A program made the translations under genes and the position numbers. 64,000 bases of DNA from Candidatus Pelearchaeum maunauluense (GTDB lineage Archaea; Thermoproteota; Nitrososphaeria_A; Caldarchaeales; Caldarchaeaceae): NCBI GenBank assembly GCA_030059675.1, contig JANVYQ010000001.1, positions 307,032-371,031 of the forward strand, read 5' to 3'. This document shows, in pieces, positions 1 to 64,000 of this stretch; the stretch's first letter is position 1, and each line of letters starts with the position of its first letter. Below the pieces are notes generated by a model. It was not told the DNA's origin. It worked only from the letters and a program-made list of their open reading frames with translations, and ran no database searches.

Positions 1-124
1 TCACTGGGCCGTGGCCTGAGAGAAAGAGCAGGTCTCCAACCTGTATGTATGGTATGTACGCCGCGGGCTTAGCTGGCTCTGGAAGCTCATAACCTAGCTC
101 GCGTAACTTACGCTCAACCTCCAT
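1..124 (-). CDS. RidA/YjgF-family protein, N-terminal part only (gene runs off the window start)
   Basis: Reverse-strand ATG at 124-122 opens MEVERKLRELGYELPEPAKPAAYIPYIQVGDLLFLSGHGPV, a typical RidA/YjgF N-terminus. It is absent from the ORF track because the window edge truncates it. Confidence 0.5.
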   Translation of the reverse strand, partial: MEVERKLRELGYELPEPAKPAAYIPYIQVGDLLFLSGHGPV

Positions 125-264
125 ATGTTGTGAGCTGCGTGCATGATAGTTAAGTATATAGCCCTTTGAGCCGAGTCAACATAATAGCAGCCCACTAGAA
201 ATTATTGAGATTTTTTGATGAGGTTAGGGAATTTATTTATATCATTTCTGGGTTTTGCTAATAC

Positions 265-2802
265 TTGCGAGCGCGGCCCTTGAGGAAAATCCTAGCAGTG
301 TTGTTGGTTATGCTTTTACTTGTTTCGTTTATTTCAATTATTGCGGTAGGACAGGAGAGTGTAGCATGGTGGGATAATTTAGTGGTTATTGGTGATGCGT
401 TTAGAACGGAGTTTTACTATGATTTGATTGATGAGCTTAGGGGGAGTATGGTTTTGAGGCTTTGCATAACAGTGTTCAGTCGTGGATTGAGTATCGTGAG
501 TGGGCTAGATATCCTGAGGAGTGGAATTTTGTGGAGAGGATGATTCGGGAGATTCATGATAGGGGTATTCCCGCTGGTGTTGTCTATGGTTATCATGCCG
601 CCGATGTTGCTGCCAGAAGCTATGATGACAATGAGGGCTTCCTATACTATTATAGGTCTATATTGCCCCAGGATAAGAAATGGCGCTACCCCAACGGTAG
701 TGTTGCAGGAGACCCGTATAGCGTTGGAGCGTCGCGGCAATTCACAGGCGCTTACGCGACACGCATATACGGCTCGGCTAGAGACCTGAAGATACACAAA
801 GAGGTTACGCTATACTTTGCGATGCAGCTCCAGAATCCTTATTGGCGTGATTTCTTCGTTGAGTGGGGTAAGGAGGCGATAGACAGGGGTGCGGACTCTT
901 TCTTCATAGACAGCCCTGATGGTATCTTCACGTTCTATTGGGGTGGTGGCTGGGGCTGTGCAGACATGTGGGAAGGCTACCTGCTCGCGCAGCATCTCAG
1001 GAGAACACTGGGAGAGGAAACGCTCTCAAGGCTGGGCATAAGCTCAATAGAGAACTTCTGCCTCCCAAAATACCTAGAGAACAAGTATGAGATAAGAGAT
1101 GTATTCAGCGACTACGCGTATATACGCGAGCGTTTCAAGGTTTCGTGGCCTACTGAGGTTGTTAATTTTAGAAATGTTGAAGCTGTGCTGAGCGGCCCCG
1201 TCTTTAAAGAGGTGCTCGTATACTGGTATAGGTCTGCGATAGATTTTGTTAAGAGTGTTGCTAAGGAGCTTAAGGATTATGGTAGGCAGAGGGGTAAGGA
1301 TGTTCTCCTGACCAGTAATGAGTATCTTGCATGGATTCCCCACATAACACTAACCCCCTACATGGATGTTATCTATGTTGAGACGAATCAGTTTAACGTT
1401 CCACCATATCAGACCAACTCTATCTTCTGCAAACTCGCTCAAGCTGCTGGGAATTATTCTAAGCGCGTATGGGTTGGTGAGTGGGTATCATGGTTCTCAA
1501 ATCCCTTTGACCCGTATAATCCGCCGCGCGATATTTCCAACTTAGTTAAGCTTAAGGTTGCTGAGGCGTATTCCTCTGGCTGTTTGATGTTGATTCCCTT
1601 CGGGACTGGCTGGGTTGATGAGGGATGGCCTCCCAAGAGGCTTGTCCTAGGCTCAGAGCGGCAGCAGGTATCTAGATACTATAGGTTCATAGCAGATAAC
1701 CGCGAGCTGTTCAGGGATGTAAATAACATGGCTGATGTCGCCATTCTTGTCTCCATACCTACGGCGGTTTGGAGGAAGATACCCGCTCTAGGAGTGCGTG
1801 AGAGCATTAACTATCAGGAAGAGATTCTGGGGTGGGCTATTGCGCTGGAAAACATACACATACCCTACCAAGCGCTAATGCTAGGAATGGACAGGATATT
1901 CAACACCGACTCAAGCGAGAGGCTGGAACGCTACAGCCTAGTAATAGCGCCTCACCTCACGCACATATCTGAGAAAGACTTGGAGAAGATAGAGAAATAC
2001 ATAGAGAAGGGGGAAGGCTCATCATAAAGGAGGACTTCGCCAAATACGATGAAATGCATAATAGGCGCGCGAGAGAAAGGATTGATGGAATCCTCTCTCA
2101 TAGGAATGTCTTAATTGTTGATAATAGGCTGGGCTATGAGTATAAAGCTTCTCTCAACAACGATAGGCAGGGTTATGTTGTGTTGAAGAAGATTGAGAAG
2201 GCTGTGGAGCGTTTTCTAGACGCAACTTACTAACAAACGCGAGGCCAACACTATACATTAACGTATTGGCCCAGAAGGCTGAGGATAGGATAATAATCCA
2301 TCTAATCAACTATGATTATGGTTATGATTCTGCGCGCGACCGTATTAATCCGCACCCATCTTTCTGGCTCTCTCTAAAGCTCCCTGAACTGTATAGAGTA
2401 TCTGATGTTTATCTAATGACGCCAGACGATAATAGCTCTCCTACTCCGCTGCAATACGAGATTAGGAATAATCGGATAAACATTACATTACCCTACGTGG
2501 GTGTCTGGAGTATGATAGTTATTGAGCCCGTCTCACGCGTGGAGACTATTACAGAGACGCGCTTCCTCACGTTTATGGATATTCTTGAGAGAACTGTAAC
2601 TAAGGTGAATGTGGAGACCGAGACTACTACAATAGCATCAACATATGCTCGGACGCTCACTATTAGGGAGGAGCAGCCAGCTCCCTACCCAGCTAGCACG
2701 ACGACACTCCTAATAGCGGTAGTTGCTGCTCTCGGATTGGCTGTAGGATACATGCTCAGGGGGAGAGGACAAGGCCATAACCTACGGAATTCACAACCAT
2801 AG
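265..2802 (+). pseudogene. Disrupted gene for a large secreted, C-terminally anchored glycoside-hydrolase-like protein (three reading-frame changes)
   Basis: Four pieces read as one protein if the frame changes near 440 (run aggggga), 2012 (run aaggggga) and 2225. The pieces are ORF 265-543 (signal peptide MRARPLRKILAVLLVMLLLVSF), ORF 462-2027, an unlisted frame-2 stretch 2018-2233 (LIIKEDFAKYDEMHNRRARERIDGIL...) and ORF 2266-2802 (Thr-rich linker plus TM helix LLIAVVAALGLAVGYML). The family call rests only on a GH42-like 'VAILVS...EKYIEKGGKLII' trimerisation-type segment. Confidence 0.55.
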
Positions 2803-2848
2803 TACCATACGCAGTATGAATTAACGACGTTTCTCCACGCTTTAGGCA

Positions 2849-3145
2849 ATGCTTATATTCTCGTATGAGGGGGTGAGTCGTCTAAACATGAGTGAAGAAA
2901 AGCGGCTGTCCAAGAAAGGTTGGGTTACGCAGTCACCTGAGGGTGATTTGCTGCTGGTGAATGATAAGGGAACGGCGTATAAGGTTAGCGAGTCTGTTGT
3001 GGCTGTCTGGAACATCTTTGAGAACAAGACCGTTGAGGAGGTTGTTAGTGAGATTGCTTCGCAGGTTGATGTTGACGTTAACGAGCTGCGCGAGGCTATA
3101 CAGCAGCTTGCTATCCAGCTTCAGGAAGCAGAACTCCTAGCATAA
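2849..3145 (+). CDS. PqqD-family (RRE-type) small protein
   Basis: GDLLLVNDKGTAYKVSESVVAVWNIFENKTVEEVVSEIASQVDVDVNELREAIQQLAIQLQEAELL follows the PqqD/PF05402 pattern (x-LN-x-tg...iW.l.dg.tveeiv..l...y.v....l..Dv..fl..L...gLl). The start may instead be the ATG at 2888. Confidence 0.65.
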   Translation: MLIFSYEGVSRLNMSEEKRLSKKGWVTQSPEGDLLLVNDKGTAYKVSESVVAVWNIFENKTVEEVVSEIASQVDVDVNELREAIQQLAIQLQEAELLA

Positions 3146-3304
3146 GAGGAAATTAGGTAAAAAGAGCCTAACATCCAAACCCCTGGCGTGGGTTGCAGCA
3201 GCGCCAGCGCTGCGCACCCAGCTATATTGTTTTCTGATAAAATTATTGACGACTGAACAGTGAGGTTCGTGGAGTGCTACTACTGCTCGCAAAGAAACGC
3301 TAGG

Positions 3305-4432
3305 CTATGTGTATAGTTTCTTGAGCCGTTGTAATAGCCCCTCTGTGAGGTTCTGCAGCGTGAATTGCTGTGCTCTTGAGCGCGCGTTCTCCGACATCTT
3401 GTCGTGTAGCTCCTGGTCTTCTGCGAGTCTTCTTATTGCTGCCGCGGCTCCCCTGTAGTCTTCTGGCCCCCTTACGTGGATTCCGTCTATCCCATCCCGC
3501 ACAAGCCAGCGCTGGCCGCCGACGGCCGAGGTTACCACAGGCACGCCGCAATACATGAACTCCAGCTGCGTTATTCCCAGTGCCTCCATTCTGCTCATGA
3601 TTATATTTAGGTAGGATTTCTTCATGAGCGCCACTTTCTCCTCGTCGTTTAGCCTCCCTATGTAGCTCAGGTTGTGAAGCCCCCTGCTCTCGCGTAGCAC
3701 CTTCTCATGCTGGTTTGATGGTGCTCCAGCTATTACGAAGTGTATATCCCTCCTGTCTGTGAGGAGCTTTGCCGCCCTCACCACCGCGAGCGGGTTCTTC
3801 CGCTCTTCAATCGTCCCGACATAGCTCACCAGCTTGACGTCGGTTGGTATGTTATACTGCTCAAGAATCTTCTCAGGCTCTCTCGCGGCGTTGTCTATGA
3901 ACTCCGAGTCAACTCCTCCTGGGTAGAGGTGTATCTGCTCGCGCCGCGCTCCCAGCCTGAGCATGTCTTCCTCCTCAAGCGGGGTGGTGCAGAGGATTAG
4001 GTCCGCCGTCCTGAATATCTGGGGAAAGACGAGCCTATTCCACGCCTCGCGGTAGCACCGCTCAATCAAGCTATAGTGCGTGGGGTCGGGCGGCTGGTAG
4101 TGCGGCATATGGCAGAAGGTTAGGGGCTTCTGAAGAAGCCACTCAGCCATCAAAGCCCTAACCCAGAGAACAAACTTCGCCGCATCCTCAGGCCCGTTCC
4201 AGAGCGTGCTGTGCGTTATCATCACGTCAAACCCAATCTCCTCATAGAGCCTTCGCAGCGTGTTGACGTAGTCGCGTAGCATGATGCGGCGCGGTGGCCA
4301 GGTTGAATGGTAGCCGTCAACCCTGATTACTGGGACGCCGAACTCGTTTTCGTTGCTCCAGATGTAGCCCTTCACCGAGGTTTCTATAACCTTAGGCGAG
4401 ATTACGGGCTTGTAACCAAGTATGACTTGCAC
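3305..4432 (-). CDS. GT-B fold glycosyltransferase, family 4-like
   Basis: The 375-aa ORF has the C-terminal EALGITQLEFMYCGVPVVTSAVGGQRWLVRDGIDGIHV (E-x7-E region) typical of GT4/GT1 retaining transferases. Confidence 0.8.
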   Translation of the reverse strand: MQVILGYKPVISPKVIETSVKGYIWSNENEFGVPVIRVDGYHSTWPPRRIMLRDYVNTLRRLYEEIGFDVMITHSTLWNGPEDAAKFVLWVRALMAEWLLQKPLTFCHMPHYQPPDPTHYSLIERCYREAWNRLVFPQIFRTADLILCTTPLEEEDMLRLGARREQIHLYPGGVDSEFIDNAAREPEKILEQYNIPTDVKLVSYVGTIEERKNPLAVVRAAKLLTDRRDIHFVIAGAPSNQHEKVLRESRGLHNLSYIGRLNDEEKVALMKKSYLNIIMSRMEALGITQLEFMYCGVPVVTSAVGGQRWLVRDGIDGIHVRGPEDYRGAAAAIRRLAEDQELHDKMSENARSRAQQFTLQNLTEGLLQRLKKLYT

Positions 4433-4520
4433 CCCTGCTTCTGGAGCTGCAACGCTAGGCGCTGGGCTACCAGCTCCTGTCCCTTCGTGAAACTAGTTTG
4501 ATACATTATGTTGATTATCT

Positions 4521-5291
4521 TCATGAGACATGCATCTCTCTCAAGATTGACTCAACATCGCGCGAGGTTTGGAGGGACTCTAGGAAGCTCTCCCGCGCGT
4601 TGAATGGTATTAGGTGCTTGGCTTCTAGGTTCTTGGGAGACTCGCTGTGCGTTATCCCTATGCTTATCTCAGCCTCCCTGAACGCTGGGTTATCTGCCTC
4701 TGAGTCGCCCATGTATATTACAGCGCCGCTTATGTGGAGGATTTCCCTCAGCCTGCGGAGAGCCTTCCCCTTATCTATCTCAGCCGCGAAGACGTCAAGA
4801 TACGGCCGCCCAGGGTATCGCATTACATGAAGCCCGTGCTCCCTGGCCTCCGTCTCTATGAGTATCGTAGCCTCAACAGCTTTCTCGGCGCTGCGCGATA
4901 AGCGCCAGTCAAACGCGAGGCCAGCTAACGTTATGCGGTCGCGTAGTAGCTTCCTCTACACCACTATCCCATCCAGCCCGCTGGCCAGCTCCTCGGCCAG
5001 GGATAGCACACGCCTTATCGCGTGCTGCCTCTCCGCGACGCGCTCATCAACATAGCTCATGTTGTCTCGCGTGGTTATCTCCAGGCCGCCTACCGTAGCC
5101 CATGCGTGGGCGAAGGGGACTGGACGGCTGGCGAAGTGATAGTCCTTCGTCGTTATCACGGCCAGCTTAAGCTCCTCGGATAGCCTGCTCAGAGCTGCGT
5201 GGAGGCGGCTCGTTAGGCGTGCCGCCTCCCTACTCACGTCTGGGGGTATGAGAGTCCCGTCCAGGTCTGTGAACAGGGCTTCAACAAGCAT
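4521..5291 (-). pseudogene. HAD-IIB sugar-phosphate phosphatase (trehalose-/glycosyl-phosphate phosphatase-like) interrupted by one in-frame TAG
   Basis: ORFs 4956-5291 (FTDLDGTLIP, HAD motif I) and 4521-4823 (YMGDSEADNPAF, motif IV) are in the same frame. My hand translation of 4824-4955 is open (RKLLRDRITLAGLAFDWRLSRSAEKAVEATILIETEAREHGLHV). The only interruption is the TAG at 4956-4958. Confidence 0.7.
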
Positions 5292-5298
5292 CGCAGGG

Positions 5299-5963
5299 TC
5301 ATCTTCTCTGTAGCCATTCCTTCACCCTGTCTTTCAGGAGCCATCCAACGACGATGCCCGCCGCGACGCCTACAAAAATCGCCAAAGACCACGCGAAAGC
5401 CTGCGCAACTATGTAGATTATCGTAACATCAACACCAAGCTGTGAGAGCGCTATCGTTATCGTAACAAAGTAGAGGATTACCTTAACAGCGTCTCCTATC
5501 ATGCTTATGTAGATTGCCTGAGACGACTCTATCGTGAAGCTCTTCTTTATTGACTCGCCCACCCAGTCGGAGATTATGAACCCTATGATGAATATTAGGA
5601 GGGCGCTGATGAAAGCTGGTAGGTATGTCATGAATGTGTTTATCGCCTGGTCTGCCAGGGTACCTGGAGGTTCTCCAGGGCTACGAGAATCGCTGCTATG
5701 TAGATTATCCACTTCGTCACCGCTTTGGAGAATTCGGAGGCCGTGAAGCCTGCTCTCAGTATTGCGCGGCCTACTGAGGTTCTCCTAAACGCCGCGTTGG
5801 CGCCTATCCTGTCCATAGTCCTTCCTATTATCTTCCCTACCACATGGCCAGCAACCCAGCCAACAACCAGAACAATAACGGCAGCTATAACGTTAGGGAT
5901 GTAAGCGTAAAGAGTTTCCAGAAGCCCATTGCTAGTGAGTAAATCAATCTGACTTAGAAACAA
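5299..5963 (-). pseudogene. Membrane protein with two 'conserved TM helix' (MscS-associated) type repeats, one frameshift
   Basis: ORFs 5640-5963 and 5299-5712 overlap in different frames. Both halves share the pattern hydrophobic helix + GW/DWV.G..I(K/G). The join lies around 5650-5700 (...ILVALENLQV / PGTLADQAINTF...). Confidence 0.5.
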
Positions 5964-6048
5964 GATTCATTCGTAATCGTTTTCTCCTCGGTTTATTTAA
6001 CTCTGATGCTCTCTAGATTCCTAGAAATCCTAATGCATGATAAGATAA

Positions 6049-6993
6049 TTAGATGAGGTTGAGCTTTCGCGCTGTCTCTATGATTCTGTTTGCTATTCTT
6101 ATTGTTGCTGCGTCTATCATCTCTCCCTCAAGCGCTATCGCTCCCCTGCCTTCTGCCCATGCCCTCTGATACTCCTCTATTATGAGCTTGGCTCTGCTAA
6201 TCTCCTCTTGGGTTGGCGTGAATATCTTGTTGCATAGCTCTATCTGGGACGGGTGTATAACCCACTTCCCATCATAACCCATGCTCCGCGCGAGCTTCGC
6301 AGACTCCTCAAACCCACTCAGGTCGTTGATGACCGCATAAGGCCCGTCTATCGCCTGCAACCCCGCTGCCGCCGCTGCGTTCCTTATCTGAAACATGGCG
6401 TAATGCCATATATGGCCTGGGTAGCCCGCTGCCTGCGCACCTATCGTCATGCCGCGCATACCTATGCTCGCGGCGTAGTCGCCTGGCCCGAAGATGAGCG
6501 CCTCAAGCCTATCGCTACACCTAGCTATCTCATTCACATTCGCGAGTCCCTTTGCGGTCTCTATCTGCGCCTCAAGGGCTATGCGCTTGCCCAGTCCTAA
6601 ACTCTCTTCAAGGCTGGCTAAGACCTTCTCAACGGCCAGCACCTCCGCTGGCTCATCAACCTTCGGAATCATGATACAGTCTATCCTCTCTCCAGCGCCC
6701 TCAACAACGCTAACCAAATCACCAACCCAATACCTCGTGCGCACACCATTAATCCTAACAGCAACCGTCTTCCCCTCCGAAGGCCTAGCCTCGTTAAGGA
6801 TTTGGACAATATTCCTCCGCGCCTCAAGCTTCTGGCCAGGAGCCACAGAGTCCTCAAGGTCCAGGAAGACCTCATCAACAGGAAGCTCCTCAAGAGCCTT
6901 ACGCATCATCTTAACGCTACTCCCAGGCGAGGCCATCTCACTCCTTCGTAGACGCTCCACAGCCATCCCAACCATGAAACGCCTTTCCGTCAT
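6049..6993 (-). CDS. HpcH/HpaI-CitE family lyase (citryl-/malyl-CoA lyase-like)
   Basis: RLRRSEMASPGSSVKMMRKA...VFLDLEDSVAPGQKLEARRN...IMIPKV... and FGPGDYAASIG match the CitE / L-malyl-CoA lyase pattern. At 314 aa the length fits. Confidence 0.75.
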   Translation of the reverse strand: MTERRFMVGMAVERLRRSEMASPGSSVKMMRKALEELPVDEVFLDLEDSVAPGQKLEARRNIVQILNEARPSEGKTVAVRINGVRTRYWVGDLVSVVEGAGERIDCIMIPKVDEPAEVLAVEKVLASLEESLGLGKRIALEAQIETAKGLANVNEIARCSDRLEALIFGPGDYAASIGMRGMTIGAQAAGYPGHIWHYAMFQIRNAAAAAGLQAIDGPYAVINDLSGFEESAKLARSMGYDGKWVIHPSQIELCNKIFTPTQEEISRAKLIIEEYQRAWAEGRGAIALEGEMIDAATIRIANRIIETARKLNLI

Positions 6994-7085
6994 TTAGCAC
7001 TTCCTCATCTTACCGGTTACAATTCTTTAGCAATAACCCAATTTTTGTATAAGTTAAATTAGCAGCATAACCCAACACTACATGC

Positions 7086-8249
7086 ATGTCTAGGTCTTCT
7101 AGCGGAAAAACCACACCAAGGACTACAATACTGACCGTGCTTCTCATTATCTTCTTGATAGCTGCTGTTGCTGGATGGGTTAGGCCCCCTCAAACAGTTG
7201 AGAAGACAATAACGCAGACAGTTATGCAGACCACGACTGTGGCGGCTGGTGAGGGTGTCAGAACTATAACACAGACAACAACACTAACAAAAACAGAAAC
7301 CCAAAAGGTAACAGTCACAGTCACCGCGACTCCACAGCCCCCAACACCCATCAAAATAAGACTCGCAAGCCTCGCCTTCCCCAGCTACATGCTCGTTCTC
7401 CAGAAGATAATAGAAGAGAAACGCGTTGACCTCAAGCATGGCCTCGATATAGAGTGGGTCCCACAGACAACAATCGCAGGGTTCTACTCCACAATCCTAA
7501 CCGGGGAGGTCGACGGCATACCTGGAGGAGGCCCCCTCACTTTCCAAAAGATGAAAGTAGAGCAGGGCGCTCCAATAAAAATCACCAACACACTGGCTAC
7601 GATGACGTTATCGGTAGTCACGATAAATCCTGATGTCAAGAGTTTTGAAGACCTGCGTGGTAAGAAGCTGGCCGTAGATGTAGGTGCTACAGACTTCCTC
7701 ATACTCAAAACATACGCGAGCAAGCTTGGTATCGACATAGAGAAGGAAGTAACTCTAGTCCCTACGACATACCCAATAGCGCGCGGCCAGCTTGTTGCTG
7801 GGGACGTTGATGCTGCTGTCCTAGTTGAGCCGCATATATCGCTGGCGAAGAGAGATAATCCCAACGCGAGAGTTATCCTAGTCTTTGATGAGGCCTGGAG
7901 GGAAATAACAGGACAGCCATTCGGAATATACCTAGTTACAGCCCTCCGCGAAGATTATCTGGCTAAGAATCCCGAAGTCCCAGCTAGGCTCATTAAGGTC
8001 TTCCAAGAAGTTGAAGACTTCCTCAGACGCAACCCAGAGGAGGCAGATGCCATACTCTCTGCTGGCATGAAGATAAGCCCAGGAATCATGTATAACGCTA
8101 TAATATTCGGCAGGATAGATTATAGAATATACCCAGCATGGAGGAGCGACATAAGGGAAAACCTGGAAACAATGTTCCAGTTCGGTGTTGATACTGGCTT
8201 CGTGAGCGCGCTTCCAGGGCCAGGCTTCATCTACACACCATCAGGATAG
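7086..8249 (+). CDS. ABC transporter substrate-binding protein, NMT1/THI5 (nitrate/sulfonate/bicarbonate, NitT/TauT) type, membrane-anchored
   Basis: An N-terminal TM helix and a Thr-rich linker (TITQTVMQTTTV...TVTVTATPQPPTP) precede a periplasmic-binding-fold body. The gene is followed by its cognate permease and ATPase. Confidence 0.7.
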   Translation: MSRSSSGKTTPRTTILTVLLIIFLIAAVAGWVRPPQTVEKTITQTVMQTTTVAAGEGVRTITQTTTLTKTETQKVTVTVTATPQPPTPIKIRLASLAFPSYMLVLQKIIEEKRVDLKHGLDIEWVPQTTIAGFYSTILTGEVDGIPGGGPLTFQKMKVEQGAPIKITNTLATMTLSVVTINPDVKSFEDLRGKKLAVDVGATDFLILKTYASKLGIDIEKEVTLVPTTYPIARGQLVAGDVDAAVLVEPHISLAKRDNPNARVILVFDEAWREITGQPFGIYLVTALREDYLAKNPEVPARLIKVFQEVEDFLRRNPEEADAILSAGMKISPGIMYNAIIFGRIDYRIYPAWRSDIRENLETMFQFGVDTGFVSALPGPGFIYTPSG

Positions 8250-8296
8250 CCAAACATAATAAACCCCGTAACACCATTCTTATTTTTTGAGGCGAA

Positions 8297-9061
8297 TTGG
8301 AGAGAGCCAGGGAAATCGAGGTTCTCAAGCTATATAGAGTATTCAGAGGTAGGAAAGAATATGCTATATCGCTCCTAGCTCTGGCGGTAGCGTGGGAAAT
8401 AGCATCTTACATATTCCCACCATACGCGGTCCCAAGCTGGTCAATAATACTCAAGACACTAATTTCACTCGACTTCACACACGCCTACATCACGGTAATA
8501 CGCGTCCTCCTAGCTCTGGCGGCAGCCTTCGCGGTAGGCTTTCTCCTCGCGGTAATCATGTACCTCTCGCGCAGAATTGAGCGATACATATTGCCCTTGG
8601 TTAATCTCGTAATGGCTGTTCCAGCAATATGCTGGGTTCTCTTCGCTATTCTCTGGTTCAAAGAGCCTGAGTTCAGGATATTCTTCGTGCTGGTAGCTGT
8701 CTGCGGGCCTGGATTCCTGATAGATATCCTGGACGGTATGAAGAATATACCGCGTCACTTGAGGGAGATGCTCGTATCGTTTAGGCCGTCCAAGAACCAG
8801 CTTGTCAGAAAGCTCATACTTCCCGCAATAGTGCCCTCAATACTAACTACCTGGAAGATTAACCTAGGTCTGGCCGTAAGGGTGGTTACAGTAGCAGAAC
8901 TCGTCGGAACAATATCAGGTATAGGATACGCTCTAAACTTCGCCCTGGGAAACCTAAGCCTCGCAGAAATATTCGCATGGTCACTCGTACTAGTAACAAT
9001 CCTATTATCTCTACAGGGTGTGGTTTACATGCTTGAGGCTAGGCTTCTTAAATGGCGGTGA
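8297..9061 (+). CDS. ABC transporter permease (NitT/TauT family)
   Basis: Polytopic 254-aa ORF containing the EAA-like loop segment VTVAELVGTISGIGYAL. It sits in an operon with the SBP and ATPase. Confidence 0.8.
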   Translation: MERAREIEVLKLYRVFRGRKEYAISLLALAVAWEIASYIFPPYAVPSWSIILKTLISLDFTHAYITVIRVLLALAAAFAVGFLLAVIMYLSRRIERYILPLVNLVMAVPAICWVLFAILWFKEPEFRIFFVLVAVCGPGFLIDILDGMKNIPRHLREMLVSFRPSKNQLVRKLILPAIVPSILTTWKINLGLAVRVVTVAELVGTISGIGYALNFALGNLSLAEIFAWSLVLVTILLSLQGVVYMLEARLLKWR

Positions 9062-9067
9062 TTTGGT

Positions 9068-9856
9068 GTGCCACGTATAGTGGTGGAGAACCTTAGGAAG
9101 GAGTTTGGACAGCAGAAAGGCGAGCAGAGGGTAGTAGCTATTGAAGAGCTTAGCTTCACCATAGAGGAGTCGGAGATTGTTAGCATAGTAGGCCAGACAG
9201 GATGCGGTAAATCAACATTCCTCAGAATATTGTTGGGCGTGGATTCACCAACCAGTGGACGGGTGTTGGTTGACGGTATAGAGCCCTATAAGGAGTTTGA
9301 TAAGTTGAAGGGTAAGATTGCCGCGGTCTTTCAGGAGGATAGGCTTCTCCCATGGAGAACTGCTCTGGATAATGCGAAGCTGGGGCTTGAGATACTTGGG
9401 ATACCTAAGGAGGAGCAGCGGGAGAGGGCTGCGCGTTGGCTTGATAGGCTTGGGCTGGCTGGCTTTCATAATGCTTATCCGTCAGAACTAAGCGGAGGTA
9501 TGAGGCAGAGGGTAGCACTAGCACGTGCTCTCGCAATAGAACCTGCCATAATACTCTTTGACGAAGCCTTCGGCCATCTTGACGAGGTAACGGCAGCGCG
9601 TCTAAGGTCAGACTTCCTAAACCTTAGCAAGCAACAAAGATACACAACAGTTATGATAACTCACAACTTGGATGAAGCGATAGAATCCACTAATAGGATT
9701 CTAGTTTTTGGAAGACCAGCCAAGCTACTGGCTGATATAAACCTGAGCTATGTGGATAAAAGTGATTTGGCTGAGGTCTATCGTCTCCGCAGGTTGATTC
9801 AGTCAGTTATTGAGAGTAATCGTCCACTGGAGTCTGTAGGTGCGCAGACATTTTAG
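9068..9856 (+). CDS. ABC transporter ATP-binding protein
   Basis: Walker [10 protein letters not shown], signature LSGGMRQR and Walker [12 protein letters not shown] are all present. Confidence 0.9.
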
Positions 9857-11121
9857 AATTGGGTTGCCTCGGTTGAGCCGCAGAGCGCCGCCCTATCCGC
9901 GCCCTCGCCCAGAACTATCCTTAACACCTCGTCGTAGTAGCCTGTGCCTACGAAGCTTTGGTGCTTCACAGCCCTGTAGCCTGTCTTCTCCAGCTCAAAC
10001 TCGTGTTGCTGTAGCTTGACATAAGCCGGCAGCCCTGTCTCGGCCATCCCTCTGGCCAGCTCGTACATGGAAGCGTTGAGCGAGTGGAAGCCTGCTAGAG
10101 TTATGAACTGGAACTTATACCCCATCTCGCCCAGCCGCTGCTGGAACCCGGCTATCGTCTCCTCATCTAGGTTCTTACGCCAGTTGAATGAGGGTGAGAG
10201 GTTGTATGCCAGCATCTTGTTGGGATGTTCGCGGCGTATGGCTTCTGCGAACCGTCTAGCCTCCTCTAGGTCTGGCTTGGATGTCTCAAACCAAATCATG
10301 TCGGCGTATGGTGCGTAAGCTAGGCCGCGCGCTATCGCAGCCTCAAGCCCGCCGCGCATCACGTAATAGCCCTCGGGGGTCCTCTCACCAGTTATGAACC
10401 GCCTATCGCGCGCATCTACGTCGCTGGTTATGTACTGCGCTCCCAGGGCGTCTGTTCTCGCTATGAGTATTGTTGGCACTCCCAGGACGTCGGCCGCAAG
10501 GCGCGCGGCTATGAGAATCTTCACGAAGCTCCGGGTGGGGACTAGGACCTTGCCCCCAAGGTGGCCACAGCGCCTCTCGCTAGGTGATTGGTCTTCAAAA
10601 TGCACGCCAGCCGCGCCGGCTTCTATCATGGCCTTCATAAGCTCAAAGGCGTGGAGCGGCCCTCCGAAGCCTGCTTCGCCGTCAGCCACGATGGGGACGA
10701 AGTAATCCACGCGCGGCCCGCCGTTGAGGTGCTTTATCTGGTCAGCCCTCTGGAGCGCCTGCACTATCCTCTTCACAAGTATTGGGACGCTGTTGGACGG
10801 GTATAGCCCTAGGTCTGGGTACATCTGCCCCGCAGCATTAGCGTCTGCCGCTACCTGCCAGCCGCTTACGTAAATCGCCCTAAGCCCAGCCTCAACCATC
10901 TGTATCGCCTGGTTCCCAGTGAGAGCACCCATCGCCGAGATGTATGGCATGGTAGCTAGCTGGCGCCAGAACTTCTCAGCACCAAGCCTGGCTACCGTGT
11001 ATTCTATCTTGAGCGAACCGCGCAGCCTGAGCACATCCTCAGCCGTATAAGGCCTTGCTATGCCCCTCCACCTCTCGGAGCGCCACTCCTCCTCAATTAA
11101 GCGTATCTCAGCCTCGCGCAA
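9853..11121 (-). CDS. aceA: Isocitrate lyase
   Basis: Carries the ICL signature [14 protein letters not shown] (K[KR]CGH[LM]) plus [19 protein letters not shown] at the N-terminus and ARTDA. 422 aa with a TTG start. Confidence 0.9.
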
Positions 11122-11279
11122 GGTTATTCACCGTTTGTTGGTGAGCGGTGGGATTGGCGCAATACTATATGAATATAACGTATATGTCATATGATTTTAC
11201 ATGAAACTTACGTAAAAAACTAAAGGTAACATATTTTAAGCCTGCGTCTTACCTATTTGTGCTTTACGGGTGGCAGTAG

Positions 11280-12314
11280 TTGAGAATAGAGTACAGGCGG
11301 CTCCAGCTCTCGGCCATGGGTAGCTATCTCGTGACGATTCCGCGGCAGTGGGTTGAGGAGCTGGGCTGGGATAAGGGTACTAGGCTTGTGCTGTGCCTTG
11401 AGGGGGGTAGGATTACGATAGCGTCTGAGACCAGGTCGGCGCAGCCGCGTAGGTCTACGCACACGATATACATAGAGGACTTTCCAAACCGTAAGTTTCT
11501 GGAGCTATGCATAAACGCCTCCTACATACAGGGGAATGACGTAACTGAGATTCTCTCGCGCGAGAAGCTGAAGTCTGAGCATCGTAAGTGGATTCGCGAC
11601 GCTCTGGATAGTGTTGTGGGTGCTGAGATTGCCGAGGAGTACTCGGATAGGGTTATACTCCAGAGCCTTGTTGACCCGCTGAAGTTCCATATCAACGCTG
11701 TGGTGAGCAGGTTCTCTGTGGTGGCTATGGCTGTTTATACCGACGCCGTGAAGGCTCTCTACATAGGAGACCGCGACCTCGCGCTAGACGCTTATGAGCG
11801 GGGCAAGGACAGCGCGAAGCTCTACCGCCTCCTCATGAGGCAGGTCGTAGAATGCGCGCGGAACCCAGAGCTTGCGGCGCGTATGGAGATGCCAGACCCA
11901 GGTGAGGTGATAGTCATGGCGCTCACGGTGCGGGAGCTGAGCAGGATAGCATACTACGCCATGCGCATAGCAGAGCACGCGGCGGAGATAGCAGAGGCAG
12001 GCCTTGACGACGAGATACTAAACATAATCTCAGAAACACATGCCGCCGCTATGAGCCTGCATAGGAACGGGATGCAGGCACTGCAGGAGAAGAGCCTACA
12101 TCTCGCGAGCAAGGTGATAGATGATATGGAAACGCTCCGCGAGCTGTTTGACAGGGGGCTGAGCTACATCATGTCTGGGAAGCTCAAGCCAGAGGTGGCT
12201 AGGCACGTGTTGTTCATATTGAGGAACTTTAGGGCGATAGGTGGCTATGCTGTTGGGCTTGCCGACAACGCGACGCTCAGAATATTCTCGCGGAGCGTTT
12301 CATCTGAACCTTAG
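11280..12314 (+). CDS. AbrB/SpoVT-domain + PhoU-domain regulator (archaeal PhoU-like)
   Basis: The N-terminus LQLSAMGSYLVTIPRQWVEELGWDKGTRLVL is a SpoVT/AbrB swapped-hairpin motif. The rest is helical with PhoU-like repeats. Confidence 0.65.
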   Translation: MRIEYRRLQLSAMGSYLVTIPRQWVEELGWDKGTRLVLCLEGGRITIASETRSAQPRRSTHTIYIEDFPNRKFLELCINASYIQGNDVTEILSREKLKSEHRKWIRDALDSVVGAEIAEEYSDRVILQSLVDPLKFHINAVVSRFSVVAMAVYTDAVKALYIGDRDLALDAYERGKDSAKLYRLLMRQVVECARNPELAARMEMPDPGEVIVMALTVRELSRIAYYAMRIAEHAAEIAEAGLDDEILNIISETHAAAMSLHRNGMQALQEKSLHLASKVIDDMETLRELFDRGLSYIMSGKLKPEVARHVLFILRNFRAIGGYAVGLADNATLRIFSRSVSSEP

Positions 12315-14192
12315 CAGGGGAAAAGCCAGAGCTATTATCGCGAGCGTTACCCCGTCATCACCCAGCACGCCTACCCAGAGGGGTATCAGACCAGCTATTC
12401 CAAGCGTGATGAGAGACAGCTTCAGCCCTATCGCGAGCAGTAGGTTTGCCTTGAGCGTCTTCACAAGCCTCCTGCTCAGCCTGATTAGATACTCAACTAT
12501 GCGGAGGTCGTTCCCCATTAGGGCTACGTCGGCAGCCTCTATCGCTATGTCATTACCAGCAGTCCCCACGGCTACGCCGACATCAGCGGCCGCCAACACT
12601 GCGGCGTCATTAACACCATCGCCAACCATCATCACTGGCCCATAACGCTGCCGAAGTTCCCTGACCACGCGAACCTTATCCTCTGGTAGTAGGCCAGCAT
12701 AATACTCGTCTATCCCCAGATGCTCGGCCACCTCGCGCGCCGCGCGTTCGTCATCGCCCGTGAGCATGACAACCGTAATGCCTAGGCGCTTAATCTTCTG
12801 AACAGCCTCACGCGCCTCTGGCCGCGGGGTGTCGGAGAGGCTTATCGTCCCAGCAAACCTGTTATTCACGGCCACGTCAACGACTGAGCCGCGCAGCTCC
12901 TCATGAACCACGTGGCTATGGTTTGCCTGCGAATTCACGAATGAGTGGCGGCCAATCATTATCAGCTGGCCATCAGTTGTCAGGGCGCTCACACCCATCC
13001 CTGGCCTCTCCTCAACCTTCACATCGCCATGAAGGCTTATCCCGTTGGACTTTGCCGCCTCAACAATAGCATTAGCTATCGGATGCGTTGAGCGCGAGGC
13101 TGCCAGGGCTGAGAGCTTCAGAAGCTCCCTCTCGCTGAAGCCGCTTGTGGGCTTCACACCAACAACGCGGAGCACCCCCTTCGTTAATGTTCCAGTCTTG
13201 TCAAACGCAACGACGCGCGTGCGCGCCATCTCCTCCATGTATATCCCGCCCTTGACCAGTGAGGAGCTCCACATGGCGCGCGTGAGCCCCATCATCACGG
13301 TAACTGGTGTGGCTATCACGATTGCGCTTGGGCAGGCTATGACGAGTACGACCAGCGCCTTATACACCCATGTCGTCAGGGGCTGGGCTAGCATTAGCGG
13401 CGGGACAACAGCTACGAGGGCTGCCAGAACAATAGTAGCTGGCGTGTAGTATCTGGAGAATCTATCTATGAAGCGCTCCAGCCTAATCTTCTTCTCACGC
13501 GCCTCAATAACAAGCTTGGTTATCCTACTGACGGTGGAATCCCTGAACGGCTTCTCCGCAACAATCTCCAGCGAGCCCGTTAGGTTGAGCGTCCCAGAGA
13601 GAACCACATCCCCATGCTGCTTCTCAACTGGTATTGACTCGCCAGTTACTGTTGACTGGTCTATTGTGGAGCTTCCCGCCACGATACGGCCGTCAACTGG
13701 TATGCGCCAGCCAGGCTTGACAACAACGATGTCGCCGACCTCTATCTCCTCCACAGGTATCTCCTCAACCTTGCCGCCGCGCTTGACGAGGGCGCGCTGG
13801 GGGAGGAGCGACGCCATCCGCCGCGTAATGTTCCTAACCTTATCAACGGTATAGTCTTCTAGCGTCTCGGCGAAGTGGTAGAGTATCAGGACGGCCGCGC
13901 CCTCTTCATAGAAGCCTATGGCAGCCGCTCCCACCGCGGCGGTGAGCATGAGAACATCGGTGTTGAACGGGTTGCTCCTAAGCCTGCGCACAGCATCATA
14001 AGCAACGGGGACGGCCACCAGCAGGAGAGCAACACCAGCCAGGAAATGCTCTAAAACCCCGCCAACACTACTCCAGATTAGTATGAGTGCCATGAATAGG
14101 AAGCCTGATGCCACTATAGCTATCCAGAGTCTAGGCGATAGACCGCCATGACCAGCCCCATCACTCCCGCTACTATCCACGTCGCCAGTCAA
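12300..14192 (-). CDS. Heavy-metal translocating P-type ATPase (P1B) without N-terminal metal-binding domain
   Basis: DKTGTLT, TGD, GDGVNDAAVL and the TM motif IACPSAIVIATP (CPS in place of the usual CPC) are present. There is no CxxC HMA domain at the N-terminus. Confidence 0.85.
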   Translation of the reverse strand: MTGDVDSSGSDGAGHGGLSPRLWIAIVASGFLFMALILIWSSVGGVLEHFLAGVALLLVAVPVAYDAVRRLRSNPFNTDVLMLTAAVGAAAIGFYEEGAAVLILYHFAETLEDYTVDKVRNITRRMASLLPQRALVKRGGKVEEIPVEEIEVGDIVVVKPGWRIPVDGRIVAGSSTIDQSTVTGESIPVEKQHGDVVLSGTLNLTGSLEIVAEKPFRDSTVSRITKLVIEAREKKIRLERFIDRFSRYYTPATIVLAALVAVVPPLMLAQPLTTWVYKALVVLVIACPSAIVIATPVTVMMGLTRAMWSSSLVKGGIYMEEMARTRVVAFDKTGTLTKGVLRVVGVKPTSGFSERELLKLSALAASRSTHPIANAIVEAAKSNGISLHGDVKVEERPGMGVSALTTDGQLIMIGRHSFVNSQANHSHVVHEELRGSVVDVAVNNRFAGTISLSDTPRPEAREAVQKIKRLGITVVMLTGDDERAAREVAEHLGIDEYYAGLLPEDKVRVVRELRQRYGPVMMVGDGVNDAAVLAAADVGVAVGTAGNDIAIEAADVALMGNDLRIVEYLIRLSRRLVKTLKANLLLAIGLKLSLITLGIAGLIPLWVGVLGDDGVTLAIIALAFPLLRFR

Positions 14193-14281
14193 ATTATATG
14201 CCAGAAACTAATCATACAAATCTATGCTATAAGGTTTAAGTTGATAATGATAATCAAACTATAGCGTGGTGAAAGAATATA

Positions 14282-15135
14282 ATGGTATCGGAGATTCTTG
14301 TTAGGTATGTTTTAAATAAGCATGAAAGACGTGATAGCTGGTTTTTAGATGATTATTCTCTTAATCCCTATAAGCTATGTTAGGGGAAGTAAATACGGAG
14401 AGAATATGGGCAATGAGCTGGCCGTTAAGATTAACGCTCCTCTTCTCCTAAGTAAGGAGCTCACAAGATTAGCAGCTAGAAACAAATATGGAATAATCGC
14501 TATAGGAACAGCTACAGAGCCTTGGATGAAGATAGAAGAAAAATACAAAATAACTAGAGCTTGTCTTGAGATGATCGCCAAGCATAGATTCCCAGTTCAC
14601 TGCCTAACAAAATCACCTATAATTCTAAGAGATTTAGACTTGTTGAGAGAAATAGATGAATATGCTATACTTCCTTACAACTTGAAAGAACAACTTAATC
14701 ATAGAAGTATGATAACGATATCTCTATCAACGTTGGATGATTCTGTCGCAGCTATCTTTGAACCAGGCGCTCCTAAACCAACTGACCGGCTTAAGCTTTT
14801 GGGAAAAATTAAGGACGCTGGCATCTATGCTGGCATAGCTTATATCCTGTATTACCATTCATCTCAGATTCTGATGAACAGTTAGACGAGATGTGAAGAC
14901 AGCCAAGGACTCTAATGCTGATTATGTTCTCATAGGTGCATTAACGCTATATGGCGTTGGTAAGAAACTTTACTATAAACTTCTGGAAAGAAACTATCCA
15001 GAGCTACTTCCAAAATACAGAAAGTTATTCAAGCTTTTCAACCAACCACCAAAAAGTTATCAACTAACTCTGGAGAGGAAAGCAAAAATAATATGTGAGA
15101 AATATGGAATTAAGCATAGGCTTGTTAATCTTTAG
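14282..15135 (+). pseudogene. Decayed radical-SAM (SplB/COG1533-like) gene
   Basis: The N-terminal piece MVSEILVRYVLNKHERRDSWFLDDYSLNPYKLC stops at 14381-14383, just where the CxxxCxxC cluster is expected. ORF 14349-14885 (KINAPLLLSKEL...GTATEPW...CLTKSPIILRDLDLL) and ORF 14893-15135 continue in other frames, with further shifts near 14845 and 14890. Confidence 0.6.
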
Positions 15136-15415
15136 TTACGTATATAGCATATAGAACTAACGCAAATCCTACAGCAGTTATTAACGCTTCTATTGTATGT
15201 GCAGCGACTAAACTATATTGAAAGAATTCAGATAATATGCCCTCTATTACCGCTCCTAACGTTATGAGTAGAAAAGCAACTGATAACACCACGAATGGAG
15301 GCTTGTTAGCTATCTTCTTCCTCGCCTGGTAGCTTATGTAAACTAGAATAAGCCCCGCAACGACGAGAGCCAGACGAGCTATAACGAGAGCTATGTGAAA
15401 CGACATAATGCGCAC
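15125..15415 (-). CDS. Small membrane protein (3 TM), paralog of 16029-16235
   Basis: LILVYISYQARKK...VVLSVAFLLITLGAVIEGILSEF aligns with IIVVVSYGAYRRV...LFVSLGFGLITLGSLVEGFLFEI of 16029-16235. Confidence 0.6.
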   Translation of the reverse strand: MRIMSFHIALVIARLALVVAGLILVYISYQARKKIANKPPFVVLSVAFLLITLGAVIEGILSEFFQYSLVAAHTIEALITAVGFALVLYAIYVTKD

Positions 15416-15427
15416 CTTAGCATCATT

Positions 15428-15715
15428 TTACAGCCTCTCTAAGAGTCCAGCGCCAACGCACCGTAAGTATTGCAGCGATAATATTAACATGAAGAGATGA
15501 TCTAAGCTAGCAGTTTCTTGGAGAAACGATGTCTTGATATTTTCCAACAACTCCGTTGGTAGACAGCCTATTATGAATAAGAGGAGTAATGTGGGGAAAT
15601 CGTTTAAAATTCTCCTACCTTTTCTAGCTCTCTTGACCACCAAAGACAGTGAGAGTATTATGGCCAGTATGAGAACAACCATGGTGGATATATAAAATAT
15701 ATCTTCAACCTGCAC
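15428..15715 (-). CDS. Small membrane protein
   Basis: 95-aa ORF with two or three hydrophobic helices, in the same-strand gene string behind the wHTH gene. Confidence 0.45.
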   Translation of the reverse strand: MQVEDIFYISTMVVLILAIILSLSLVVKRARKGRRILNDFPTLLLLFIIGCLPTELLENIKTSFLQETASLDHLFMLILSLQYLRCVGAGLLERL

Positions 15716-15980
15716 GGCCTAAACGCGCCTCAACATAACTATAATATAATACAACTAGGAGTATGAGGAGAGCAGATAACAGTTCAAGCAAGGACTTTAG
15801 AAGACTTTGCTCAACGAACGCGGCAAGATTGTAAAAGCCGTGTATAAATAGTCCCAACGCAAATAGTAGGGAGAGAATGAAAAACCGCCTATTAGAACTG
15901 TAGACCAACTTAGCTAAATAGAATGGTATTATTGAGGCATACCAAACAACTAAAGCGGTAGCAAGCTGGAAATAATCCAA
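15705..15980 (-). CDS. Small membrane protein
   Basis: 91-aa hydrophobic ORF that overlaps the next gene by 11 bp, an operon-like arrangement. Confidence 0.45.
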   Translation of the reverse strand: MDYFQLATALVVWYASIIPFYLAKLVYSSNRRFFILSLLFALGLFIHGFYNLAAFVEQSLLKSLLELLSALLILLVVLYYSYVEARLGRAG

Positions 15981-16028
15981 CTACGTCACCTTTTCATCAC
16001 TATGTCTTTCTGAAAGAGTATATGAGTA

Positions 16029-16235
16029 TTAGAAAGCAAGCTTATTTTTTAAGATTTCAAAGAGAAAGCCCTCTACGAGAGACCCTAGTGTTATTAGTCC
16101 AAATCCAAGTGATACAAATAGCATCATTCTGCTTTTTACCCTTCTATAAGCACCATAGCTTACTACTACTATTATAATTCCGAGTATAAGCACGACAAGC
16201 TTAGCAAATGTGAGAAAAATTATTTCAGAAACCAT
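16029..16235 (-). CDS. Small membrane protein, shorter paralog of 15125-15415
   Basis: See the alignment under 15125-15415. At 68 aa it lacks the last helix of the 96-aa paralog. Confidence 0.5.
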   Translation of the reverse strand: MVSEIIFLTFAKLVVLILGIIIVVVSYGAYRRVKSRMMLFVSLGFGLITLGSLVEGFLFEILKNKLAF

Positions 16236-16292
16236 TATTCCTCTCCACTCCTTAGAGAGTAAAAGCGTCTAAATGCCTTATCAATTACACCT

Positions 16293-16538
16293 CTATTGGG
16301 CGTAGCCTCCACCTTCAAACCTTATAGTAACGCTGCTGAATGTGCTCCTGTATAGAGAATATTTCTTCCCATCTTTACTATGTTCTATACGCTCAATAGT
16401 TAGTATCCCCTGCTCTTTAAGCTCATTCATAATCCTAAAAGCAGTTGTGTAAGGAATATCACATTCTTTTATAAGCTCAATGACACTCTTCGCCCTCACA
16501 ACTGTGCTGGCTATAATCTTAGATGGGGAGTAGGACAT
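16293..16538 (-). CDS. Small winged-helix transcription regulator
   Basis: SVIELIKECDIPYTTAFRIMNELKEQGILTIERI...GKKYSLY shows an HTH plus wing pattern. It is the first gene of the minus-strand string. Confidence 0.6.
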   Translation of the reverse strand: MSYSPSKIIASTVVRAKSVIELIKECDIPYTTAFRIMNELKEQGILTIERIEHSKDGKKYSLYRSTFSSVTIRFEGGGYAQ

Positions 16539-16544
16539 GAATTC

Positions 16545-16832
16545 ATGGTGGTAAAGGATAAGGATGCAATGCTGACGGAGATAAGAGACACGGTAAATGA
16601 ATTAAAAGCGCAAGGACTTGATGAAGAAGATATTGAGGGCTCGCATGAAATACACGAGATACATGAGAAATATGCTGAGGAAGACGTTGCTGTGGAGCCT
16701 GGAGAAACTAAAACTTTCTTCCTAAAGTTTGACGCTCCAGGAACTTACTCCTACCTATGTACAGAGTTGGCAGCAACATTTCCAGATACTCATGCAGATG
16801 AGGGAATGGTTGGCAAAATAGTAGTTGAATAA
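16545..16832 (+). CDS. Cupredoxin-like fragment/protein (C-terminal Cys-His-Met copper ligand set)
   Basis: GTYSYLCTELAATFPDTHADEGMVGKIVVE matches the type-1/CuA cupredoxin C-terminal motif (Y.C....H...GM.G.i.V). There is no signal peptide, and 95 aa is short for a full domain. Confidence 0.5.
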   Translation: MVVKDKDAMLTEIRDTVNELKAQGLDEEDIEGSHEIHEIHEKYAEEDVAVEPGETKTFFLKFDAPGTYSYLCTELAATFPDTHADEGMVGKIVVE

Positions 16833-16958
16833 TAAAACAACTACTTTTCCTATTATCTTTTTATTCTCCAATGCATGATTATTAATGAAGTCTTGAGAGT
16901 GTGAATGCTTGCTCTAGGTGATGAATGTTCTTCATAGGTTTTGGAGGTGTGGCATCCT

Positions 16959-17570
16959 ATGAAAATGAAATATTTAATCCCGTTGGTTGCAGCTGTGGTG
17001 GCGCTTGCTGTAGTAGGAGCTTTCTTAGCTCTTCAAGCTCTCTCAACCCCCTCATATACGCCATCAATAGAGATAGCAGGCAACCAGAAGCTCGAAGACT
17101 TCACCCTCATAGACCAGTATGAGAGAGAGTTTAGGCTCTTCTCCGTCAAGGGCAAGGTTGTCCTCCTATACTTCAGCTATACCAACTGCCCAGACGTATG
17201 CCCACTTGTCATGAGCAAATACGCATACCTGGCAGAGAAGCTGGGCCCAGACATAGACAAGGTTGCCATGATACTCGTGACGACAGACCCTGAGCGCGAC
17301 TCCCCAGAGGTTCTCCGCGAGTATGTTGAGCGCTACACGCCGAAGATAATCGCCCTAACTGGGCCGCGTGAGGTTCTGGAGAAGGTCTGGTACGACTATG
17401 GCATAGCCGCGAAGGCCGAGAAGCCGCAGGAGGAGGGAGGCCAGTACTTCGTAGCGCATACTGCGCTGGTCATAGTGGCTGACAAGAATATGGTTATGCG
17501 CTTTGCCTTCACGCCAGAGATGCCGCCAGAAGAGTATTTGCAGGGTGTAAAGTATCTCCTGAGCCAGTAG
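16959..17570 (+). CDS. SCO1/SenC family thioredoxin-fold copper chaperone
   Basis: Contains the YFSYTNCPDVCP (CxxxC) motif, a TM anchor MKMKYLIPLVAAVVALAVVGAF and HT(A)LV. The ATG at 16959 is preferred over the TTG at 16941 because GGAGGTG lies about 10 nt upstream. Confidence 0.85.
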   Translation: MKMKYLIPLVAAVVALAVVGAFLALQALSTPSYTPSIEIAGNQKLEDFTLIDQYEREFRLFSVKGKVVLLYFSYTNCPDVCPLVMSKYAYLAEKLGPDIDKVAMILVTTDPERDSPEVLREYVERYTPKIIALTGPREVLEKVWYDYGIAAKAEKPQEEGGQYFVAHTALVIVADKNMVMRFAFTPEMPPEEYLQGVKYLLSQ

Positions 17571-17572
17571 CC

Positions 17573-18118
17573 ATGTTGCGGAGGCTGAGCATCCCAGTAC
17601 TGGCCGCCTCGTCCCTGGGATACCTAGCCTTCTACATCTTCTTCACAGGAACAGCCCAATACCTAACAACGCCAGCATACGGGATAGAGGGAATACACGT
17701 CAAGCTTATGAGCATAGAGACGCAGACATACACAGGCCCCATACTCCAGCTCATAGGCGATGGATACCTGATAACGGTCAGGCTTGTTCCAGCAGCTATA
17801 GGCGCTGTCCTAGCAGCGCTGGTCGGCGTCAATGTCTCTATACTCTGGTATCTCTATCGCGCGAGGAGCCTCAAGGCATGTCTATTGGGGGGCGGTGCTG
17901 GTGGTGCTGGAGCGCTGATAGCAAACCTGGCCTGCTTCTCCTACCTCTGCTGCGGATGGGCGCCATCACTCATAATACTCGGAACCGCCTTCACCGCAGC
18001 CTTCGGAACAGCAATCTCAGCAATAGCCATAGCCCTACTCACGCTAAACGCCATAATCCTCGCAAAGAGGATGAACGCGATAACCACACCCGGAGTAAAC
18101 GCTAATTTAGAGGCATAA
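17573..18118 (+). CDS. Membrane protein with CFSYLCCGW cysteine motif
   Basis: 181-aa polytopic ORF immediately after SCO1 (2-bp gap) with a Gly-rich loop and ACFSYLCCGWAPS. I do not recognise the family. Confidence 0.55.
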   Translation: MLRRLSIPVLAASSLGYLAFYIFFTGTAQYLTTPAYGIEGIHVKLMSIETQTYTGPILQLIGDGYLITVRLVPAAIGAVLAALVGVNVSILWYLYRARSLKACLLGGGAGGAGALIANLACFSYLCCGWAPSLIILGTAFTAAFGTAISAIAIALLTLNAIILAKRMNAITTPGVNANLEA

Positions 18119-18138
18119 CAACCAAGAAGAGGCTGCAC

Positions 18139-19023
18139 ATGCCCAAGATAGGTGGAGTAATAACAGCAATACTAACACCGTTCAACGAAGACGGCAGACC
18201 AAACGAGAAGGCGATAGGCGGCCTTCTTGACTATATCCTAGCTGGAGGTATTGACGGTCTATACATACTCGGAACAACAGGCTTGGGCCCCTTGATGAGC
18301 GTTGAGGAGCGTAAGCTGATTGCTGAGGCTATGGTAACGACGGCGGGCAAGCGGGTTGTGCGCATAATTCACGTAGGCGGTCTGGTCGTGCAGGATATCC
18401 TCAGCCTCGCGCGCCACGCAGAGCAGATAGGAGCGGACGCGGTGGCATGTCTAACCCCATTCTACTACCACCTAGACACCAAAGCCCTAGAAGAGTTCTA
18501 CGCCAAGATAGCGGGGGCAACCTCTCTCCCAATCCTACTATACAACATACCCCAGAACACTGGCTACAACATAAAACCAGAAACCATCGCAGCTATTGTT
18601 GAGCGCGTCCCAAGCGTGGCGGGGATAAAAGACTCCAGCGGAATCCTAGCCCAGCTTATGGAGACTCAGTACCTCCTCGGTAATAGCTTCGCAGTCCTCA
18701 ATGGAAGCGACAGGCTTGTCCTCCCGACGCTTGCCGCAGGCCTGGCAGGCTCGGTAACCGCGTTGAGCAACGTGGCGCCCAAGCTGGTCAAGGATATAGA
18801 CACAGCCTACAGGAGTGGAGACCACGCCAAAGCCCTGCAAAACCAGCGAAACGTAGCCCAGCTCGCCAACGCCCTAGGAGAAAAACTAATCCCAGCCCTC
18901 TACACACTCCTCAACAACAAAGGCATAAACGTAGGAAAGCCCAAGCCACCCCTCACACCCCTCAAAAAACAAGAAGAACAGGAAATCCTCCAGAAAACCA
19001 GCAAAATCCCAATAGAAACTTAA
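18139..19023 (+). CDS. DapA-family class I aldolase, probably KD(P)G aldolase
   Basis: GIDGLYILGTTGLGPLMSVEER, LLYNIPQNTGYNI and GIKDSSG are present. The 294-aa length and the GTTGLGP motif resemble crenarchaeal KDG aldolase. Confidence 0.7.
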   Translation: MPKIGGVITAILTPFNEDGRPNEKAIGGLLDYILAGGIDGLYILGTTGLGPLMSVEERKLIAEAMVTTAGKRVVRIIHVGGLVVQDILSLARHAEQIGADAVACLTPFYYHLDTKALEEFYAKIAGATSLPILLYNIPQNTGYNIKPETIAAIVERVPSVAGIKDSSGILAQLMETQYLLGNSFAVLNGSDRLVLPTLAAGLAGSVTALSNVAPKLVKDIDTAYRSGDHAKALQNQRNVAQLANALGEKLIPALYTLLNNKGINVGKPKPPLTPLKKQEEQEILQKTSKIPIET

Positions 19024-19056
19024 AATAAACCAAAAGACAAAACGCAAAGGAGAACA

Positions 19057-19191
19057 CCCGCGGTAGCTCAGCCTGGTAGAGCGCCCGGCTGTAGAAGGCC
19101 AGCCCCATGGCTGAGCCAAAGGAACAGCACTACCAGGCACAAAAATACGGAAACCGGGTGGTCGCAGGTTCAAATCCTGCCCGCGGGACCA
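19057..19191 (+). tRNA. tRNA-Tyr (GTA) with a ~58-nt intron after position 37, CCA encoded
   Basis: Acceptor stem CCCGCGG/CCGCGGG, D arm GCTC-AGCCTGGTA-GAGC, and anticodon stem CCCGG/CCGGG with loop CT-GTA-G[intron ~19095-19152]A. T arm GCAGG-TTCAAAT-CCTGC, discriminator A, then CCA at 19189-19191. Confidence 0.9.
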
Positions 19192-19279
19192 ATAATAACA
19201 TCCACCCCCTCTTTACCATGCCCTGAAGGGCCTGCCATGCGTATTTTCTTCTGAAAAATGGCTGGGCGTGTAGCCTCTA

Positions 19280-19317
19280 TATAGGCAGAAATGCCTATAT
19301 AGGCAAAAATGCCTATA
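19280..19317. promoter_or_regulatory. Two tandem 20-bp palindromes TATAGGCA-N4-TGCCTATA (candidate operator/TATA region) upstream of the ATPase gene
   Basis: 19280-19299 is TATAGGCAGAAATGCCTATA and 19298-19317 is TATAGGCAAAAATGCCTATA. Each is a perfect 8+8 inverted repeat, and they end 19 nt before the TTG start at 19336. Confidence 0.5.
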
Positions 19318-19335
19318 CACTGTTAAGGAACGGTC

Positions 19336-20514
19336 TTGGTTGCTGTCCCTCCCTTTGTTGTGGGCAAGCCAGTTACAGGCGAGCACTTCATAGACCGCGA
19401 GCATGAGCTGCGGAGGTTATGGTCTCTGGTCGTGGGTCTTAGGAGCAGGGCTTCAAGCAACGCGGCGCTAATAGGTCTCCGCCGAACAGGGAAGACATCA
19501 ATACTGGAGAACCTAATGATAATGCTGGAGAAGGAGAGAGACATTCTCCCAGTCCTGATAAGCTGCTATGGGTTGCCCAGTCGGAGCAGACTTGCTAAAA
19601 TGCTCGTTGATTGTGCTATCCGGATATACGTGGAGAAGACTAGCGATAACATATACTTGAAGAGGATTAGTAAGATTGTTAAGTCAGGTGCGAGGGAGCT
19701 TTTACAGAGGGTCAGCGAGGTAAAGCTGTATGACCTTCATGTCAGGCTCAAGAATCCTGCGGCGGATGAGAACCAGCTTGTTGAAGAGGCTCTCAACTAC
19801 ATAGAGACATTAGCACATGAGAAGAGTGTATTCTTCGTCATCATGTTGGACGAGTTTCAAGAGATGCTGAGATGGGGGCAGCTTTTCCTAAAGAGGCTTA
19901 GAACAGTCATGCAGGCTCAAAAGCGGGTCTGCTACATACTCGCAGGCTCCGCACCAACCGTGATGAAGAAGCTAGTCCTAGACAGAAGGTCGCCGTTCTA
20001 CAGGCAGCTTGTAGAGATTCCCGTAGGCAGGCTCGACGGAGATGTTGTAAGGAAGTTCGTGAAGGAGAGGCTAGCCAGGGCGGGGCTCATCCCAGAGGAT
20101 AATGCAATAGAACTCTTCGTGGAATATTGTGATGGCTATCCTGACTATGTGCAGCGCCTAGGGCTGGAGATATATCTCCAGTCCAGCCCAGGGGACAGGA
20201 TAACACGTGAAGACGTGAGACTGGCGTACAACAACATGCTTCTATCACTAACCAGCGAGTTTGAGGCGTTGCTACAGGAGCTCTCACCGCTTGAGAGGGA
20301 GGTGATGATAGCGGTAGCCATAGGTAAGTCAAGAACAAGCCAGATAGCTCGCGAGGTCAGGAAACCTATCACGAACATCTCCAAGACGCTTGCTACGCTT
20401 GTTAGCTATGGCCTACTAGAGAAAATATCCGAGGGGCAGTTCAGGCAGGCAGACCCAGTTCTGGCTGACTGGCTGAGAAGCCGATTTACACCACTCGCCG
20501 AGAGGCTGGCATAA
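19336..20514 (+). CDS. Archaeal ATPase (PF01637-type AAA+) with C-terminal winged helix
   Basis: FIDREHELRRL...LIGLRRTGKTSIL (Walker A) and MLDEFQ (Walker B) are followed by a C-terminal LSPLEREVMIAVAIGKSRTSQIA HTH. Confidence 0.8.
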   Translation: MVAVPPFVVGKPVTGEHFIDREHELRRLWSLVVGLRSRASSNAALIGLRRTGKTSILENLMIMLEKERDILPVLISCYGLPSRSRLAKMLVDCAIRIYVEKTSDNIYLKRISKIVKSGARELLQRVSEVKLYDLHVRLKNPAADENQLVEEALNYIETLAHEKSVFFVIMLDEFQEMLRWGQLFLKRLRTVMQAQKRVCYILAGSAPTVMKKLVLDRRSPFYRQLVEIPVGRLDGDVVRKFVKERLARAGLIPEDNAIELFVEYCDGYPDYVQRLGLEIYLQSSPGDRITREDVRLAYNNMLLSLTSEFEALLQELSPLEREVMIAVAIGKSRTSQIAREVRKPITNISKTLATLVSYGLLEKISEGQFRQADPVLADWLRSRFTPLAERLA

Positions 20515-20951
20515 CTACGGCATACCAAGGAGGGTGGGCGCAGTAGGCAATATAGCCCCCTGCGCGATGGCCAACGTTGTGTAGGACAGCATAGTTTTCC
20601 AGTTTACGGCGTTTGAACATATTGTTGAGATTTTTTGGAGGCGTTCCTACTTATATTCGCCCAATAACATGGGGAGGCTTATGATAGGTGCTCGGAGGAA
20701 TCTAGGCTCGTTGGATTTTCTGCTGATTCTAGCCCTGTCTTCTCGGCTCCTACTCACTCTACTAGCCATGCCAGCGCTGGCTGATCATTCCCAGGCGAGC
20801 GCGCGTGCGATGTTGGGCTAAAAGAAGTTCTTCGGAGGCGAGAACCCAGGCCTCGGCCTTAAAAAATGCCACCCAACAACGGCGGGCAATCAGAAATGAA
20901 CCTAGCAGGCGAGCTGATTGAAGACTATGAAAGCGCATGCCACATTGAGGA

Positions 20952-21707
20952 TTAGGTAATTCTCCACCTAGTATTTCTTAGTAGTACTGCTATTGCTATC
21001 GTTGATTGTATTGCCGCTGCTGTCCATAGGAGTATCCACTCCTGCTGCGCTGCTGTTACCGCTCCTATTGCTATATGTACCAGCCTGGCTGCCGTGGCTG
21101 TGGGGATTATGTAGGCTACTCCGCGTAGAGCTTCGGGCAGGAGCTCCAAGGGGTAGAAGACTGGCGGCAGGACGGAGACAAGCCCAGTTATTATCGGCGA
21201 CCACGTCCATAAATCCCTCAAATCGCGGACGAGTGTTGAGATTATGTATCCGAGAACGGAGAATGTTATCCAGACTGTTATGAGCGAGAAGATTATCGTG
21301 AAGAATAGTAGGGGTGTGAGTAGTGTGAGCGCGGTTGTTATGACTAGGAAGGTCGCTACACCTGGGGCTGCTGAGAGCTGGTTGGCCAGGGCTAGGCCTA
21401 TGACATATGTCAACGGCCTTACTGGCGATGCTACATACATCTCGTGGAGCTTCAGCACTATGCGGTTGAATGCTGCTTCTGTCTCCATGGAGACGCTGGC
21501 CGTTACTGTAACCATGACGAACCCCCCTGCTAGGGCGTAGCCCACGCTCCCGCTTCCGCCGTAGAGGTAGATGAAGAAGAGGAAAGCGAGCGGTGCTAGC
21601 GCGTAGTGGAATGACCAGTATATGTTTCGTCTTAGTGGGGCTATTCCGTAGAACCATGCGATTGCCGCCACGCCTACTATGGAGCGGCGTATCTCTTCTG
21701 TTCTCAA
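20952..21707 (-). CDS. ABC-2 type transporter permease
   Basis: 251-aa polytopic ORF overlapping the upstream ATPase gene by 4 bp. The antisense ORF 20968-21657 is rejected. Confidence 0.75.
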   Translation of the reverse strand: MRTEEIRRSIVGVAAIAWFYGIAPLRRNIYWSFHYALAPLAFLFFIYLYGGSGSVGYALAGGFVMVTVTASVSMETEAAFNRIVLKLHEMYVASPVRPLTYVIGLALANQLSAAPGVATFLVITTALTLLTPLLFFTIIFSLITVWITFSVLGYIISTLVRDLRDLWTWSPIITGLVSVLPPVFYPLELLPEALRGVAYIIPTATAARLVHIAIGAVTAAQQEWILLWTAAAIQSTIAIAVLLRNTRWRIT

Positions 21708-22630
21708 CTCTCCAGCCCCTCGCCGACTAGGGATACGAAGACATCCTCCAGGGTTACTCTGCTCACCGAGGCTCTGGCTCCGCGCTCTAATGCTAGCCCA
21801 ACCACCTCGCGGGCGTGTGAGTCGTCAACATACACGCGCACGGTCTCGCCTAGTCTAACCACCTTGCCGTAGCGGTTAAGCTCCTCCAGCGTGAGGGAGC
21901 CTCCTATCACCTCAACACGCGCCGAGGAGTGTAGTAGGCTGCGCACCTCATCAACGCCGCCGCGGGCAACTATCCTGCCCCTGTCAATTATCGCGACGGC
22001 ATCCGAGAGTGTTTCGGCCTCCTCCATATAGTGGGTTGTTAGTATGACTGTCCGCCCCTCCTCGTGCGTCAGCGTTCTGATAACGTCCCATATCTTGATG
22101 CGGGTAATCGCGTCAAGCCCTATCGTGGGCTCATCTAGGAAGAGTAGCTCGGCATCGGTCGCGAGGGCTGTTGCTACCAGCGTTCTCTGGCGTAGGCCGC
22201 CTGAGAGCTGTGAGCATAGCGTGTTAGCATATCCCCCTAGCTCCAGCACGTCTAGGATTTGCTTGGTTCTGCGCCGTGCTTCCCACAGCCCCATACCACG
22301 CGCTATCAAGTAGTGGTAGACGTGCTCGTATGGTGTGTTGAGCAGCGCTGGCCTGCCTTCTTGGGGGACTACCGCTATACGCCGCCTAATCTTATCGGCC
22401 TCCGTTATCACGTCGTATCCTAGAACCTCTATCCTCCCAGCGCTGGGCATCAGCTGCGTTGACGCTATTTTGACGAATGTCGTCTTCCCAGCGCCGTTTC
22501 TGCCCAGTAGGGAGAAGATACGGCCAGCTCTTATCTCCAGCGATACTCCGTCAAGCGCCACTACGCCGCCGCTGTAAATCTTCCTCAAACCCTCAGCAGC
22601 AACAGCCACGCCGTCAAGCGACAAGAGCAC
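21704..22630 (-). CDS. ABC transporter ATP-binding protein (ABC-2/DrrA-like)
   Basis: Walker A GRNGAGKTT, signature LSGGLRQR and Walker B LLFLDEPTIGLD are present. Confidence 0.9.
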   Translation of the reverse strand: MLLSLDGVAVAAEGLRKIYSGGVVALDGVSLEIRAGRIFSLLGRNGAGKTTFVKIASTQLMPSAGRIEVLGYDVITEADKIRRRIAVVPQEGRPALLNTPYEHVYHYLIARGMGLWEARRRTKQILDVLELGGYANTLCSQLSGGLRQRTLVATALATDAELLFLDEPTIGLDAITRIKIWDVIRTLTHEEGRTVILTTHYMEEAETLSDAVAIIDRGRIVARGGVDEVRSLLHSSARVEVIGGSLTLEELNRYGKVVRLGETVRVYVDDSHAREVVGLALERGARASVSRVTLEDVFVSLVGEGLES

Positions 22631-22744
22631 TATCCCTCAACTACCGCTAATGCTTATGATGATTTCCCATGCTATATAGCTATCCCAGTCAAAACACTGT
22701 AATTTACGTGGGTTTTGGTAATACCTGAGTATGGGTATTTGAGC

Positions 22745-25006
22745 CTATCTCCTGCGCAGGCCGTTGAATATGTCCTCGGCGGTTATCGGTATGCGCCTAG
22801 CCCTGAAGCCTGTTGCGTGGTATATTGCGTTTGCTATGGCCGCTGGTGGGGGGACTATAGGAGCCTCGCCAGCCCCCTTGGCGCCATAAGGCCCAGAGCC
22901 CGTGAAGTCCTCCACCAGCACTATGTCTATCTTCGGCACCTCCACTGCGGAGGGGATTAGGTAGTCCATTAGGGTTGGGTTGAGCATGACGCCCTCCTCG
23001 CTTACCTTCATCTCCTCATATAGCGCGAAGCCTATCCCCTGAGCCACGCCTCCAGTTATCTGTCCAGCCAAGCCATCAACATTAAGCGCCTTCCCAGAGT
23101 TCTGGCCAGCGACATAGCGCAGAATCCTCACAGAGCCAGTTTCCTCATCAACCTCAACCAACGCGGCGTGGGCTGTGTAGGTTGGGTCTATGAGCGATGG
23201 GACATAGAAGAACCCGCTTATGGCGCTGCTATCATAGGGCGGGAAGCTCGTCACGTATGAGCCGCGGCCTTCTATCTCCTCCCCCGCGTAGTGCGCTTTC
23301 TCCACAATCTCCGCTATGGTGAGCGCCCTATCCACCGAACCCTTAACATATACCGCGTTATCTCTTATCTCCAGGTCTTCAGGCCGCGCTTCCAATAGCT
23401 TGGCCGCGGCCTCAAGAAGCTTCTGCCTCGCCTGGCGTGCAGCTATCATCACTGCATTACCCGCGCAGTATGTTGTGCTACTTCCCTGAGCGCCGTCATT
23501 ATAGGGCGAGGCCTCGGTATCGCTGGAAACCAGAGTAATCTTCTCTGGTGGGACGCCCAGCTCCCTGGAGACTATCAAGGGGAGGCCAGCGTACATGGCG
23601 CCTGTTCCAGAGTCCGCCGCTCCCGCGATTACTGTGACCGAGCCGTCCTCGTTTATCTTAACTATAGCCGAGCTGGGGTGCATGGCCGCGGTGAGTGTTA
23701 TCCCGCATGCTACTCCTATTCCCTGGTTCTTTCCCAGCTGAGCGCCCCAGCCTATAGTCTCAGCTACGCGGCGCAGCGTCTCGCGTAGGCCTACGTTCTC
23801 AAGCCTCTGTCCCCAAGGTGCGATGTAGCCGTCATCCCACACGTTCCTCATCCTAAGCTCCAGCGCGTCCATACCCAGCTCCTCCGCTATATGCTCCATA
23901 TGCGACTCAAGCGCGAACGTCGCCTGCGGCGCGCTCACGCTCCTAAAAGCGCCGCACCGCTGCTTGTTGGTATAAACCGCGTACCCCTCAGCATAGACGT
24001 GCTCCACCTTATACGTGCCCGCCGCTATGAGCAGCGCTATATTCACATCAACGGGGCCGTCTCCAGCGTATGCTCCAACGTCCATCAAGACCTTGATATA
24101 CCTCGCTAGCAGGGTGCCGTCCTTCTTTACGCCTGTCTTGAGCTGTATCCGCAGCGGTGTCTGGGGCGCTCCGCCGAGCATCTCCTCCATCCTACTATAC
24201 ACCATCTTGACTGGCCTCCCCGTCTTCATAGCCAAGACGATACAATAGGGCTCTATTATTGCGCGGAGCTTAGCGCCGAATCCGCCGCCTGTCTTGGTTC
24301 CTATAACCCTAATCCTACTCGCGGGCAGATCAAGGAGCTGGGCTATGTCAGACCTTATGTTGTATGGTGATTGTGTGCTTGTCCAGACCGTTATGAAGGG
24401 GCCTGGCTCCACCTTCGCTACCGCCGCGTGCGGCTCTAGGTAGAGCTGGCTGACCATCCCGCCTTCAAACTCGTCCTCCACCACTAGGTCTGCTTCGCGC
24501 ATTCCTGCTTCCACGTCGCCGCGCCTGAGTATGCTGTAGCTGCATACGTTGCGCATCCCTAGGCTCTCGTCTGGGGCATATGGTGATTTCTCCTCATGTA
24601 TCAGGATGTCCGAGTTGAGGGCCTCGTCTATCGTTGTGATTACGGGGAGCGGCTCATACTCCACCTCAACCAGCGCGGCCGCCTCCTCCGCTGTTGCCTC
24701 ATCCTCGGCAGCCACCGCAGCGATAGGCTCGCCCACGTAGCGCACCTTATCACGCGCAAAGAGTGATTGGTCAAGTATGGGCGGCCAAAACCTCTTGTCA
24801 GGCACGTCGGCCGCGGTGATTACGGCCTTAACACCAGGCAGGGAAGCGGCCTTACTAACGTCAATACTCCTAATCTTGGCATGAGCATAGCTACTCCTCA
24901 CGAGCTTGCCATGAAGCATGCCTGGGATGCTAATATCAGTCCCGAACTGCGCCTTGCCCGTGACTAGCGCCTGACCGTCAAGCCTCACAGCACGTTGGGC
25001 TGACAC
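22745..25006 (-). CDS. Molybdopterin-dependent hydroxylase large subunit (aldehyde oxidase/xanthine dehydrogenase/CoxL family), intact
   Basis: 753 aa. The N-terminus VTGKAQFGTDISIPGMLHGKLVRSSYAHAKIRSIDVSKA and the C-terminal GAKGAGEAPIVPPPAAIANAI are family hallmarks. No adjacent small or medium subunit genes. Confidence 0.85.
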   Translation of the reverse strand: MSAQRAVRLDGQALVTGKAQFGTDISIPGMLHGKLVRSSYAHAKIRSIDVSKAASLPGVKAVITAADVPDKRFWPPILDQSLFARDKVRYVGEPIAAVAAEDEATAEEAAALVEVEYEPLPVITTIDEALNSDILIHEEKSPYAPDESLGMRNVCSYSILRRGDVEAGMREADLVVEDEFEGGMVSQLYLEPHAAVAKVEPGPFITVWTSTQSPYNIRSDIAQLLDLPASRIRVIGTKTGGGFGAKLRAIIEPYCIVLAMKTGRPVKMVYSRMEEMLGGAPQTPLRIQLKTGVKKDGTLLARYIKVLMDVGAYAGDGPVDVNIALLIAAGTYKVEHVYAEGYAVYTNKQRCGAFRSVSAPQATFALESHMEHIAEELGMDALELRMRNVWDDGYIAPWGQRLENVGLRETLRRVAETIGWGAQLGKNQGIGVACGITLTAAMHPSSAIVKINEDGSVTVIAGAADSGTGAMYAGLPLIVSRELGVPPEKITLVSSDTEASPYNDGAQGSSTTYCAGNAVMIAARQARQKLLEAAAKLLEARPEDLEIRDNAVYVKGSVDRALTIAEIVEKAHYAGEEIEGRGSYVTSFPPYDSSAISGFFYVPSLIDPTYTAHAALVEVDEETGSVRILRYVAGQNSGKALNVDGLAGQITGGVAQGIGFALYEEMKVSEEGVMLNPTLMDYLIPSAVEVPKIDIVLVEDFTGSGPYGAKGAGEAPIVPPPAAIANAIYHATGFRARRIPITAEDIFNGLRRR

Positions 25007-25145
25007 ATACCTTCACCTATGCGATTATATGTAGCGGCAAAACTTCATTAAGCGACTCTTATAAACCTTCCAAATAACTCAAAGAAAACCACCGCTTTAG
25101 GTGAAAAGGTATATACAACCAAGCCAGTCTCCGAAAAACGCTGAT

Positions 25146-25547
25146 ATGAGCAACCCTGTTGATGAGATTAAATCCAGAATCCTAGCCGTGCCTGAGGCGC
25201 TTAAACAACGCGACGCAGACACAATACTACGCATCTACGATGCTGACGACCCGCGCTTCACGGCTTTTGAAGACCACCCACCATATCACAGGATTGACGG
25301 CCAGGCGTTCAAGAGGTTTGTGAATGAGGTTATAGGGAAGCTGGAGGAGCTCCGCATAGACCGAAAAGACATACGCATAGATGTCTTTGATGGTTTTGCA
25401 GTAGCTACGGGTGTTGACGAGTGGTCGGCGAAGATAGAAGGCCAGGCGTTGTCTGGTGTCTCTAGATTCACGCTGGTTTTCCGTAAGACCAGCGATGGCT
25501 GGCGCGTGGTGCATGAGCATTTCAGCATCGTTCCCAGCGGGAGTTGA
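25146..25547 (+). CDS. SnoaL/NTF2-like (DUF4440-type) small protein
   Basis: Ends with the NTF2-like SRFTLVFRKTSDGWRVVHEHFS. The ATG at 25146 is preferred because it lies ~30 nt downstream of the TATA-like GTATATAC at 25109-25116. The stop overlaps the next gene's start (ATGA-type overlap at 25544). Confidence 0.55.
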   Translation: MSNPVDEIKSRILAVPEALKQRDADTILRIYDADDPRFTAFEDHPPYHRIDGQAFKRFVNEVIGKLEELRIDRKDIRIDVFDGFAVATGVDEWSAKIEGQALSGVSRFTLVFRKTSDGWRVVHEHFSIVPSGS

Positions 25548-26593
25548 AGAAGGCTATGCGCGTGGGTATAGCTTTTAGCGGCACACCCTTCTCAGCCGAT
25601 GTTGTGGCAGAGCTCGTTAGATACGCTGAGCGCAGAGGTTTCCACTCAGCATGGTTCGCGGAAGACTACTTCCTCCGCGACGCAATAACCATGATGAGCC
25701 TCTGCGCAGCGCATACCAAGAAGATTAAAATCGGGACAGGAATCATCAACCCATACACACGACACCCAATACTAATAGCAGAGACAATAGCAACGCTTGA
25801 TGAAGCATCACGCGGCAGGGCATTCCTAGCCCTGGGTACTGGAGTGGGGCCTCTCATAGAGCAGATGGGCATATCGTTCACGAAGCCTCTCAAAGCGATT
25901 AGTGAGGGTGTGCAGATAATTAGGAATGCCCTGGCTGGTGGTGAGGTGTTTTTTGACGGTGAGGTCTTCAAGGTCAGGGGCGTTAGGCTCGGCTCAAACC
26001 CCTACCTAGAGCCGCTGGGAGAGTTCAAGCCACGGCGTAGAGCTGTTCCGATATACATCGCCGCCATAGGCCCTAGGATGCTCCAGCTCGCGGGGCGCCT
26101 GGGCGATGGTGTCCTCCTCACCGCTGGATGCGCCGCGCAGTATGTCAGGAACATGGTGGTTGAAAACGTAGCCAAGGGAGCCGAGGAATCAGGTAGAAAC
26201 ACCAAAGACATAGACATAACAGCCTACCTGCTCACAAGCGTTGAGCCGACAGCGGCGGAGAAACACATACTAAAGTTGTTCATAGCGTTTGAGCTCAGCT
26301 ACGCTTCGCCAGAGTATCTTAAAGCTTCGGAGGCTGATGAAACGCTTGCCGAGTCTGTGCGCTCAACGCTCCAGAGCGAGGGACTTGCTGCAGCGGCGGC
26401 CAAGATTGACGACGAAACACTAAGACGATTCACCGCCTATGGAAAGCCGCGCGAGATAGGTGAAAGGATAAGAGAATACATAGAAGCAGGCCTGAAGACA
26501 CCCTCAATACTTCCGATAGCCAAGCAGCCGCAGCGGGTTAAGCGGGTGATAGACGTGGTGGCGCGCGAAGCCATCGGAGGAAGGCGTAGATAG
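25544..26593 (+). CDS. Luciferase-like (LLM class) flavin/F420-dependent oxidoreductase
   Basis: RGFHSAWFAEDYF...IKIGTGIINPYTRHPILIAETIATLDEASRGRAFLALGTG is the typical LLM N-terminal region. Confidence 0.8.
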   Translation: MKKAMRVGIAFSGTPFSADVVAELVRYAERRGFHSAWFAEDYFLRDAITMMSLCAAHTKKIKIGTGIINPYTRHPILIAETIATLDEASRGRAFLALGTGVGPLIEQMGISFTKPLKAISEGVQIIRNALAGGEVFFDGEVFKVRGVRLGSNPYLEPLGEFKPRRRAVPIYIAAIGPRMLQLAGRLGDGVLLTAGCAAQYVRNMVVENVAKGAEESGRNTKDIDITAYLLTSVEPTAAEKHILKLFIAFELSYASPEYLKASEADETLAESVRSTLQSEGLAAAAAKIDDETLRRFTAYGKPREIGERIREYIEAGLKTPSILPIAKQPQRVKRVIDVVAREAIGGRRR

Positions 26594-26648
26594 TGTCTTT
26601 CGTAAAATTTGATAAGTTATCGCTCCATGTTTATGGCTGAGTGGGACG

Positions 26649-27401
26649 ATGGCGGGGGATGACGGAATCCTGAACGAGACGCTAGGGCTCATAGACGCTG
26701 CCCAGCAGCGCGGGCTGACGCTCCGCCTACTGGGAGGAGCTGGAATAAGATGCCACTGCAACAAATACTCAGACTTCTACAGGGCGCTCGGCAGGGTAAT
26801 CCACGACATAGACATCATAACCTACGGAAAACAGAAGAACGCGATAAACTCCTTCCTCATGGAGCAGGGCTTCAAGAAACGCCCCCTCACACTCACCGCA
26901 GCATACTCATACCGCGAAATCTTCTACAAAGGAGAATTCGTCTTTGACATATTCTTTGACAAGCTCCAGATGAATCACACGATAGACTTCCGCAACAGGC
27001 TTGAGATGGACTTCCCCACAATACCACTCGCAGAGCTCCTCCTACAAAAAGTGCAGATAGTCCAGCTCACCGAAAACGACCTAAAGGACATAGTCGTCCT
27101 GCTCCTAGAGCATGAGCTGGGTAATGACGATAACGATAAGATAAACGTGGAGCGTATATCCAGCATCCTAGCGGATGACTGGGGCTTCTACTACACCGTC
27201 ATAACAAACCTTAGGAAGGTTAAGGAGCTTGCGCCGAAGGTGGTTGAGATGCCCGAAGAGGGCTGGAGGGTGGTTTATGATAAGATTGATAGACTAATTG
27301 AAGCTATTGAGGGCTATCCGAAGACTATGGGATGGAAGCTCCGCGCAAAGATAGGGACGCATAAGAAATGGTATAAGGAGGTTGAGCGTTTTGAGGTCTA
27401 G
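26649..27401 (+). CDS. Nucleotidyltransferase-fold protein (PF14907-like 'uncharacterised NTase')
   Basis: LRLLGGAGIRCHC...RVIHDIDIITYG gives the G[GS]-x9-13-DxD pol-beta-type NTase signature. A helical C-terminal domain follows. Confidence 0.55.
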   Translation: MAGDDGILNETLGLIDAAQQRGLTLRLLGGAGIRCHCNKYSDFYRALGRVIHDIDIITYGKQKNAINSFLMEQGFKKRPLTLTAAYSYREIFYKGEFVFDIFFDKLQMNHTIDFRNRLEMDFPTIPLAELLLQKVQIVQLTENDLKDIVVLLLEHELGNDDNDKINVERISSILADDWGFYYTVITNLRKVKELAPKVVEMPEEGWRVVYDKIDRLIEAIEGYPKTMGWKLRAKIGTHKKWYKEVERFEV

Positions 27402-27468
27402 GAGGGCAGGGGAGGCGCGGGGGTGATGTGGCTTCGCCCGCTGGAGAGACCAGATAACGAGATATGAC

Positions 27469-28182
27469 GTGGAAGACCCAGAGCTCTTCGCCTCGCTGAT
27501 AGTGCTGCTTGATGGTTATCGCTCACTGAATTATGCAGACCCGCGCCGTATTGAGAGTTTAATCCAGCAGGGGAGGCTGGGTAAGCGTCTCCGCGAGGAT
27601 TGGTGGGAGATAAGGAAGATATTGAATAAGCTTGCAGCGCTCCCCAGCAATCTCCACTACCTCACCACCCTCGCCAAGATACAAAACTATCTACGAGCCA
27701 TGAGCCAGCTAATCTCGGCGGCAGTCCTGCTCATAGTGGCGGCGTTCTTCTTCTTTTACTGGGGAAGAAATCCAGAAGCAGCAAAGCAGATAACAGACAT
27801 ACTCACGTATATCGCCCCGCCGCTCATAGCAATGCTGGCGATAGCAAAGATAGCGCCTTTCATCATAAGCTCTAAAATCTCAAAAGCTCTGGAGAGCTAC
27901 AGGAGGGAGAACCTGGAGCGTTTCGTGGAGCTTGAGAACCGCATCAAGGTTATCGTCCAGCAGCTTATTGACAGTCTATCATATGAGACGATGAAGCGCA
28001 AACGCGCAGCTGAGAAGAGGAGGAATCCCCAGCAAGAGGAAGAAGGAAGAATAAGCGAGGAGAGGCGATGGCTGGAGCTGAAGTTTGACCTCATGAACAT
28101 AGACTATAGGGGGATAAAGGTGGTCAAATGGCCTGGGAGGATAAAGAAATACTATACAGTTATGATAGATGTGGGTGATTAG
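27469..28182 (+). CDS. Two-TM protein with charged coiled-coil C-terminal region
   Basis: TM helices AAVLLIVAAFFFFYWG and ILTYIAPPLIAMLAIAKIAPFII are followed by a K/R/E-rich helix (KRKRAAEKRRNPQQEEEGRISEERR). GTG start, 67 bp after the NTase gene. Confidence 0.5.
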   Translation: MEDPELFASLIVLLDGYRSLNYADPRRIESLIQQGRLGKRLREDWWEIRKILNKLAALPSNLHYLTTLAKIQNYLRAMSQLISAAVLLIVAAFFFFYWGRNPEAAKQITDILTYIAPPLIAMLAIAKIAPFIISSKISKALESYRRENLERFVELENRIKVIVQQLIDSLSYETMKRKRAAEKRRNPQQEEEGRISEERRWLELKFDLMNIDYRGIKVVKWPGRIKKYYTVMIDVGD

Positions 28183-29123
28183 GCGTCTATCTTCCAGAAG
28201 TCCAGCTTCTCACCCTCACGCGGCAGGTCTATGAAATATCCCCGTAGTATTCCCTGCTGGTATTCCGAGCCTGGGTTCAGGCAGAGCGTTCTCCCCAGCT
28301 TCATATGCCCAGGAGACTCGTGTATATGGCCATGCAGGCTGAGAAGGGGCTGGTAGCGTAGTATAAGCTCGCGCACCGCCTTACCGCCTACATGCGTCAT
28401 AACAACCATACCCCACTTCGTAATGGGCTTGAGATTCTCATCCAACTTAGGCGCTCTATCAAGAACTGTATCGTAGGGCGGCTCATGGAAATTACATACC
28501 AGGCGGTCGTAATCATCAGTCCTGCTGAACTCGCGCTCAAGCATGGCGCGCATCTCCTCCTCACTACACTCGCGGTGAGTATTCCAAGGAGAGGGAGTAG
28601 ACCAAGAGCATGAAATCATCCTATACCTATCGTCAAGCTCCACGAGCTTCCCCTCTGGGAAGATAACCCTACCGCTCTCCTCTATCACCCTATCAACCTC
28701 AAACACATCATCATTACCAGGAAGCATGACCACCTTCACACTCTCAGGAATCCTTTCTCTGATTATCTCTATCCACTCCTCAATCTTCTGAAGAGCCAAC
28801 GTCTTGAAGAGCTCGTCCATCTTCTTCTTGTCGTTCATGAACTCATCAACCTCCGATTTTGTCATCTTCTTCACATAGTAGCCGCGCGAGCTGAGCTCCT
28901 TTGCTACAGCCTCAACCTCCTGCCGCGTGGTTAGATGCAGCTCCTGGCCGAGAGCCCTGACATACCAGCCGTTGCCCTGATTAACGATGGGGACTATCGC
29001 CTTCCCAGTAAGGTCTCCACCTATGATTATGACATCAGCCTTATACTTCATAGCCGCGTTTAACGCCTTCTTGAAGACCGCGTCGGCTGCATGGACGTCT
29101 GCCACGAAGAATAGCCTAGTCAA
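28179..29123 (-). CDS. Calcineurin-like metallophosphoesterase
   Basis: Carries FFVADVHA, IIIGGDLTGK, LPGNDD and the LHGHIHE motifs. Confidence 0.8.
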   Translation of the reverse strand: MTRLFFVADVHAADAVFKKALNAAMKYKADVIIIGGDLTGKAIVPIVNQGNGWYVRALGQELHLTTRQEVEAVAKELSSRGYYVKKMTKSEVDEFMNDKKKMDELFKTLALQKIEEWIEIIRERIPESVKVVMLPGNDDVFEVDRVIEESGRVIFPEGKLVELDDRYRMISCSWSTPSPWNTHRECSEEEMRAMLEREFSRTDDYDRLVCNFHEPPYDTVLDRAPKLDENLKPITKWGMVVMTHVGGKAVRELILRYQPLLSLHGHIHESPGHMKLGRTLCLNPGSEYQQGILRGYFIDLPREGEKLDFWKIDA

Positions 29124-29194
29124 TCCCTCATCCCTCTCTACACAACTAGCTGGGGTGGAGGGTTCTAAAATAAATTGGGGAGGTGGTTGCCGCT

Positions 29195-30778
29195 TTACTC
29201 AGGCGGTATCTCGGCGTAGATATCCCTCGGCGATATGCCGCGCTTCATATTCTTCTGCGCGTAGTAGAAGTAGATTATCGCACCCAGAGTGTAGATGACG
29301 CCTATCATGGCGGCGCTGTAGACGGGGTTCGCTGGCAGCGTGGCGAGCAGATACAGGAACAGCCCAGCGGAGAACGCTCCGAGTATCGTCATCAAGGGTA
29401 TGCCCGCAATCTCAATCGTTATTCCGCTCCTATAGATCTCAGGCCTCGTGTAGGGCAGCTCTATCTCAGCCAAGTGCTGGAAGAGCCTAGCCAATCCATA
29501 CACGAAGGTAATGCCGAAGACTATCGCCGAGACGGTCTCCACATACGCTCCAGAGAGGATGGACGTGCTGAGCGTCACGAGGAACCAATACGTGCTCCCG
29601 ACCCATGGGCTGTGGAATCTCGGATGCACGCGGGCGAAGATTTCTGGTCCCATCCTATCCATGGCCATGGCGAAGAGAGGCCGCGAGGTGAAGTTCTCAT
29701 TAACCACAACGTCTGCGAAGTTGCCCCATTGTGGGCCGAAGGCTACGAGGAGGGCGAGGGGCAGTGAGCCTGCCGCAATCACCGTGGCGAAGAGCGACAG
29801 GTCTATGGGCAGGACTGGTGTTAGCGTGAGCTGACCAGCCAGGTCTGGGTTGCTCGTAACGAAAGCATAGGCGTTGCCGAATGTTCCGAAGAGCCTCATG
29901 TAGTTGAAGGCCGTCAGGGTGTTGACCACCATGAGTATGGCCGCGCCGCCCATCATGCTGAGCGGTATGTTTCTCCTGGGCTTCTCAACCTCGCCCACAA
30001 CGGGCATCAGGGTATAAGGCCAGGTGTTGGATACTGGTAGTAGCAACGCGGCCAGCGTAGGCTCCCACGATATTGTCGGAGGTGTGAAGCCGCCTGCCTG
30101 AGCCACGCGGAGAACCTCATCATACGCACCCGCGCCGAAGGTCGCGTCCCACCTCGCGCGCACCACATCAGGCGAGGCGGATGCCAACAAGCCATTAATG
30201 AGCAGTATAGTCAAGAAAGAGCCAGCGCCCCAGAAGAGAACCCACCTAGCCATTATCCGCGGACCAAGGACGTTCACCACCCATCCGACGAAGTTGAAGA
30301 AGATAGCCAGAGCCACGAGGTTCCACGGGTTGGCGGATAATGCCTGGCCCATATTGACTAGCCCTTGGTCTCCAGCCAGTCTTCCCACTGTTGAGAACAT
30401 TGATGCGATGGCTCCTGCTGCTATGAATGCTGTAACTCCTCGTTGGACTGGGTTGGTTATGAATGAGCGTGTTGCTTCCATGATTCCCAGCAGGGGCGAT
30501 ACAGCTCTGGAGACTGGGATGTAGATTGAGCCTGACCTGGGCATAGCTACGTAGCAGAGAGCCATCGCGGTTACTTCTAGGAGGACTATCGCCCCGCCCA
30601 CGAAGTAGATGAAGGGTAGGTTGACGCCTGGGAACCATGTTGGGATGGCCGTGAAGAGGTAGTAGTGCCACGGTATGAAGCTTACGCCAAGTCCCCAGAA
30701 TAGTGCAGGCCACGTGGATATGGCTCTCGTCAGCCCTGAAGCCTGTCTGACGAAAAGTAGAGGCTTCTCGTCTGCCAT
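29195..30778 (-). CDS. APC-superfamily amino acid/polyamine permease
   Basis: 527-aa ORF with ~12 TM helices and an N-terminal RQASGLTRAIS... region typical of APC transporters. Confidence 0.7.
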   Translation of the reverse strand: MADEKPLLFVRQASGLTRAISTWPALFWGLGVSFIPWHYYLFTAIPTWFPGVNLPFIYFVGGAIVLLEVTAMALCYVAMPRSGSIYIPVSRAVSPLLGIMEATRSFITNPVQRGVTAFIAAGAIASMFSTVGRLAGDQGLVNMGQALSANPWNLVALAIFFNFVGWVVNVLGPRIMARWVLFWGAGSFLTILLINGLLASASPDVVRARWDATFGAGAYDEVLRVAQAGGFTPPTISWEPTLAALLLPVSNTWPYTLMPVVGEVEKPRRNIPLSMMGGAAILMVVNTLTAFNYMRLFGTFGNAYAFVTSNPDLAGQLTLTPVLPIDLSLFATVIAAGSLPLALLVAFGPQWGNFADVVVNENFTSRPLFAMAMDRMGPEIFARVHPRFHSPWVGSTYWFLVTLSTSILSGAYVETVSAIVFGITFVYGLARLFQHLAEIELPYTRPEIYRSGITIEIAGIPLMTILGAFSAGLFLYLLATLPANPVYSAAMIGVIYTLGAIIYFYYAQKNMKRGISPRDIYAEIPPE

Positions 30779-30985
30779 ATTTCCTTACCTGCGGCCGCCT
30801 CAAATTTTTTACACGCAGATAAAGCTTTCGGAATTAACTTAAAAGCTTCAGCCAAGATGATTAACATACTAATTATTCTTTATGCCCTACATGTAATCAT
30901 CGTTTAAGAAGTTTTACTCTCCAAGCCGTTATAAACCCTTGAGGTGAAAAACTTACATGACGACTATTAGCACTTCCCTCTTGTC

Positions 30986-32011
30986 ATGCGTGTTGGGCTT
31001 GGTCTCCAGACAGGTCTTCCAGCTAGAGAGCTGATAAGCCACGCCTTGAAGGCCGAGGATAAGGGCTTCAACTCGGTATGGGTGTCTGAAGACCCTTTCT
31101 TCAGGGACGCGCTCCCCATACTGGGCTCGCTAGCCTACAACACAAACAGGATACGCCTAGCCTCCTGCATCGTGAATGTCTATACCAAGAACCCCGTATA
31201 CATGGCGATGTTCGCATTAACGATGAGCGAGCTCTCCGAAAATAGATTCGTCCTAGGCATAGGCCGCGGCCTGCGCTCGGTGATTGAAGGCCAGCTAGGA
31301 ATAGAATACCACAAACCACTTGAGTATATGCGAGAGTATCTGGCCGCTCTTAAGAGCCTTCTAAGGGGCGAGAGCACGTTTAGTGGGCGCTACTTCACGC
31401 TTCGCGATACGCGGTTCTTCTTTAAGCCCCCCGACGGGGCGCATCCTAGGATTCTCCTCGCGGCCATGGGGCCTAAGATGCTTAAGCTGGCTGGGGAGCT
31501 GGCTGATGGGGCTATACTAAACTCATGCACCTCAACAAAATACGCCGAATGGGCTGTAGGTGTTGTCAGGGAATCGGCAAAGAACGCTGGGAAGGGGAAA
31601 GACGACATAGAGGTGGCGTGCTCAATATGGACATGCGTCTCCGATGATGTTGAGAACGCGCTGAAAACGCTTAAACTGCCTGTAGGCTTCCTAACCTCCA
31701 TCCCAGGATTCGGAGAGCTCCTCCTCCAGCATGGAGGGCTAAGTGTTAACATTCTAGAAGAGCTGAGAAGCGCATACAGGTGGAGCGAACCGCATAACGA
31801 CCCCTTCTGGCACCTTGAGAACGCAGACAAGGATAAGGTAATGGAGCTGATAGACGATAAGATGGTTGACGCACTAACAATATGCGGAGACGCAGAATAC
31901 TGCGCTGGGCGTGTGCGCGATTATCTGCGTGCAGGAATAACCACACCAATACTATTCCCGATTGGGTGTGACGCTGACGCGGTTATAGGGCTTATTGAGT
32001 GGCTGAGATGA
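30986..32011 (+). CDS. Luciferase-like (LLM class) oxidoreductase, second copy
   Basis: KGFNSVWVSEDPFFRDA...RFVLGIGRG... parallels the product of 25544-26593. Confidence 0.8.
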   Translation: MRVGLGLQTGLPARELISHALKAEDKGFNSVWVSEDPFFRDALPILGSLAYNTNRIRLASCIVNVYTKNPVYMAMFALTMSELSENRFVLGIGRGLRSVIEGQLGIEYHKPLEYMREYLAALKSLLRGESTFSGRYFTLRDTRFFFKPPDGAHPRILLAAMGPKMLKLAGELADGAILNSCTSTKYAEWAVGVVRESAKNAGKGKDDIEVACSIWTCVSDDVENALKTLKLPVGFLTSIPGFGELLLQHGGLSVNILEELRSAYRWSEPHNDPFWHLENADKDKVMELIDDKMVDALTICGDAEYCAGRVRDYLRAGITTPILFPIGCDADAVIGLIEWLR

Positions 32012-32106
32012 GCCCATCTCTGAAGGGGAAAGTATTTCATCAACTCGTGGAGGGTTATCTAAGTAAAATTCGCGAGATGAAGTAGCTAGGATAGAGGACT
32101 GGGGCT

Positions 32107-32511
32107 ATGGAGGCGGGAGAAAAGCCTGTGGAAGCCTTCGTTCCTTCGCTGCTTGCGGGATTGATGATAATAATAGGCGCTATACTCAGGATTCTCCTCT
32201 GGCTGACGGGCTACCCTATATGGAGCATACTACTACCGCCGAACCTAGGGGGCTTGATATGGGGCTTCGCGATAAAGATAATGGGCTTCTGGCTCTTCAT
32301 GATGCTAATCACCAGCCTCCTCTTCGGACTCGTGATAATGTCATCCGCGCTAATCCTATACAACAAGCCAGAACAAGCCCGAACATGGGGCAACGTAGTA
32401 CTCCTAGCATCAATAATCAGCATACTCATACCAGGAGGCTTCTTCGCAGGCTCAGTCCTAGGAATAATGGGCGGCCTCCTGGCAATAACTTGGAGAAGGC
32501 TAAAGACATGA
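32107..32511 (+). CDS. Small polytopic membrane protein
   Basis: 134-aa ORF with four hydrophobic helices. No family recognised. Confidence 0.55.
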   Translation: MEAGEKPVEAFVPSLLAGLMIIIGAILRILLWLTGYPIWSILLPPNLGGLIWGFAIKIMGFWLFMMLITSLLFGLVIMSSALILYNKPEQARTWGNVVLLASIISILIPGGFFAGSVLGIMGGLLAITWRRLKT

Positions 32512-33125
32512 TGTTATACAGAACCGCATAATAACAACACGCACCGTACCAAGCACATGGACTTAAACGACGGTGAGGAGCGTTTCTCCAAGCTTGTCGG
32601 GAAGAGGGCTAGGATAATAAGCAGTAAGGGACGCATATACGTAGGGCGCGTTGTGGAATATAGCAAGGTAGATGATGGGCTGTGGGTTGAGGATGTGGAA
32701 TAACAGCAGACGGGCGAGAAGAATCAAAGACTATTCATCTCGCGTGGTGAGGTATCCCATGTGGAGTTGGTAGAGGGCGAGAGTAGGTGGAGGGAGCCGC
32801 GTGTTATACTGTTGTTTCTCGCGCTGGTCGTTGCGGCGCTCTACACTCTACTAGCGATAAACACGACCACGCCCATCGTATATCTAATCCCACCATGCAT
32901 AGCATTCGGATTTGGAGCAGTCCAATCCATACTAAGCAGGAGTAGGGCATGGCTCGTTGGCTCGCTCTCAATAATACTCTGGACGCTCTTTATCCAGCTG
33001 ACGGGAAGCCCAAACCCCCAAAACGGGATAGCCATAATTGTTATGTTGCTGGCTGTTGCCACGATGGCTGTGTGGGCCTCTACTGCCAGGTTGCCGATAA
33101 AAGCCCAGACCATACATAAGATAAG

Positions 33126-34076
<951 letters not shown>

Positions 34077-34118
34077 GTCCGTCCAATCCTACAGACAGAC
34101 TATAAGGTTTAGGTGGAT

Positions 34119-34993
34119 TCACGGCACGCGGGGAAGCCGTTGCTCTAGTTGCTTCTCCTCATCGCTGGTTAGTGGGCGTGTTGGGGGAAGAGGCCCTCCT
34201 ATGTCTATCCCCCTAAGCTTCAGGACGTGTTTGTATGATGCAACATCTGGGCCTATGGACTTGAGCACGTTCCTTATCTTGTTGAGCTGGCTCTGGAGGC
34301 GTAGAGCCTCCTCCATCCTACCGTCAACCACGTTTCTGTATATCTGCGCGACCAGCTCTGGGTAGATGCACGCCAGGCCGCTTATATGAGCTGGAAGCCC
34401 TATAACAAACGTGTTATACACGAGCGTGTCGCTGCCGCTTGCTATGAAGTGCGTGTTGCTAAACCGTAGGCGTAGCTCAACCAGCTGCTCTGGGTCGCCG
34501 CTGGTATCCTTAACACCCTTAACCCCCTTAACCGCCTCAAATACCGCGGCGATGGTATCAACGGGCATCTGATACCCCTGCCGCGGCGGGTTGTTATACA
34601 CCAGGAGGGGGACATCGGTAGCCTCGGCTATCTTCTGGTAGAATGAGACGAGTGAGGTCTTGTCGTAGCGGTAGTAGAAGAGGACTATGGCCGAGATGGC
34701 GTCTGCACCTATCTTGCTGGCATGCGCTGCGAGTTGTCCAACGGTATCTATACCAGAGGCTCCCACGTGGATTATCACCAGCCCGTCTGAGCCACCGCTC
34801 TCAACCACGCGCTCCGCAAATGTTTTCCGCGCGTCTATACCGAGCTTAGCCCCTCGCCGTAAGTCCCCCAAACAAAATAGCCTCCCACACCATTCCTACG
34901 TGGGAAATCCAAAAGCTCGGAAACCCTATCCCAATACTCCATACTCGGTGTGAGGAGAGCGGCAATAATCCCCCTAAACGCGCTAAGCTCCAT
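34119..34993 (-). pseudogene. DapA/KDG-aldolase family aldolase, one frameshift near 34860
   Basis: ATG at 34993 opens MELSAFRGIIAALLTPSMEYW...GGYFVWGTYGEG and stops after LSSV. ORF 34119-34871 continues the family in another frame (...VYNNPPRQGYQM..., GVKDTSG). Confidence 0.65.
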
Positions 34994-35038
34994 GACAAAC
35001 ACCATACTTGGGATAAATAAAGAAAGCGCTAAAGCTGC

Positions 35039-35419
35039 TCAACACTCGCCCACATAGATGGTGTCATACTTCTCGCGGCGTGGGATTACGCAGATAAACT
35101 CCACATCCTCACTGCTGTTGTTAAAATACCAGTGCGGAGTCCCCGCGGGTATGTAGACCGCGTCCCCCTCCTTAACCTCATGCTCCTCGTCCCCTATTCC
35201 TATAACCATACGGCCCCTCAGTATGTATTGCTCATGCTCAATATCTGGGTGCATGTGCTTAGGTATCCTACCCCCAGGCTTGAGCGTGAATTTACGCATC
35301 TCAAAGTTAGGCGCTCCATCGCGAGCGCTGATGAGCCACCTCAGCTCAGTATTAACCGCCCTATCAGGCTGCTCAGCCCGAACCTCACCACTCCTACGAA
35401 TCATAAACACAACAACCAT
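35039..35419 (-). CDS. Cupin-domain protein
   Basis: GGRIPKHMHPDIEHEQYILRGR...GDAVYIPAGTPHWYFN carries cupin motifs 1 and 2. A shorter start (M36 of the ORF) is chosen to avoid overlap with 35454-36572. Confidence 0.7.
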   Translation of the reverse strand: MVVVFMIRRSGEVRAEQPDRAVNTELRWLISARDGAPNFEMRKFTLKPGGRIPKHMHPDIEHEQYILRGRMVIGIGDEEHEVKEGDAVYIPAGTPHWYFNNSSEDVEFICVIPRREKYDTIYVGEC

Positions 35420-35453
35420 AGAACGCGCTCTTAAAGCTTCACAACCATCACAC

Positions 35454-36572
35454 CTAGGCCTGTTTATGATGCCTAGCCAATAAAGCGTACCGCAGAACGG
35501 GGTCTGCAATCTCATAACCATCATCCACGCGTCTAATGAACCCAGAGTTGGCTAGTGAGTTGATTATATTGTGTAGTGTGTTGTCGGATACTGTTCTTCC
35601 CTCCATAGCTTGGAGATAACGTTTTATCTTCATCCAGTTTACCGTTGTTTGCGCCATGAGTTCTGCGGCCATCCTATATCTTCTAGCAGCTATCCCACGT
35701 ATGCTTAAGAAGTTCTCAAATTCATGAAGGGCAAGCGCTGCTCCCCTTTCAAGGGTTGCGTCAACCGCTTTGTGCGTGCAACCATACTGCTTTGCCGTCA
35801 GCCCAAATTCGGTGAGCCAACCCAACACGCCATCAAGCCTCTCAACGGCGTATTGCAGCACGTCAACAGGAGGCTTTATGCCAAGCTGCGCAAACCCAAT
35901 ACGGAGAAACTCCATAGAACGCTCATAATCTAGGTTTTCAAGCCTGACCTCGGTGTAATGTCTGCCATACAGAGGAGCCCGCGGCTCCTCCAGCCTTAGG
36001 AAACGATGGAGCAAACCAACCTCCGAGCCTGTGAGGATTATCGTGATGTTCCTTAACCTGTCGTAACAGTATGCTAGGATGGGGAGTAGATTAATGCCTC
36101 TAAGCTTACTTAGAATCTGAGCCTCGTCAAACGCCACTACTATCCTCTCTCCAGAGCTGTTGGCCCATTCGTCCAGCTTCTCCAGAAGAGAAGTTATGCT
36201 GAGTCTCTTCTTCTTAGACCATTCAAACTCTATTCTAGCACCCATCACCTCAACCCCCCTCACCTTCTTTAGATAATCGCGCAATCCCCTAGTCCTGTCT
36301 ATAATCGCCGAGATGGCATCGCTGAGGGCTTCTAAGAACTCAACCCTACTAATTGCTGGGCGCTCCTCAAACCTCCGCATATCAAGCAGGATTGACCTAA
36401 CGTTGAGCGTGTTAAGCCCTGTGTAGAGGAGGGAAGTCTTACCAGCCCGCCGAAGACCTACCAGGAGAATAAGAGGACTACCCCTCGTGATTGATTCTCT
36501 AAAAAGCTGTAACTCTTTTTCACGGTTAAAGAAGTCCTCCAGCCTGGTTTTTGGCCGTTCGTCAAAATACAT
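35454..36572 (-). CDS. Archaeal ATPase (PF01637-type AAA+), second copy
   Basis: FFNREKELQLF...LVGLRRAGKTSLL (Walker A) and VVAFDEAQ (Walker B) are followed by a C-terminal wHTH-like region. Confidence 0.8.
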   Translation of the reverse strand: MYFDERPKTRLEDFFNREKELQLFRESITRGSPLILLVGLRRAGKTSLLYTGLNTLNVRSILLDMRRFEERPAISRVEFLEALSDAISAIIDRTRGLRDYLKKVRGVEVMGARIEFEWSKKKRLSITSLLEKLDEWANSSGERIVVAFDEAQILSKLRGINLLPILAYCYDRLRNITIILTGSEVGLLHRFLRLEEPRAPLYGRHYTEVRLENLDYERSMEFLRIGFAQLGIKPPVDVLQYAVERLDGVLGWLTEFGLTAKQYGCTHKAVDATLERGAALALHEFENFLSIRGIAARRYRMAAELMAQTTVNWMKIKRYLQAMEGRTVSDNTLHNIINSLANSGFIRRVDDGYEIADPVLRYALLARHHKQA

Positions 36573-36573
36573 A

Positions 36574-36604
36574 CTACTTCAACCCCTTGAAGTAGCTTCA
36601 ACCC
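36574..36604. promoter_or_regulatory. Perfect 9-bp inverted repeat CTACTTCAA-CCCC-TTGAAGTAG plus extra half-site CTTCAACCC, abutting the ATPase start codon
   Basis: Inverted repeat at 36574-36595 with a direct copy of CTTCAACCC at 36596-36604. The minus-strand ATG is at 36572-36570, so the element occupies the -2 to -34 region of that gene. Confidence 0.4.
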
Positions 36605-36738
36605 ATCAAGCTAATAAACAATACCAGACACAGAACAGCAAAGAGAGGCAAAGGTTAAGCCCACCTGCCTAGCAGGCGCTCAACGCCTCTCCTCGCCTAA
36701 AATTCTTCATATACAGGGATTTTGTTGGTCTGGGGGTT

Positions 36739-37755
36739 ATGTACCGCGTGAGTGTTATTGAGGGCGATGGTATAGGGCCTCACATAGTAAGCCTTACGCG
36801 CGGGCTCTTGGAGTATCTGGCGGACAGGTATGGGTTTGGCGTCTCTTTTGTGGAGGCGCCTGCTGGCGATAGGGTGAAGGAGGAGACGGGCGATGCTCTC
36901 CCAAGGGATTCGCTGGAGAAGATACTCTCCTCAGACGCCTGCCTCAAGGGGCCTGTGGGCGAGACAGCCCGCGATGTGATAGTCTTCCTCAGACAGCGGC
37001 TAGACCTATTCGCCAACATAAGGCCATTCAAAACCTACCAGGGGGTTAAGAGTGTATGGAGCGGCGTTGACCTGGTGATAGTCCGCGAGAATACCGAAGA
37101 CCTCTACAGGGGCGTGGAGGACGTTGGCCAGGACCACGCTGTTGCGATGCTGGTAGTAACGCGCCGCGCTACGGAGAGGATTGCGCGCGTAGCATTTGAG
37201 ATGGCAATGCAGCGCAGGAAGAAGGTTACCATAATACACAAGGCCAACGTTGTACGCTCATATGTTTTCTTCAGGGATGTGTGTCTGGAAGTTGCGCGGC
37301 GCTATCCAGAGGTTAGTGTTGATGAGATGTATGTGGATAACGCGGCGTACCAGCTGATTCTTAATCCCCAAGGCTTTGATGTGATGCTCACGCCAAACAT
37401 GTTTGGGGATATTCTGAGCGATGAGGCTGCGGGTGTTGTTGGGACACTCGGCATAGCGGGCTCGGCAAACATAGGCGAGAGGTATGGGTTGTTTGAGCCT
37501 GTTCACGGCACGGCGCCCACGCTGGAGCCTGAGAACGCCAACCCAACAGCCCAGATTCTCGCCGCTAAGATGATGCTAGACTGGCTGGGCCAGAAGAAAA
37601 ATGATAAAAACATTCTAAAAGCCGCGGCAGACCTAGACAAAGCCGTAACGACGCTCTTGGATACGGGTAAAACCCTAACACCAGACTTGGGAGGTAGGGC
37701 AAAAGCGTCGCAGTTCGTAGAGGCCATTAAGAGGGAAATAGAAGAGCGACGCTGA
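36739..37755 (+). CDS. Isopropylmalate/homoisocitrate/isocitrate dehydrogenase family enzyme
   Basis: VIEGDGIGPHIV, VRENTEDLY and PNMFGDILSDEAAGVVGTLGIAGSANIG are present, and the 338-aa length fits the family. Confidence 0.85.
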   Translation: MYRVSVIEGDGIGPHIVSLTRGLLEYLADRYGFGVSFVEAPAGDRVKEETGDALPRDSLEKILSSDACLKGPVGETARDVIVFLRQRLDLFANIRPFKTYQGVKSVWSGVDLVIVRENTEDLYRGVEDVGQDHAVAMLVVTRRATERIARVAFEMAMQRRKKVTIIHKANVVRSYVFFRDVCLEVARRYPEVSVDEMYVDNAAYQLILNPQGFDVMLTPNMFGDILSDEAAGVVGTLGIAGSANIGERYGLFEPVHGTAPTLEPENANPTAQILAAKMMLDWLGQKKNDKNILKAAADLDKAVTTLLDTGKTLTPDLGGRAKASQFVEAIKREIEERR

Positions 37756-37768
37756 AAACAGGCTGTCG

Positions 37769-38761
37769 GTGGCTGTTGTGAAGCGTGTCGTCGTTAATGT
37801 TCCGTCTAGCTCGGCTAATCTGGGGCCTGGTTTTGATGTTTTCTCGGTCGCGCTTGAACAGCCTTCGCTGACTGTTGAGGCAGTGTTGCGTGATGATGGC
37901 GTTTTTGAGGTTGTTAACGACGGCCCCTATGGTGGTGAGGTTAGCACTCTTCCTGACGAGCATGCTGGCGCTAGGGCTGCACGGCAGCTGCTGCGGGAGC
38001 TTGGGCTTGGGTATGGGCTTTCGCTGAAGGTTGATGTGCGCATCCCGCCGCGTAAGGGGCTTGGGCTGAGCGGCGCCGAGGCTGCTGGGGCAGTGTTCGC
38101 CCTGAACGAGCTACTTGGCCTGGGTATGGATAGGGAGCGGATGGTAATGTATGCTGCGCGGGCTGAGCCTGGAGAGCACGTGGATAACGTCGCAGCCTCC
38201 CTCATAGGTGGTTTCAGCATAGCCATGCGCGACTCGCTGGCTGGTGGTGTGGTGGTTAAGCGTGTAGAGCCGCCTAGAGACCTTGGGCTTGTGGCCATAA
38301 TCCCAGACATCCCGAAGGCTTCTACCGCGCGTGCGCGCGAGGCTCTTCCTGATTCTTTATCTAGGGATGCGCATGTTGAGAGCGCCGCGCGTTGCGCGGT
38401 AGCGGCGGCAGCCCTAGCGCTGGGTGATTTAGACCTACTACTCCGCGCTGTCTCCTACGACCCCTACGCTGAGAAGGCGAGAGCCGACGCGGGCGTATAT
38501 GGAGATATGCTCACGGCATCAACATTGCTGGAGGAGAAGAAGCATCTCCTAAAGGAGTTCCACGTCGCGGAGACGATAAGCGGAGCAGGTCCCTCGCGGC
38601 TGCTGTGGTTTAAGCTATCCGAGAACAGGCAGCGGCGGGGTGAGCGGCCCATAGACAAGGCAATAGACACGGTGGTCTCAGGAATAGAGGAGGCTGGCTA
38701 CAAGGTCTTGGAGGTGCTGGAGACGAGACCAAGTAGCGTAGGCTGTGCTAGGGTAAAGTAA
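37769..38761 (+). CDS. thrB: Homoserine kinase (GHMP kinase)
   Basis: VPSSSANLGPGFDVFSVAL and the GHMP motif PPRKGLGLSGAEAAGAV are present. Confidence 0.8.
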   Translation: MAVVKRVVVNVPSSSANLGPGFDVFSVALEQPSLTVEAVLRDDGVFEVVNDGPYGGEVSTLPDEHAGARAARQLLRELGLGYGLSLKVDVRIPPRKGLGLSGAEAAGAVFALNELLGLGMDRERMVMYAARAEPGEHVDNVAASLIGGFSIAMRDSLAGGVVVKRVEPPRDLGLVAIIPDIPKASTARAREALPDSLSRDAHVESAARCAVAAAALALGDLDLLLRAVSYDPYAEKARADAGVYGDMLTASTLLEEKKHLLKEFHVAETISGAGPSRLLWFKLSENRQRRGERPIDKAIDTVVSGIEEAGYKVLEVLETRPSSVGCARVK

Positions 38762-38861
38762 TACGTATTACTTGAGGCTTATTGGTTTATGGGACACGCT
38801 TAGCTCCGTGCTTGTTGATGGTTGTGTTCTTAAATTTAGGCGGCGGCTATGAGACTAAGTA

Positions 38862-39743
38862 ATGGACGACATACGTGGCTTTTGCAGGGACGAATACGTT
38901 GATTACACGGTCTACCGAGAGCTGGCTCGGCGCGAGAAGAACGAGGGTAGGCGGAAGATACTTGAGAGCCTAGCCGCCACCGAGTATGAGCATTACAGGT
39001 TTTGGAGCAAGACGCTAGGCGGCTACGAGCCGCGGGTTAGCGGCCTCTTTATAAAACTCTTCCATGTCATGCGTGTCTTATTCGGCCTCACATTCACGCT
39101 CAAGCTACTTGAGCGGCATGAGGAGGAGGTTATACGCGGATACAAGCGGTACGCAGCAACGCTTAGTGGAGATGAGAAGGCTCTAGTTGAGGAGATAATC
39201 CAACAAGAGGAGGAGCATGAACGCTACTTCATGTCGCAGATAGACGAGGGCGTGGTTAGGTATATGAGCTTCATAGTCCTCGGCCTGGCTGATGCGATAG
39301 TGGAGATAACAGGCGTCCACGCTGGTTTCCTAGGCGTTACGAGCTCAACCCTCATAGCCGGCATCGCTGGGCTTGTCGTAGGGTTCGCGGCAGCAATCTC
39401 TATGGCGTCAGCAGCGTACTTGCAGGCCAAGCAGGATATAGCCCGTAGTCCAGTAATCTCAGCCCTAACCACTGGAGTCTCGTACATAGGCGCGGTAGCG
39501 GTCTTGGCTCTCCCCTACTTCCTAACCGAGGACATGATAACTGCATTCACGGTCTCCGTCATGCTCGCTGTATTGCTAACGGCTGCATTCACGTTTTATG
39601 GCGCCGTGATAAATGAGCGGAGCTTCAAGCGCGAATTTGCGGAGAGCGTGGCGCTCATACTTGGGACAGCATTCGCCACCTACCTCTTCGGAGACTTCCT
39701 AGGAAGGCTCTTCGGAGTACAGCAAGCTGTAAGCCTATTCTAA
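38862..39743 (+). CDS. VIT1/CCC1-family iron/manganese transporter with N-terminal ferritin-like domain
   Basis: An N-terminal ExxH-type ferritin-like region (TEYEHYRFW...EEEHERYF) is followed by a five-TM VIT-type domain. Confidence 0.7.
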   Translation: MDDIRGFCRDEYVDYTVYRELARREKNEGRRKILESLAATEYEHYRFWSKTLGGYEPRVSGLFIKLFHVMRVLFGLTFTLKLLERHEEEVIRGYKRYAATLSGDEKALVEEIIQQEEEHERYFMSQIDEGVVRYMSFIVLGLADAIVEITGVHAGFLGVTSSTLIAGIAGLVVGFAAAISMASAAYLQAKQDIARSPVISALTTGVSYIGAVAVLALPYFLTEDMITAFTVSVMLAVLLTAAFTFYGAVINERSFKREFAESVALILGTAFATYLFGDFLGRLFGVQQAVSLF

Positions 39744-39745
39744 CG

Positions 39746-40915
39746 CTACCCCTCTCTTATAATGCGCATGACGCGCGGAAGCATGCTCACACTAGGTATG
39801 ATTAGGTCTGCACCACCCTCCATAAACTGGTCAATCCTGTCAATATCGCCGACACCACCATACACCCCCGCAAAGACGTAGCGGTCTTCAACCTTCTTGG
39901 CGTTCTGCCAGAGAATCAAATCCGCGGCGGAGTCGCCTACATACATGACATCGCCCACCATACCCCTCGCAGCCTCTATCAAGGCGTAGGGGCTCGGCTT
40001 CTCATACCTCTCCTTCCCAGCAATATCGTCGTTAACCAAGTCAGCTATGAAGACGCGTGCGCTGGGCTCAAAGTAGTTGAGCAGCGCGCCCATGGTTTTG
40101 CTTGTCTCCCACGAGCCGCGTCCAGTCGCTAGCCCCATCTTCCTAAAGACCGAGGAAAGCTCCCGCATCGTCTCCTCATCCACTAGGAGCTTCTCCCCCT
40201 CCAGACTCCCGTCTAGACTAAAGTACGGCCCAACTCTCCTGACGTTCCGGATATTCCGCGAGCCGAAGAACGCCTCATCAAAGAACGTGACCAGCAACCC
40301 CTCGCCGTATTTCCCTGGATAGCCCAGCGCCCAGTTGATTGCTCTAATTATGCTCTCCGCATCGCCCGTGTTGAGCTCTGGATAGACCACCTCCTCCTCT
40401 ATCTCGCGGTAGCCCATACCTGTTCTCTCGTATTGCTGCACCTTTATCTCAAGTGAGCGGAGCAGCTGCCTTATCTGGTCTTTAGTCATCTCTGTATGAT
40501 TGGTGTTCTCTCCCAGTTTTTTCATAAGCTCGCTGGGGCTTATGCTGCTCTCGTCAGCGCTGCGGTGGAGCTTCGCCAGCCTCTCTAGACTCTCGCGGGG
40601 GGCGTGTATAGCCAGCCAGGTCGTCAATAGATGCACGGTATCCCAGTCGTTGTTAAAGCCGCCCACACCGCGTATGGTGTAGATGGTCTCCAGCGATATG
40701 CTATCCCTGCTAAACTCCAACCCAGTCAAAGCACGGACAAGCTCGGCAACAGTATATCTAATAGCCTCATCATAGGACGTGCGCGAATCTATCAAAACGC
40801 CATCGCAGTCAAAAACCGCGCTCTCCACCCCTGATAGACGCTCAACAGACTCATACCTAACATATGAGAGGCCTCGCGCTGTCCTAAGCTCAAAATAGTT
40901 TCGCGCCTGCGACAA
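39746..40915 (-). CDS. HAD-superfamily hydrolase with large cap insertion
   Basis: Motif I VFDCDGVLIDS and motif IV YVGDSAADLILWQNA are separated by a long insert. Confidence 0.65.
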   Translation of the reverse strand: MSQARNYFELRTARGLSYVRYESVERLSGVESAVFDCDGVLIDSRTSYDEAIRYTVAELVRALTGLEFSRDSISLETIYTIRGVGGFNNDWDTVHLLTTWLAIHAPRESLERLAKLHRSADESSISPSELMKKLGENTNHTEMTKDQIRQLLRSLEIKVQQYERTGMGYREIEEEVVYPELNTGDAESIIRAINWALGYPGKYGEGLLVTFFDEAFFGSRNIRNVRRVGPYFSLDGSLEGEKLLVDEETMRELSSVFRKMGLATGRGSWETSKTMGALLNYFEPSARVFIADLVNDDIAGKERYEKPSPYALIEAARGMVGDVMYVGDSAADLILWQNAKKVEDRYVFAGVYGGVGDIDRIDQFMEGGADLIIPSVSMLPRVMRIIREG

Positions 40916-40955
40916 GGCTGGTCTTCTTCAGAAGAACATACATGCGGGCTGGTAT

Positions 40956-41654
40956 TTAGGTCTGGGCTGCTCTCCAGACGCGGTCAAACTCCGCCTTAAA
41001 GAGCTTCGCCACCTCATACCCCTCTATAACCACCATGTTCTCATCATTCCTCCTATCGCCGCTGAAGCTCCAGTTCATGCTCCCAGTTACGACTATGTAG
41101 CCGTCTATTATCGCTACCTTGTGGTGCATTAGGTAGGGGTTGGAGTCCAGCCTCACATCCACGCCAGCGCTCCTCAGCCGTTGGTACACGCTACCCTTGC
41201 TATAGGCGTTGTTGGCCTCAATAACCACCTTGATATCAACGCCGCGCGCAGCAGCCCTTATGAGAGCCTCGGCAACCCCGTCCAGCGTGAAGCTGAATAT
41301 CATGACATAAACACTCTCCTTAGCGCCATCTATCAGCTTAATGAGCAGGTTTGAGCATCCACCACCTGGGGAGAAGCAGACCTCACTCACATACCCCGCC
41401 TCTGGCTGGGCGGTTATGACTATCCTCTCGGTAACTGTGGTAGGTGAGGCCGATACGACAGTCGTCGCAACCAACGTTGTCTCAACGACTGTGGCTGTTC
41501 TCTCCACCTCAAGTGTGGTCGTCTCAGTTACAATCTCCGAGACAGTCTTGACATACGTCTCTGTTATGGCCTCCCCTGGCTTCACAATCCAGCCAGCGGC
41601 AAAGCCAGTAGCTAACACGAGTAGAATAACCAAGGCGATGAAGAGGGGGCGCAT
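40956..41654 (-). CDS. Membrane-anchored phospholipase D-family (Nuc-like) nuclease
   Basis: HKD motif MHHKVAIIDGYIVVTGSMNWSFSGDRRNDEN, with an N-terminal TM helix and a Thr/Val-rich linker. Confidence 0.8.
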   Translation of the reverse strand: MRPLFIALVILLVLATGFAAGWIVKPGEAITETYVKTVSEIVTETTTLEVERTATVVETTLVATTVVSASPTTVTERIVITAQPEAGYVSEVCFSPGGGCSNLLIKLIDGAKESVYVMIFSFTLDGVAEALIRAAARGVDIKVVIEANNAYSKGSVYQRLRSAGVDVRLDSNPYLMHHKVAIIDGYIVVTGSMNWSFSGDRRNDENMVVIEGYEVAKLFKAEFDRVWRAAQT

Positions 41655-41717
41655 GGAGAAACACCATTAGCAGCCAAGTAAATATATTATGCCAGAAAAA
41701 GAGGGCCTGAAAACGCT

Positions 41718-42311
41718 TTGGAAGGGCATGTAAGACGCTACCTAGTCATAACGAAAAATAACGCTCATCTCACGCCGCGCGATAGGGGAGGTGTAATTTC
41801 AGAACTACGCGAGAGGCTGCGTGATTCATGTAGAGTTGCTGACCTGCGAATAGCATCAAACCACCTAGAGTTTGATTTGTTCTGTGGTGAGCATGGCTTG
41901 GAGAGGACGGTAAGCATACTAAACGGCTTATTCGGTGTTGTTGATGTAAGAAACCTAAGTGACGAAAAGGATGTTATGGATTTTGATGAAGCGCTAATAC
42001 GCGCTGTTGGGCTGTTTAACGAGGAGCGCTACTGGGAGGCTCACGAAGCTCTAGAAAACCTGTGGAGAAATACCCAAGGGGCTGAGAAGGAGCTGCTGCA
42101 CGGAATAATATTAACAGCAGCCGCCTACGTCCATACCCAGAAGGGAGAAGAAGACAGGTTCATACCGATACTTGAGAGGGCCTATAAAAGCCTGCTAAGC
42201 TGGCCAGAAGACAGCTACAGGGGAATTGATGTCAAAGCCCTACGCGAGGCTGTCAAGCGCCTTCATGATGAACTGGCTTTCCATAGAATTACATTAACCC
42301 TTAAATATTAG
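41718..42311 (+). CDS. DUF309-domain protein
   Basis: FNEERYWEAHEALENLWRNTQGAEKELLHGIILTAAAYVHTQKG is the DUF309 signature. Confidence 0.6.
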   Translation: MEGHVRRYLVITKNNAHLTPRDRGGVISELRERLRDSCRVADLRIASNHLEFDLFCGEHGLERTVSILNGLFGVVDVRNLSDEKDVMDFDEALIRAVGLFNEERYWEAHEALENLWRNTQGAEKELLHGIILTAAAYVHTQKGEEDRFIPILERAYKSLLSWPEDSYRGIDVKALREAVKRLHDELAFHRITLTLKY

Positions 42312-42330
42312 GCGGCGGCTAACTTAGGCG

Positions 42331-42756
42331 ATGTCTAACTTCACTCTCACAAAGCCTGAAGCATCATACCTCAGCGAGGTTTATAGGATTATTGAGGAAG
42401 GGCGCGAGCCTGCTGTAACGCTACTGGCCTCGCGTTTTGGTGTTAAGCTCCCCACGGTTATAGATGTTCTTAAGAAGCTGGAGAGGAAGGGGCTGCTTGT
42501 TAGGGAGAAGTGGCGCGCTCCGAAGCTCACGCGCACAGGCGTTAGGGTGGCATCCTCAATACTTCACCGCCATAGGATTATAGAGCTTTACTTCAGCAGA
42601 AAACTAGGGCTGGCGCAACAGCTAGCGTGCCGCGAGGCTGCCAAGATAGACTACCTCCTCGACGATGTGGTGGTGGCTAGGATGTGTAAGGAGCTTAACC
42701 GCCCAGCCATGTGCTTCCACATGAAGCCCATCAACCACACGCGCTGCAAGAGGTGA
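42331..42756 (+). CDS. DtxR/MntR-family metal-dependent transcription regulator
   Basis: An HTH (LASRFGVKLPTVIDVLKKLERKGLL) is followed by the dimerisation/metal region ILHRHRIIELYF. It sits directly upstream of the ZIP gene. Confidence 0.75.
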   Translation: MSNFTLTKPEASYLSEVYRIIEEGREPAVTLLASRFGVKLPTVIDVLKKLERKGLLVREKWRAPKLTRTGVRVASSILHRHRIIELYFSRKLGLAQQLACREAAKIDYLLDDVVVARMCKELNRPAMCFHMKPINHTRCKR

Positions 42757-43461
42757 GTGGTCATGCTTTTCTTAATCCTGGCCTTCATCCCGTTTTTAGC
42801 CGATGCCATGCTGGCCGTCTTGCTACGCGACAGGCAGCTAACAGCCAACTACGTGAGGTATGTCATAGCCTTGTCCGCTGGCCTAGTTATTTCGGCCGCG
42901 TTCTTTGAGCTTCTCCCAGAAGCCAACATAGAGGCCAACGCGGTCTTCGTTGCTCTGGGCTTCTTCATCTTCTACCTAGTTGAGAAGACTACCATGCTTC
43001 ACGCCTGCGGCGAGGAGGAGTGCGAGGCTCATAGCCTTGGGCGGCTCACCGCAATAGGCATGGCCTCTGATAACGTGGTAGACGGCTTGGGAATTGCTGT
43101 GGCATACCACATAAACCCAATACTGGGGATGATAATAGCGCTAGCAGTCATCTCGCATGAGGTTCCACAGGCTATAGCCTCGGCCTCGCTGCTGAGAAGA
43201 GAGGGGAGACCGCGTAATGAGGTAGTGCTTCTTCTCTCGTTCGCTGGTGCCATGTATCCGCTGGGAGCGGCGCTCTCGCTCCTCATACCAGAGGAGCTCT
43301 ACACAATAATAGTAGCATTCGTCGCTGGCGTATTCCTCTACATAGGCGCTGGAGACCTCCTCATGGAAGCCCATAGACGATTCAACTGGAGGATTATACT
43401 CTCAGTCCTCCTGGGTGGAGCGATAATGTTCATGACGGGCACGGTGCTCCACACCGTCTAG
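42757..43461 (+). CDS. ZIP-family (ZupT-like) divalent metal transporter
   Basis: Contains VISHEVPQAIA and LYIGAGDLLMEA and is polytopic. Its start abuts the stop of the DtxR-like gene. Confidence 0.75.
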   Translation: MVMLFLILAFIPFLADAMLAVLLRDRQLTANYVRYVIALSAGLVISAAFFELLPEANIEANAVFVALGFFIFYLVEKTTMLHACGEEECEAHSLGRLTAIGMASDNVVDGLGIAVAYHINPILGMIIALAVISHEVPQAIASASLLRREGRPRNEVVLLLSFAGAMYPLGAALSLLIPEELYTIIVAFVAGVFLYIGAGDLLMEAHRRFNWRIILSVLLGGAIMFMTGTVLHTV

Positions 43462-43499
43462 GGGGAGCGTATATTTGCTGGGCTAAAGGCTGAGAATGT

Positions 43500-44654
43500 A
43501 TGCGGCAGGTAGCGATAGTGGGTGTGGGGATGACGAAGATGGGGAAGAGCGATAAGAACGTCGTTGAGCTACTCGCGGAGGCCGCGCTGAAAGCTATGGA
43601 CGACGCAGGTGTAGGCGAAGGGTTTGACGAGGTCTTCGTCGGCAACATGGCCGCTGGCGAGTTTGAGGGCATGTCTGGATTAGGCAGCGCACTCGTGAGC
43701 ATGCTCTCGCTGGAGCCAACGCCAGCGATGAGGATAGAGAACATGACCGCCAGCGGAGCTTCAGCAATACACGCTGGCTGGCTCTCAATAGCGTCTGGGA
43801 AGTCCAGTCTCGTACTGGTAGCGGGAGGAGAGAAGATGACATCAGCAACAACCGAGAAGACGGCAGACATAGTGGCGAGCTTCACCCATCCAGCGGAGCG
43901 CGACCAGGGGGTAACGCTCCCAGCGCTTGTGGCGATGGCGGCGCGCACATACCTTGAGAGATACAACGCCCCGCGCGAGTCTCTGGCATACGTAGCTGTG
44001 AAGAACCATCATAACGGCTCGCTAAACCCCCTAGCCCAGTTCCAGCGCAGGATAACGGTGGAGGAAGCGCTAGGCTCTCCAGTAATATGCGACCCGCTGA
44101 GGCTATATGATTTCTGCCCAATCTCAGACGGCGCGGCCGCGCTCGTACTAGCGCCGCTGGAGGAAGCTGGTAAATACACGGATAAGCCTGTTAAGATTAC
44201 TGGTATAGGAGCCGCTACCGACACCCACGCCGTACAGGAGCGCGACGACATAACGCGGATGGACGCTGTGCGTATAGCTGGTGAGAAGGCGTATAGGATG
44301 TCTGGGAGAAAGCCCCGCGACGTTGATGTAGCGGAACTACATGACATGGCTACCGTCCTTGAGATTATGATTGCGGAGGAGCTGGGCTTCTTTGAGCGCG
44401 GCGCTGGATGGCGGGAGATTGAGCGCGGCGCGGCAGACCTAGGGGGTGAGCTTCCGATAAACACCAGCGGCGGCCTGAAGGCGCGCGGCCACCCGCTAGG
44501 GGGGACAGGTGTAGCCCAGGTAGTTGAGCTAGTGATGCAGCTCCAAGGAAGATGCGGAGAGCGCCAGGCTGGAGAGCCGCGTATAGGGCTTGCATGCAAC
44601 CTCGCGGGCTTCGCCAACGCCGCGGCTGTAACGATAGTTGAGCGCGGCTGGTGA
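43500..44654 (+). CDS. Thiolase (archaeal acetyl-CoA acetyltransferase type)
   Basis: NMTASGASAI (active-site Cys region replaced by the archaeal type), LYDFCPISDGAAALVL and GGLKARGHPLGGTG are present. Confidence 0.8.
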   Translation: MRQVAIVGVGMTKMGKSDKNVVELLAEAALKAMDDAGVGEGFDEVFVGNMAAGEFEGMSGLGSALVSMLSLEPTPAMRIENMTASGASAIHAGWLSIASGKSSLVLVAGGEKMTSATTEKTADIVASFTHPAERDQGVTLPALVAMAARTYLERYNAPRESLAYVAVKNHHNGSLNPLAQFQRRITVEEALGSPVICDPLRLYDFCPISDGAAALVLAPLEEAGKYTDKPVKITGIGAATDTHAVQERDDITRMDAVRIAGEKAYRMSGRKPRDVDVAELHDMATVLEIMIAEELGFFERGAGWREIERGAADLGGELPINTSGGLKARGHPLGGTGVAQVVELVMQLQGRCGERQAGEPRIGLACNLAGFANAAAVTIVERGW

Positions 44655-44989
44655 TGATCGTGTCCAGCATAGTCGCCTACCGCTGCCAAGAATGCGGCCA
44701 TACATCAACAATCAAGAGGCTGCGGTGCAGAAAGTGTAGGGGGAGGGCTTTCGTGGAGGTGAGGCTGGAGCGGGGGGTGTTGATAACATACACGGTGATG
44801 AACGTGGTGCGGCCTGGCTACGCGAAGCCGCTCACAATAGGGGTGGCCGAGTTCGGGGAAGGCGTTAAGACTCTTGCACAGCTTGCGGTAAATAACCCGC
44901 GTGTGGGTATGAGAGTAAAGCCAACACAAGCAGCGCTACGGAAAACAGAGGGCGGCGAGCTTCTGGGGACAATCCTTAAAGAAGACTAG
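44651..44989 (+). CDS. DUF35 zinc-ribbon/OB-fold protein (thiolase partner)
   Basis: CQECGHTSTIKRLRCRKCRG zinc ribbon plus an OB-fold tail. A 4-bp overlap with the thiolase gene is the conserved archaeal pairing. Confidence 0.75.
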   Translation: MMIVSSIVAYRCQECGHTSTIKRLRCRKCRGRAFVEVRLERGVLITYTVMNVVRPGYAKPLTIGVAEFGEGVKTLAQLAVNNPRVGMRVKPTQAALRKTEGGELLGTILKED

Positions 44990-45759
44990 GTGGCGCCGTA
45001 CTTCTGCTCAATAAGCTTGTAGCCCTTCTCCTCAAGCAGCTCGGCAAGCTTTGGCCCGCCAGACTCAACAATCCTACCATTATACATTACATGCACGTAG
45101 TGTGGTGTTATGTATTTGAGTATTCGCTGGTAGTGGGTTATCAGCAGCGCACCCATCCCCGTCTGTTCTACCAGCTTCCTCACACCCTCCGCAACTATGC
45201 GCACGCCATCAATATCCAGCCCAGAGTCGGTTTCGTCTAGTATCGCTATACGCGGCTGCAAGACGGCTAGCTGTAGTATCTCGGCCCTCTTCTTCTCCCC
45301 GCCTGAGAAGCCCTCGTTAAGGTAGCGGCGCGCCAGCGAGGGGTCTAGGCTAAGCATCTGCAGCTTCTCGTTCAGGAGCTTCTGGAACTCAATCACGGAT
45401 ATACGCTCCTTCTGCTTATCAACCTCGCCGCCGTACTTGAGGTTTAGATACGCCCTGCGGAGAAAGTTGGCCACGGTGAGGCCTGAGACCTCCACAGGAT
45501 ATTGGAATGCTAGGAAAAGCCCCTTCTTGGCACGCTGGTCTGGAGTAAGCTCCAGAATACTCTCACCATCCAACAGTATATCTCCCGAATCAACCTCATA
45601 ACGGGGATGACCCATAACCACGTAAGCCAGAGTACTCTTCCCAGAGCCGTTGGGGCCCATGACTGCGTGTATCTCTCCCTCCCTTACCCTGAGGTTGACT
45701 CCCTTCAGGATTTGCTTGCCTTCTACGCTTGCGTGTAGGTCGCGGATTTCCAGCTCCAA
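44986..45759 (-). CDS. sufC: Fe-S cluster assembly ATPase SufC
   Basis: LEIRDLHASVEGKQILKGVNL...GPNGSGKSTLAYVVMGHPRYEV, LSGGEKKR and ILDETDSGLDIDG are present. Confidence 0.85.
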   Translation of the reverse strand: MELEIRDLHASVEGKQILKGVNLRVREGEIHAVMGPNGSGKSTLAYVVMGHPRYEVDSGDILLDGESILELTPDQRAKKGLFLAFQYPVEVSGLTVANFLRRAYLNLKYGGEVDKQKERISVIEFQKLLNEKLQMLSLDPSLARRYLNEGFSGGEKKRAEILQLAVLQPRIAILDETDSGLDIDGVRIVAEGVRKLVEQTGMGALLITHYQRILKYITPHYVHVMYNGRIVESGGPKLAELLEEKGYKLIEQKYGAT

Positions 45760-45994
45760 AGCTATTCACAGACAGCATTATAACGGCGTTATTTAACCAT
45801 GAGCATACCCAACAAAACGCTCAGAAAAGAAACAAACACCAAGAACAACCACAACCCCCCTTAAAAACCACAGCTCCAACAAACACGGCCAACATCCAAA
45901 TCTTTTTACACAACTCGCTTCCTCATTAGATAGGCTTCAAAACACTTGGCCGTTGCAAAGATTATAAAATACTCAATATATAGTAGTTGTGGTA

Positions 45995-46559
45995 TTGTCA
46001 AGTCTAAAGAAAGAGTTCCTAGAACTGCTCAAGTCTGATGAGGAGTTTAGATACGGTGGCTGGACTGATAGGGCCGGAGGAAGTTTTGAGGAGACTTGAC
46101 AGAAACGAATCAGAGTTGGTTAAGCTTAGGGAGGACATGAACAAACTAAGAGAGGATACGAATAGGGGGTTTGAGCTGATTGAGAGGCGGGTCTCAGCCC
46201 TTGGTGCTGGATGGGGGATGACCGAGGAAGCATTTAGAGAGGGCATTAGGGGACTGCTTGAGATGGAGCTGGGCCTAAAGGTCGAGAGATGGGTTGGTGT
46301 TGATTCTAAGGGAGAGGTGTATGGATTTCCAAGCCAGATAGAAGTGGATGTTACCGTGCATGACGGCAGGATAATTCTTATAGAGGTATCTTCGCATGTT
46401 AGACGGTCAGATGTTGCCGCTTTTAAGAAGAAAGCCATAGTCTATGAGAAGATTACCAACAATAAGCCTGATAGGTTATTAATAGTGTCTCCGTATGTTG
46501 AGGAGGATGCCTACAAACTAGCCAGGGAGCTGGGAATAGAGCTATACACGAAAGTTTGA
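45995..46559 (+). pseudogene. DUF3782 coiled-coil + PD-(D/E)XK-like nuclease family protein, frameshift near 46050
   Basis: TTG at 45995 (a TATA-like ATTATAAAAT lies at 45961-45970) opens LSSLKKEFLELLKSDEEFRY. The family sequence continues in ORF 46038-46559 (AGLIGPEEVLRRLD...EVDVTVHDGRIILIEVSSHV). Confidence 0.5.
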
Positions 46560-46575
46560 GCATTGTTTGAGGGTT

Positions 46576-47334
46576 TTAAATAACGCCTGGCGGCTCGCGG
46601 CCGAACATGCGGCGTACTCTCCTATACTCCTCAGCCAGAGAGAGCTGGGCGCGAATCCGTTCATGCTCAGCGTCCAGCCGCGTATAGTCTAGGTCGGGTA
46701 TTCCTAGAAGACGTGTGAGGACGCGGAGGACGCTTTTAGCTGTTTTGGGCTGTCTAATCTCAGGGTTGTCAATCTCGCCCAGTATGCATATACCTCCGAT
46801 TCCATGCTCCTCTGCTATCCCCAGCAGAAGGCCGTTGAAGCCTGTGATGTAGCCCTCGCCCTCAAGAGCCAGAGCGCCGCTTGACTCAACAGACTCGCGA
46901 AGCTCCTCGCGGGTGGCTGCATAATATACACGCCTCTCAGGAAGAACATCCCCGCGATGCGCTGCTCCAAGCGTAATCACACGCTTAACACCAAGCTGAG
47001 CAGCATAGCTGATAACATCCTCACAAAGCTCGTAGAGCGTTGCGGGCTCGTGGGGCTGGAACTCACCAGAGAAGACCACGAAGCTTCTGTTTTCGCGTGG
47101 TTTATGAAATTTGAAAAGAGAACGACTGTAGCTGGCTTTTCCTTCCCTATGTATGACGTAGGGAGGCCAATAGGCATGGAGCTGTGCGAAGACCTCCATA
47201 TCAAGCTCGCTGACTAGGTGCGCGACAGCTATTCCAGCGACGTTCCCCATATCAGGCAAGCCAGCAACAAGCGTATCAACACCGCTGGGAGGCTCGCCCA
47301 CAACCTGAAGACGCATCAACAAAACACCAACCAC
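46576..47334 (-). CDS. PAC2-family (proteasome assembly chaperone-like) protein
   Basis: AGLPDMGNVAGIAVAHLV...FVVFSGEFQPHEP... matches the PF09754-like pattern. Confidence 0.55.
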   Translation of the reverse strand: MVGVLLMRLQVVGEPPSGVDTLVAGLPDMGNVAGIAVAHLVSELDMEVFAQLHAYWPPYVIHREGKASYSRSLFKFHKPRENRSFVVFSGEFQPHEPATLYELCEDVISYAAQLGVKRVITLGAAHRGDVLPERRVYYAATREELRESVESSGALALEGEGYITGFNGLLLGIAEEHGIGGICILGEIDNPEIRQPKTAKSVLRVLTRLLGIPDLDYTRLDAEHERIRAQLSLAEEYRRVRRMFGREPPGVI

Positions 47335-47415
47335 GCCATATTTGAGCTATTACCACAATCCCCATACATGAACCATTACAAACAATCCAACCACACCATT
47401 AGTGGAGAAGCCCCC

Positions 47416-48231
47416 TTGAAGATAGACTACATAGCCTTTGACTCATTTGGGGTGAAGTCGTCATGCGTGAAAGTTGAGACTGGAGATGCTACGATTACGA
47501 TAGACCCAGGCATAGCTTGGGAGGTGGATTCCTTCTCGCTTACCGAGCGTGAGAAGGCCGCGCTGGACAGGAGATACACGGCTGAGATAAAGCGGGCATG
47601 TGGGGAGTCTGACATAATAGCCCTAACCCACCACCATTATGACCATCACATACCCGAAAGGAGCCTATACGTGGGTAAGCGTCTCTTTGTGAAGGACCTG
47701 CGGCGTTGGATTAACGCTTCGCAGCGCGGTAGGGCTTATGAGCTGTTGGAGGGGCTTGACGCCAAGATAGAGGTAGCTGATAACAAGACGTTCAGGATAG
47801 GCGGTACCAAGATATGGTTCTCCAAACCACTGTGGCACGGCGTAAAGGGGACAAGCCTAGGCCACGTGGTAATGGTCGGGATAGACGATGGCGGGACTAG
47901 GATACTGCACACCTCCGACATAGATGGCCCAATCTTGGAAGAGCCGATAAAGCTCATACAACGCTACAACCCAGACATCTTGATAATAGATGGCCCACCA
48001 ACATACATACTCGGATACATGCACTCATACTATAACCTTGCGCGTTCAGTAATCAACTTATGCAGAATCATAGAGAGCATAGATGCTGAGCTCATAATCC
48101 TAGACCACCACCCGCTACGGGACTATAGATACCGCGTCCTCCTATACGAGGCGTATCGCCACGCCGAGAGGTATGGGAAAACCATGGAGACGGCTGCTGA
48201 ATATGAGGCCGAAGGTAATAGAGGGCTATGA
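47416..48231 (+). CDS. Metallo-beta-lactamase fold hydrolase (UPF0282-like)
   Basis: LKIDYIAFDSFGVKSSCVKVETGDATITIDPG and LTHHHYDHH are present. The TTG at 47416 is preferred because the upstream part of ORF 47218- overlaps the divergent PAC2 gene. Confidence 0.65.
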   Translation: MKIDYIAFDSFGVKSSCVKVETGDATITIDPGIAWEVDSFSLTEREKAALDRRYTAEIKRACGESDIIALTHHHYDHHIPERSLYVGKRLFVKDLRRWINASQRGRAYELLEGLDAKIEVADNKTFRIGGTKIWFSKPLWHGVKGTSLGHVVMVGIDDGGTRILHTSDIDGPILEEPIKLIQRYNPDILIIDGPPTYILGYMHSYYNLARSVINLCRIIESIDAELIILDHHPLRDYRYRVLLYEAYRHAERYGKTMETAAEYEAEGNRGL

Positions 48232-48394
48232 GAAGCATGGCCCGACAAAATGGGGGTCATGGCAGAGGTTTACGTTCAGCGATATGAGGAGGGTTCTGGA
48301 AAATGCTGTAAAGTATAGGCTTGTGGGGAGGAGTTGGATACGTTTGGTGAAGAGATAACTGAGCGAGGCTGGGGAATAATATGTGGGGGTGGGT

Positions 48395-49057
48395 TTAGCG
48401 TCTCAGCAGTATGCGCAGCATCCATGTCTCGGTTAGGCGTAGGAAGGCTCCTTCTTGGGAGATTTTCCTGACCAGCGCGGCCGATGGCAGTAGCGAGAGT
48501 GCGGTGTGTATGGCGTTGAAGACGGCGGTGAACGCTAGGACTAGCAGGAGCGCCTCTAGCTGGCTCGCTGCCTGGATTCCCGTGGAGAGAGCAACCGCGG
48601 AGGAGGCGAACTCCAGGAAGTAGGGGAAGAACACGGCCAGGACTAGGTAGTTTACGACGGACATCACGGCTATCCTAACGACAGCCCCGAAGAGCATGAG
48701 CTGGGCTAGGAATGACGCCATCCCACCCCTGCCGACTAGGCTATATACACGCGAGCCCAGCCACATGCCGACGAGCATGGACATAACGGCGATAAACTTC
48801 AGAAAAGGCCCTAGGGGCGTGAATTCGCCGACCATCGTGAGTATAGCCCAGTAGACGAGGGATGTCGTTATGCCGATTATGGGGCCGAAGCCTAGGAAGG
48901 CCACGACGACGGGTATCTCGGCTATGTCAAACTTTAGGTAGGGTATTATTGGGAACGGGAGGCTCGGCAGCAACGTCAAAACGACGGCCAAAGCGCCGAA
49001 GGATGCTGCGACAGCTATAGTTATTGGCTTGGACTGGGTTGTACTCATCCACCCCAC
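48395..49057 (-). CDS. ECF-transporter S-component-like membrane protein
   Basis: PYLKFDIAEIPVVVAFLGFGPIIG resembles ECF substrate-capture proteins (FD..eIP....gf.fGP..G). About six TM helices. Confidence 0.5.
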   Translation of the reverse strand: MGWMSTTQSKPITIAVAASFGALAVVLTLLPSLPFPIIPYLKFDIAEIPVVVAFLGFGPIIGITTSLVYWAILTMVGEFTPLGPFLKFIAVMSMLVGMWLGSRVYSLVGRGGMASFLAQLMLFGAVVRIAVMSVVNYLVLAVFFPYFLEFASSAVALSTGIQAASQLEALLLVLAFTAVFNAIHTALSLLPSAALVRKISQEGAFLRLTETWMLRILLRR

Positions 49058-49235
49058 CCTCCTGGCTTAGCTGCACGCATAGGTAATTACTTAAACCTTA
49101 GTTTCTACAAAAGAAGTGAGTTATTCAGGGCAGGTCCGAGCATATAAGGAATAAGGAAGCACACCATCCAGTAATAAGTATCCCCCTCTGGGCCTACGAT
49201 CTCCAGCTTACCAGTTGTAGGGCTGGGTCTTAGGC

Positions 49236-49519
49236 CTAGTGTTTCCAGAGGGAGAAGACGCCGAGTAGGGGTGTTGGTGTTTCAAGCTCGGCTATAAAGA
49301 CTGGGCCCCGCCTACCATCAGCTTCCGCCTCGCCTACGAATAGCCTAGCCCGCCGCTTATCAGCTAGAGTAGGCTCAACCTCATACTGGGTAGGGGTAGG
49401 CTTAAGCTCGCGTATAGTTTCGGGGTCTAAGACTATGTATGACGCCCCAGCATCCACTAAAGCTCTAATTTTCTTCTCTCTTTCTCCCTTATTATCAGGT
49501 CTGCGTAGACGTAGCCCAC
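49236..49519 (-). pseudogene. Archaeal clan-AA (retropepsin-like) aspartic protease, frameshift in a purine run ~49470-49495
   Basis: GTG at 49519 opens VGYVYADLIIREKE. ORF 49236-49457 carries ALVDAGASYIVL (D[TA]GA active site) in another frame. Confidence 0.45.
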
Positions 49520-49761
49520 AGCAGCTTGTTTTATGCTATTGTATTTAAAAAATGACTGAAGATTTCTTCTCCCAAGACCAGTTTGGTAATATTCATACAG
49601 AGCGGATACGGCCCAGCTCTCAAGTCGCGTGTAGCGTAGTCGTCAATTATGGTAAGAATGGAATAATTGCAACGAGCAGGATATATGCAATAGCGCTGGT
49701 GTGGAGATGCCTGAGCATCCACCAGCAAATCCCTAGCAAACCCCTCCTATATTTTATTGAG

Positions 49762-50169
49762 CTAGCCTGAAAGTATAGTGCTTAATGTCTTCTTGATGCT
49801 CTCTCCACCTGCCTTGAGCTGCTCGCTTGTTAGGTTTATGGTTGTGGGCTTCTGCACACCTCTTGCTTGGAGCTCGCGTTCAAGCCTGTCTATCCATACT
49901 CCATTCCCCTCTAGCTGCTCTACTCCGAGTATGAAGACCTTGTATCCCCTCTTACTGTATTCCTCAACTTGGTCTGCTGTTATGGTTATCCAGCCTTCTA
50001 GGCTCTGCTCGGAAATTCCAGGTGGCGGCATCTTGATAATCCCAACACCAGCGTCGCGGAGAATTTCATAGACCTCGCCGCCAGCGGGTAGATTTGCGTA
50101 GCTCTGCGGATTCACGAAGTAGTCGGCGAGTATAACAAGCTTGAATGAACGCGAGTCATGCGTCTCCAT
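49762..50169 (-). CDS. Hypothetical protein, C-terminal region paralogous to 50197-50592
   Basis: Shares GVWIDRLERELQARGVQKP with GVWIEELEKELQRRGLQLP of the neighbouring gene. Confidence 0.5.
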   Translation of the reverse strand: METHDSRSFKLVILADYFVNPQSYANLPAGGEVYEILRDAGVGIIKMPPPGISEQSLEGWITITADQVEEYSKRGYKVFILGVEQLEGNGVWIDRLERELQARGVQKPTTINLTSEQLKAGGESIKKTLSTILSG

Positions 50170-50196
50170 CTACCCGAACACCCTTCTTGACGGCTC

Positions 50197-50592
50197 CTAC
50201 TTATCCCTACCCTCTAGAAACGCCTTAAGCTCTGCGATGGATTTCCGCATGTCGAAGTCTGGCGTGTCCATCGGTATTCCTGTTGCGCGGGGTAGCTGAA
50301 GCCCCCTGCGCTGGAGCTCCTTCTCCAGCTCCTCAATCCACACACCCTTCCCAGGAACTATCTGGAACTGCTCAGGCGTGGCGTTGGGCCTACCGCCCCA
50401 GTTGGGGTTTCTACCAGTATAACGCACACCAGAGGAGGGGCTGCCGTCCAGCCCTATGAGGACAACATCACACCCCTCGCGCATATACTTCTCAATAACA
50501 TCAGCCGTAAACTGGGCGAGGAACCTACAGTGCCGCCTATATCCTGGGTTGTCATACTGGTCTTTTGTCTGCCACCACCTATTGACGCCCAT
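50197..50592 (-). CDS. Conserved hypothetical protein; the homologous reading frame extends upstream to ~50766 without a canonical start
   Basis: The same frame upstream of M(50592) reads ELAEQRRKVAFLAHCLLNQNAKVAEYARYPGVVHPVVDLLKQNGYQIEQLPCPELTF with no ATG/GTG/TTG after the TAG at ~50776. Confidence 0.5.
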   Translation of the reverse strand: MGVNRWWQTKDQYDNPGYRRHCRFLAQFTADVIEKYMREGCDVVLIGLDGSPSSGVRYTGRNPNWGGRPNATPEQFQIVPGKGVWIEELEKELQRRGLQLPRATGIPMDTPDFDMRKSIAELKAFLEGRDK

Positions 50593-50859
50593 GAATGTCA
50601 GCTCTGGGCATGGTAGCTGCTCAATCTGGTAGCCGTTCTGCTTGAGGAGGTCAACTACTGGATGGACAACCCCTGGGTAGCGCGCATACTCGGCGACCTT
50701 CGCGTTCTGGTTTAGCAGGCAGTGAGCCAGAAAAGCAACCTTACGCCTCTGCTCGGCCAGTTCTCCCCACCTCTATCCAGGCTTAAATGAGCTACACCAA
50801 AATATATTAAAGTAGTAAGCCATAGCCATAATCTAGGAATAACTTACTTAGGATAGCGT

Positions 50860-52302
50860 ATGCCAAATCCTAGGCTTGGCTTGAGTTTAACGGTCTATGG
50901 TGGGGCTGGCGAGATAGGGGGTAATAAGATTCTCCTCACCTGCGGTGAGACTAGGCTATTCTTGGATTTTGGTTTGAGCTTCTCCGCCAAGAGGCGCTTC
51001 TTCGGCACGTTCCTCCAGCCCCACAGGTATAGCCTGGTCCGTGATTACGTGCTCACAGGTGTTCTGCCAGGGATACGGGGCATCTATAGGCGAGACCTAC
51101 TTCACCACGCGGCCGAGCTTGATGATAATGAGCCAGCTGTTGATGCCGTCGTTGTGAGCCACGCTCACCTAGACCACTGCGGCCACGTCTCGCTGCTGAG
51201 GCATGATATACCAATACTGCTAGGCGAGGGAGCGCGGACAATAATAGCAGCACGCGAAATGAGCAGAAACTCATCAAGCATAGAAACGTCAATACTCCAC
51301 ACGGGGAAAAGCTCCGCCAGGGTTGTCAAGACGTTCAAAACTGGTGATGTCGTAAGAGTTAGAGAAATGCGGCTAGAACCTATTCATGTTGACCACTCCG
51401 TCCCAGCCGCTTATGGGATAATAGCAGAGACCACCGATGGTGTCGTAGCATATAGCGGTGATTTTAGGATTCACGGCCCCATGAGGAGCATGACGCGAGA
51501 CTTTATAGAGCGCTGCGTTGATAAAGGCGTTGACACGCTCATCATAGAGGGAACGCGTCTAGACGAGTATGAGGAGCATTCTGAAGATAATGTGCGCGAA
51601 GCCCTGACTGGGCATATCTCCAGCTCATCTGGGCGGGGTGTCGTAGTGCTTGTCGGCCTGCTGGACTTTGACAGGCTGCGCTCACTACTAGCTGCATGTG
51701 AGCAGACGGGCCGCGCTCTCATAATCTCGCTACGCCACGCCTTCCTCCTCAAACAACTCGCAGAAGCCGGGCTTCGTATTGATGTCCCAAAACTTGAGCA
51801 TGATAGGCTCATGGTCTATCATGAGCGCAGGGGAAGCGGGGCATTCAGCGACTCTGATTACCGAGGCTGGCTCTCCAAGTTCATACAGCAGCTTATGGAC
51901 GCCGGGGCGCCTCTAGTGCGGGATGAAGAGATAGCGAGAAGCCCCGAAAAGTATGTTCTCGCGCTCAGCCAGCCAGAGGACATAACTGAGCTGGCCAACA
52001 TAAAGCCACCCACAGGGAGCAGGTTCATCCTCTCCACATCAGAGCCGCATAATGAGGAGCAGATGCTTGAGATGGAGAAGATAAGAAACTGGGTGGACTT
52101 TATGGGAATGAGCTTCCACCACGTCCACGCCTCAGGCCACGCATCTGGGGGCGAGATAATCAACGTGATAGAGGAGATAAACCCGCGAAAGATAATACCA
52201 ATTCACACCGAGCAGCCAGGGCTGTTCGCCAAACTACTCAGAGAACGCGGATTGGGTACGATGGTCCACGAGCCGCGGCCAGGTGAAACCATTAAAATCT
52301 AG
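50860..52302 (+). CDS. Beta-CASP metallo-beta-lactamase ribonuclease (RNase J-like)
   Basis: YGGAGEIGGNKILL, VVSHAHLDHCGHV and a C-terminal HASGHA are present. 480 aa. Confidence 0.75.
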   Translation: MPNPRLGLSLTVYGGAGEIGGNKILLTCGETRLFLDFGLSFSAKRRFFGTFLQPHRYSLVRDYVLTGVLPGIRGIYRRDLLHHAAELDDNEPAVDAVVVSHAHLDHCGHVSLLRHDIPILLGEGARTIIAAREMSRNSSSIETSILHTGKSSARVVKTFKTGDVVRVREMRLEPIHVDHSVPAAYGIIAETTDGVVAYSGDFRIHGPMRSMTRDFIERCVDKGVDTLIIEGTRLDEYEEHSEDNVREALTGHISSSSGRGVVVLVGLLDFDRLRSLLAACEQTGRALIISLRHAFLLKQLAEAGLRIDVPKLEHDRLMVYHERRGSGAFSDSDYRGWLSKFIQQLMDAGAPLVRDEEIARSPEKYVLALSQPEDITELANIKPPTGSRFILSTSEPHNEEQMLEMEKIRNWVDFMGMSFHHVHASGHASGGEIINVIEEINPRKIIPIHTEQPGLFAKLLRERGLGTMVHEPRPGETIKI

Positions 52303-52328
52303 ACAATCCTCACCTCCAGTGCTGCTGC

Positions 52329-54531
52329 ATGTCTATCAGTAAGCCTCGGCATGCTGACGCTTTCCTGAGTGTTAGGGGAGAGCCCATCTTCACGGCAGAC
52401 CACATACCAAGTGAAGCTCTCTACGTAAAGGCTATACGCTCACGCTCTCATCAAGCGTGTTGATGTCTCTGAGGTGCTTAAGGTAAGGGGCGTAGCTGCG
52501 ATACTCACAGCGAAAGACGTGCCAGGTGAGAACCTGGCCTCAATAACCCTACCCGACAGGCCTTTTCTTGCTGTGGATAGGGTTAGGAGCATAGCAGACC
52601 CAATAGCGCTGGTCGTTTCAGACGACCCCCTAGCCGCCGACGAGGCTGCCGAGCTTGTGAAGATTGAGTACGAGCCCCTCCCCGTGGTGAGAGACCCGCT
52701 GAGCGCACTAGCCCCAGACGCGCCGAAGATACACAAAGACGGAAACCTGGCATACCACGCCAAAGTAAGGAAAGGCGACGTAGAACAAGGCTTCGCAGAA
52801 AGCGACGTAATAGTAGAGAATACTTACAGAACACCATACCAGGAGCCAGCTCCCCTAGAGACGGAAGCAGCATACGCTATACCAGAGCCTGATGGAGGCG
52901 TAAGGATAGTTGGGAGCATACAAAACCCGTTCTATACTCACTGGGGCGTTGCGCGTATCCTCGGTCTTCCACGCGAGAAGATACGCGTAGTAGCCGCTGC
53001 GATAGGCGGCAGCTTCGGGGGCAAGTCTGACGAAGCCCCCTGGGAGATATGCGCAATGACCACCCTCGCAGCGCTCAAGACAGGCAGACCAGCGGCATGC
53101 GTGTATGGGCGTGATGAGTCAATAATAGCCCACTCCAAGAGGCACCCGTTCATCATAAAGCATAAACTAGGCGCCGCCAGCGATGGCGCGCTCAAGGCGG
53201 CTGAGGTTGAGATATACGCCGACACAGGGGCTTACGCTTCTGTGGGCCCATTCGTGTTGATGCGCGCCGTAGTCCATCAACAGGGCCGTATGAGATACCT
53301 AACGTGAGGGTTGACGGCTACCTAGTATATACGAACAACACAGTCGCAGGCTCTATGCGCGGCTTCGGAAACCCGCAGGCCCACTTCGCCGCGGAGTCGC
53401 AGATAGATACACTAGCTAGGAAGCTCGGCATGGACCCGCTGGAGCTTAGGCTGAAGAACATCCTACGCAAAGGCTCCACCACGGCCACGGGGCAGGTCTT
53501 GAAGGAGGAGGTGGGCCTTTAAGAGTGTCTAATACACGTTGCTGAGCGGCTGTCATGGAATAGCCGCGAATATCCCCGCGATGTGCAGACTAGGCGTGGC
53601 TATGGTATTGCGGCGGTGTATCATGGAAATAGCCTAGGCCCAGAGGGGCTTGACAGGGCGTCCGCGCGTAGCCGTGGATAAGAGCGGCGCTGTGCGTGTG
53701 ATGATTGGACTTACCGAGTATGGGACAGGCGCTACATCAGGCCTAGCGCAGATAGCGGCGGAGGCTCTGGGGATAAGGCCAGAGCAAGTGGTCGTGGAGA
53801 GGGTTGACACGTCGCGCGTCCCAGAGTCGGGAGGGACGTTTGCCTCTAGAACTACCGTGATGGGCGGCAACGCTGTGAGGCTAGCAGCTGAGAAGCTTCG
53901 CGCAAGGCTGGAACACATGGCCAGCGAGGCTGGCTACAAGATAGAAAACGGCGAGAGCCTCCTAAGATTCGTATCGGAATATGTGGATGAGGAGGTAGCG
54001 GAATATGCTGAGTTCACCGCGCCAGAATGCGATTACGACCCTGAGAAGGGGTATGGGACGCCCTACGTGCAATACACCTACGGCGCCGTAGGTGTTGTCG
54101 TTGATGTGGATGCCGAGCTCGGCACGATAGCTGTTAAACGCGTCGTTGCCGCGTTTGATGTCGGTAGGGCGGTCAACCCCACGCTAGTTGAGGGGCAGAT
54201 AGAGGGAGCCATAGCCCAGGGGGTTGGATACGCCCTAACCGAGGAGCTTATACATGGAAAGGGTGGGAGGGTTCTCAACCCCAACCTAGCCGATTTCTGC
54301 ATCCCCACAGCGCTTGACACGCCTCCAATAGAGGCGGTTATAGTTGAGTATCCAGGAGTTATGGGCGGTCTTGGGGCCAAGGCTATAGCTGAGCCGCCGA
54401 TAAACGGGCCAGCGCCAGCGATAGCCAACGCTGTTGAAGACGCGGTGGGTGTGAGGATAACAAGCCTCCCGATAACCGCTGAGAAGCTGCTTACCGCTAT
54501 TCGGAGCCGCGCTGCTGGGCAGCAGACCTAA
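52329..54531 (+). pseudogene. Molybdopterin hydroxylase large subunit (CoxL/XdhB-like), three frameshifts plus one in-frame TAA
   Basis: Fragments: 52329-~52460 (MSISKPRHADAFLSVRGEPIFTADHIPSEALYVKA), 52474-53307, 53304-53522 (SMRGFGNPQ), 53523-~53690 and 53650-54531. The shifts lie near 52430, 53283 and 53660. The TAA at 53520-53522 is in frame (GL*ECLIHVAERL). Confidence 0.75.
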
Positions 54532-54970
54532 TGGCCTCAACTATCTTAGCGTATCCCGTGCATCTGCATAGGTTCCCAACCAAGGCGTGGCGTATCTCCT
54601 CCTCAGTAGGCTGCGGAACCCTATCCAACAAGCCCTTGGCTGTCATTATTATTCCAGGTATGCAGAAGCCGCACTGCGATGCTGCGAGCTCTATGAACGC
54701 TCTCTGGAGCGGGTGAAGCTCTCCGCCGCGCGATAGCCCCTCAAGTGTTGTTATCTCTCTGTCGCGGGCTTGTATGGCCAGCATGAGGCAGGAGTTTATA
54801 GGCTCCCCGTCAAGTAGCACGATACACGTCCCGCAGTCGCCCACGCTACAGCCTTCCTTGACGCTCTTCATCCCGAGTCTGCGGAGAACGTCTATCAGCC
54901 TCTCCCTACCCCTGACGATCACAGACACGTGCTCGCCGTTTAGCTTGAAGCTTATCTTATACCAGCTCAC
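54497..54970 (-). CDS. [2Fe-2S]-binding small subunit of Mo-hydroxylase (CoxS/CutS-like)
   Basis: CSVGDCGTCIVLLDG and QCGFCIPG...CRCTGY cysteine clusters are present. Confidence 0.9.
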   Translation of the reverse strand: MSWYKISFKLNGEHVSVIVRGRERLIDVLRRLGMKSVKEGCSVGDCGTCIVLLDGEPINSCLMLAIQARDREITTLEGLSRGGELHPLQRAFIELAASQCGFCIPGIIMTAKGLLDRVPQPTEEEIRHALVGNLCRCTGYAKIVEAIRSAAQQRGSE

Positions 54971-55863
54971 TATGCCTCTCCCCCTGTTATCATCTTTGCA
55001 GCGGCTTCTATCGCGCGGCGGGTGAGTATCTTAGATGCCTCGCGCCTGAATTCCCCAGACGCCCTAAAATCAGATGCAGGGCTTATCTCCCTCTCCATAA
55101 CCTCCATAGCCTCCCTGAGCATCTCGTAGCCTATGCGCTTACCCGTGAGGAACCGCTCAGCCTCATGCGCTCTCCCCGCCTCCCTGCCGCGTACCCTGTT
55201 GAGCGCAATCCTAATTTCATCCACAACATAATTGTCATCAAGCCTTAGCATGAGCGAGACCGTAACTATCCCTATCCCATTAGCTGCCCTCATCTCCAGC
55301 TTGTTAAACCACGTCCACGAGTTCTTGCCAAGGTCTTTGAAGAACACCTCTGTTATTATCTCGTCTTCGCGTAGCTCTGGTCTCCATGCTGGCGCTATTC
55401 TCTCTCCTTCTCTGCTCTTGATACGCGCGTAGCCCTCAAGAACGTGGAAGACCTGCACTAGGTCGCGCTCCCCGCCTGAGCTAATATTACCCCCAACCGT
55501 GGCCATGTTCCTTATGCTCCAAGAGCCGAAGTGGATATCCATGGCTTTGAAGCAGTAGTATCTCCTGCCCAGCCATGCTACTGAGCTGACTAGCTGGCTG
55601 ACGGCTGTTAGGGCACCTATCCTAACAATCCCGTTATCATGCTTAACATAGCGTAGCTCGCGGAGACCAGTAATATCAACAAGCCTACGCGGCCTCAACG
55701 CTCCACGCCGCATAGCTGGTATGATGTCAGTCCCGCCAGCGATTATGGAAGCGCCCCTACCCTCGCCAGCGAGATAGTCGAGCAAGTCCCCCATTCTGGA
55801 GGGAAGATAGATTTCCAGCTCAGGTATCTCCCTCGGCAGCCAACCCCAAGCAGAGCAAGCCAA
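54970..55863 (-). CDS. FAD-binding medium subunit of Mo-hydroxylase (CoxM/CutM-like)
   Basis: IIAGGTDIIPAMRRG and ATVGGNIS motifs are present. Its stop overlaps the start of the small-subunit gene. Confidence 0.85.
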   Translation of the reverse strand: MACSAWGWLPREIPELEIYLPSRMGDLLDYLAGEGRGASIIAGGTDIIPAMRRGALRPRRLVDITGLRELRYVKHDNGIVRIGALTAVSQLVSSVAWLGRRYYCFKAMDIHFGSWSIRNMATVGGNISSGGERDLVQVFHVLEGYARIKSREGERIAPAWRPELREDEIITEVFFKDLGKNSWTWFNKLEMRAANGIGIVTVSLMLRLDDNYVVDEIRIALNRVRGREAGRAHEAERFLTGKRIGYEMLREAMEVMEREISPASDFRASGEFRREASKILTRRAIEAAAKMITGGEA

Positions 55864-55925
55864 CCTAACTAATGTAGCTTAGCTTACGTAATGTTTAATA
55901 ATATACCTCATATTCTTGGCGGCCT

Positions 55926-56429
55926 GTGCTGAGTCTCCTCCTACACTGGGTTCACCTGCTTAGTGTTGTTGTGTGGATTGGAGGGGTCGCATATACCGTC
56001 CTCGTGATGCTTCCCAACATGCAGTTGATAGCCCTCCGCGACAGGGCTAGGCTGGTTCCGCGAATCTTGAGCCGCTTCCTCAAGATTGTATGGACCAGCA
56101 TAGCGTTGATAGCCGTTTCAGGACTCTACCGCGTGGTCGTAGTTCTCAACATAACGGGCATAGAGCCGCTACTCCTCTCACGCTACGGCAACATACTGAC
56201 GCTAAAGCTTCTGCTCGTTGCTGCGCTTATAGCTGTCGCGGCGAGCTTAACGGTCCGCATATATCCGCGAATAGTATCGCATGTAGCTACACACATTAAC
56301 GATGGGCCAGATGCGTACAAATGCCCCGCCTGTGGTAGTATAGTTGGGACGATTAGGCTGCATCTGAAGACAGGCCTAGCCCTCGCTGCGGTAATCATAT
56401 TCCTGGCCGCTACACTTCGTGGGGCTTAG
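55926..56429 (+). CDS. CopD-like membrane protein with C-terminal CPACG motif
   Basis: LHWVHLLSVVVWIGGVAY resembles the CopD/DUF2269-type first helix. Four TM helices and YKCPACGS. Confidence 0.45.
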   Translation: MLSLLLHWVHLLSVVVWIGGVAYTVLVMLPNMQLIALRDRARLVPRILSRFLKIVWTSIALIAVSGLYRVVVVLNITGIEPLLLSRYGNILTLKLLLVAALIAVAASLTVRIYPRIVSHVATHINDGPDAYKCPACGSIVGTIRLHLKTGLALAAVIIFLAATLRGA

Positions 56430-57636
56430 CCTTGACTAGTGGGAGGAGAAGTATTGAGAGTATGCCGATTATGGATATTGCTGTGAATGCCGCGTCTAGA
56501 GAGCCCAGCATGTTGTGCTGTCCTAGCAGCGCTACTATCACTGGCCCTGCGGCTGCTCCTCCTGTTGCGCCGACTCCCCAGACGATTGAGCCTGCTGTCG
56601 TGCTTGTTCCGCGTGTGGCTACGTCTGTTGAGAGGGAGAGGAGTAGCGGGAATCCCGTGTATGCGAAGAATCCGAAGCCAGCTAGGTAGAGTAGCATGAG
56701 GGGAGAGGTTTTATCAACTACGAGTAGGAGAAGCATGGCGGCCGCGCCCAGCACCGCTATTGAGAGCGCCGTGCGGCCGCCTATCTTATCAACCAGCGAG
56801 CCGAAGATAGGCTGGCCGACAATCCCCATAACGAACATTATGGATACGACAATACCGAGAAAATAGTCATAGCTCATGCCGCGCGACTCCACTAGGTAGG
56901 TGGGTATGAACTGCACGGCGCCTTCAGTTAGCGTGCTCCTGATAAACGCTGAGATTGTTAGGGCTATTAGGCTCACGGAAAGTATGTTCCTCATATTCGC
57001 CTCCTGCTGGTGTCTCTTTTCCCTCCGCGGCTGTACCACTATCATGTCGCGGAGTATCACAAATACCAGTGCTGAAACAGCTAGGGCTGCTATGGCGAGT
57101 ATCGTGAGCCCCATCAGCGCGAATGCCGAGACTATCATCATTACGAGTGTTGGGTATGTTGCGCGGCCTAGACTGCCGAAAGCCCCGTTCACGCCGAGTG
57201 CGAAGCCGCGTTTATAGGATTCCCACTTCTCGGCTAGTATCGTGGCCGCTAGGGGGTGGTAGAACGCGCTCCCAACGCCTACTAGGATTATTATCGGCAG
57301 GAGCGCTAGGAAGAGCGGGAGGCCGCTCAGGTAGAGTGTTGCGATGGACAGGCTTATGATGCCGAGGGCCATCATGGCTATCCCAAGCGCTAGAAGGGCG
57401 GCGAAGCGCCTGCCCCTATCGGAGAGACTGCCGACGAAGGGGCTTGCCAAGACCGAGGCTAGGTATAAGACACCAGCCACAACGCCCACATGCAGCTTGG
57501 AGAGGTCATAGTAGCTGATTAGTAGGGGGTATATCATGGGGAAGATGAAGAGCGTCCCATCGTTGATGAAATGCGCTATCGAGGTAGCTGCGAGGCTTCT
57601 CCACCGCTCACCGAGGCTTAGCTCCATATCTCCCAC
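56410..57636 (-). CDS. MFS transporter
   Basis: 408 aa with ~12 TM helices and GSLSDRGRR (the MFS motif A position). The GTG start directly abuts the argS stop. Confidence 0.75.
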   Translation of the reverse strand: MGDMELSLGERWRSLAATSIAHFINDGTLFIFPMIYPLLISYYDLSKLHVGVVAGVLYLASVLASPFVGSLSDRGRRFAALLALGIAMMALGIISLSIATLYLSGLPLFLALLPIIILVGVGSAFYHPLAATILAEKWESYKRGFALGVNGAFGSLGRATYPTLVMMIVSAFALMGLTILAIAALAVSALVFVILRDMIVVQPRREKRHQQEANMRNILSVSLIALTISAFIRSTLTEGAVQFIPTYLVESRGMSYDYFLGIVVSIMFVMGIVGQPIFGSLVDKIGGRTALSIAVLGAAAMLLLLVVDKTSPLMLLYLAGFGFFAYTGFPLLLSLSTDVATRGTSTTAGSIVWGVGATGGAAAGPVIVALLGQHNMLGSLDAAFTAISIIGILSILLLPLVKAKPHEV

Positions 57637-59562
57637 CTACATCTCCTCAAGTAGAGGTATGCCCAATACCCAGCAGACATTCTCCATCACTTGCCTGAAC
57701 GCCTTGACCAGGCCGAGTCTAAAGCGGGTAGTCTCCTCACCAGCGCCTAGGACTGGACACTTCTCGTAAAAGTCGTTAAACGTGCTTGAGAGCTCATGCG
57801 CATAGACGGCGAGGCGCTTGATTAGTAGGAGCTTCTCAACCTCCTCCATAACCAGCGGCATCTGGGCCAGCTTCCTGATAAGCTCCCTCTCCGCCTCGTG
57901 AAGCTCATCCGCGGGAGGCTTGACAGAATGCTCAGCCCAGCCAGACTTCTCCAAAATACGCGTGGCGCGCGCATAGCTATACTGGAGGTATGGGCCTGTA
58001 GCCCCCTCAAGGGAAGTAGCCTCCTCGGTATCAAAGACTATCATCTTCTCGGCGTCGCTCTTGAGTAAGCCGTATCTAAGAGCGGCCACAGCTATCTTCT
58101 CTCCCGTTTCTTCCAGCTTCTCCCTACTCCAGTCTGGGTGTCGTTTCGCCGCTTCCTCCGCGGCCTTCCGCTTGATTACATCTAAAACAGCGTCGGCGTT
58201 GATGTATATCCCCTCACGGCCACTCATGTGGGTAAACCTGCCGCCAACATCTACACCCAGCCGCTCAGCATCCCGCCTGCTCAACGTAACAACAGCATAA
58301 GCAAAATGTATGTAACGTCCCTCACCACCTCCTAGGGCCTTAACACCATACTTAACAGCCTCCTGCGGCCTCTTCTGCCTAGCGTCTATGACATTAACCG
58401 AGAGCCATGTCTCACCTAAGGTGAATCTCTCACCCCCCTCTGGGTCTGTTATTAGTATCCGCGTCCCGTCTGGGTTCTCGCCCCACACGCTATACGTGAA
58501 GTCTCGTTCAAGTAGGCCTAGCTTCCACGCTGCATAGGCAATATCACGCGCAACATATGTGGTTACGCCGTCGCTCTTGACCAGCACTTCGTCCCCCTCC
58601 CTGCTCAGCGTCGGGTGGCCTGCCAAGCTAATGAGCCAGCACCCCTTCTTAGGCCCGTCTTCCGCCAAGTAGATTATCCCACTCTTCTTGAGGCGTTCAA
58701 ATGTCTCGCGCCAGATGTCAAACGCTATGATGTCGCTCTCCCTGTTGAGTATGTCATAGCGCGCGCCCAGCCGCCAGCATGTGGAGAGCTGCTCGCGCAG
58801 TACGCGGCTAACGAGCCTACGGTTATACCTGAACGTCTCCGAGCCCGCGTCCTCAAGCTCGGCGATTATCCTACGCTTCTCCGCGGCAAGCTCGGCCTCA
58901 GACTCCACGCGCCTATTGACCTCTGCATAAACCCTGCCGCAGTACTCGTCAAACCTCTCTCCGTCTGGCGGCTGCTCGCTGTAGCCCAGCTTCCTAAACG
59001 CTAGGTGTATATCAGCCATCTGGTTCCCGCTGTCGTCTATGTAGTTGGCCACAACAACCCTGTAGCCGAGCTTTGTGAAGAGTCGCGCGAGGGTATCGCC
59101 CAGGCATACGTTGCGCGCATGGCCTATGTGGAGCGCCTTATTTGGGTTTACGCTGGTATGCTCCACTAAGACTGTCTTCCCCTCTCCAGAAGGCTTGAAT
59201 CCATACCTCTCGCGTTCTTCCAGAACCTCACCCACGATAGACTCGGCGAACAGCCCCCACCTAACCCTGAAGTTGATGTAGCCAGGCGCCACCGCCTCGG
59301 CTGATGACACGAGCTTCGCAGCAGAGAAATCCATCTTACGGACAGCCTCCTCAGCTATCTGTATCGGCGGTCTCCTCAGCTTCCTAGCCAGCTCAAAAGG
59401 CGCCGTGCTTGAAAGCTCGCCATAGCTGGGGTGCTTGGGCATCTCCAGCCTAGGCTCCTCTATACCTGCTTGCCTCAATAACCACGTTACCTCATCAATG
59501 AGTCGCCGCAAACCTACCACACATCCAGCGCAGTATATTGAGGGGGAGCTAGAGCCACCCAA
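57637..59562 (-). CDS. argS: Arginyl-tRNA synthetase
   Basis: HIGH-type motif NPNKALHIGHARN, an MSGREG (KMSK-equivalent) region and the C-terminal DALR anticodon-binding domain (AVYAHELSSTFNDFYEKCPVL). Confidence 0.9.
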   Translation of the reverse strand: MGGSSSPSIYCAGCVVGLRRLIDEVTWLLRQAGIEEPRLEMPKHPSYGELSSTAPFELARKLRRPPIQIAEEAVRKMDFSAAKLVSSAEAVAPGYINFRVRWGLFAESIVGEVLEERERYGFKPSGEGKTVLVEHTSVNPNKALHIGHARNVCLGDTLARLFTKLGYRVVVANYIDDSGNQMADIHLAFRKLGYSEQPPDGERFDEYCGRVYAEVNRRVESEAELAAEKRRIIAELEDAGSETFRYNRRLVSRVLREQLSTCWRLGARYDILNRESDIIAFDIWRETFERLKKSGIIYLAEDGPKKGCWLISLAGHPTLSREGDEVLVKSDGVTTYVARDIAYAAWKLGLLERDFTYSVWGENPDGTRILITDPEGGERFTLGETWLSVNVIDARQKRPQEAVKYGVKALGGGEGRYIHFAYAVVTLSRRDAERLGVDVGGRFTHMSGREGIYINADAVLDVIKRKAAEEAAKRHPDWSREKLEETGEKIAVAALRYGLLKSDAEKMIVFDTEEATSLEGATGPYLQYSYARATRILEKSGWAEHSVKPPADELHEAERELIRKLAQMPLVMEEVEKLLLIKRLAVYAHELSSTFNDFYEKCPVLGAGEETTRFRLGLVKAFRQVMENVCWVLGIPLLEEM

Positions 59563-59586
59563 GCCCTCGCTACGCTGCTATTTTAA

Positions 59587-60064
59587 AACTACCCACCGCA
59601 AGAGAGGCTCTCAATATGTAATTGGCTGTCCCGATCAGGATTTGAAGTGACAATCGTAGATCATACAGGAATTGACATTATAGCCTATAATCCGTTAACG
59701 AAGCAAAGGTTGGGTACTACAGTTAAATCTAGAACTAGGACTCCCGGAAAAGAGGATACTTCAGTCAATATTTTTCTTACAGGAAGGAGAAAAATGACCG
59801 CCAGAAACTTTTAGATGCGTGCGAAGCCTTTACCTGTGAGCCATGGATCGCTGTTTACGTAGAGACTTCAGATTCTGCCGACTTATATCTTACAAGCCTG
59901 AAGAATTATGATGAAAAGTACCGCGGTGGGGAGGAAAAGTAATCGACAAGTGGAAGATGAGGAAGAGGGATAAGGAGCGGTATGAGAAAGATCCCGAAGT
60001 AAAGCATATAGTAATCCATTTCGAGGCAAAAATTGGGACTGGCCGGGAAAGAAATGAGCATTAG
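59587..60064 (+). pseudogene. Remnant of a PD-(D/E)XK-like nuclease-fold gene (N-terminally truncated, at least two frameshifts)
   Basis: Three frames piece together SRSGFEVTIVDHTGIDIIAYNPLTKQRLGTTVKSRTRTPGKEDTSVNIF / KNDRQKLLDACEAFTCEPWIAVYVETSDSADLYLTSLKNYDEKYRGGEEK / VIDKWKMRKRDKERYEKDPEVKHIVIHFEA. No start codon follows the TAA at 59584-59586. Confidence 0.4.
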
Positions 60065-60136
60065 GGCTAAGAAAGGGAAAGGCTAGTATATTGCGAGCAC
60101 CACAACTACGAAGTGGACGAATATGAGTTCGAATAG

Positions 60137-60256
60137 AAGGGCTGCTATCGTTATTTCCGCTATGCCGAGGACTTTCCGTACGTAGATGTATCCGTAGCAG
60201 CCGAAATGCTCGGCGTTTCGAAGGCAACGGTCAGGCGGTGGGTAAATCGACGGTAA
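60137..60256 (+). pseudogene. Start-less remnant encoding an excisionase/MerR-type helix-turn-helix
   Basis: The frame reads KGCYRYFRYAEDFPYVDVSVAAEMLGVSKATVRRWVNRR*. The VSVAAEMLGVSKATVRRWV segment is a classic excisionase-family HTH. No ATG/GTG/TTG lies upstream in frame. Confidence 0.35.
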
Positions 60257-60432
60257 GTAGTTAGTACCTATATACAAAACTTGAAAGATCAACTTTTTCA
60301 CACCCCTCCACCAGACTCCCTTCAGCTCTACAACGTATGGAGGTTTCAGCAATGTGACCCTCGCTACGGTATGGGCTATCCAGGGAGATCCATAGGCAAA
60401 TAAAGCATGGGAAGCTAAGGGGCAGGCCGTTC

Positions 60433-62172
60433 GTGAAGGGAAGGATAGACCTCGACGCCCCCAATGCGCGGGCCATTCCTATAATAACTCTCCGCCGCGT
60501 CTGGGCTCGGAAGGACGTTTACTGGAAGGGGAAGGAGTTTGAATGCTTAATTATTCCTCCCCGTCAGGTGCCGTGTAGGTGCTTCATGCAGGTAGGCGGG
60601 CAGCCGGTCGCGGTGGAGCGCTCTTCAAGCTTCCAGGACTACCCCATGTACCGCCCCGCCTCCGCGTACTGGGAGAAATATACCCGCGAGGCCCTCCTGT
60701 GGCTCCGCGCTCACATACTGTCTGGCGGCAATCCGGGCATAAGCTACCTTCTCCTATGCATAGACGCGCTGGCCCCCAGCTTCGAGAGGGAGGGCTACCC
60801 CGAGATGGTAGGCAAGATCAAGGAGATGCTCGTGGAGAGGGCACGCGCGCCGCACGCGCTCTACAGCTATACTGCGCCGAGCCGCGATGTTGTGGGCCTG
60901 CTCACCGACGCCTTCAGGGCAGCTGGCATCCAACAGCCCGAGCTCCCGCGGATGATGCAGATAGCCGGGTCCAGCGAGCTGGGGAAGCTAGACAGCCAGC
61001 TGAGGAGCGCCGGCAGGCTGGCTCAGGCGGCCATACTAACCGACTGGGTAAGCCACGCGTGCTACGTCCCGTACAGGCTCGCGGCCGAGATGTACGCCTC
61101 CACCCTCGGCGTGAGCAGCCGAACATTCGAGCGCATCGCCTCTATTGCGAGGGGCATGGGCGTAACGAGCAGGCGCATGTACGTCGCCAGCATATCGGCG
61201 GCTCACGCTATACAGCGGAGGCATGTCAGGGCGATGCCTCTCTCCAGACTCCACGCATACATGCCTGAGGTAGTAATGATGCTAGCCGAATCATGCTCGC
61301 TCTACATATCCAACATCTTCTCCTCCGGGAGGGACAGGCTCGGCGGCTTCGGGAGGGCCTTGGAGGAGAGGCTGGACCGCGAGTGCTACGGGCAGTGGAA
61401 AGGATGGGAGGACACGTTCTACACTTTCTTCATAACGCTTGTGAGAGACGAGGCCTATCTCCCGCTCTACTACCTCTCCACAAACGGGGCCGCATACCAT
61501 GCATACGCCGCCCTGCTGGTCGGCGGATACCGGGGGAAGTCCATGAAACCTGAGAGGGCCTGGGAGATAGTTGAAGAGTGGCTCTCACGGGAGGCTGTGC
61601 GCCGACCAGGCAGCAATACCAGGAAAACGATGTTCACCAGGGGCGTGGCAGCGCTCCTCGGGCTTGGGAGACTACGCTACACGCAGGACGGCGAGCTACT
61701 GGTAGTGGACGACGATATAGCCGAGCGCAGCGAGCAGATATTCCACCTCTATGCTAGCAGGTGCCAGAGCAGGAACGTGCCAGCCATCCTAGAGCTAGCC
61801 AGAAAAATATTCTTCAAGACGTGCTTGGCCCCCGCCGAGAGCTTCGCCGCCGCGCTGGTATACACGGGCCTACTACATCCCTGCCCCGCCGACGCCCCCA
61901 GGGCTGCGGTAAGAGCCATATGCAGGCATCTCGGAGAGATAGGCAGAGTGATAGCAACTAGGGTGGAAGCCCGCCTCAGAAATCGTAACCTACACCTACT
62001 AGAGCAGCACGTCCTACTCACCCGCAGCAACAGCGAGGCACATGAAATATGGAGACAAGCCATGAGAATAGCAACACACCACATAAGCAAAACAACACCA
62101 AAGGAACTACCCGAGACAGTAATCCAAAGAATACACGAAGACTATACACGCCATCAGCCCAGCGACGCCTAG
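60433..62172 (+). CDS. Orphan 579-aa protein in high-GC island
   Basis: This is the longest open frame in a region where several frames are open because of high GC. I recognise no motif family. GTG start. Confidence 0.45.
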   Translation: MKGRIDLDAPNARAIPIITLRRVWARKDVYWKGKEFECLIIPPRQVPCRCFMQVGGQPVAVERSSSFQDYPMYRPASAYWEKYTREALLWLRAHILSGGNPGISYLLLCIDALAPSFEREGYPEMVGKIKEMLVERARAPHALYSYTAPSRDVVGLLTDAFRAAGIQQPELPRMMQIAGSSELGKLDSQLRSAGRLAQAAILTDWVSHACYVPYRLAAEMYASTLGVSSRTFERIASIARGMGVTSRRMYVASISAAHAIQRRHVRAMPLSRLHAYMPEVVMMLAESCSLYISNIFSSGRDRLGGFGRALEERLDRECYGQWKGWEDTFYTFFITLVRDEAYLPLYYLSTNGAAYHAYAALLVGGYRGKSMKPERAWEIVEEWLSREAVRRPGSNTRKTMFTRGVAALLGLGRLRYTQDGELLVVDDDIAERSEQIFHLYASRCQSRNVPAILELARKIFFKTCLAPAESFAAALVYTGLLHPCPADAPRAAVRAICRHLGEIGRVIATRVEARLRNRNLHLLEQHVLLTRSNSEAHEIWRQAMRIATHHISKTTPKELPETVIQRIHEDYTRHQPSDA

Positions 62173-62178
62173 AACACC

Positions 62179-62209
62179 ACTACCCCGGCGGCGTCTGTCA
62201 TGCGAAGCG
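62179..62209 (+). repeat. 31-bp direct repeat, copy A (ACTACCCCGGCGGCGTCTGTCATGCGAAGCG)
   Basis: Matches copy B at 30/31 positions, offset 55 bp. Confidence 0.85.
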
Positions 62210-62233
62210 AGTGACACCTCCCGCCAGCCCTTA

Positions 62234-62264
62234 ACTACCCCGGCGGCGACTGTCATGCGAAGCG
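62234..62264 (+). repeat. 31-bp direct repeat, copy B (ACTACCCCGGCGGCGACTGTCATGCGAAGCG), contains the ATG of the ParB-like gene
   Basis: Read directly from the sequence. The ATG at 62255 lies inside this copy. The equivalent ATG in copy A (62200) opens only MRSE*. Confidence 0.85.
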
Positions 62265-63316
62265 CTGCACACTTGGTGCCAGCGGTTCTGCCCGGGCCTG
62301 TAAGGCTTATACGTCTGTGTCTGGATGGTCTTGGTCTGATGTCTGGGGACGAGGCGAAGATCGTCTGGCTCCCGCTTGACGCCCTGACGAAGGACCCCTT
62401 TAACATCCGCGACGACGAGGAGCCGTCGCCAGTGGTGGTGGAGCGCCTCAGTCGGCTGGGCTTCATGGCGAGCGATGTGGAGCCGCTCGTAAGGCGGCTC
62501 GGCGAGGGCAGGTACGGCGTGGTCGACGGCTGGAAGAGGTGTGTCGCCGCTAGGAGGGCTGGCCTAGACATGATAAGATGCAAGCTAGTAGAGATGAACG
62601 ATGTCAGGGCCTGGGTGGAGAGCTACCTACTTAACAGCGAGCACCGCCCCCTGACACTCCGCGACCGTATCCGTGCGTACAAGCTAGCCATGAAGCTATC
62701 GGACGGCGATATTGAGGCGTTCTACAGGCTGATAACCACAGAGTACGGCACGCCGGAGCGCGTTGTGTCGGACCTGGAGGGCGTGAGAGACGTCATCGGC
62801 GAGCTCGCCCAGAGGACTCCAGCGGGAAGCGGCAGGCTATCCACCTCCCCCCGCGCAGGCCCCCGGCCGAGCGTGGAGCACAGTCTGGACGGGGAAGAGC
62901 CGCAACCGCTGGAAGCTTCCAGGCCCGAGTCGCCCCCTGGGGAGGTAGAGCATGCCGAAGCCCCGCGCGCCGTCGAGACGCGCGAGCAGCTGGTCGCCGG
63001 CGTTCCCGCTGGGAATGCGGCGGTGGTTCAGCGGGCCGGGGAGGACGCACAGCAACAACCAGCCGAGAAGCCCCTGGACCCAGATGAGCGGCTAGATGCC
63101 CTGCTGCGCGAGCTGGAGCTGCGGGGGCTGCATATAGACTCGAGCACGAAGGAGCTCGCCGACGCATTCGTACTCACCATGCGCGAGGACCTCCACTACT
63201 ACCAGCTTAGTGGATCCGGCCTGAAGGTGCTATCGTGCCCCAGCGGCTTCCACCTGCTCCGCTGCCCGAGCTGTGGCATGCCTGTATTCTGCCGCGAGTG
63301 CGGGAGCCCTAGATGA
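62255..63316 (+). CDS. ParB/Srx-fold N-terminal domain protein with low-complexity acidic/Pro-rich linker and C-terminal zinc ribbon
   Basis: LDALTKDPFNIRDD...PLVRRLGEGRYGVVDGWKRCVAARRAGLDMIRCKLV fits the ParB N-domain (box II G-x-[RK]-R). The C-terminus is CPSGFHLLRCPSCGMPVFCRECG. Confidence 0.6.
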   Translation: MRSAAHLVPAVLPGPVRLIRLCLDGLGLMSGDEAKIVWLPLDALTKDPFNIRDDEEPSPVVVERLSRLGFMASDVEPLVRRLGEGRYGVVDGWKRCVAARRAGLDMIRCKLVEMNDVRAWVESYLLNSEHRPLTLRDRIRAYKLAMKLSDGDIEAFYRLITTEYGTPERVVSDLEGVRDVIGELAQRTPAGSGRLSTSPRAGPRPSVEHSLDGEEPQPLEASRPESPPGEVEHAEAPRAVETREQLVAGVPAGNAAVVQRAGEDAQQQPAEKPLDPDERLDALLRELELRGLHIDSSTKELADAFVLTMREDLHYYQLSGSGLKVLSCPSGFHLLRCPSCGMPVFCRECGSPR

Positions 63317-63384
63317 GCCGGTGGGTTAAACCCCGTCGCTAACCCTCCCAAATTTATATGATGACCCGAGCATACTCCCAGCGT

Positions 63385-63966
63385 ATGTCCAGGATATGGG
63401 GGCTCAGCCTGTGGAGTCTCTCGCGGGAGGAGATGAGCTTGTTCTGGCACGGCGTGTACTCGCTACTCAGGCTTACGCTTTCAATTCCTTTTTGGATTTC
63501 TGTTAGGCTAAACAACGGGCCCCACTCAGCCAAGGTGGAGATATCCGGCGAGGAGTTCAGCATACACCTCGTGAAGGTGAAGGCAGAAGGCCCGACGATT
63601 GAGAGGTACGCGCCAAAGAATGTAAAGATAGACACCAGGAGCCATGACGACACGAGGAACATCCTCTACTGGGTAGGTGCGAGGAGGAAGAGGGCCAGGC
63701 AGGGAGACGTGCAGGACCAGTTGGAGAACACGCGCTGCACCCTCGTACTCATACATCCCGTCAAAAACCAGTCCCTATACCTAGGCGTGCAGGAGCACTG
63801 GCTCAGCAGCGGCGTCTTCATCACGGGAACGCGCGGCGGAGTGAGCTACGTCATGGCGATACCAGCCGGGAACCGGAGCAAGATTGTACGGGAGACCATA
63901 GTAGAGGCCTTCCACTCATTTATCCTCCCGCAGCTACCTTTCAATTCCTTTTTGGATTTCTGTTGA
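63385..63966 (+). CDS. Hypothetical ORF spanning/between the two CRISPR-type repeats (start uncertain: ATG 63385 or GTG 63535)
   Basis: The frame is open from 63358 to 63966. A TATA-like TTTATAT at 63353-63359 lies ~30 nt before the ATG at 63385. The TGA stop is at 63964-63966. No family recognised. Confidence 0.3.
   Translation: MSRIWGLSLWSLSREEMSLFWHGVYSLLRLTLSIPFWISVRLNNGPHSAKVEISGEEFSIHLVKVKAEGPTIERYAPKNVKIDTRSHDDTRNILYWVGARRKRARQGDVQDQLENTRCTLVLIHPVKNQSLYLGVQEHWLSSGVFITGTRGGVSYVMAIPAGNRSKIVRETIVEAFHSFILPQLPFNSFLDFC
63478..63504 (-). CRISPR. CRISPR-type repeat copy 1 (minus-strand reading AACAGAAATCCAAAAAGGAATTGAAAG)
   Basis: Perfect 27-nt identity with 63938-63964. The 3' end GGAATTGAAAG matches the crenarchaeal repeat family that carries the ATTGAAAG handle. 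Confidence 0.55.
63938..63964 (-). CRISPR. CRISPR-type repeat copy 2
   Basis: Same 27-nt sequence, 460 bp from copy 1. Only 36 nt follow before the window ends. Confidence 0.55.
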
Positions 63967-64000
63967 CGGTGGCAGCGCCGCTGAATGCTCCCCCAGCACC

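Follow-up and report, generated by a model that had tools for sequence, protein, structure and literature searches.

Genomic context

We analysed a 64-kb window (positions 307,032–371,031) of contig NODE_10 in the MAG of Pelearchaeum maunauluense, an uncultivated archaeon from a hot fumarole whose order, Caldarchaeales, was formerly known as Aigarchaeota (PMC10547907). The right end of this window holds a strain-specific island that is missing beside argS in the closest genome (90% nucleotide identity), with similarity breaking off at 59616, within the final codons of a host gene. On its left, the island has a frameshifted PD-(D/E)xK-like gene and an HTH fragment lacking a start codon; these are followed by three genes, which encode two ORFans and a ParB-like protein (Table 1). 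The GC3 of the three island ORFs is 0.73–0.78, and all 35 host genes have lower values (0.48–0.70). We conclude that the island is compositionally foreign ORFan DNA, as was proposed for this high-GC DNA in the initial annotation, and that it is probably mobile. The larger ORFan matched only itself among 5.8 billion proteins and had no Pfam, PHROG or phage tblastn match. The ParB-like protein matched PHROG 4715 ‘ParB-like partition protein’ (E = 5.5e-10), as well as Pfam ParB_N in a match too weak to pass the cut-off (E = 0.012), and tblastn with the island proteins yielded a weak ParB-domain match only. A 50-nt tandem repeat is situated at 62179–62283, immediately before the ParB-like gene. 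No integrase was recognised in the island, nor any virus or plasmid hallmark gene except the ParB-like gene. The island was not called as a prophage in PMC10547907; the prophage predicted there on NODE_10 is unrelated to it.

The CRISPR-Cas loci of P. maunauluense are of subtypes I-A, with cas6, and III-D, and its two arrays, which have a 65–66-nt period, are located on NODE_280 at 55,225–55,509 and 60,106–61,519 (PMC10547907). The nearest cas locus, III-D, lies on NODE_10 at contig positions 2,727–11,120, about 360 kb away (PMC10547907). No cas gene was found among the 25 of 33 matched PADLOC families listed for the 52 ORFs of the window, which agrees with the absence of cas genes from the 64 kb noted initially. 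Elsewhere in the window, repeat-rich and AT-rich stretches contain no CRISPR-like features, and none of the 153 spacers of related metagenomic arrays matched the window.

Table 1. Features of the island and of the repeat pair at its right end (window coordinates).
Feature	Position	Strand	Remarks
Decayed left island part	59617–60432		AT-rich, 45% G+C
ORFan gene, 579 aa	60433–62172	+	GC3 0.73; also called as 455 aa (P0002)
ParB_N-like protein	62255–63316	+	GC3 0.76; C-terminal Cys-rich zinc-ribbon-like tail
TATA-like box TTTATAT	63353–63359	+	Read from the sequence
ORFan gene, 193 aa from ATG 63385	63385–63966	+	Contains R1, ends in R2
Repeat R1	63478–63504	-	CRISPR-sense is the minus strand, AACAGAAATCCAAAAAGGAATTGAAAG; exact 27-mer
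433-bp unit between the repeats	63505–63937	+	Coding sequence, not spacer-sized
Repeat R2	63938–63964	-	Exact 27-mer, identical to R1
36 nt after R2	63965–64000		69% G+C, not leader-like
Published 32-aa gene _444	63985–64083		Start ATG 63985; Prodigal protein MLPQHLSNNMIISAMGSVEFSDFLLKSFGVVF (PMC10547907)

A perfect repeat pair of CRISPR type

The 27-mer CTTTCAATTCCTTTTTGGATTTCTGTT, as read on the plus strand, occurs twice without a mismatch, with a start-to-start distance of 460 nt. These two copies are its only matches in the window, even with up to three mismatches permitted, and dinucleotide shuffles gave an expectation of zero chance matches. Because the bases bordering the two copies differ (G versus C on the left, A versus G on the right), the duplicated stretch is exactly 27 nt. 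The 433-nt unit between the copies contains no degenerate repeat copy, its best internal match being 14/25 and on the opposite strand. Both the perfect pair spaced 460 bp apart and the unit devoid of degenerate copies, as initially reported, were thus confirmed. No third copy of the 27-mer is present at the left border of the island, and all other plus-strand matches in the window are below 16/25. The copies enclose only 433 bp and not a whole integrase-encoding element, as would be expected of attachment sites.

The 27-mer shares its first 21 nt, without a single difference, with the 25-nt repeat of regular metagenomic arrays, and its 25-nt core shares 22/25 identity with the repeat of five such arrays. 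These related arrays comprise 10–39 repeats with 60–67-nt spacing and share a conserved AT-rich leader (GGAAACTATTTATTT...); one of them is adjoined by Cas4 and Csa3. The reverse complement of the 27-mer matches the AB repeat of S. solfataricus, GAUUAAUCCCAAAAGGAAUUGAAAG (sequence from PMC4041471), at 21 of 25 positions. It terminates in GGAATTGAAAG, with ATTGAAAG as the last eight nucleotides, and in CRISPR-sense the repeat carries the AUUGAAAG tag. In the S. solfataricus AB repeat, Cas6 cuts to leave an 8-nt handle, at a cleavage site described in PMC4041471. The predicted fold of the repeat, UCC-AAAAA-GGA, has a 3-bp mini-stem and an energy of -1.8 kcal/mol, which is no better than that of shuffled sequences. 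Since the 21-mer is also found by chance in ordinary genes of a huge metagenome set (two cases), one copy alone would be little proof, but two exact 27-mers, unlike a single copy, establish the CRISPR nature of the repeat. Judged by its sequence, the repeat is a member of a real CRISPR repeat family in the style of type I-A/III. The initial assignment to this class, based on the ATTGAAAG handle, is supported by the identities to the array and AB repeats; the designation ‘crenarchaeal’ is appropriate for the class, but not for the host, which lies outside the crenarchaeotes as narrowly defined. A 23-mer from the repeat had no match in GTDB representative genomes or viral contigs, and the 21-mer had none in viral contigs.

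A coding sequence pierced by the repeats

R1 forms nine in-frame codons (LSIPFWISV) of a plus-strand ORF, and R2 encodes its final nine residues (PFNSFLDFC), with the last base of R2 being the T of the TGA stop codon (63964–63966). The CRISPR-sense of both repeats is therefore antisense to this ORF, which corresponds to gene _443 of NODE_10 (PMC10547907). From 63343 up to the stop codon the frame is uninterrupted, and TTG 63439 (175 aa) or GTG 63454 (170 aa, P0001) are alternative starts. The TATA-like box precedes ATG 63385 by 26–32 nt, or by about 29 nt at its centre, and may be a promoter in a position that suits a leaderless mRNA.

The 433-bp unit has a GC3 of 0.78, and its codon log-odds under the host model are +0.41 per codon in one plus-strand frame and negative in the other five. 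The unit is real coding sequence in the style of the island, and its protein-like character and the overlap of its TGA with the second repeat, both pointed out in the initial annotation, are borne out. Upstream of R1, 27 of the 31 third positions are G or C (binomial P = 7.5e-4), and the GC3 phase is unbroken across R1. The reading frame thus appears to run through R1, although the codon statistics of these 93 nt do not distinguish it from a minus frame of the same third-position phase. Because the frame starts upstream of R1 and ends in R2, the ORF is pierced, not enclosed, by the repeats. The suggestion of a gene cassette captured between CRISPR repeats therefore holds in so far as the unit is coding, but conflicts with a frame and a GC3 signal that both start upstream of R1.

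The 193-aa ORFan matched only itself in sets of 5.8 billion and 1.8 billion proteins, and its AlphaFold model, with a pLDDT of 35, is not usable. Searches of phages, plasmids, viral contigs and protein sets returned no DNA or protein relative of the 433-bp unit; those of phage and plasmid DNA gave no match to the ORF or the island, and related viral loci were found for neither. The comparison with viruses and plasmids proposed in the initial annotation thus yielded no relatives. A synthetic query composed of the repeat-encoded peptides and the boundary-crossing frames matched only the known ORF.

Sequence to the right of the repeats

NODE_10 ends 332 nt after R2 and 296 nt past the end of the window. 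The 36 nt that follow R2 have no similarity to the conserved AT-rich leader of the related arrays, and a 21-mer reaching from there to 63988 (63968–63988) had no viral match. Past position 64000, the sequence can be followed through the published gene _444, an ORF of 99 nt that begins 20 nt after R2 and has a gc_cont of 0.414, from which a G+C content of about 36% follows for the 83 nt beyond the window. The encoded protein contains none of the three repeat-encoded peptides, and its back-translation reaches no more than 18/25 identity to the repeat, whatever the offset; for at least 119 nt beyond R2, there is no repeat copy of 76% identity or higher. No array is listed on NODE_10 in PMC10547907, where four CRISPR detectors were applied and only evidence levels 3–4 were kept. 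A canonical array would have at least three repeats, spacers of about 30–45 nt and an AT-rich leader, whereas here two copies are separated by 433 nt and AT-rich DNA begins only beyond 36 GC-rich nt. We conclude that the repeats do not run on into a regular array, and the initial proposal that they are the trailer of an array beyond the window is contradicted by the repeat-free gene _444 and the nearby contig end.

A degenerate third repeat at 64000 (62-nt spacing), suspected from ‘LS...IS’ residues, was rejected, as the identity there is at most 17/25 and no better than at other offsets. The abutment of TGA and ATG, considered as proof of an ancestral gene end at 63984, was downgraded, since the 32-aa AT-rich ORF is probably spurious. 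The drop in G+C content near 64000 fits a gene end there.

Discussion

From these analyses, we tentatively favour an explanation by stand-alone repeats borne by an element, or by a mini-array with a single unit and no leader. The island at the end of NODE_10 would then carry two stand-alone repeats of the Cas6-processed type I-A/III class that are of host type, a label that rests on cas subtype and array period and not on sequence identity with the host arrays. The ‘mini-array’ would have neither leader nor cas genes, and its unit would consist of 433 bp of island-style coding DNA instead of a 35–42-nt spacer. Its exact, sharp-edged 27-nt duplication may be the footprint of a repeat-duplicating event, such as a staggered integration of the Cas1-Cas2 type that hit a solitary repeat, or a recombination event involving a host array; alternatively, two in-frame insertions of 27 nt (nine codons) could have occurred in an existing 181-aa gene. 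To the right of the locus, which is the upstream side in CRISPR-sense, the G+C content falls from 69% to about 36%, and this AT-rich DNA is a possible promoter region. Minus-strand transcription from there would allow the host Cas6 to cleave each repeat 8 nt before its 3' end and so to release an RNA of 460 nt whose 5' tag is the canonical AUUGAAAG. Such an RNA may sequester Cas6 and Cas7 as a decoy resembling an RNA anti-CRISPR. Alternatively, after 3' trimming, it may guide the host I-A or III-D system to sibling elements with a repeat-free version of the gene, which would amount to exclusion of the mini-array type. No minus-strand promoter or leader is visible within the window, which counts against element-borne repeats. 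Nevertheless, of the three readings in the initial annotation, that of a mini-array on the adjacent foreign element fits best, despite the lack of a visible leader and of a normal-sized spacer.

A bolder variant, which we regard as quite improbable, is that a mobile-element gene was bracketed in place by two in-frame 27-nt repeat copies and is transcribed in antisense into a giant pre-crRNA that is processed by Cas6. The gene would still be translatable on one strand while the other yields the giant pre-crRNA. The trimmed, tag-bearing RNA would direct I-A or III-D effectors at siblings with an unbracketed gene, and the bracketed copy would be self-protected by tag-antitag pairing and a missing PAM. 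If true, an exclusion module would have been made without spacer acquisition, implying a mechanism that inserts repeats and not spacers.

The main rival of element-borne repeats, possible but rather unlikely in our judgement, is an inert scar left in an island gene by a one-off aberrant event and lacking any present function. In candidate scenarios, Cas1-Cas2 ectopically inserted an over-long fragment at a lone repeat, or the island and a host array recombined illegitimately. Sharp-edged, exact duplications are classically left behind when a repeat is duplicated, and the joint absence of a leader, a nearby cas gene and a normal spacer, the visible decay of the left part of the island, and the lack of relatives in the databases searched, and thereby of any conservation arguing for function, all point in the same direction. 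Both copies are nevertheless perfect and the ORF is open through both, so that the event must have been very recent or the locus is under selection. Integration by Cas1-Cas2 would furthermore have to yield a 433-bp insert. These integrases measure prespacer length, and an insert of this size is not known among their products. Moreover, an inserted unit would share frame and strand with the upstream coding phase by chance in only about 1 in 6 cases.

The position of the repeats near the end of a contig with 6x coverage raises the question of whether a larger host CRISPR locus was broken by assembly, with the repeats as displaced outliers between which foreign DNA was inserted. The 21-spacer array ending 431 nt before the end of NODE_280 is a candidate for the remainder of such a locus. 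The two arrays and cas6 of the host each lie within about 0.3–6.7 kb of a contig end (300 nt in the case of cas6, which is on NODE_382), the arrays on NODE_280 are already 4.6 kb apart, and the leader polarity deduced from the related arrays would place any array to the right of the pair. However, the stretch of at least 119 nt without a sufficiently similar copy lies on exactly that side, none of the four published detectors reported an array on NODE_10 at the evidence levels kept, and no protein with multiple repeat peptides was present in the 5.8-billion-protein set. As both flanks of R1 bear the coding signature of the island in one phase, R1 belongs to the island DNA and does not mark the border of an array, and we consider a broken locus improbable. 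The low coverage (~6x) and the location at a contig end are also what a chimeric join in the metaSPAdes assembly would lead one to expect, and CRISPR repeats are frequent sites of misassembly. We nonetheless deem such an artefact very improbable: the final k-mers of 55 and 77 exceed the 27-nt repeat, the path would require reads with the repeat on both sides of the unit, and the unit shares the GC3 signature and the reading phase of the DNA on its left. Equally far-fetched is the notion that the repeats serve the machinery of the island itself, as ParB centromere-like sites or iterons, or as recombinase crossover sites excising a 460-bp unit, with the likeness to CRISPR being secondary. The direct repeats begin 162 bp downstream of the ParB-like gene, and sites of the parS or sopC type classically lie downstream of a ParB gene. 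Yet 21 contiguous bases identical to a CRISPR family, together with its handle motif, are far beyond chance, the 50-nt tandem repeat before the ParB-like gene is a better candidate for an operator or centromere, and the island has no recognisable recombinase gene.

Only recently have the stand-alone repeats and mini-arrays of viruses and plasmids been recognised as a layer of the conflict between hosts and mobile elements. Their roles there are those of RNA anti-CRISPRs or lie in the exclusion among competing viruses, and nearly all examples known so far come from bacteria or Sulfolobales. If the locus described here is functional, it extends the phenomenon to Caldarchaeales, in a form that has not been described before, namely in-frame repeats in a coding gene that bracket a 433-bp unit. 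If the unit was inserted with duplication of the repeat, an adaptation-type integrase can occasionally accept a fragment ten-fold over length; if the repeats were inserted into the gene, no known mechanism accounts for the event. Even if the locus is only a scar, it is a warning that CRISPR-type repeats in MAGs may hide in called genes and thereby escape array finders.

Comparison with known systems

Like the canonical I-A/III arrays of Thermoproteota (PMC4041471), the locus has a repeat with 21/25 identity, the AUUGAAAG tag and a 3-bp mini-stem of the kind cut by Cas6; unlike them, it has two copies only, and lacks regular spacing, a leader and adjoining cas genes. The CreTA/crlRNA mini-arrays (bioRxiv 10.1101/2023.03.03.530964) also feature a repeat pair outside an immune array. 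Four crRNA-like pairs of the same repeat family were found in metagenomes upstream of a Cas6-like gene, and in loci of this type, which are part of cas loci, one repeat is degenerate and the spacer measures about 44 nt. In P. maunauluense, in contrast, both repeats are perfect, the unit is 433 bp long and cas genes are absent nearby.

Isolated mini-arrays away from cas genes are reportedly due to off-target spacer integration or to transfer by mobile elements. The present locus resembles orphan mini-arrays in having two repeats far from cas genes and an exact duplication, as integrase chemistry predicts, but its insert is coding and ten times longer than any normal spacer. Points related to isolated and orphan mini-arrays are summarised in PMC8616872.

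The closest parallels are offered by the stand-alone host-like repeats and the mini-arrays with one or two spacers that have been documented in archaeal viruses and plasmids (PMC6858448). The mini-arrays of the Saccharolobus portoglobovirus SPV1 and SPV2 (PMC6858448) share with our locus the order repeat-unit-repeat on an element, here a putative one, without cas genes, a repeat of the crenarchaeal I-A/III class, and a unit with the composition of coding DNA from mobile elements, as a sequence targeting siblings would be expected to have. Those mini-arrays, however, contain one or two spacers of normal length and are intergenic with a promoter-bearing leader, whereas the unit described here is a 433-bp part of an ORF without a visible leader, for which no SPV-type spacer target was detected in the phages, plasmids, viral contigs and proteins searched. 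Solitary repeats, which act as RNA anti-CRISPRs (Racr; PMC10651486), occur as one copy, in intergenic regions downstream of a promoter, and not as two identical copies 460 bp apart inside a coding ORF in antisense orientation. In other respects the locus resembles solitary repeats and Racr (PMC10651486, PMC6858448): the copies are of the host class and reside on foreign DNA without cas genes or a leader, each has no partner or partial copy within 100 bp, as SRUFinder demands, and the host possesses the matching CRISPR-Cas class, I-A with Cas6 together with III-D.

CRISPR identity of the repeat pair

The 27-mer CTTTCAATTCCTTTTTGGATTTCTGTT occurs without a mismatch at R1 and R2, the two repeat copies, and these are its only matches in the window with up to three mismatches allowed, a shuffled sequence giving none; the perfect pair 460 bp apart reported in the initial annotation is thereby confirmed. 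Since the bases flanking the two copies are unlike on either side, the duplication measures exactly 27 nt. The unit between them holds no degenerate copy of the repeat, its best internal match being 14/25, on the opposite strand.

A scan of JGI metagenomes for exact matches to the first 21 nt of the 27-mer retrieved regular arrays (10–39 repeats, spacing 60–67 nt) of the 25-nt repeat CTTTCAATTCCTTTTTGGATTCAAG, with a conserved AT-rich leader on their right-hand side, directly past which one metagenomic contig (L007) carries Cas4 and Csa3 genes. The 25-nt core of the window repeat is identical to CTTTCAATTCCTTTTTGGATTCAAG at 22 of 25 positions and to the S. solfataricus AB repeat at 21 of 25. 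In the AB repeat, Cas6 cleaves at the base of a 3-bp stem, which yields an 8-nt AUUGAAAG handle (PMC4041471); the window repeat has the same handle and weak 3-bp stem. Because the 21-mer also recurs by chance within ordinary genes of this very large collection (L005, L008), the case rests on the exact pair together with the family match and not on one match. By its sequence, the 27-mer belongs among genuine CRISPR repeats, of the type first proposed. Going by the side on which the related arrays carry their leader, the CRISPR-sense strand is the minus strand, and any leader would lie right of R2.

In the metagenomic contigs L001, L003, L019 and L023, the related repeat family of CTTTCAATTCCTTTTTGGATTCAAG forms a conserved two-repeat mini-array directly 5′ of a Cas6-like gene (with a glycine-rich loop) and a CARF/Csa3-like gene. 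This mini-array has the look of a crRNA-like element that regulates cas expression.

Coordinates of the features discussed (window numbering, unless a locus is named)
Feature	Position	Strand	Details
AT-rich region	14300–16900		about 40% G+C
tRNA gene	19057–19188	+	132 nt
ArgRS gene (argS)	57637–59562	−	93% identical to ArgRS of a 'Candidatus Pelearchaeum' MAG
Host-gene remnant	59590–59616		about nine last codons, IESLSCGG*; gene upstream of argS in L024 (8215–8868)
Decayed AT-rich fragments	59617–60432		
PD-(D/E)xK-like ORF	within 59647–60257		frameshifted; GIDIIAY...TVKSRT
Excisionase-type helix-turn-helix fragment	within 59647–60257		no start codon; AAEMLGVSKATVRRWVNRR*
Tandem direct repeat	62179–62283		50 nt, two copies, 82% identical, 55-nt period
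Repeat-bearing ORF	63385–63966	+	contains R1, ends in R2
R1	63478–63504		27 nt
Unit	63505–63937		433 nt
R2	63938–63964		27 nt
Gene _444, last of NODE_10	63985–64083		product MLPQHLSNNMIISAMGSVEFSDFLLKSFGVVF*, G+C 0.414 (PMC10547907)
Mini-array in L001	2273–2366 (L001)		degenerate CATCCAATTCCTTCTCGAATCCAAG, 44-nt spacer, perfect CTTTCAATTCCTTTTTGGATTCAAG

Contig end and host machinery

Contig NODE_10 (full name NODE_10_length_371327) of MAG 146_bin21, whose coordinates equal window coordinates plus 307,031, ends 296 nt past the window end. The published Prodigal proteins of this P. maunauluense MAG match the window exactly, NODE_10 genes _441, _442 and _443 being ORF579, the ParB-like gene and the repeat-bearing ORF (PMC10547907). 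The product of _444 contains none of the repeat translations (LSIPFWISV, FQFLFGFL or FNSFLDFC) and, back-translated, could agree with the repeat in no more than 18/25 bases, whatever the offset. A degenerate copy at position 64000, the canonical 62-nt spacing, was rejected, as it scored no better than other offsets. This check found no repeat right of R2 through 64083, the final 213 nt of the contig lying beyond. The repeat-encoded peptides matched no other protein among 5.8 billion. CRISPR arrays are listed for the MAG on NODE_280 only (4 and 21 spacers, period 65–66 nt) and none on NODE_10 (PMC10547907). No regular array ends in the repeat pair, and the earlier suggestion that the pair forms the trailer end of one beyond the window is abandoned.

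The host MAG encodes machinery matching the repeat class, namely a III-D locus at the opposite end of NODE_10 (2,727–11,120) and, on NODE_382, a I-A interference module that includes cas6; cas1, cas2 and cas4 are not listed for it (PMC10547907). Of cas6 and cas1, which the initial annotation had proposed to seek in the genome, the former is thus present and the latter unlisted. The repeat pair, the 21-spacer array and the I-A cas6 lie 332, 431 and 300 nt from their own contig ends; the CRISPR region of the host genome is perhaps a single heterogeneous locus that was left unassembled (NODE_10, NODE_280, NODE_382).

A gene pierced by repeats

Under a host codon model, one plus-strand frame of the unit scores +0.41 bits per codon (real genes, 0.23–0.50) and the other five are all negative; its G+C at third codon positions (GC3) is 0.78. 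The unit is coding DNA, in agreement with its protein-like appearance noted before. The third-position phase persists 5′ of R1 (G or C in 27/31, P = 7.5e-4) as far as the ATG at 63385, which a TATA-like box precedes, codon usage alone leaving the coding strand of these 93 nt unfixed. Each repeat spans nine codons, and its plus strand is stop-free in all frames. Removal of both leaves an intact 181-aa ORF with its TGA at 63982–63984, close to the fall in G+C from 69% to about 36%; removal of the unit and one repeat also keeps the frame open. The repeats pierce the gene.

The arrangement has two possible origins. Insertion of the unit into a solitary repeat, which was thereby duplicated, accounts for the sharp 27-nt edges through the chemistry of spacer integration, but needs an insert of tenfold normal length and a coincidence of about one in six, that strand and frame agree with the upstream coding phase. 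Insertion of two repeats in frame into a pre-existing gene accounts for the continuous frame and a gene end near 63984, although we know of no mechanism for such an insertion.

The foreign island

In nucleotide alignment with L024, the closest genome, similarity (90%) spans argS and ends at 59616, within the final nine codons of a host gene. L024 has this gene intact; by this alignment, the left junction of the island cuts it. Past the break, L024 carries ordinary transporter genes absent from the window. From 60433 on, the island has three plus-strand ORFs, which are ORF579, a ParB_N-like protein whose tail is Cys-rich and the repeat-bearing ORF, with GC3 of 0.73, 0.76 and 0.74 versus 0.48–0.70 in host genes (n=35). 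No search found a relative of ORF579, nor did either of two protein libraries contain one of the repeat-bearing ORF; the island matched no phages or plasmids and has no prophage call (PMC10547907). The DNA around the repeat pair is foreign, as previously proposed.

The decayed remnants at 59647–60257 are mobile-element-like. The tandem repeat occupies the interval from ORF579 to the ParB-like gene, extends over the start of the latter and may serve its product as an operator or centromere site.

Elsewhere in the window, the tRNA gene is about 60 nt above model length (Rfam 57 bits, missed by ARAGORN) and presumably intron-bearing. The AT-rich region, unlike its surroundings in composition, is possibly a further island. 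It codes for a small HTH protein as well as several other small proteins, these being very hydrophobic. PADLOC matches listed for window ORFs include DrmC-like, Mad3/Mad8-like, AriA-like and ATPase-Toprim models.

Interpretation

Archaeal viruses and plasmids carry stand-alone host-like repeats and 1–2-spacer mini-arrays, and such mini-arrays exclude sibling viruses (PMC6858448); solitary repeat units bind Cas6 and Cas7 and in this way work as RNA anti-CRISPRs (PMC10651486). Our preferred, though tentative, interpretation places the repeat pair in this broad class of element-borne repeats and mini-arrays, as a new form. No leader is visible at the pair in the window; a minus-strand promoter could sit in the AT-rich DNA right of R2, host Cas6 would then free a 460-nt tag-bearing RNA, and this might serve as a decoy or, after trimming, as a guide.

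The pair is known from one unconserved instance only, close to where a MAG contig of 6x coverage ends. An inert scar is an unlikely, if sizeable, alternative. It is improbable that the pair was dislocated from a larger array that assembly broke up. Sites for ParB or a recombinase are highly improbable, and equally so an assembly chimera.

The placement among element-borne repeats does not make the pair an ordinary member, as none of the mini-arrays and solitary repeats described so far resembles it in form. Unlike known stand-alone repeats and mini-arrays, its two copies lie inside a gene and run antisense to that ORF, and, unlike in the 1–2-spacer mini-arrays, the unit they enclose is far above spacer length.
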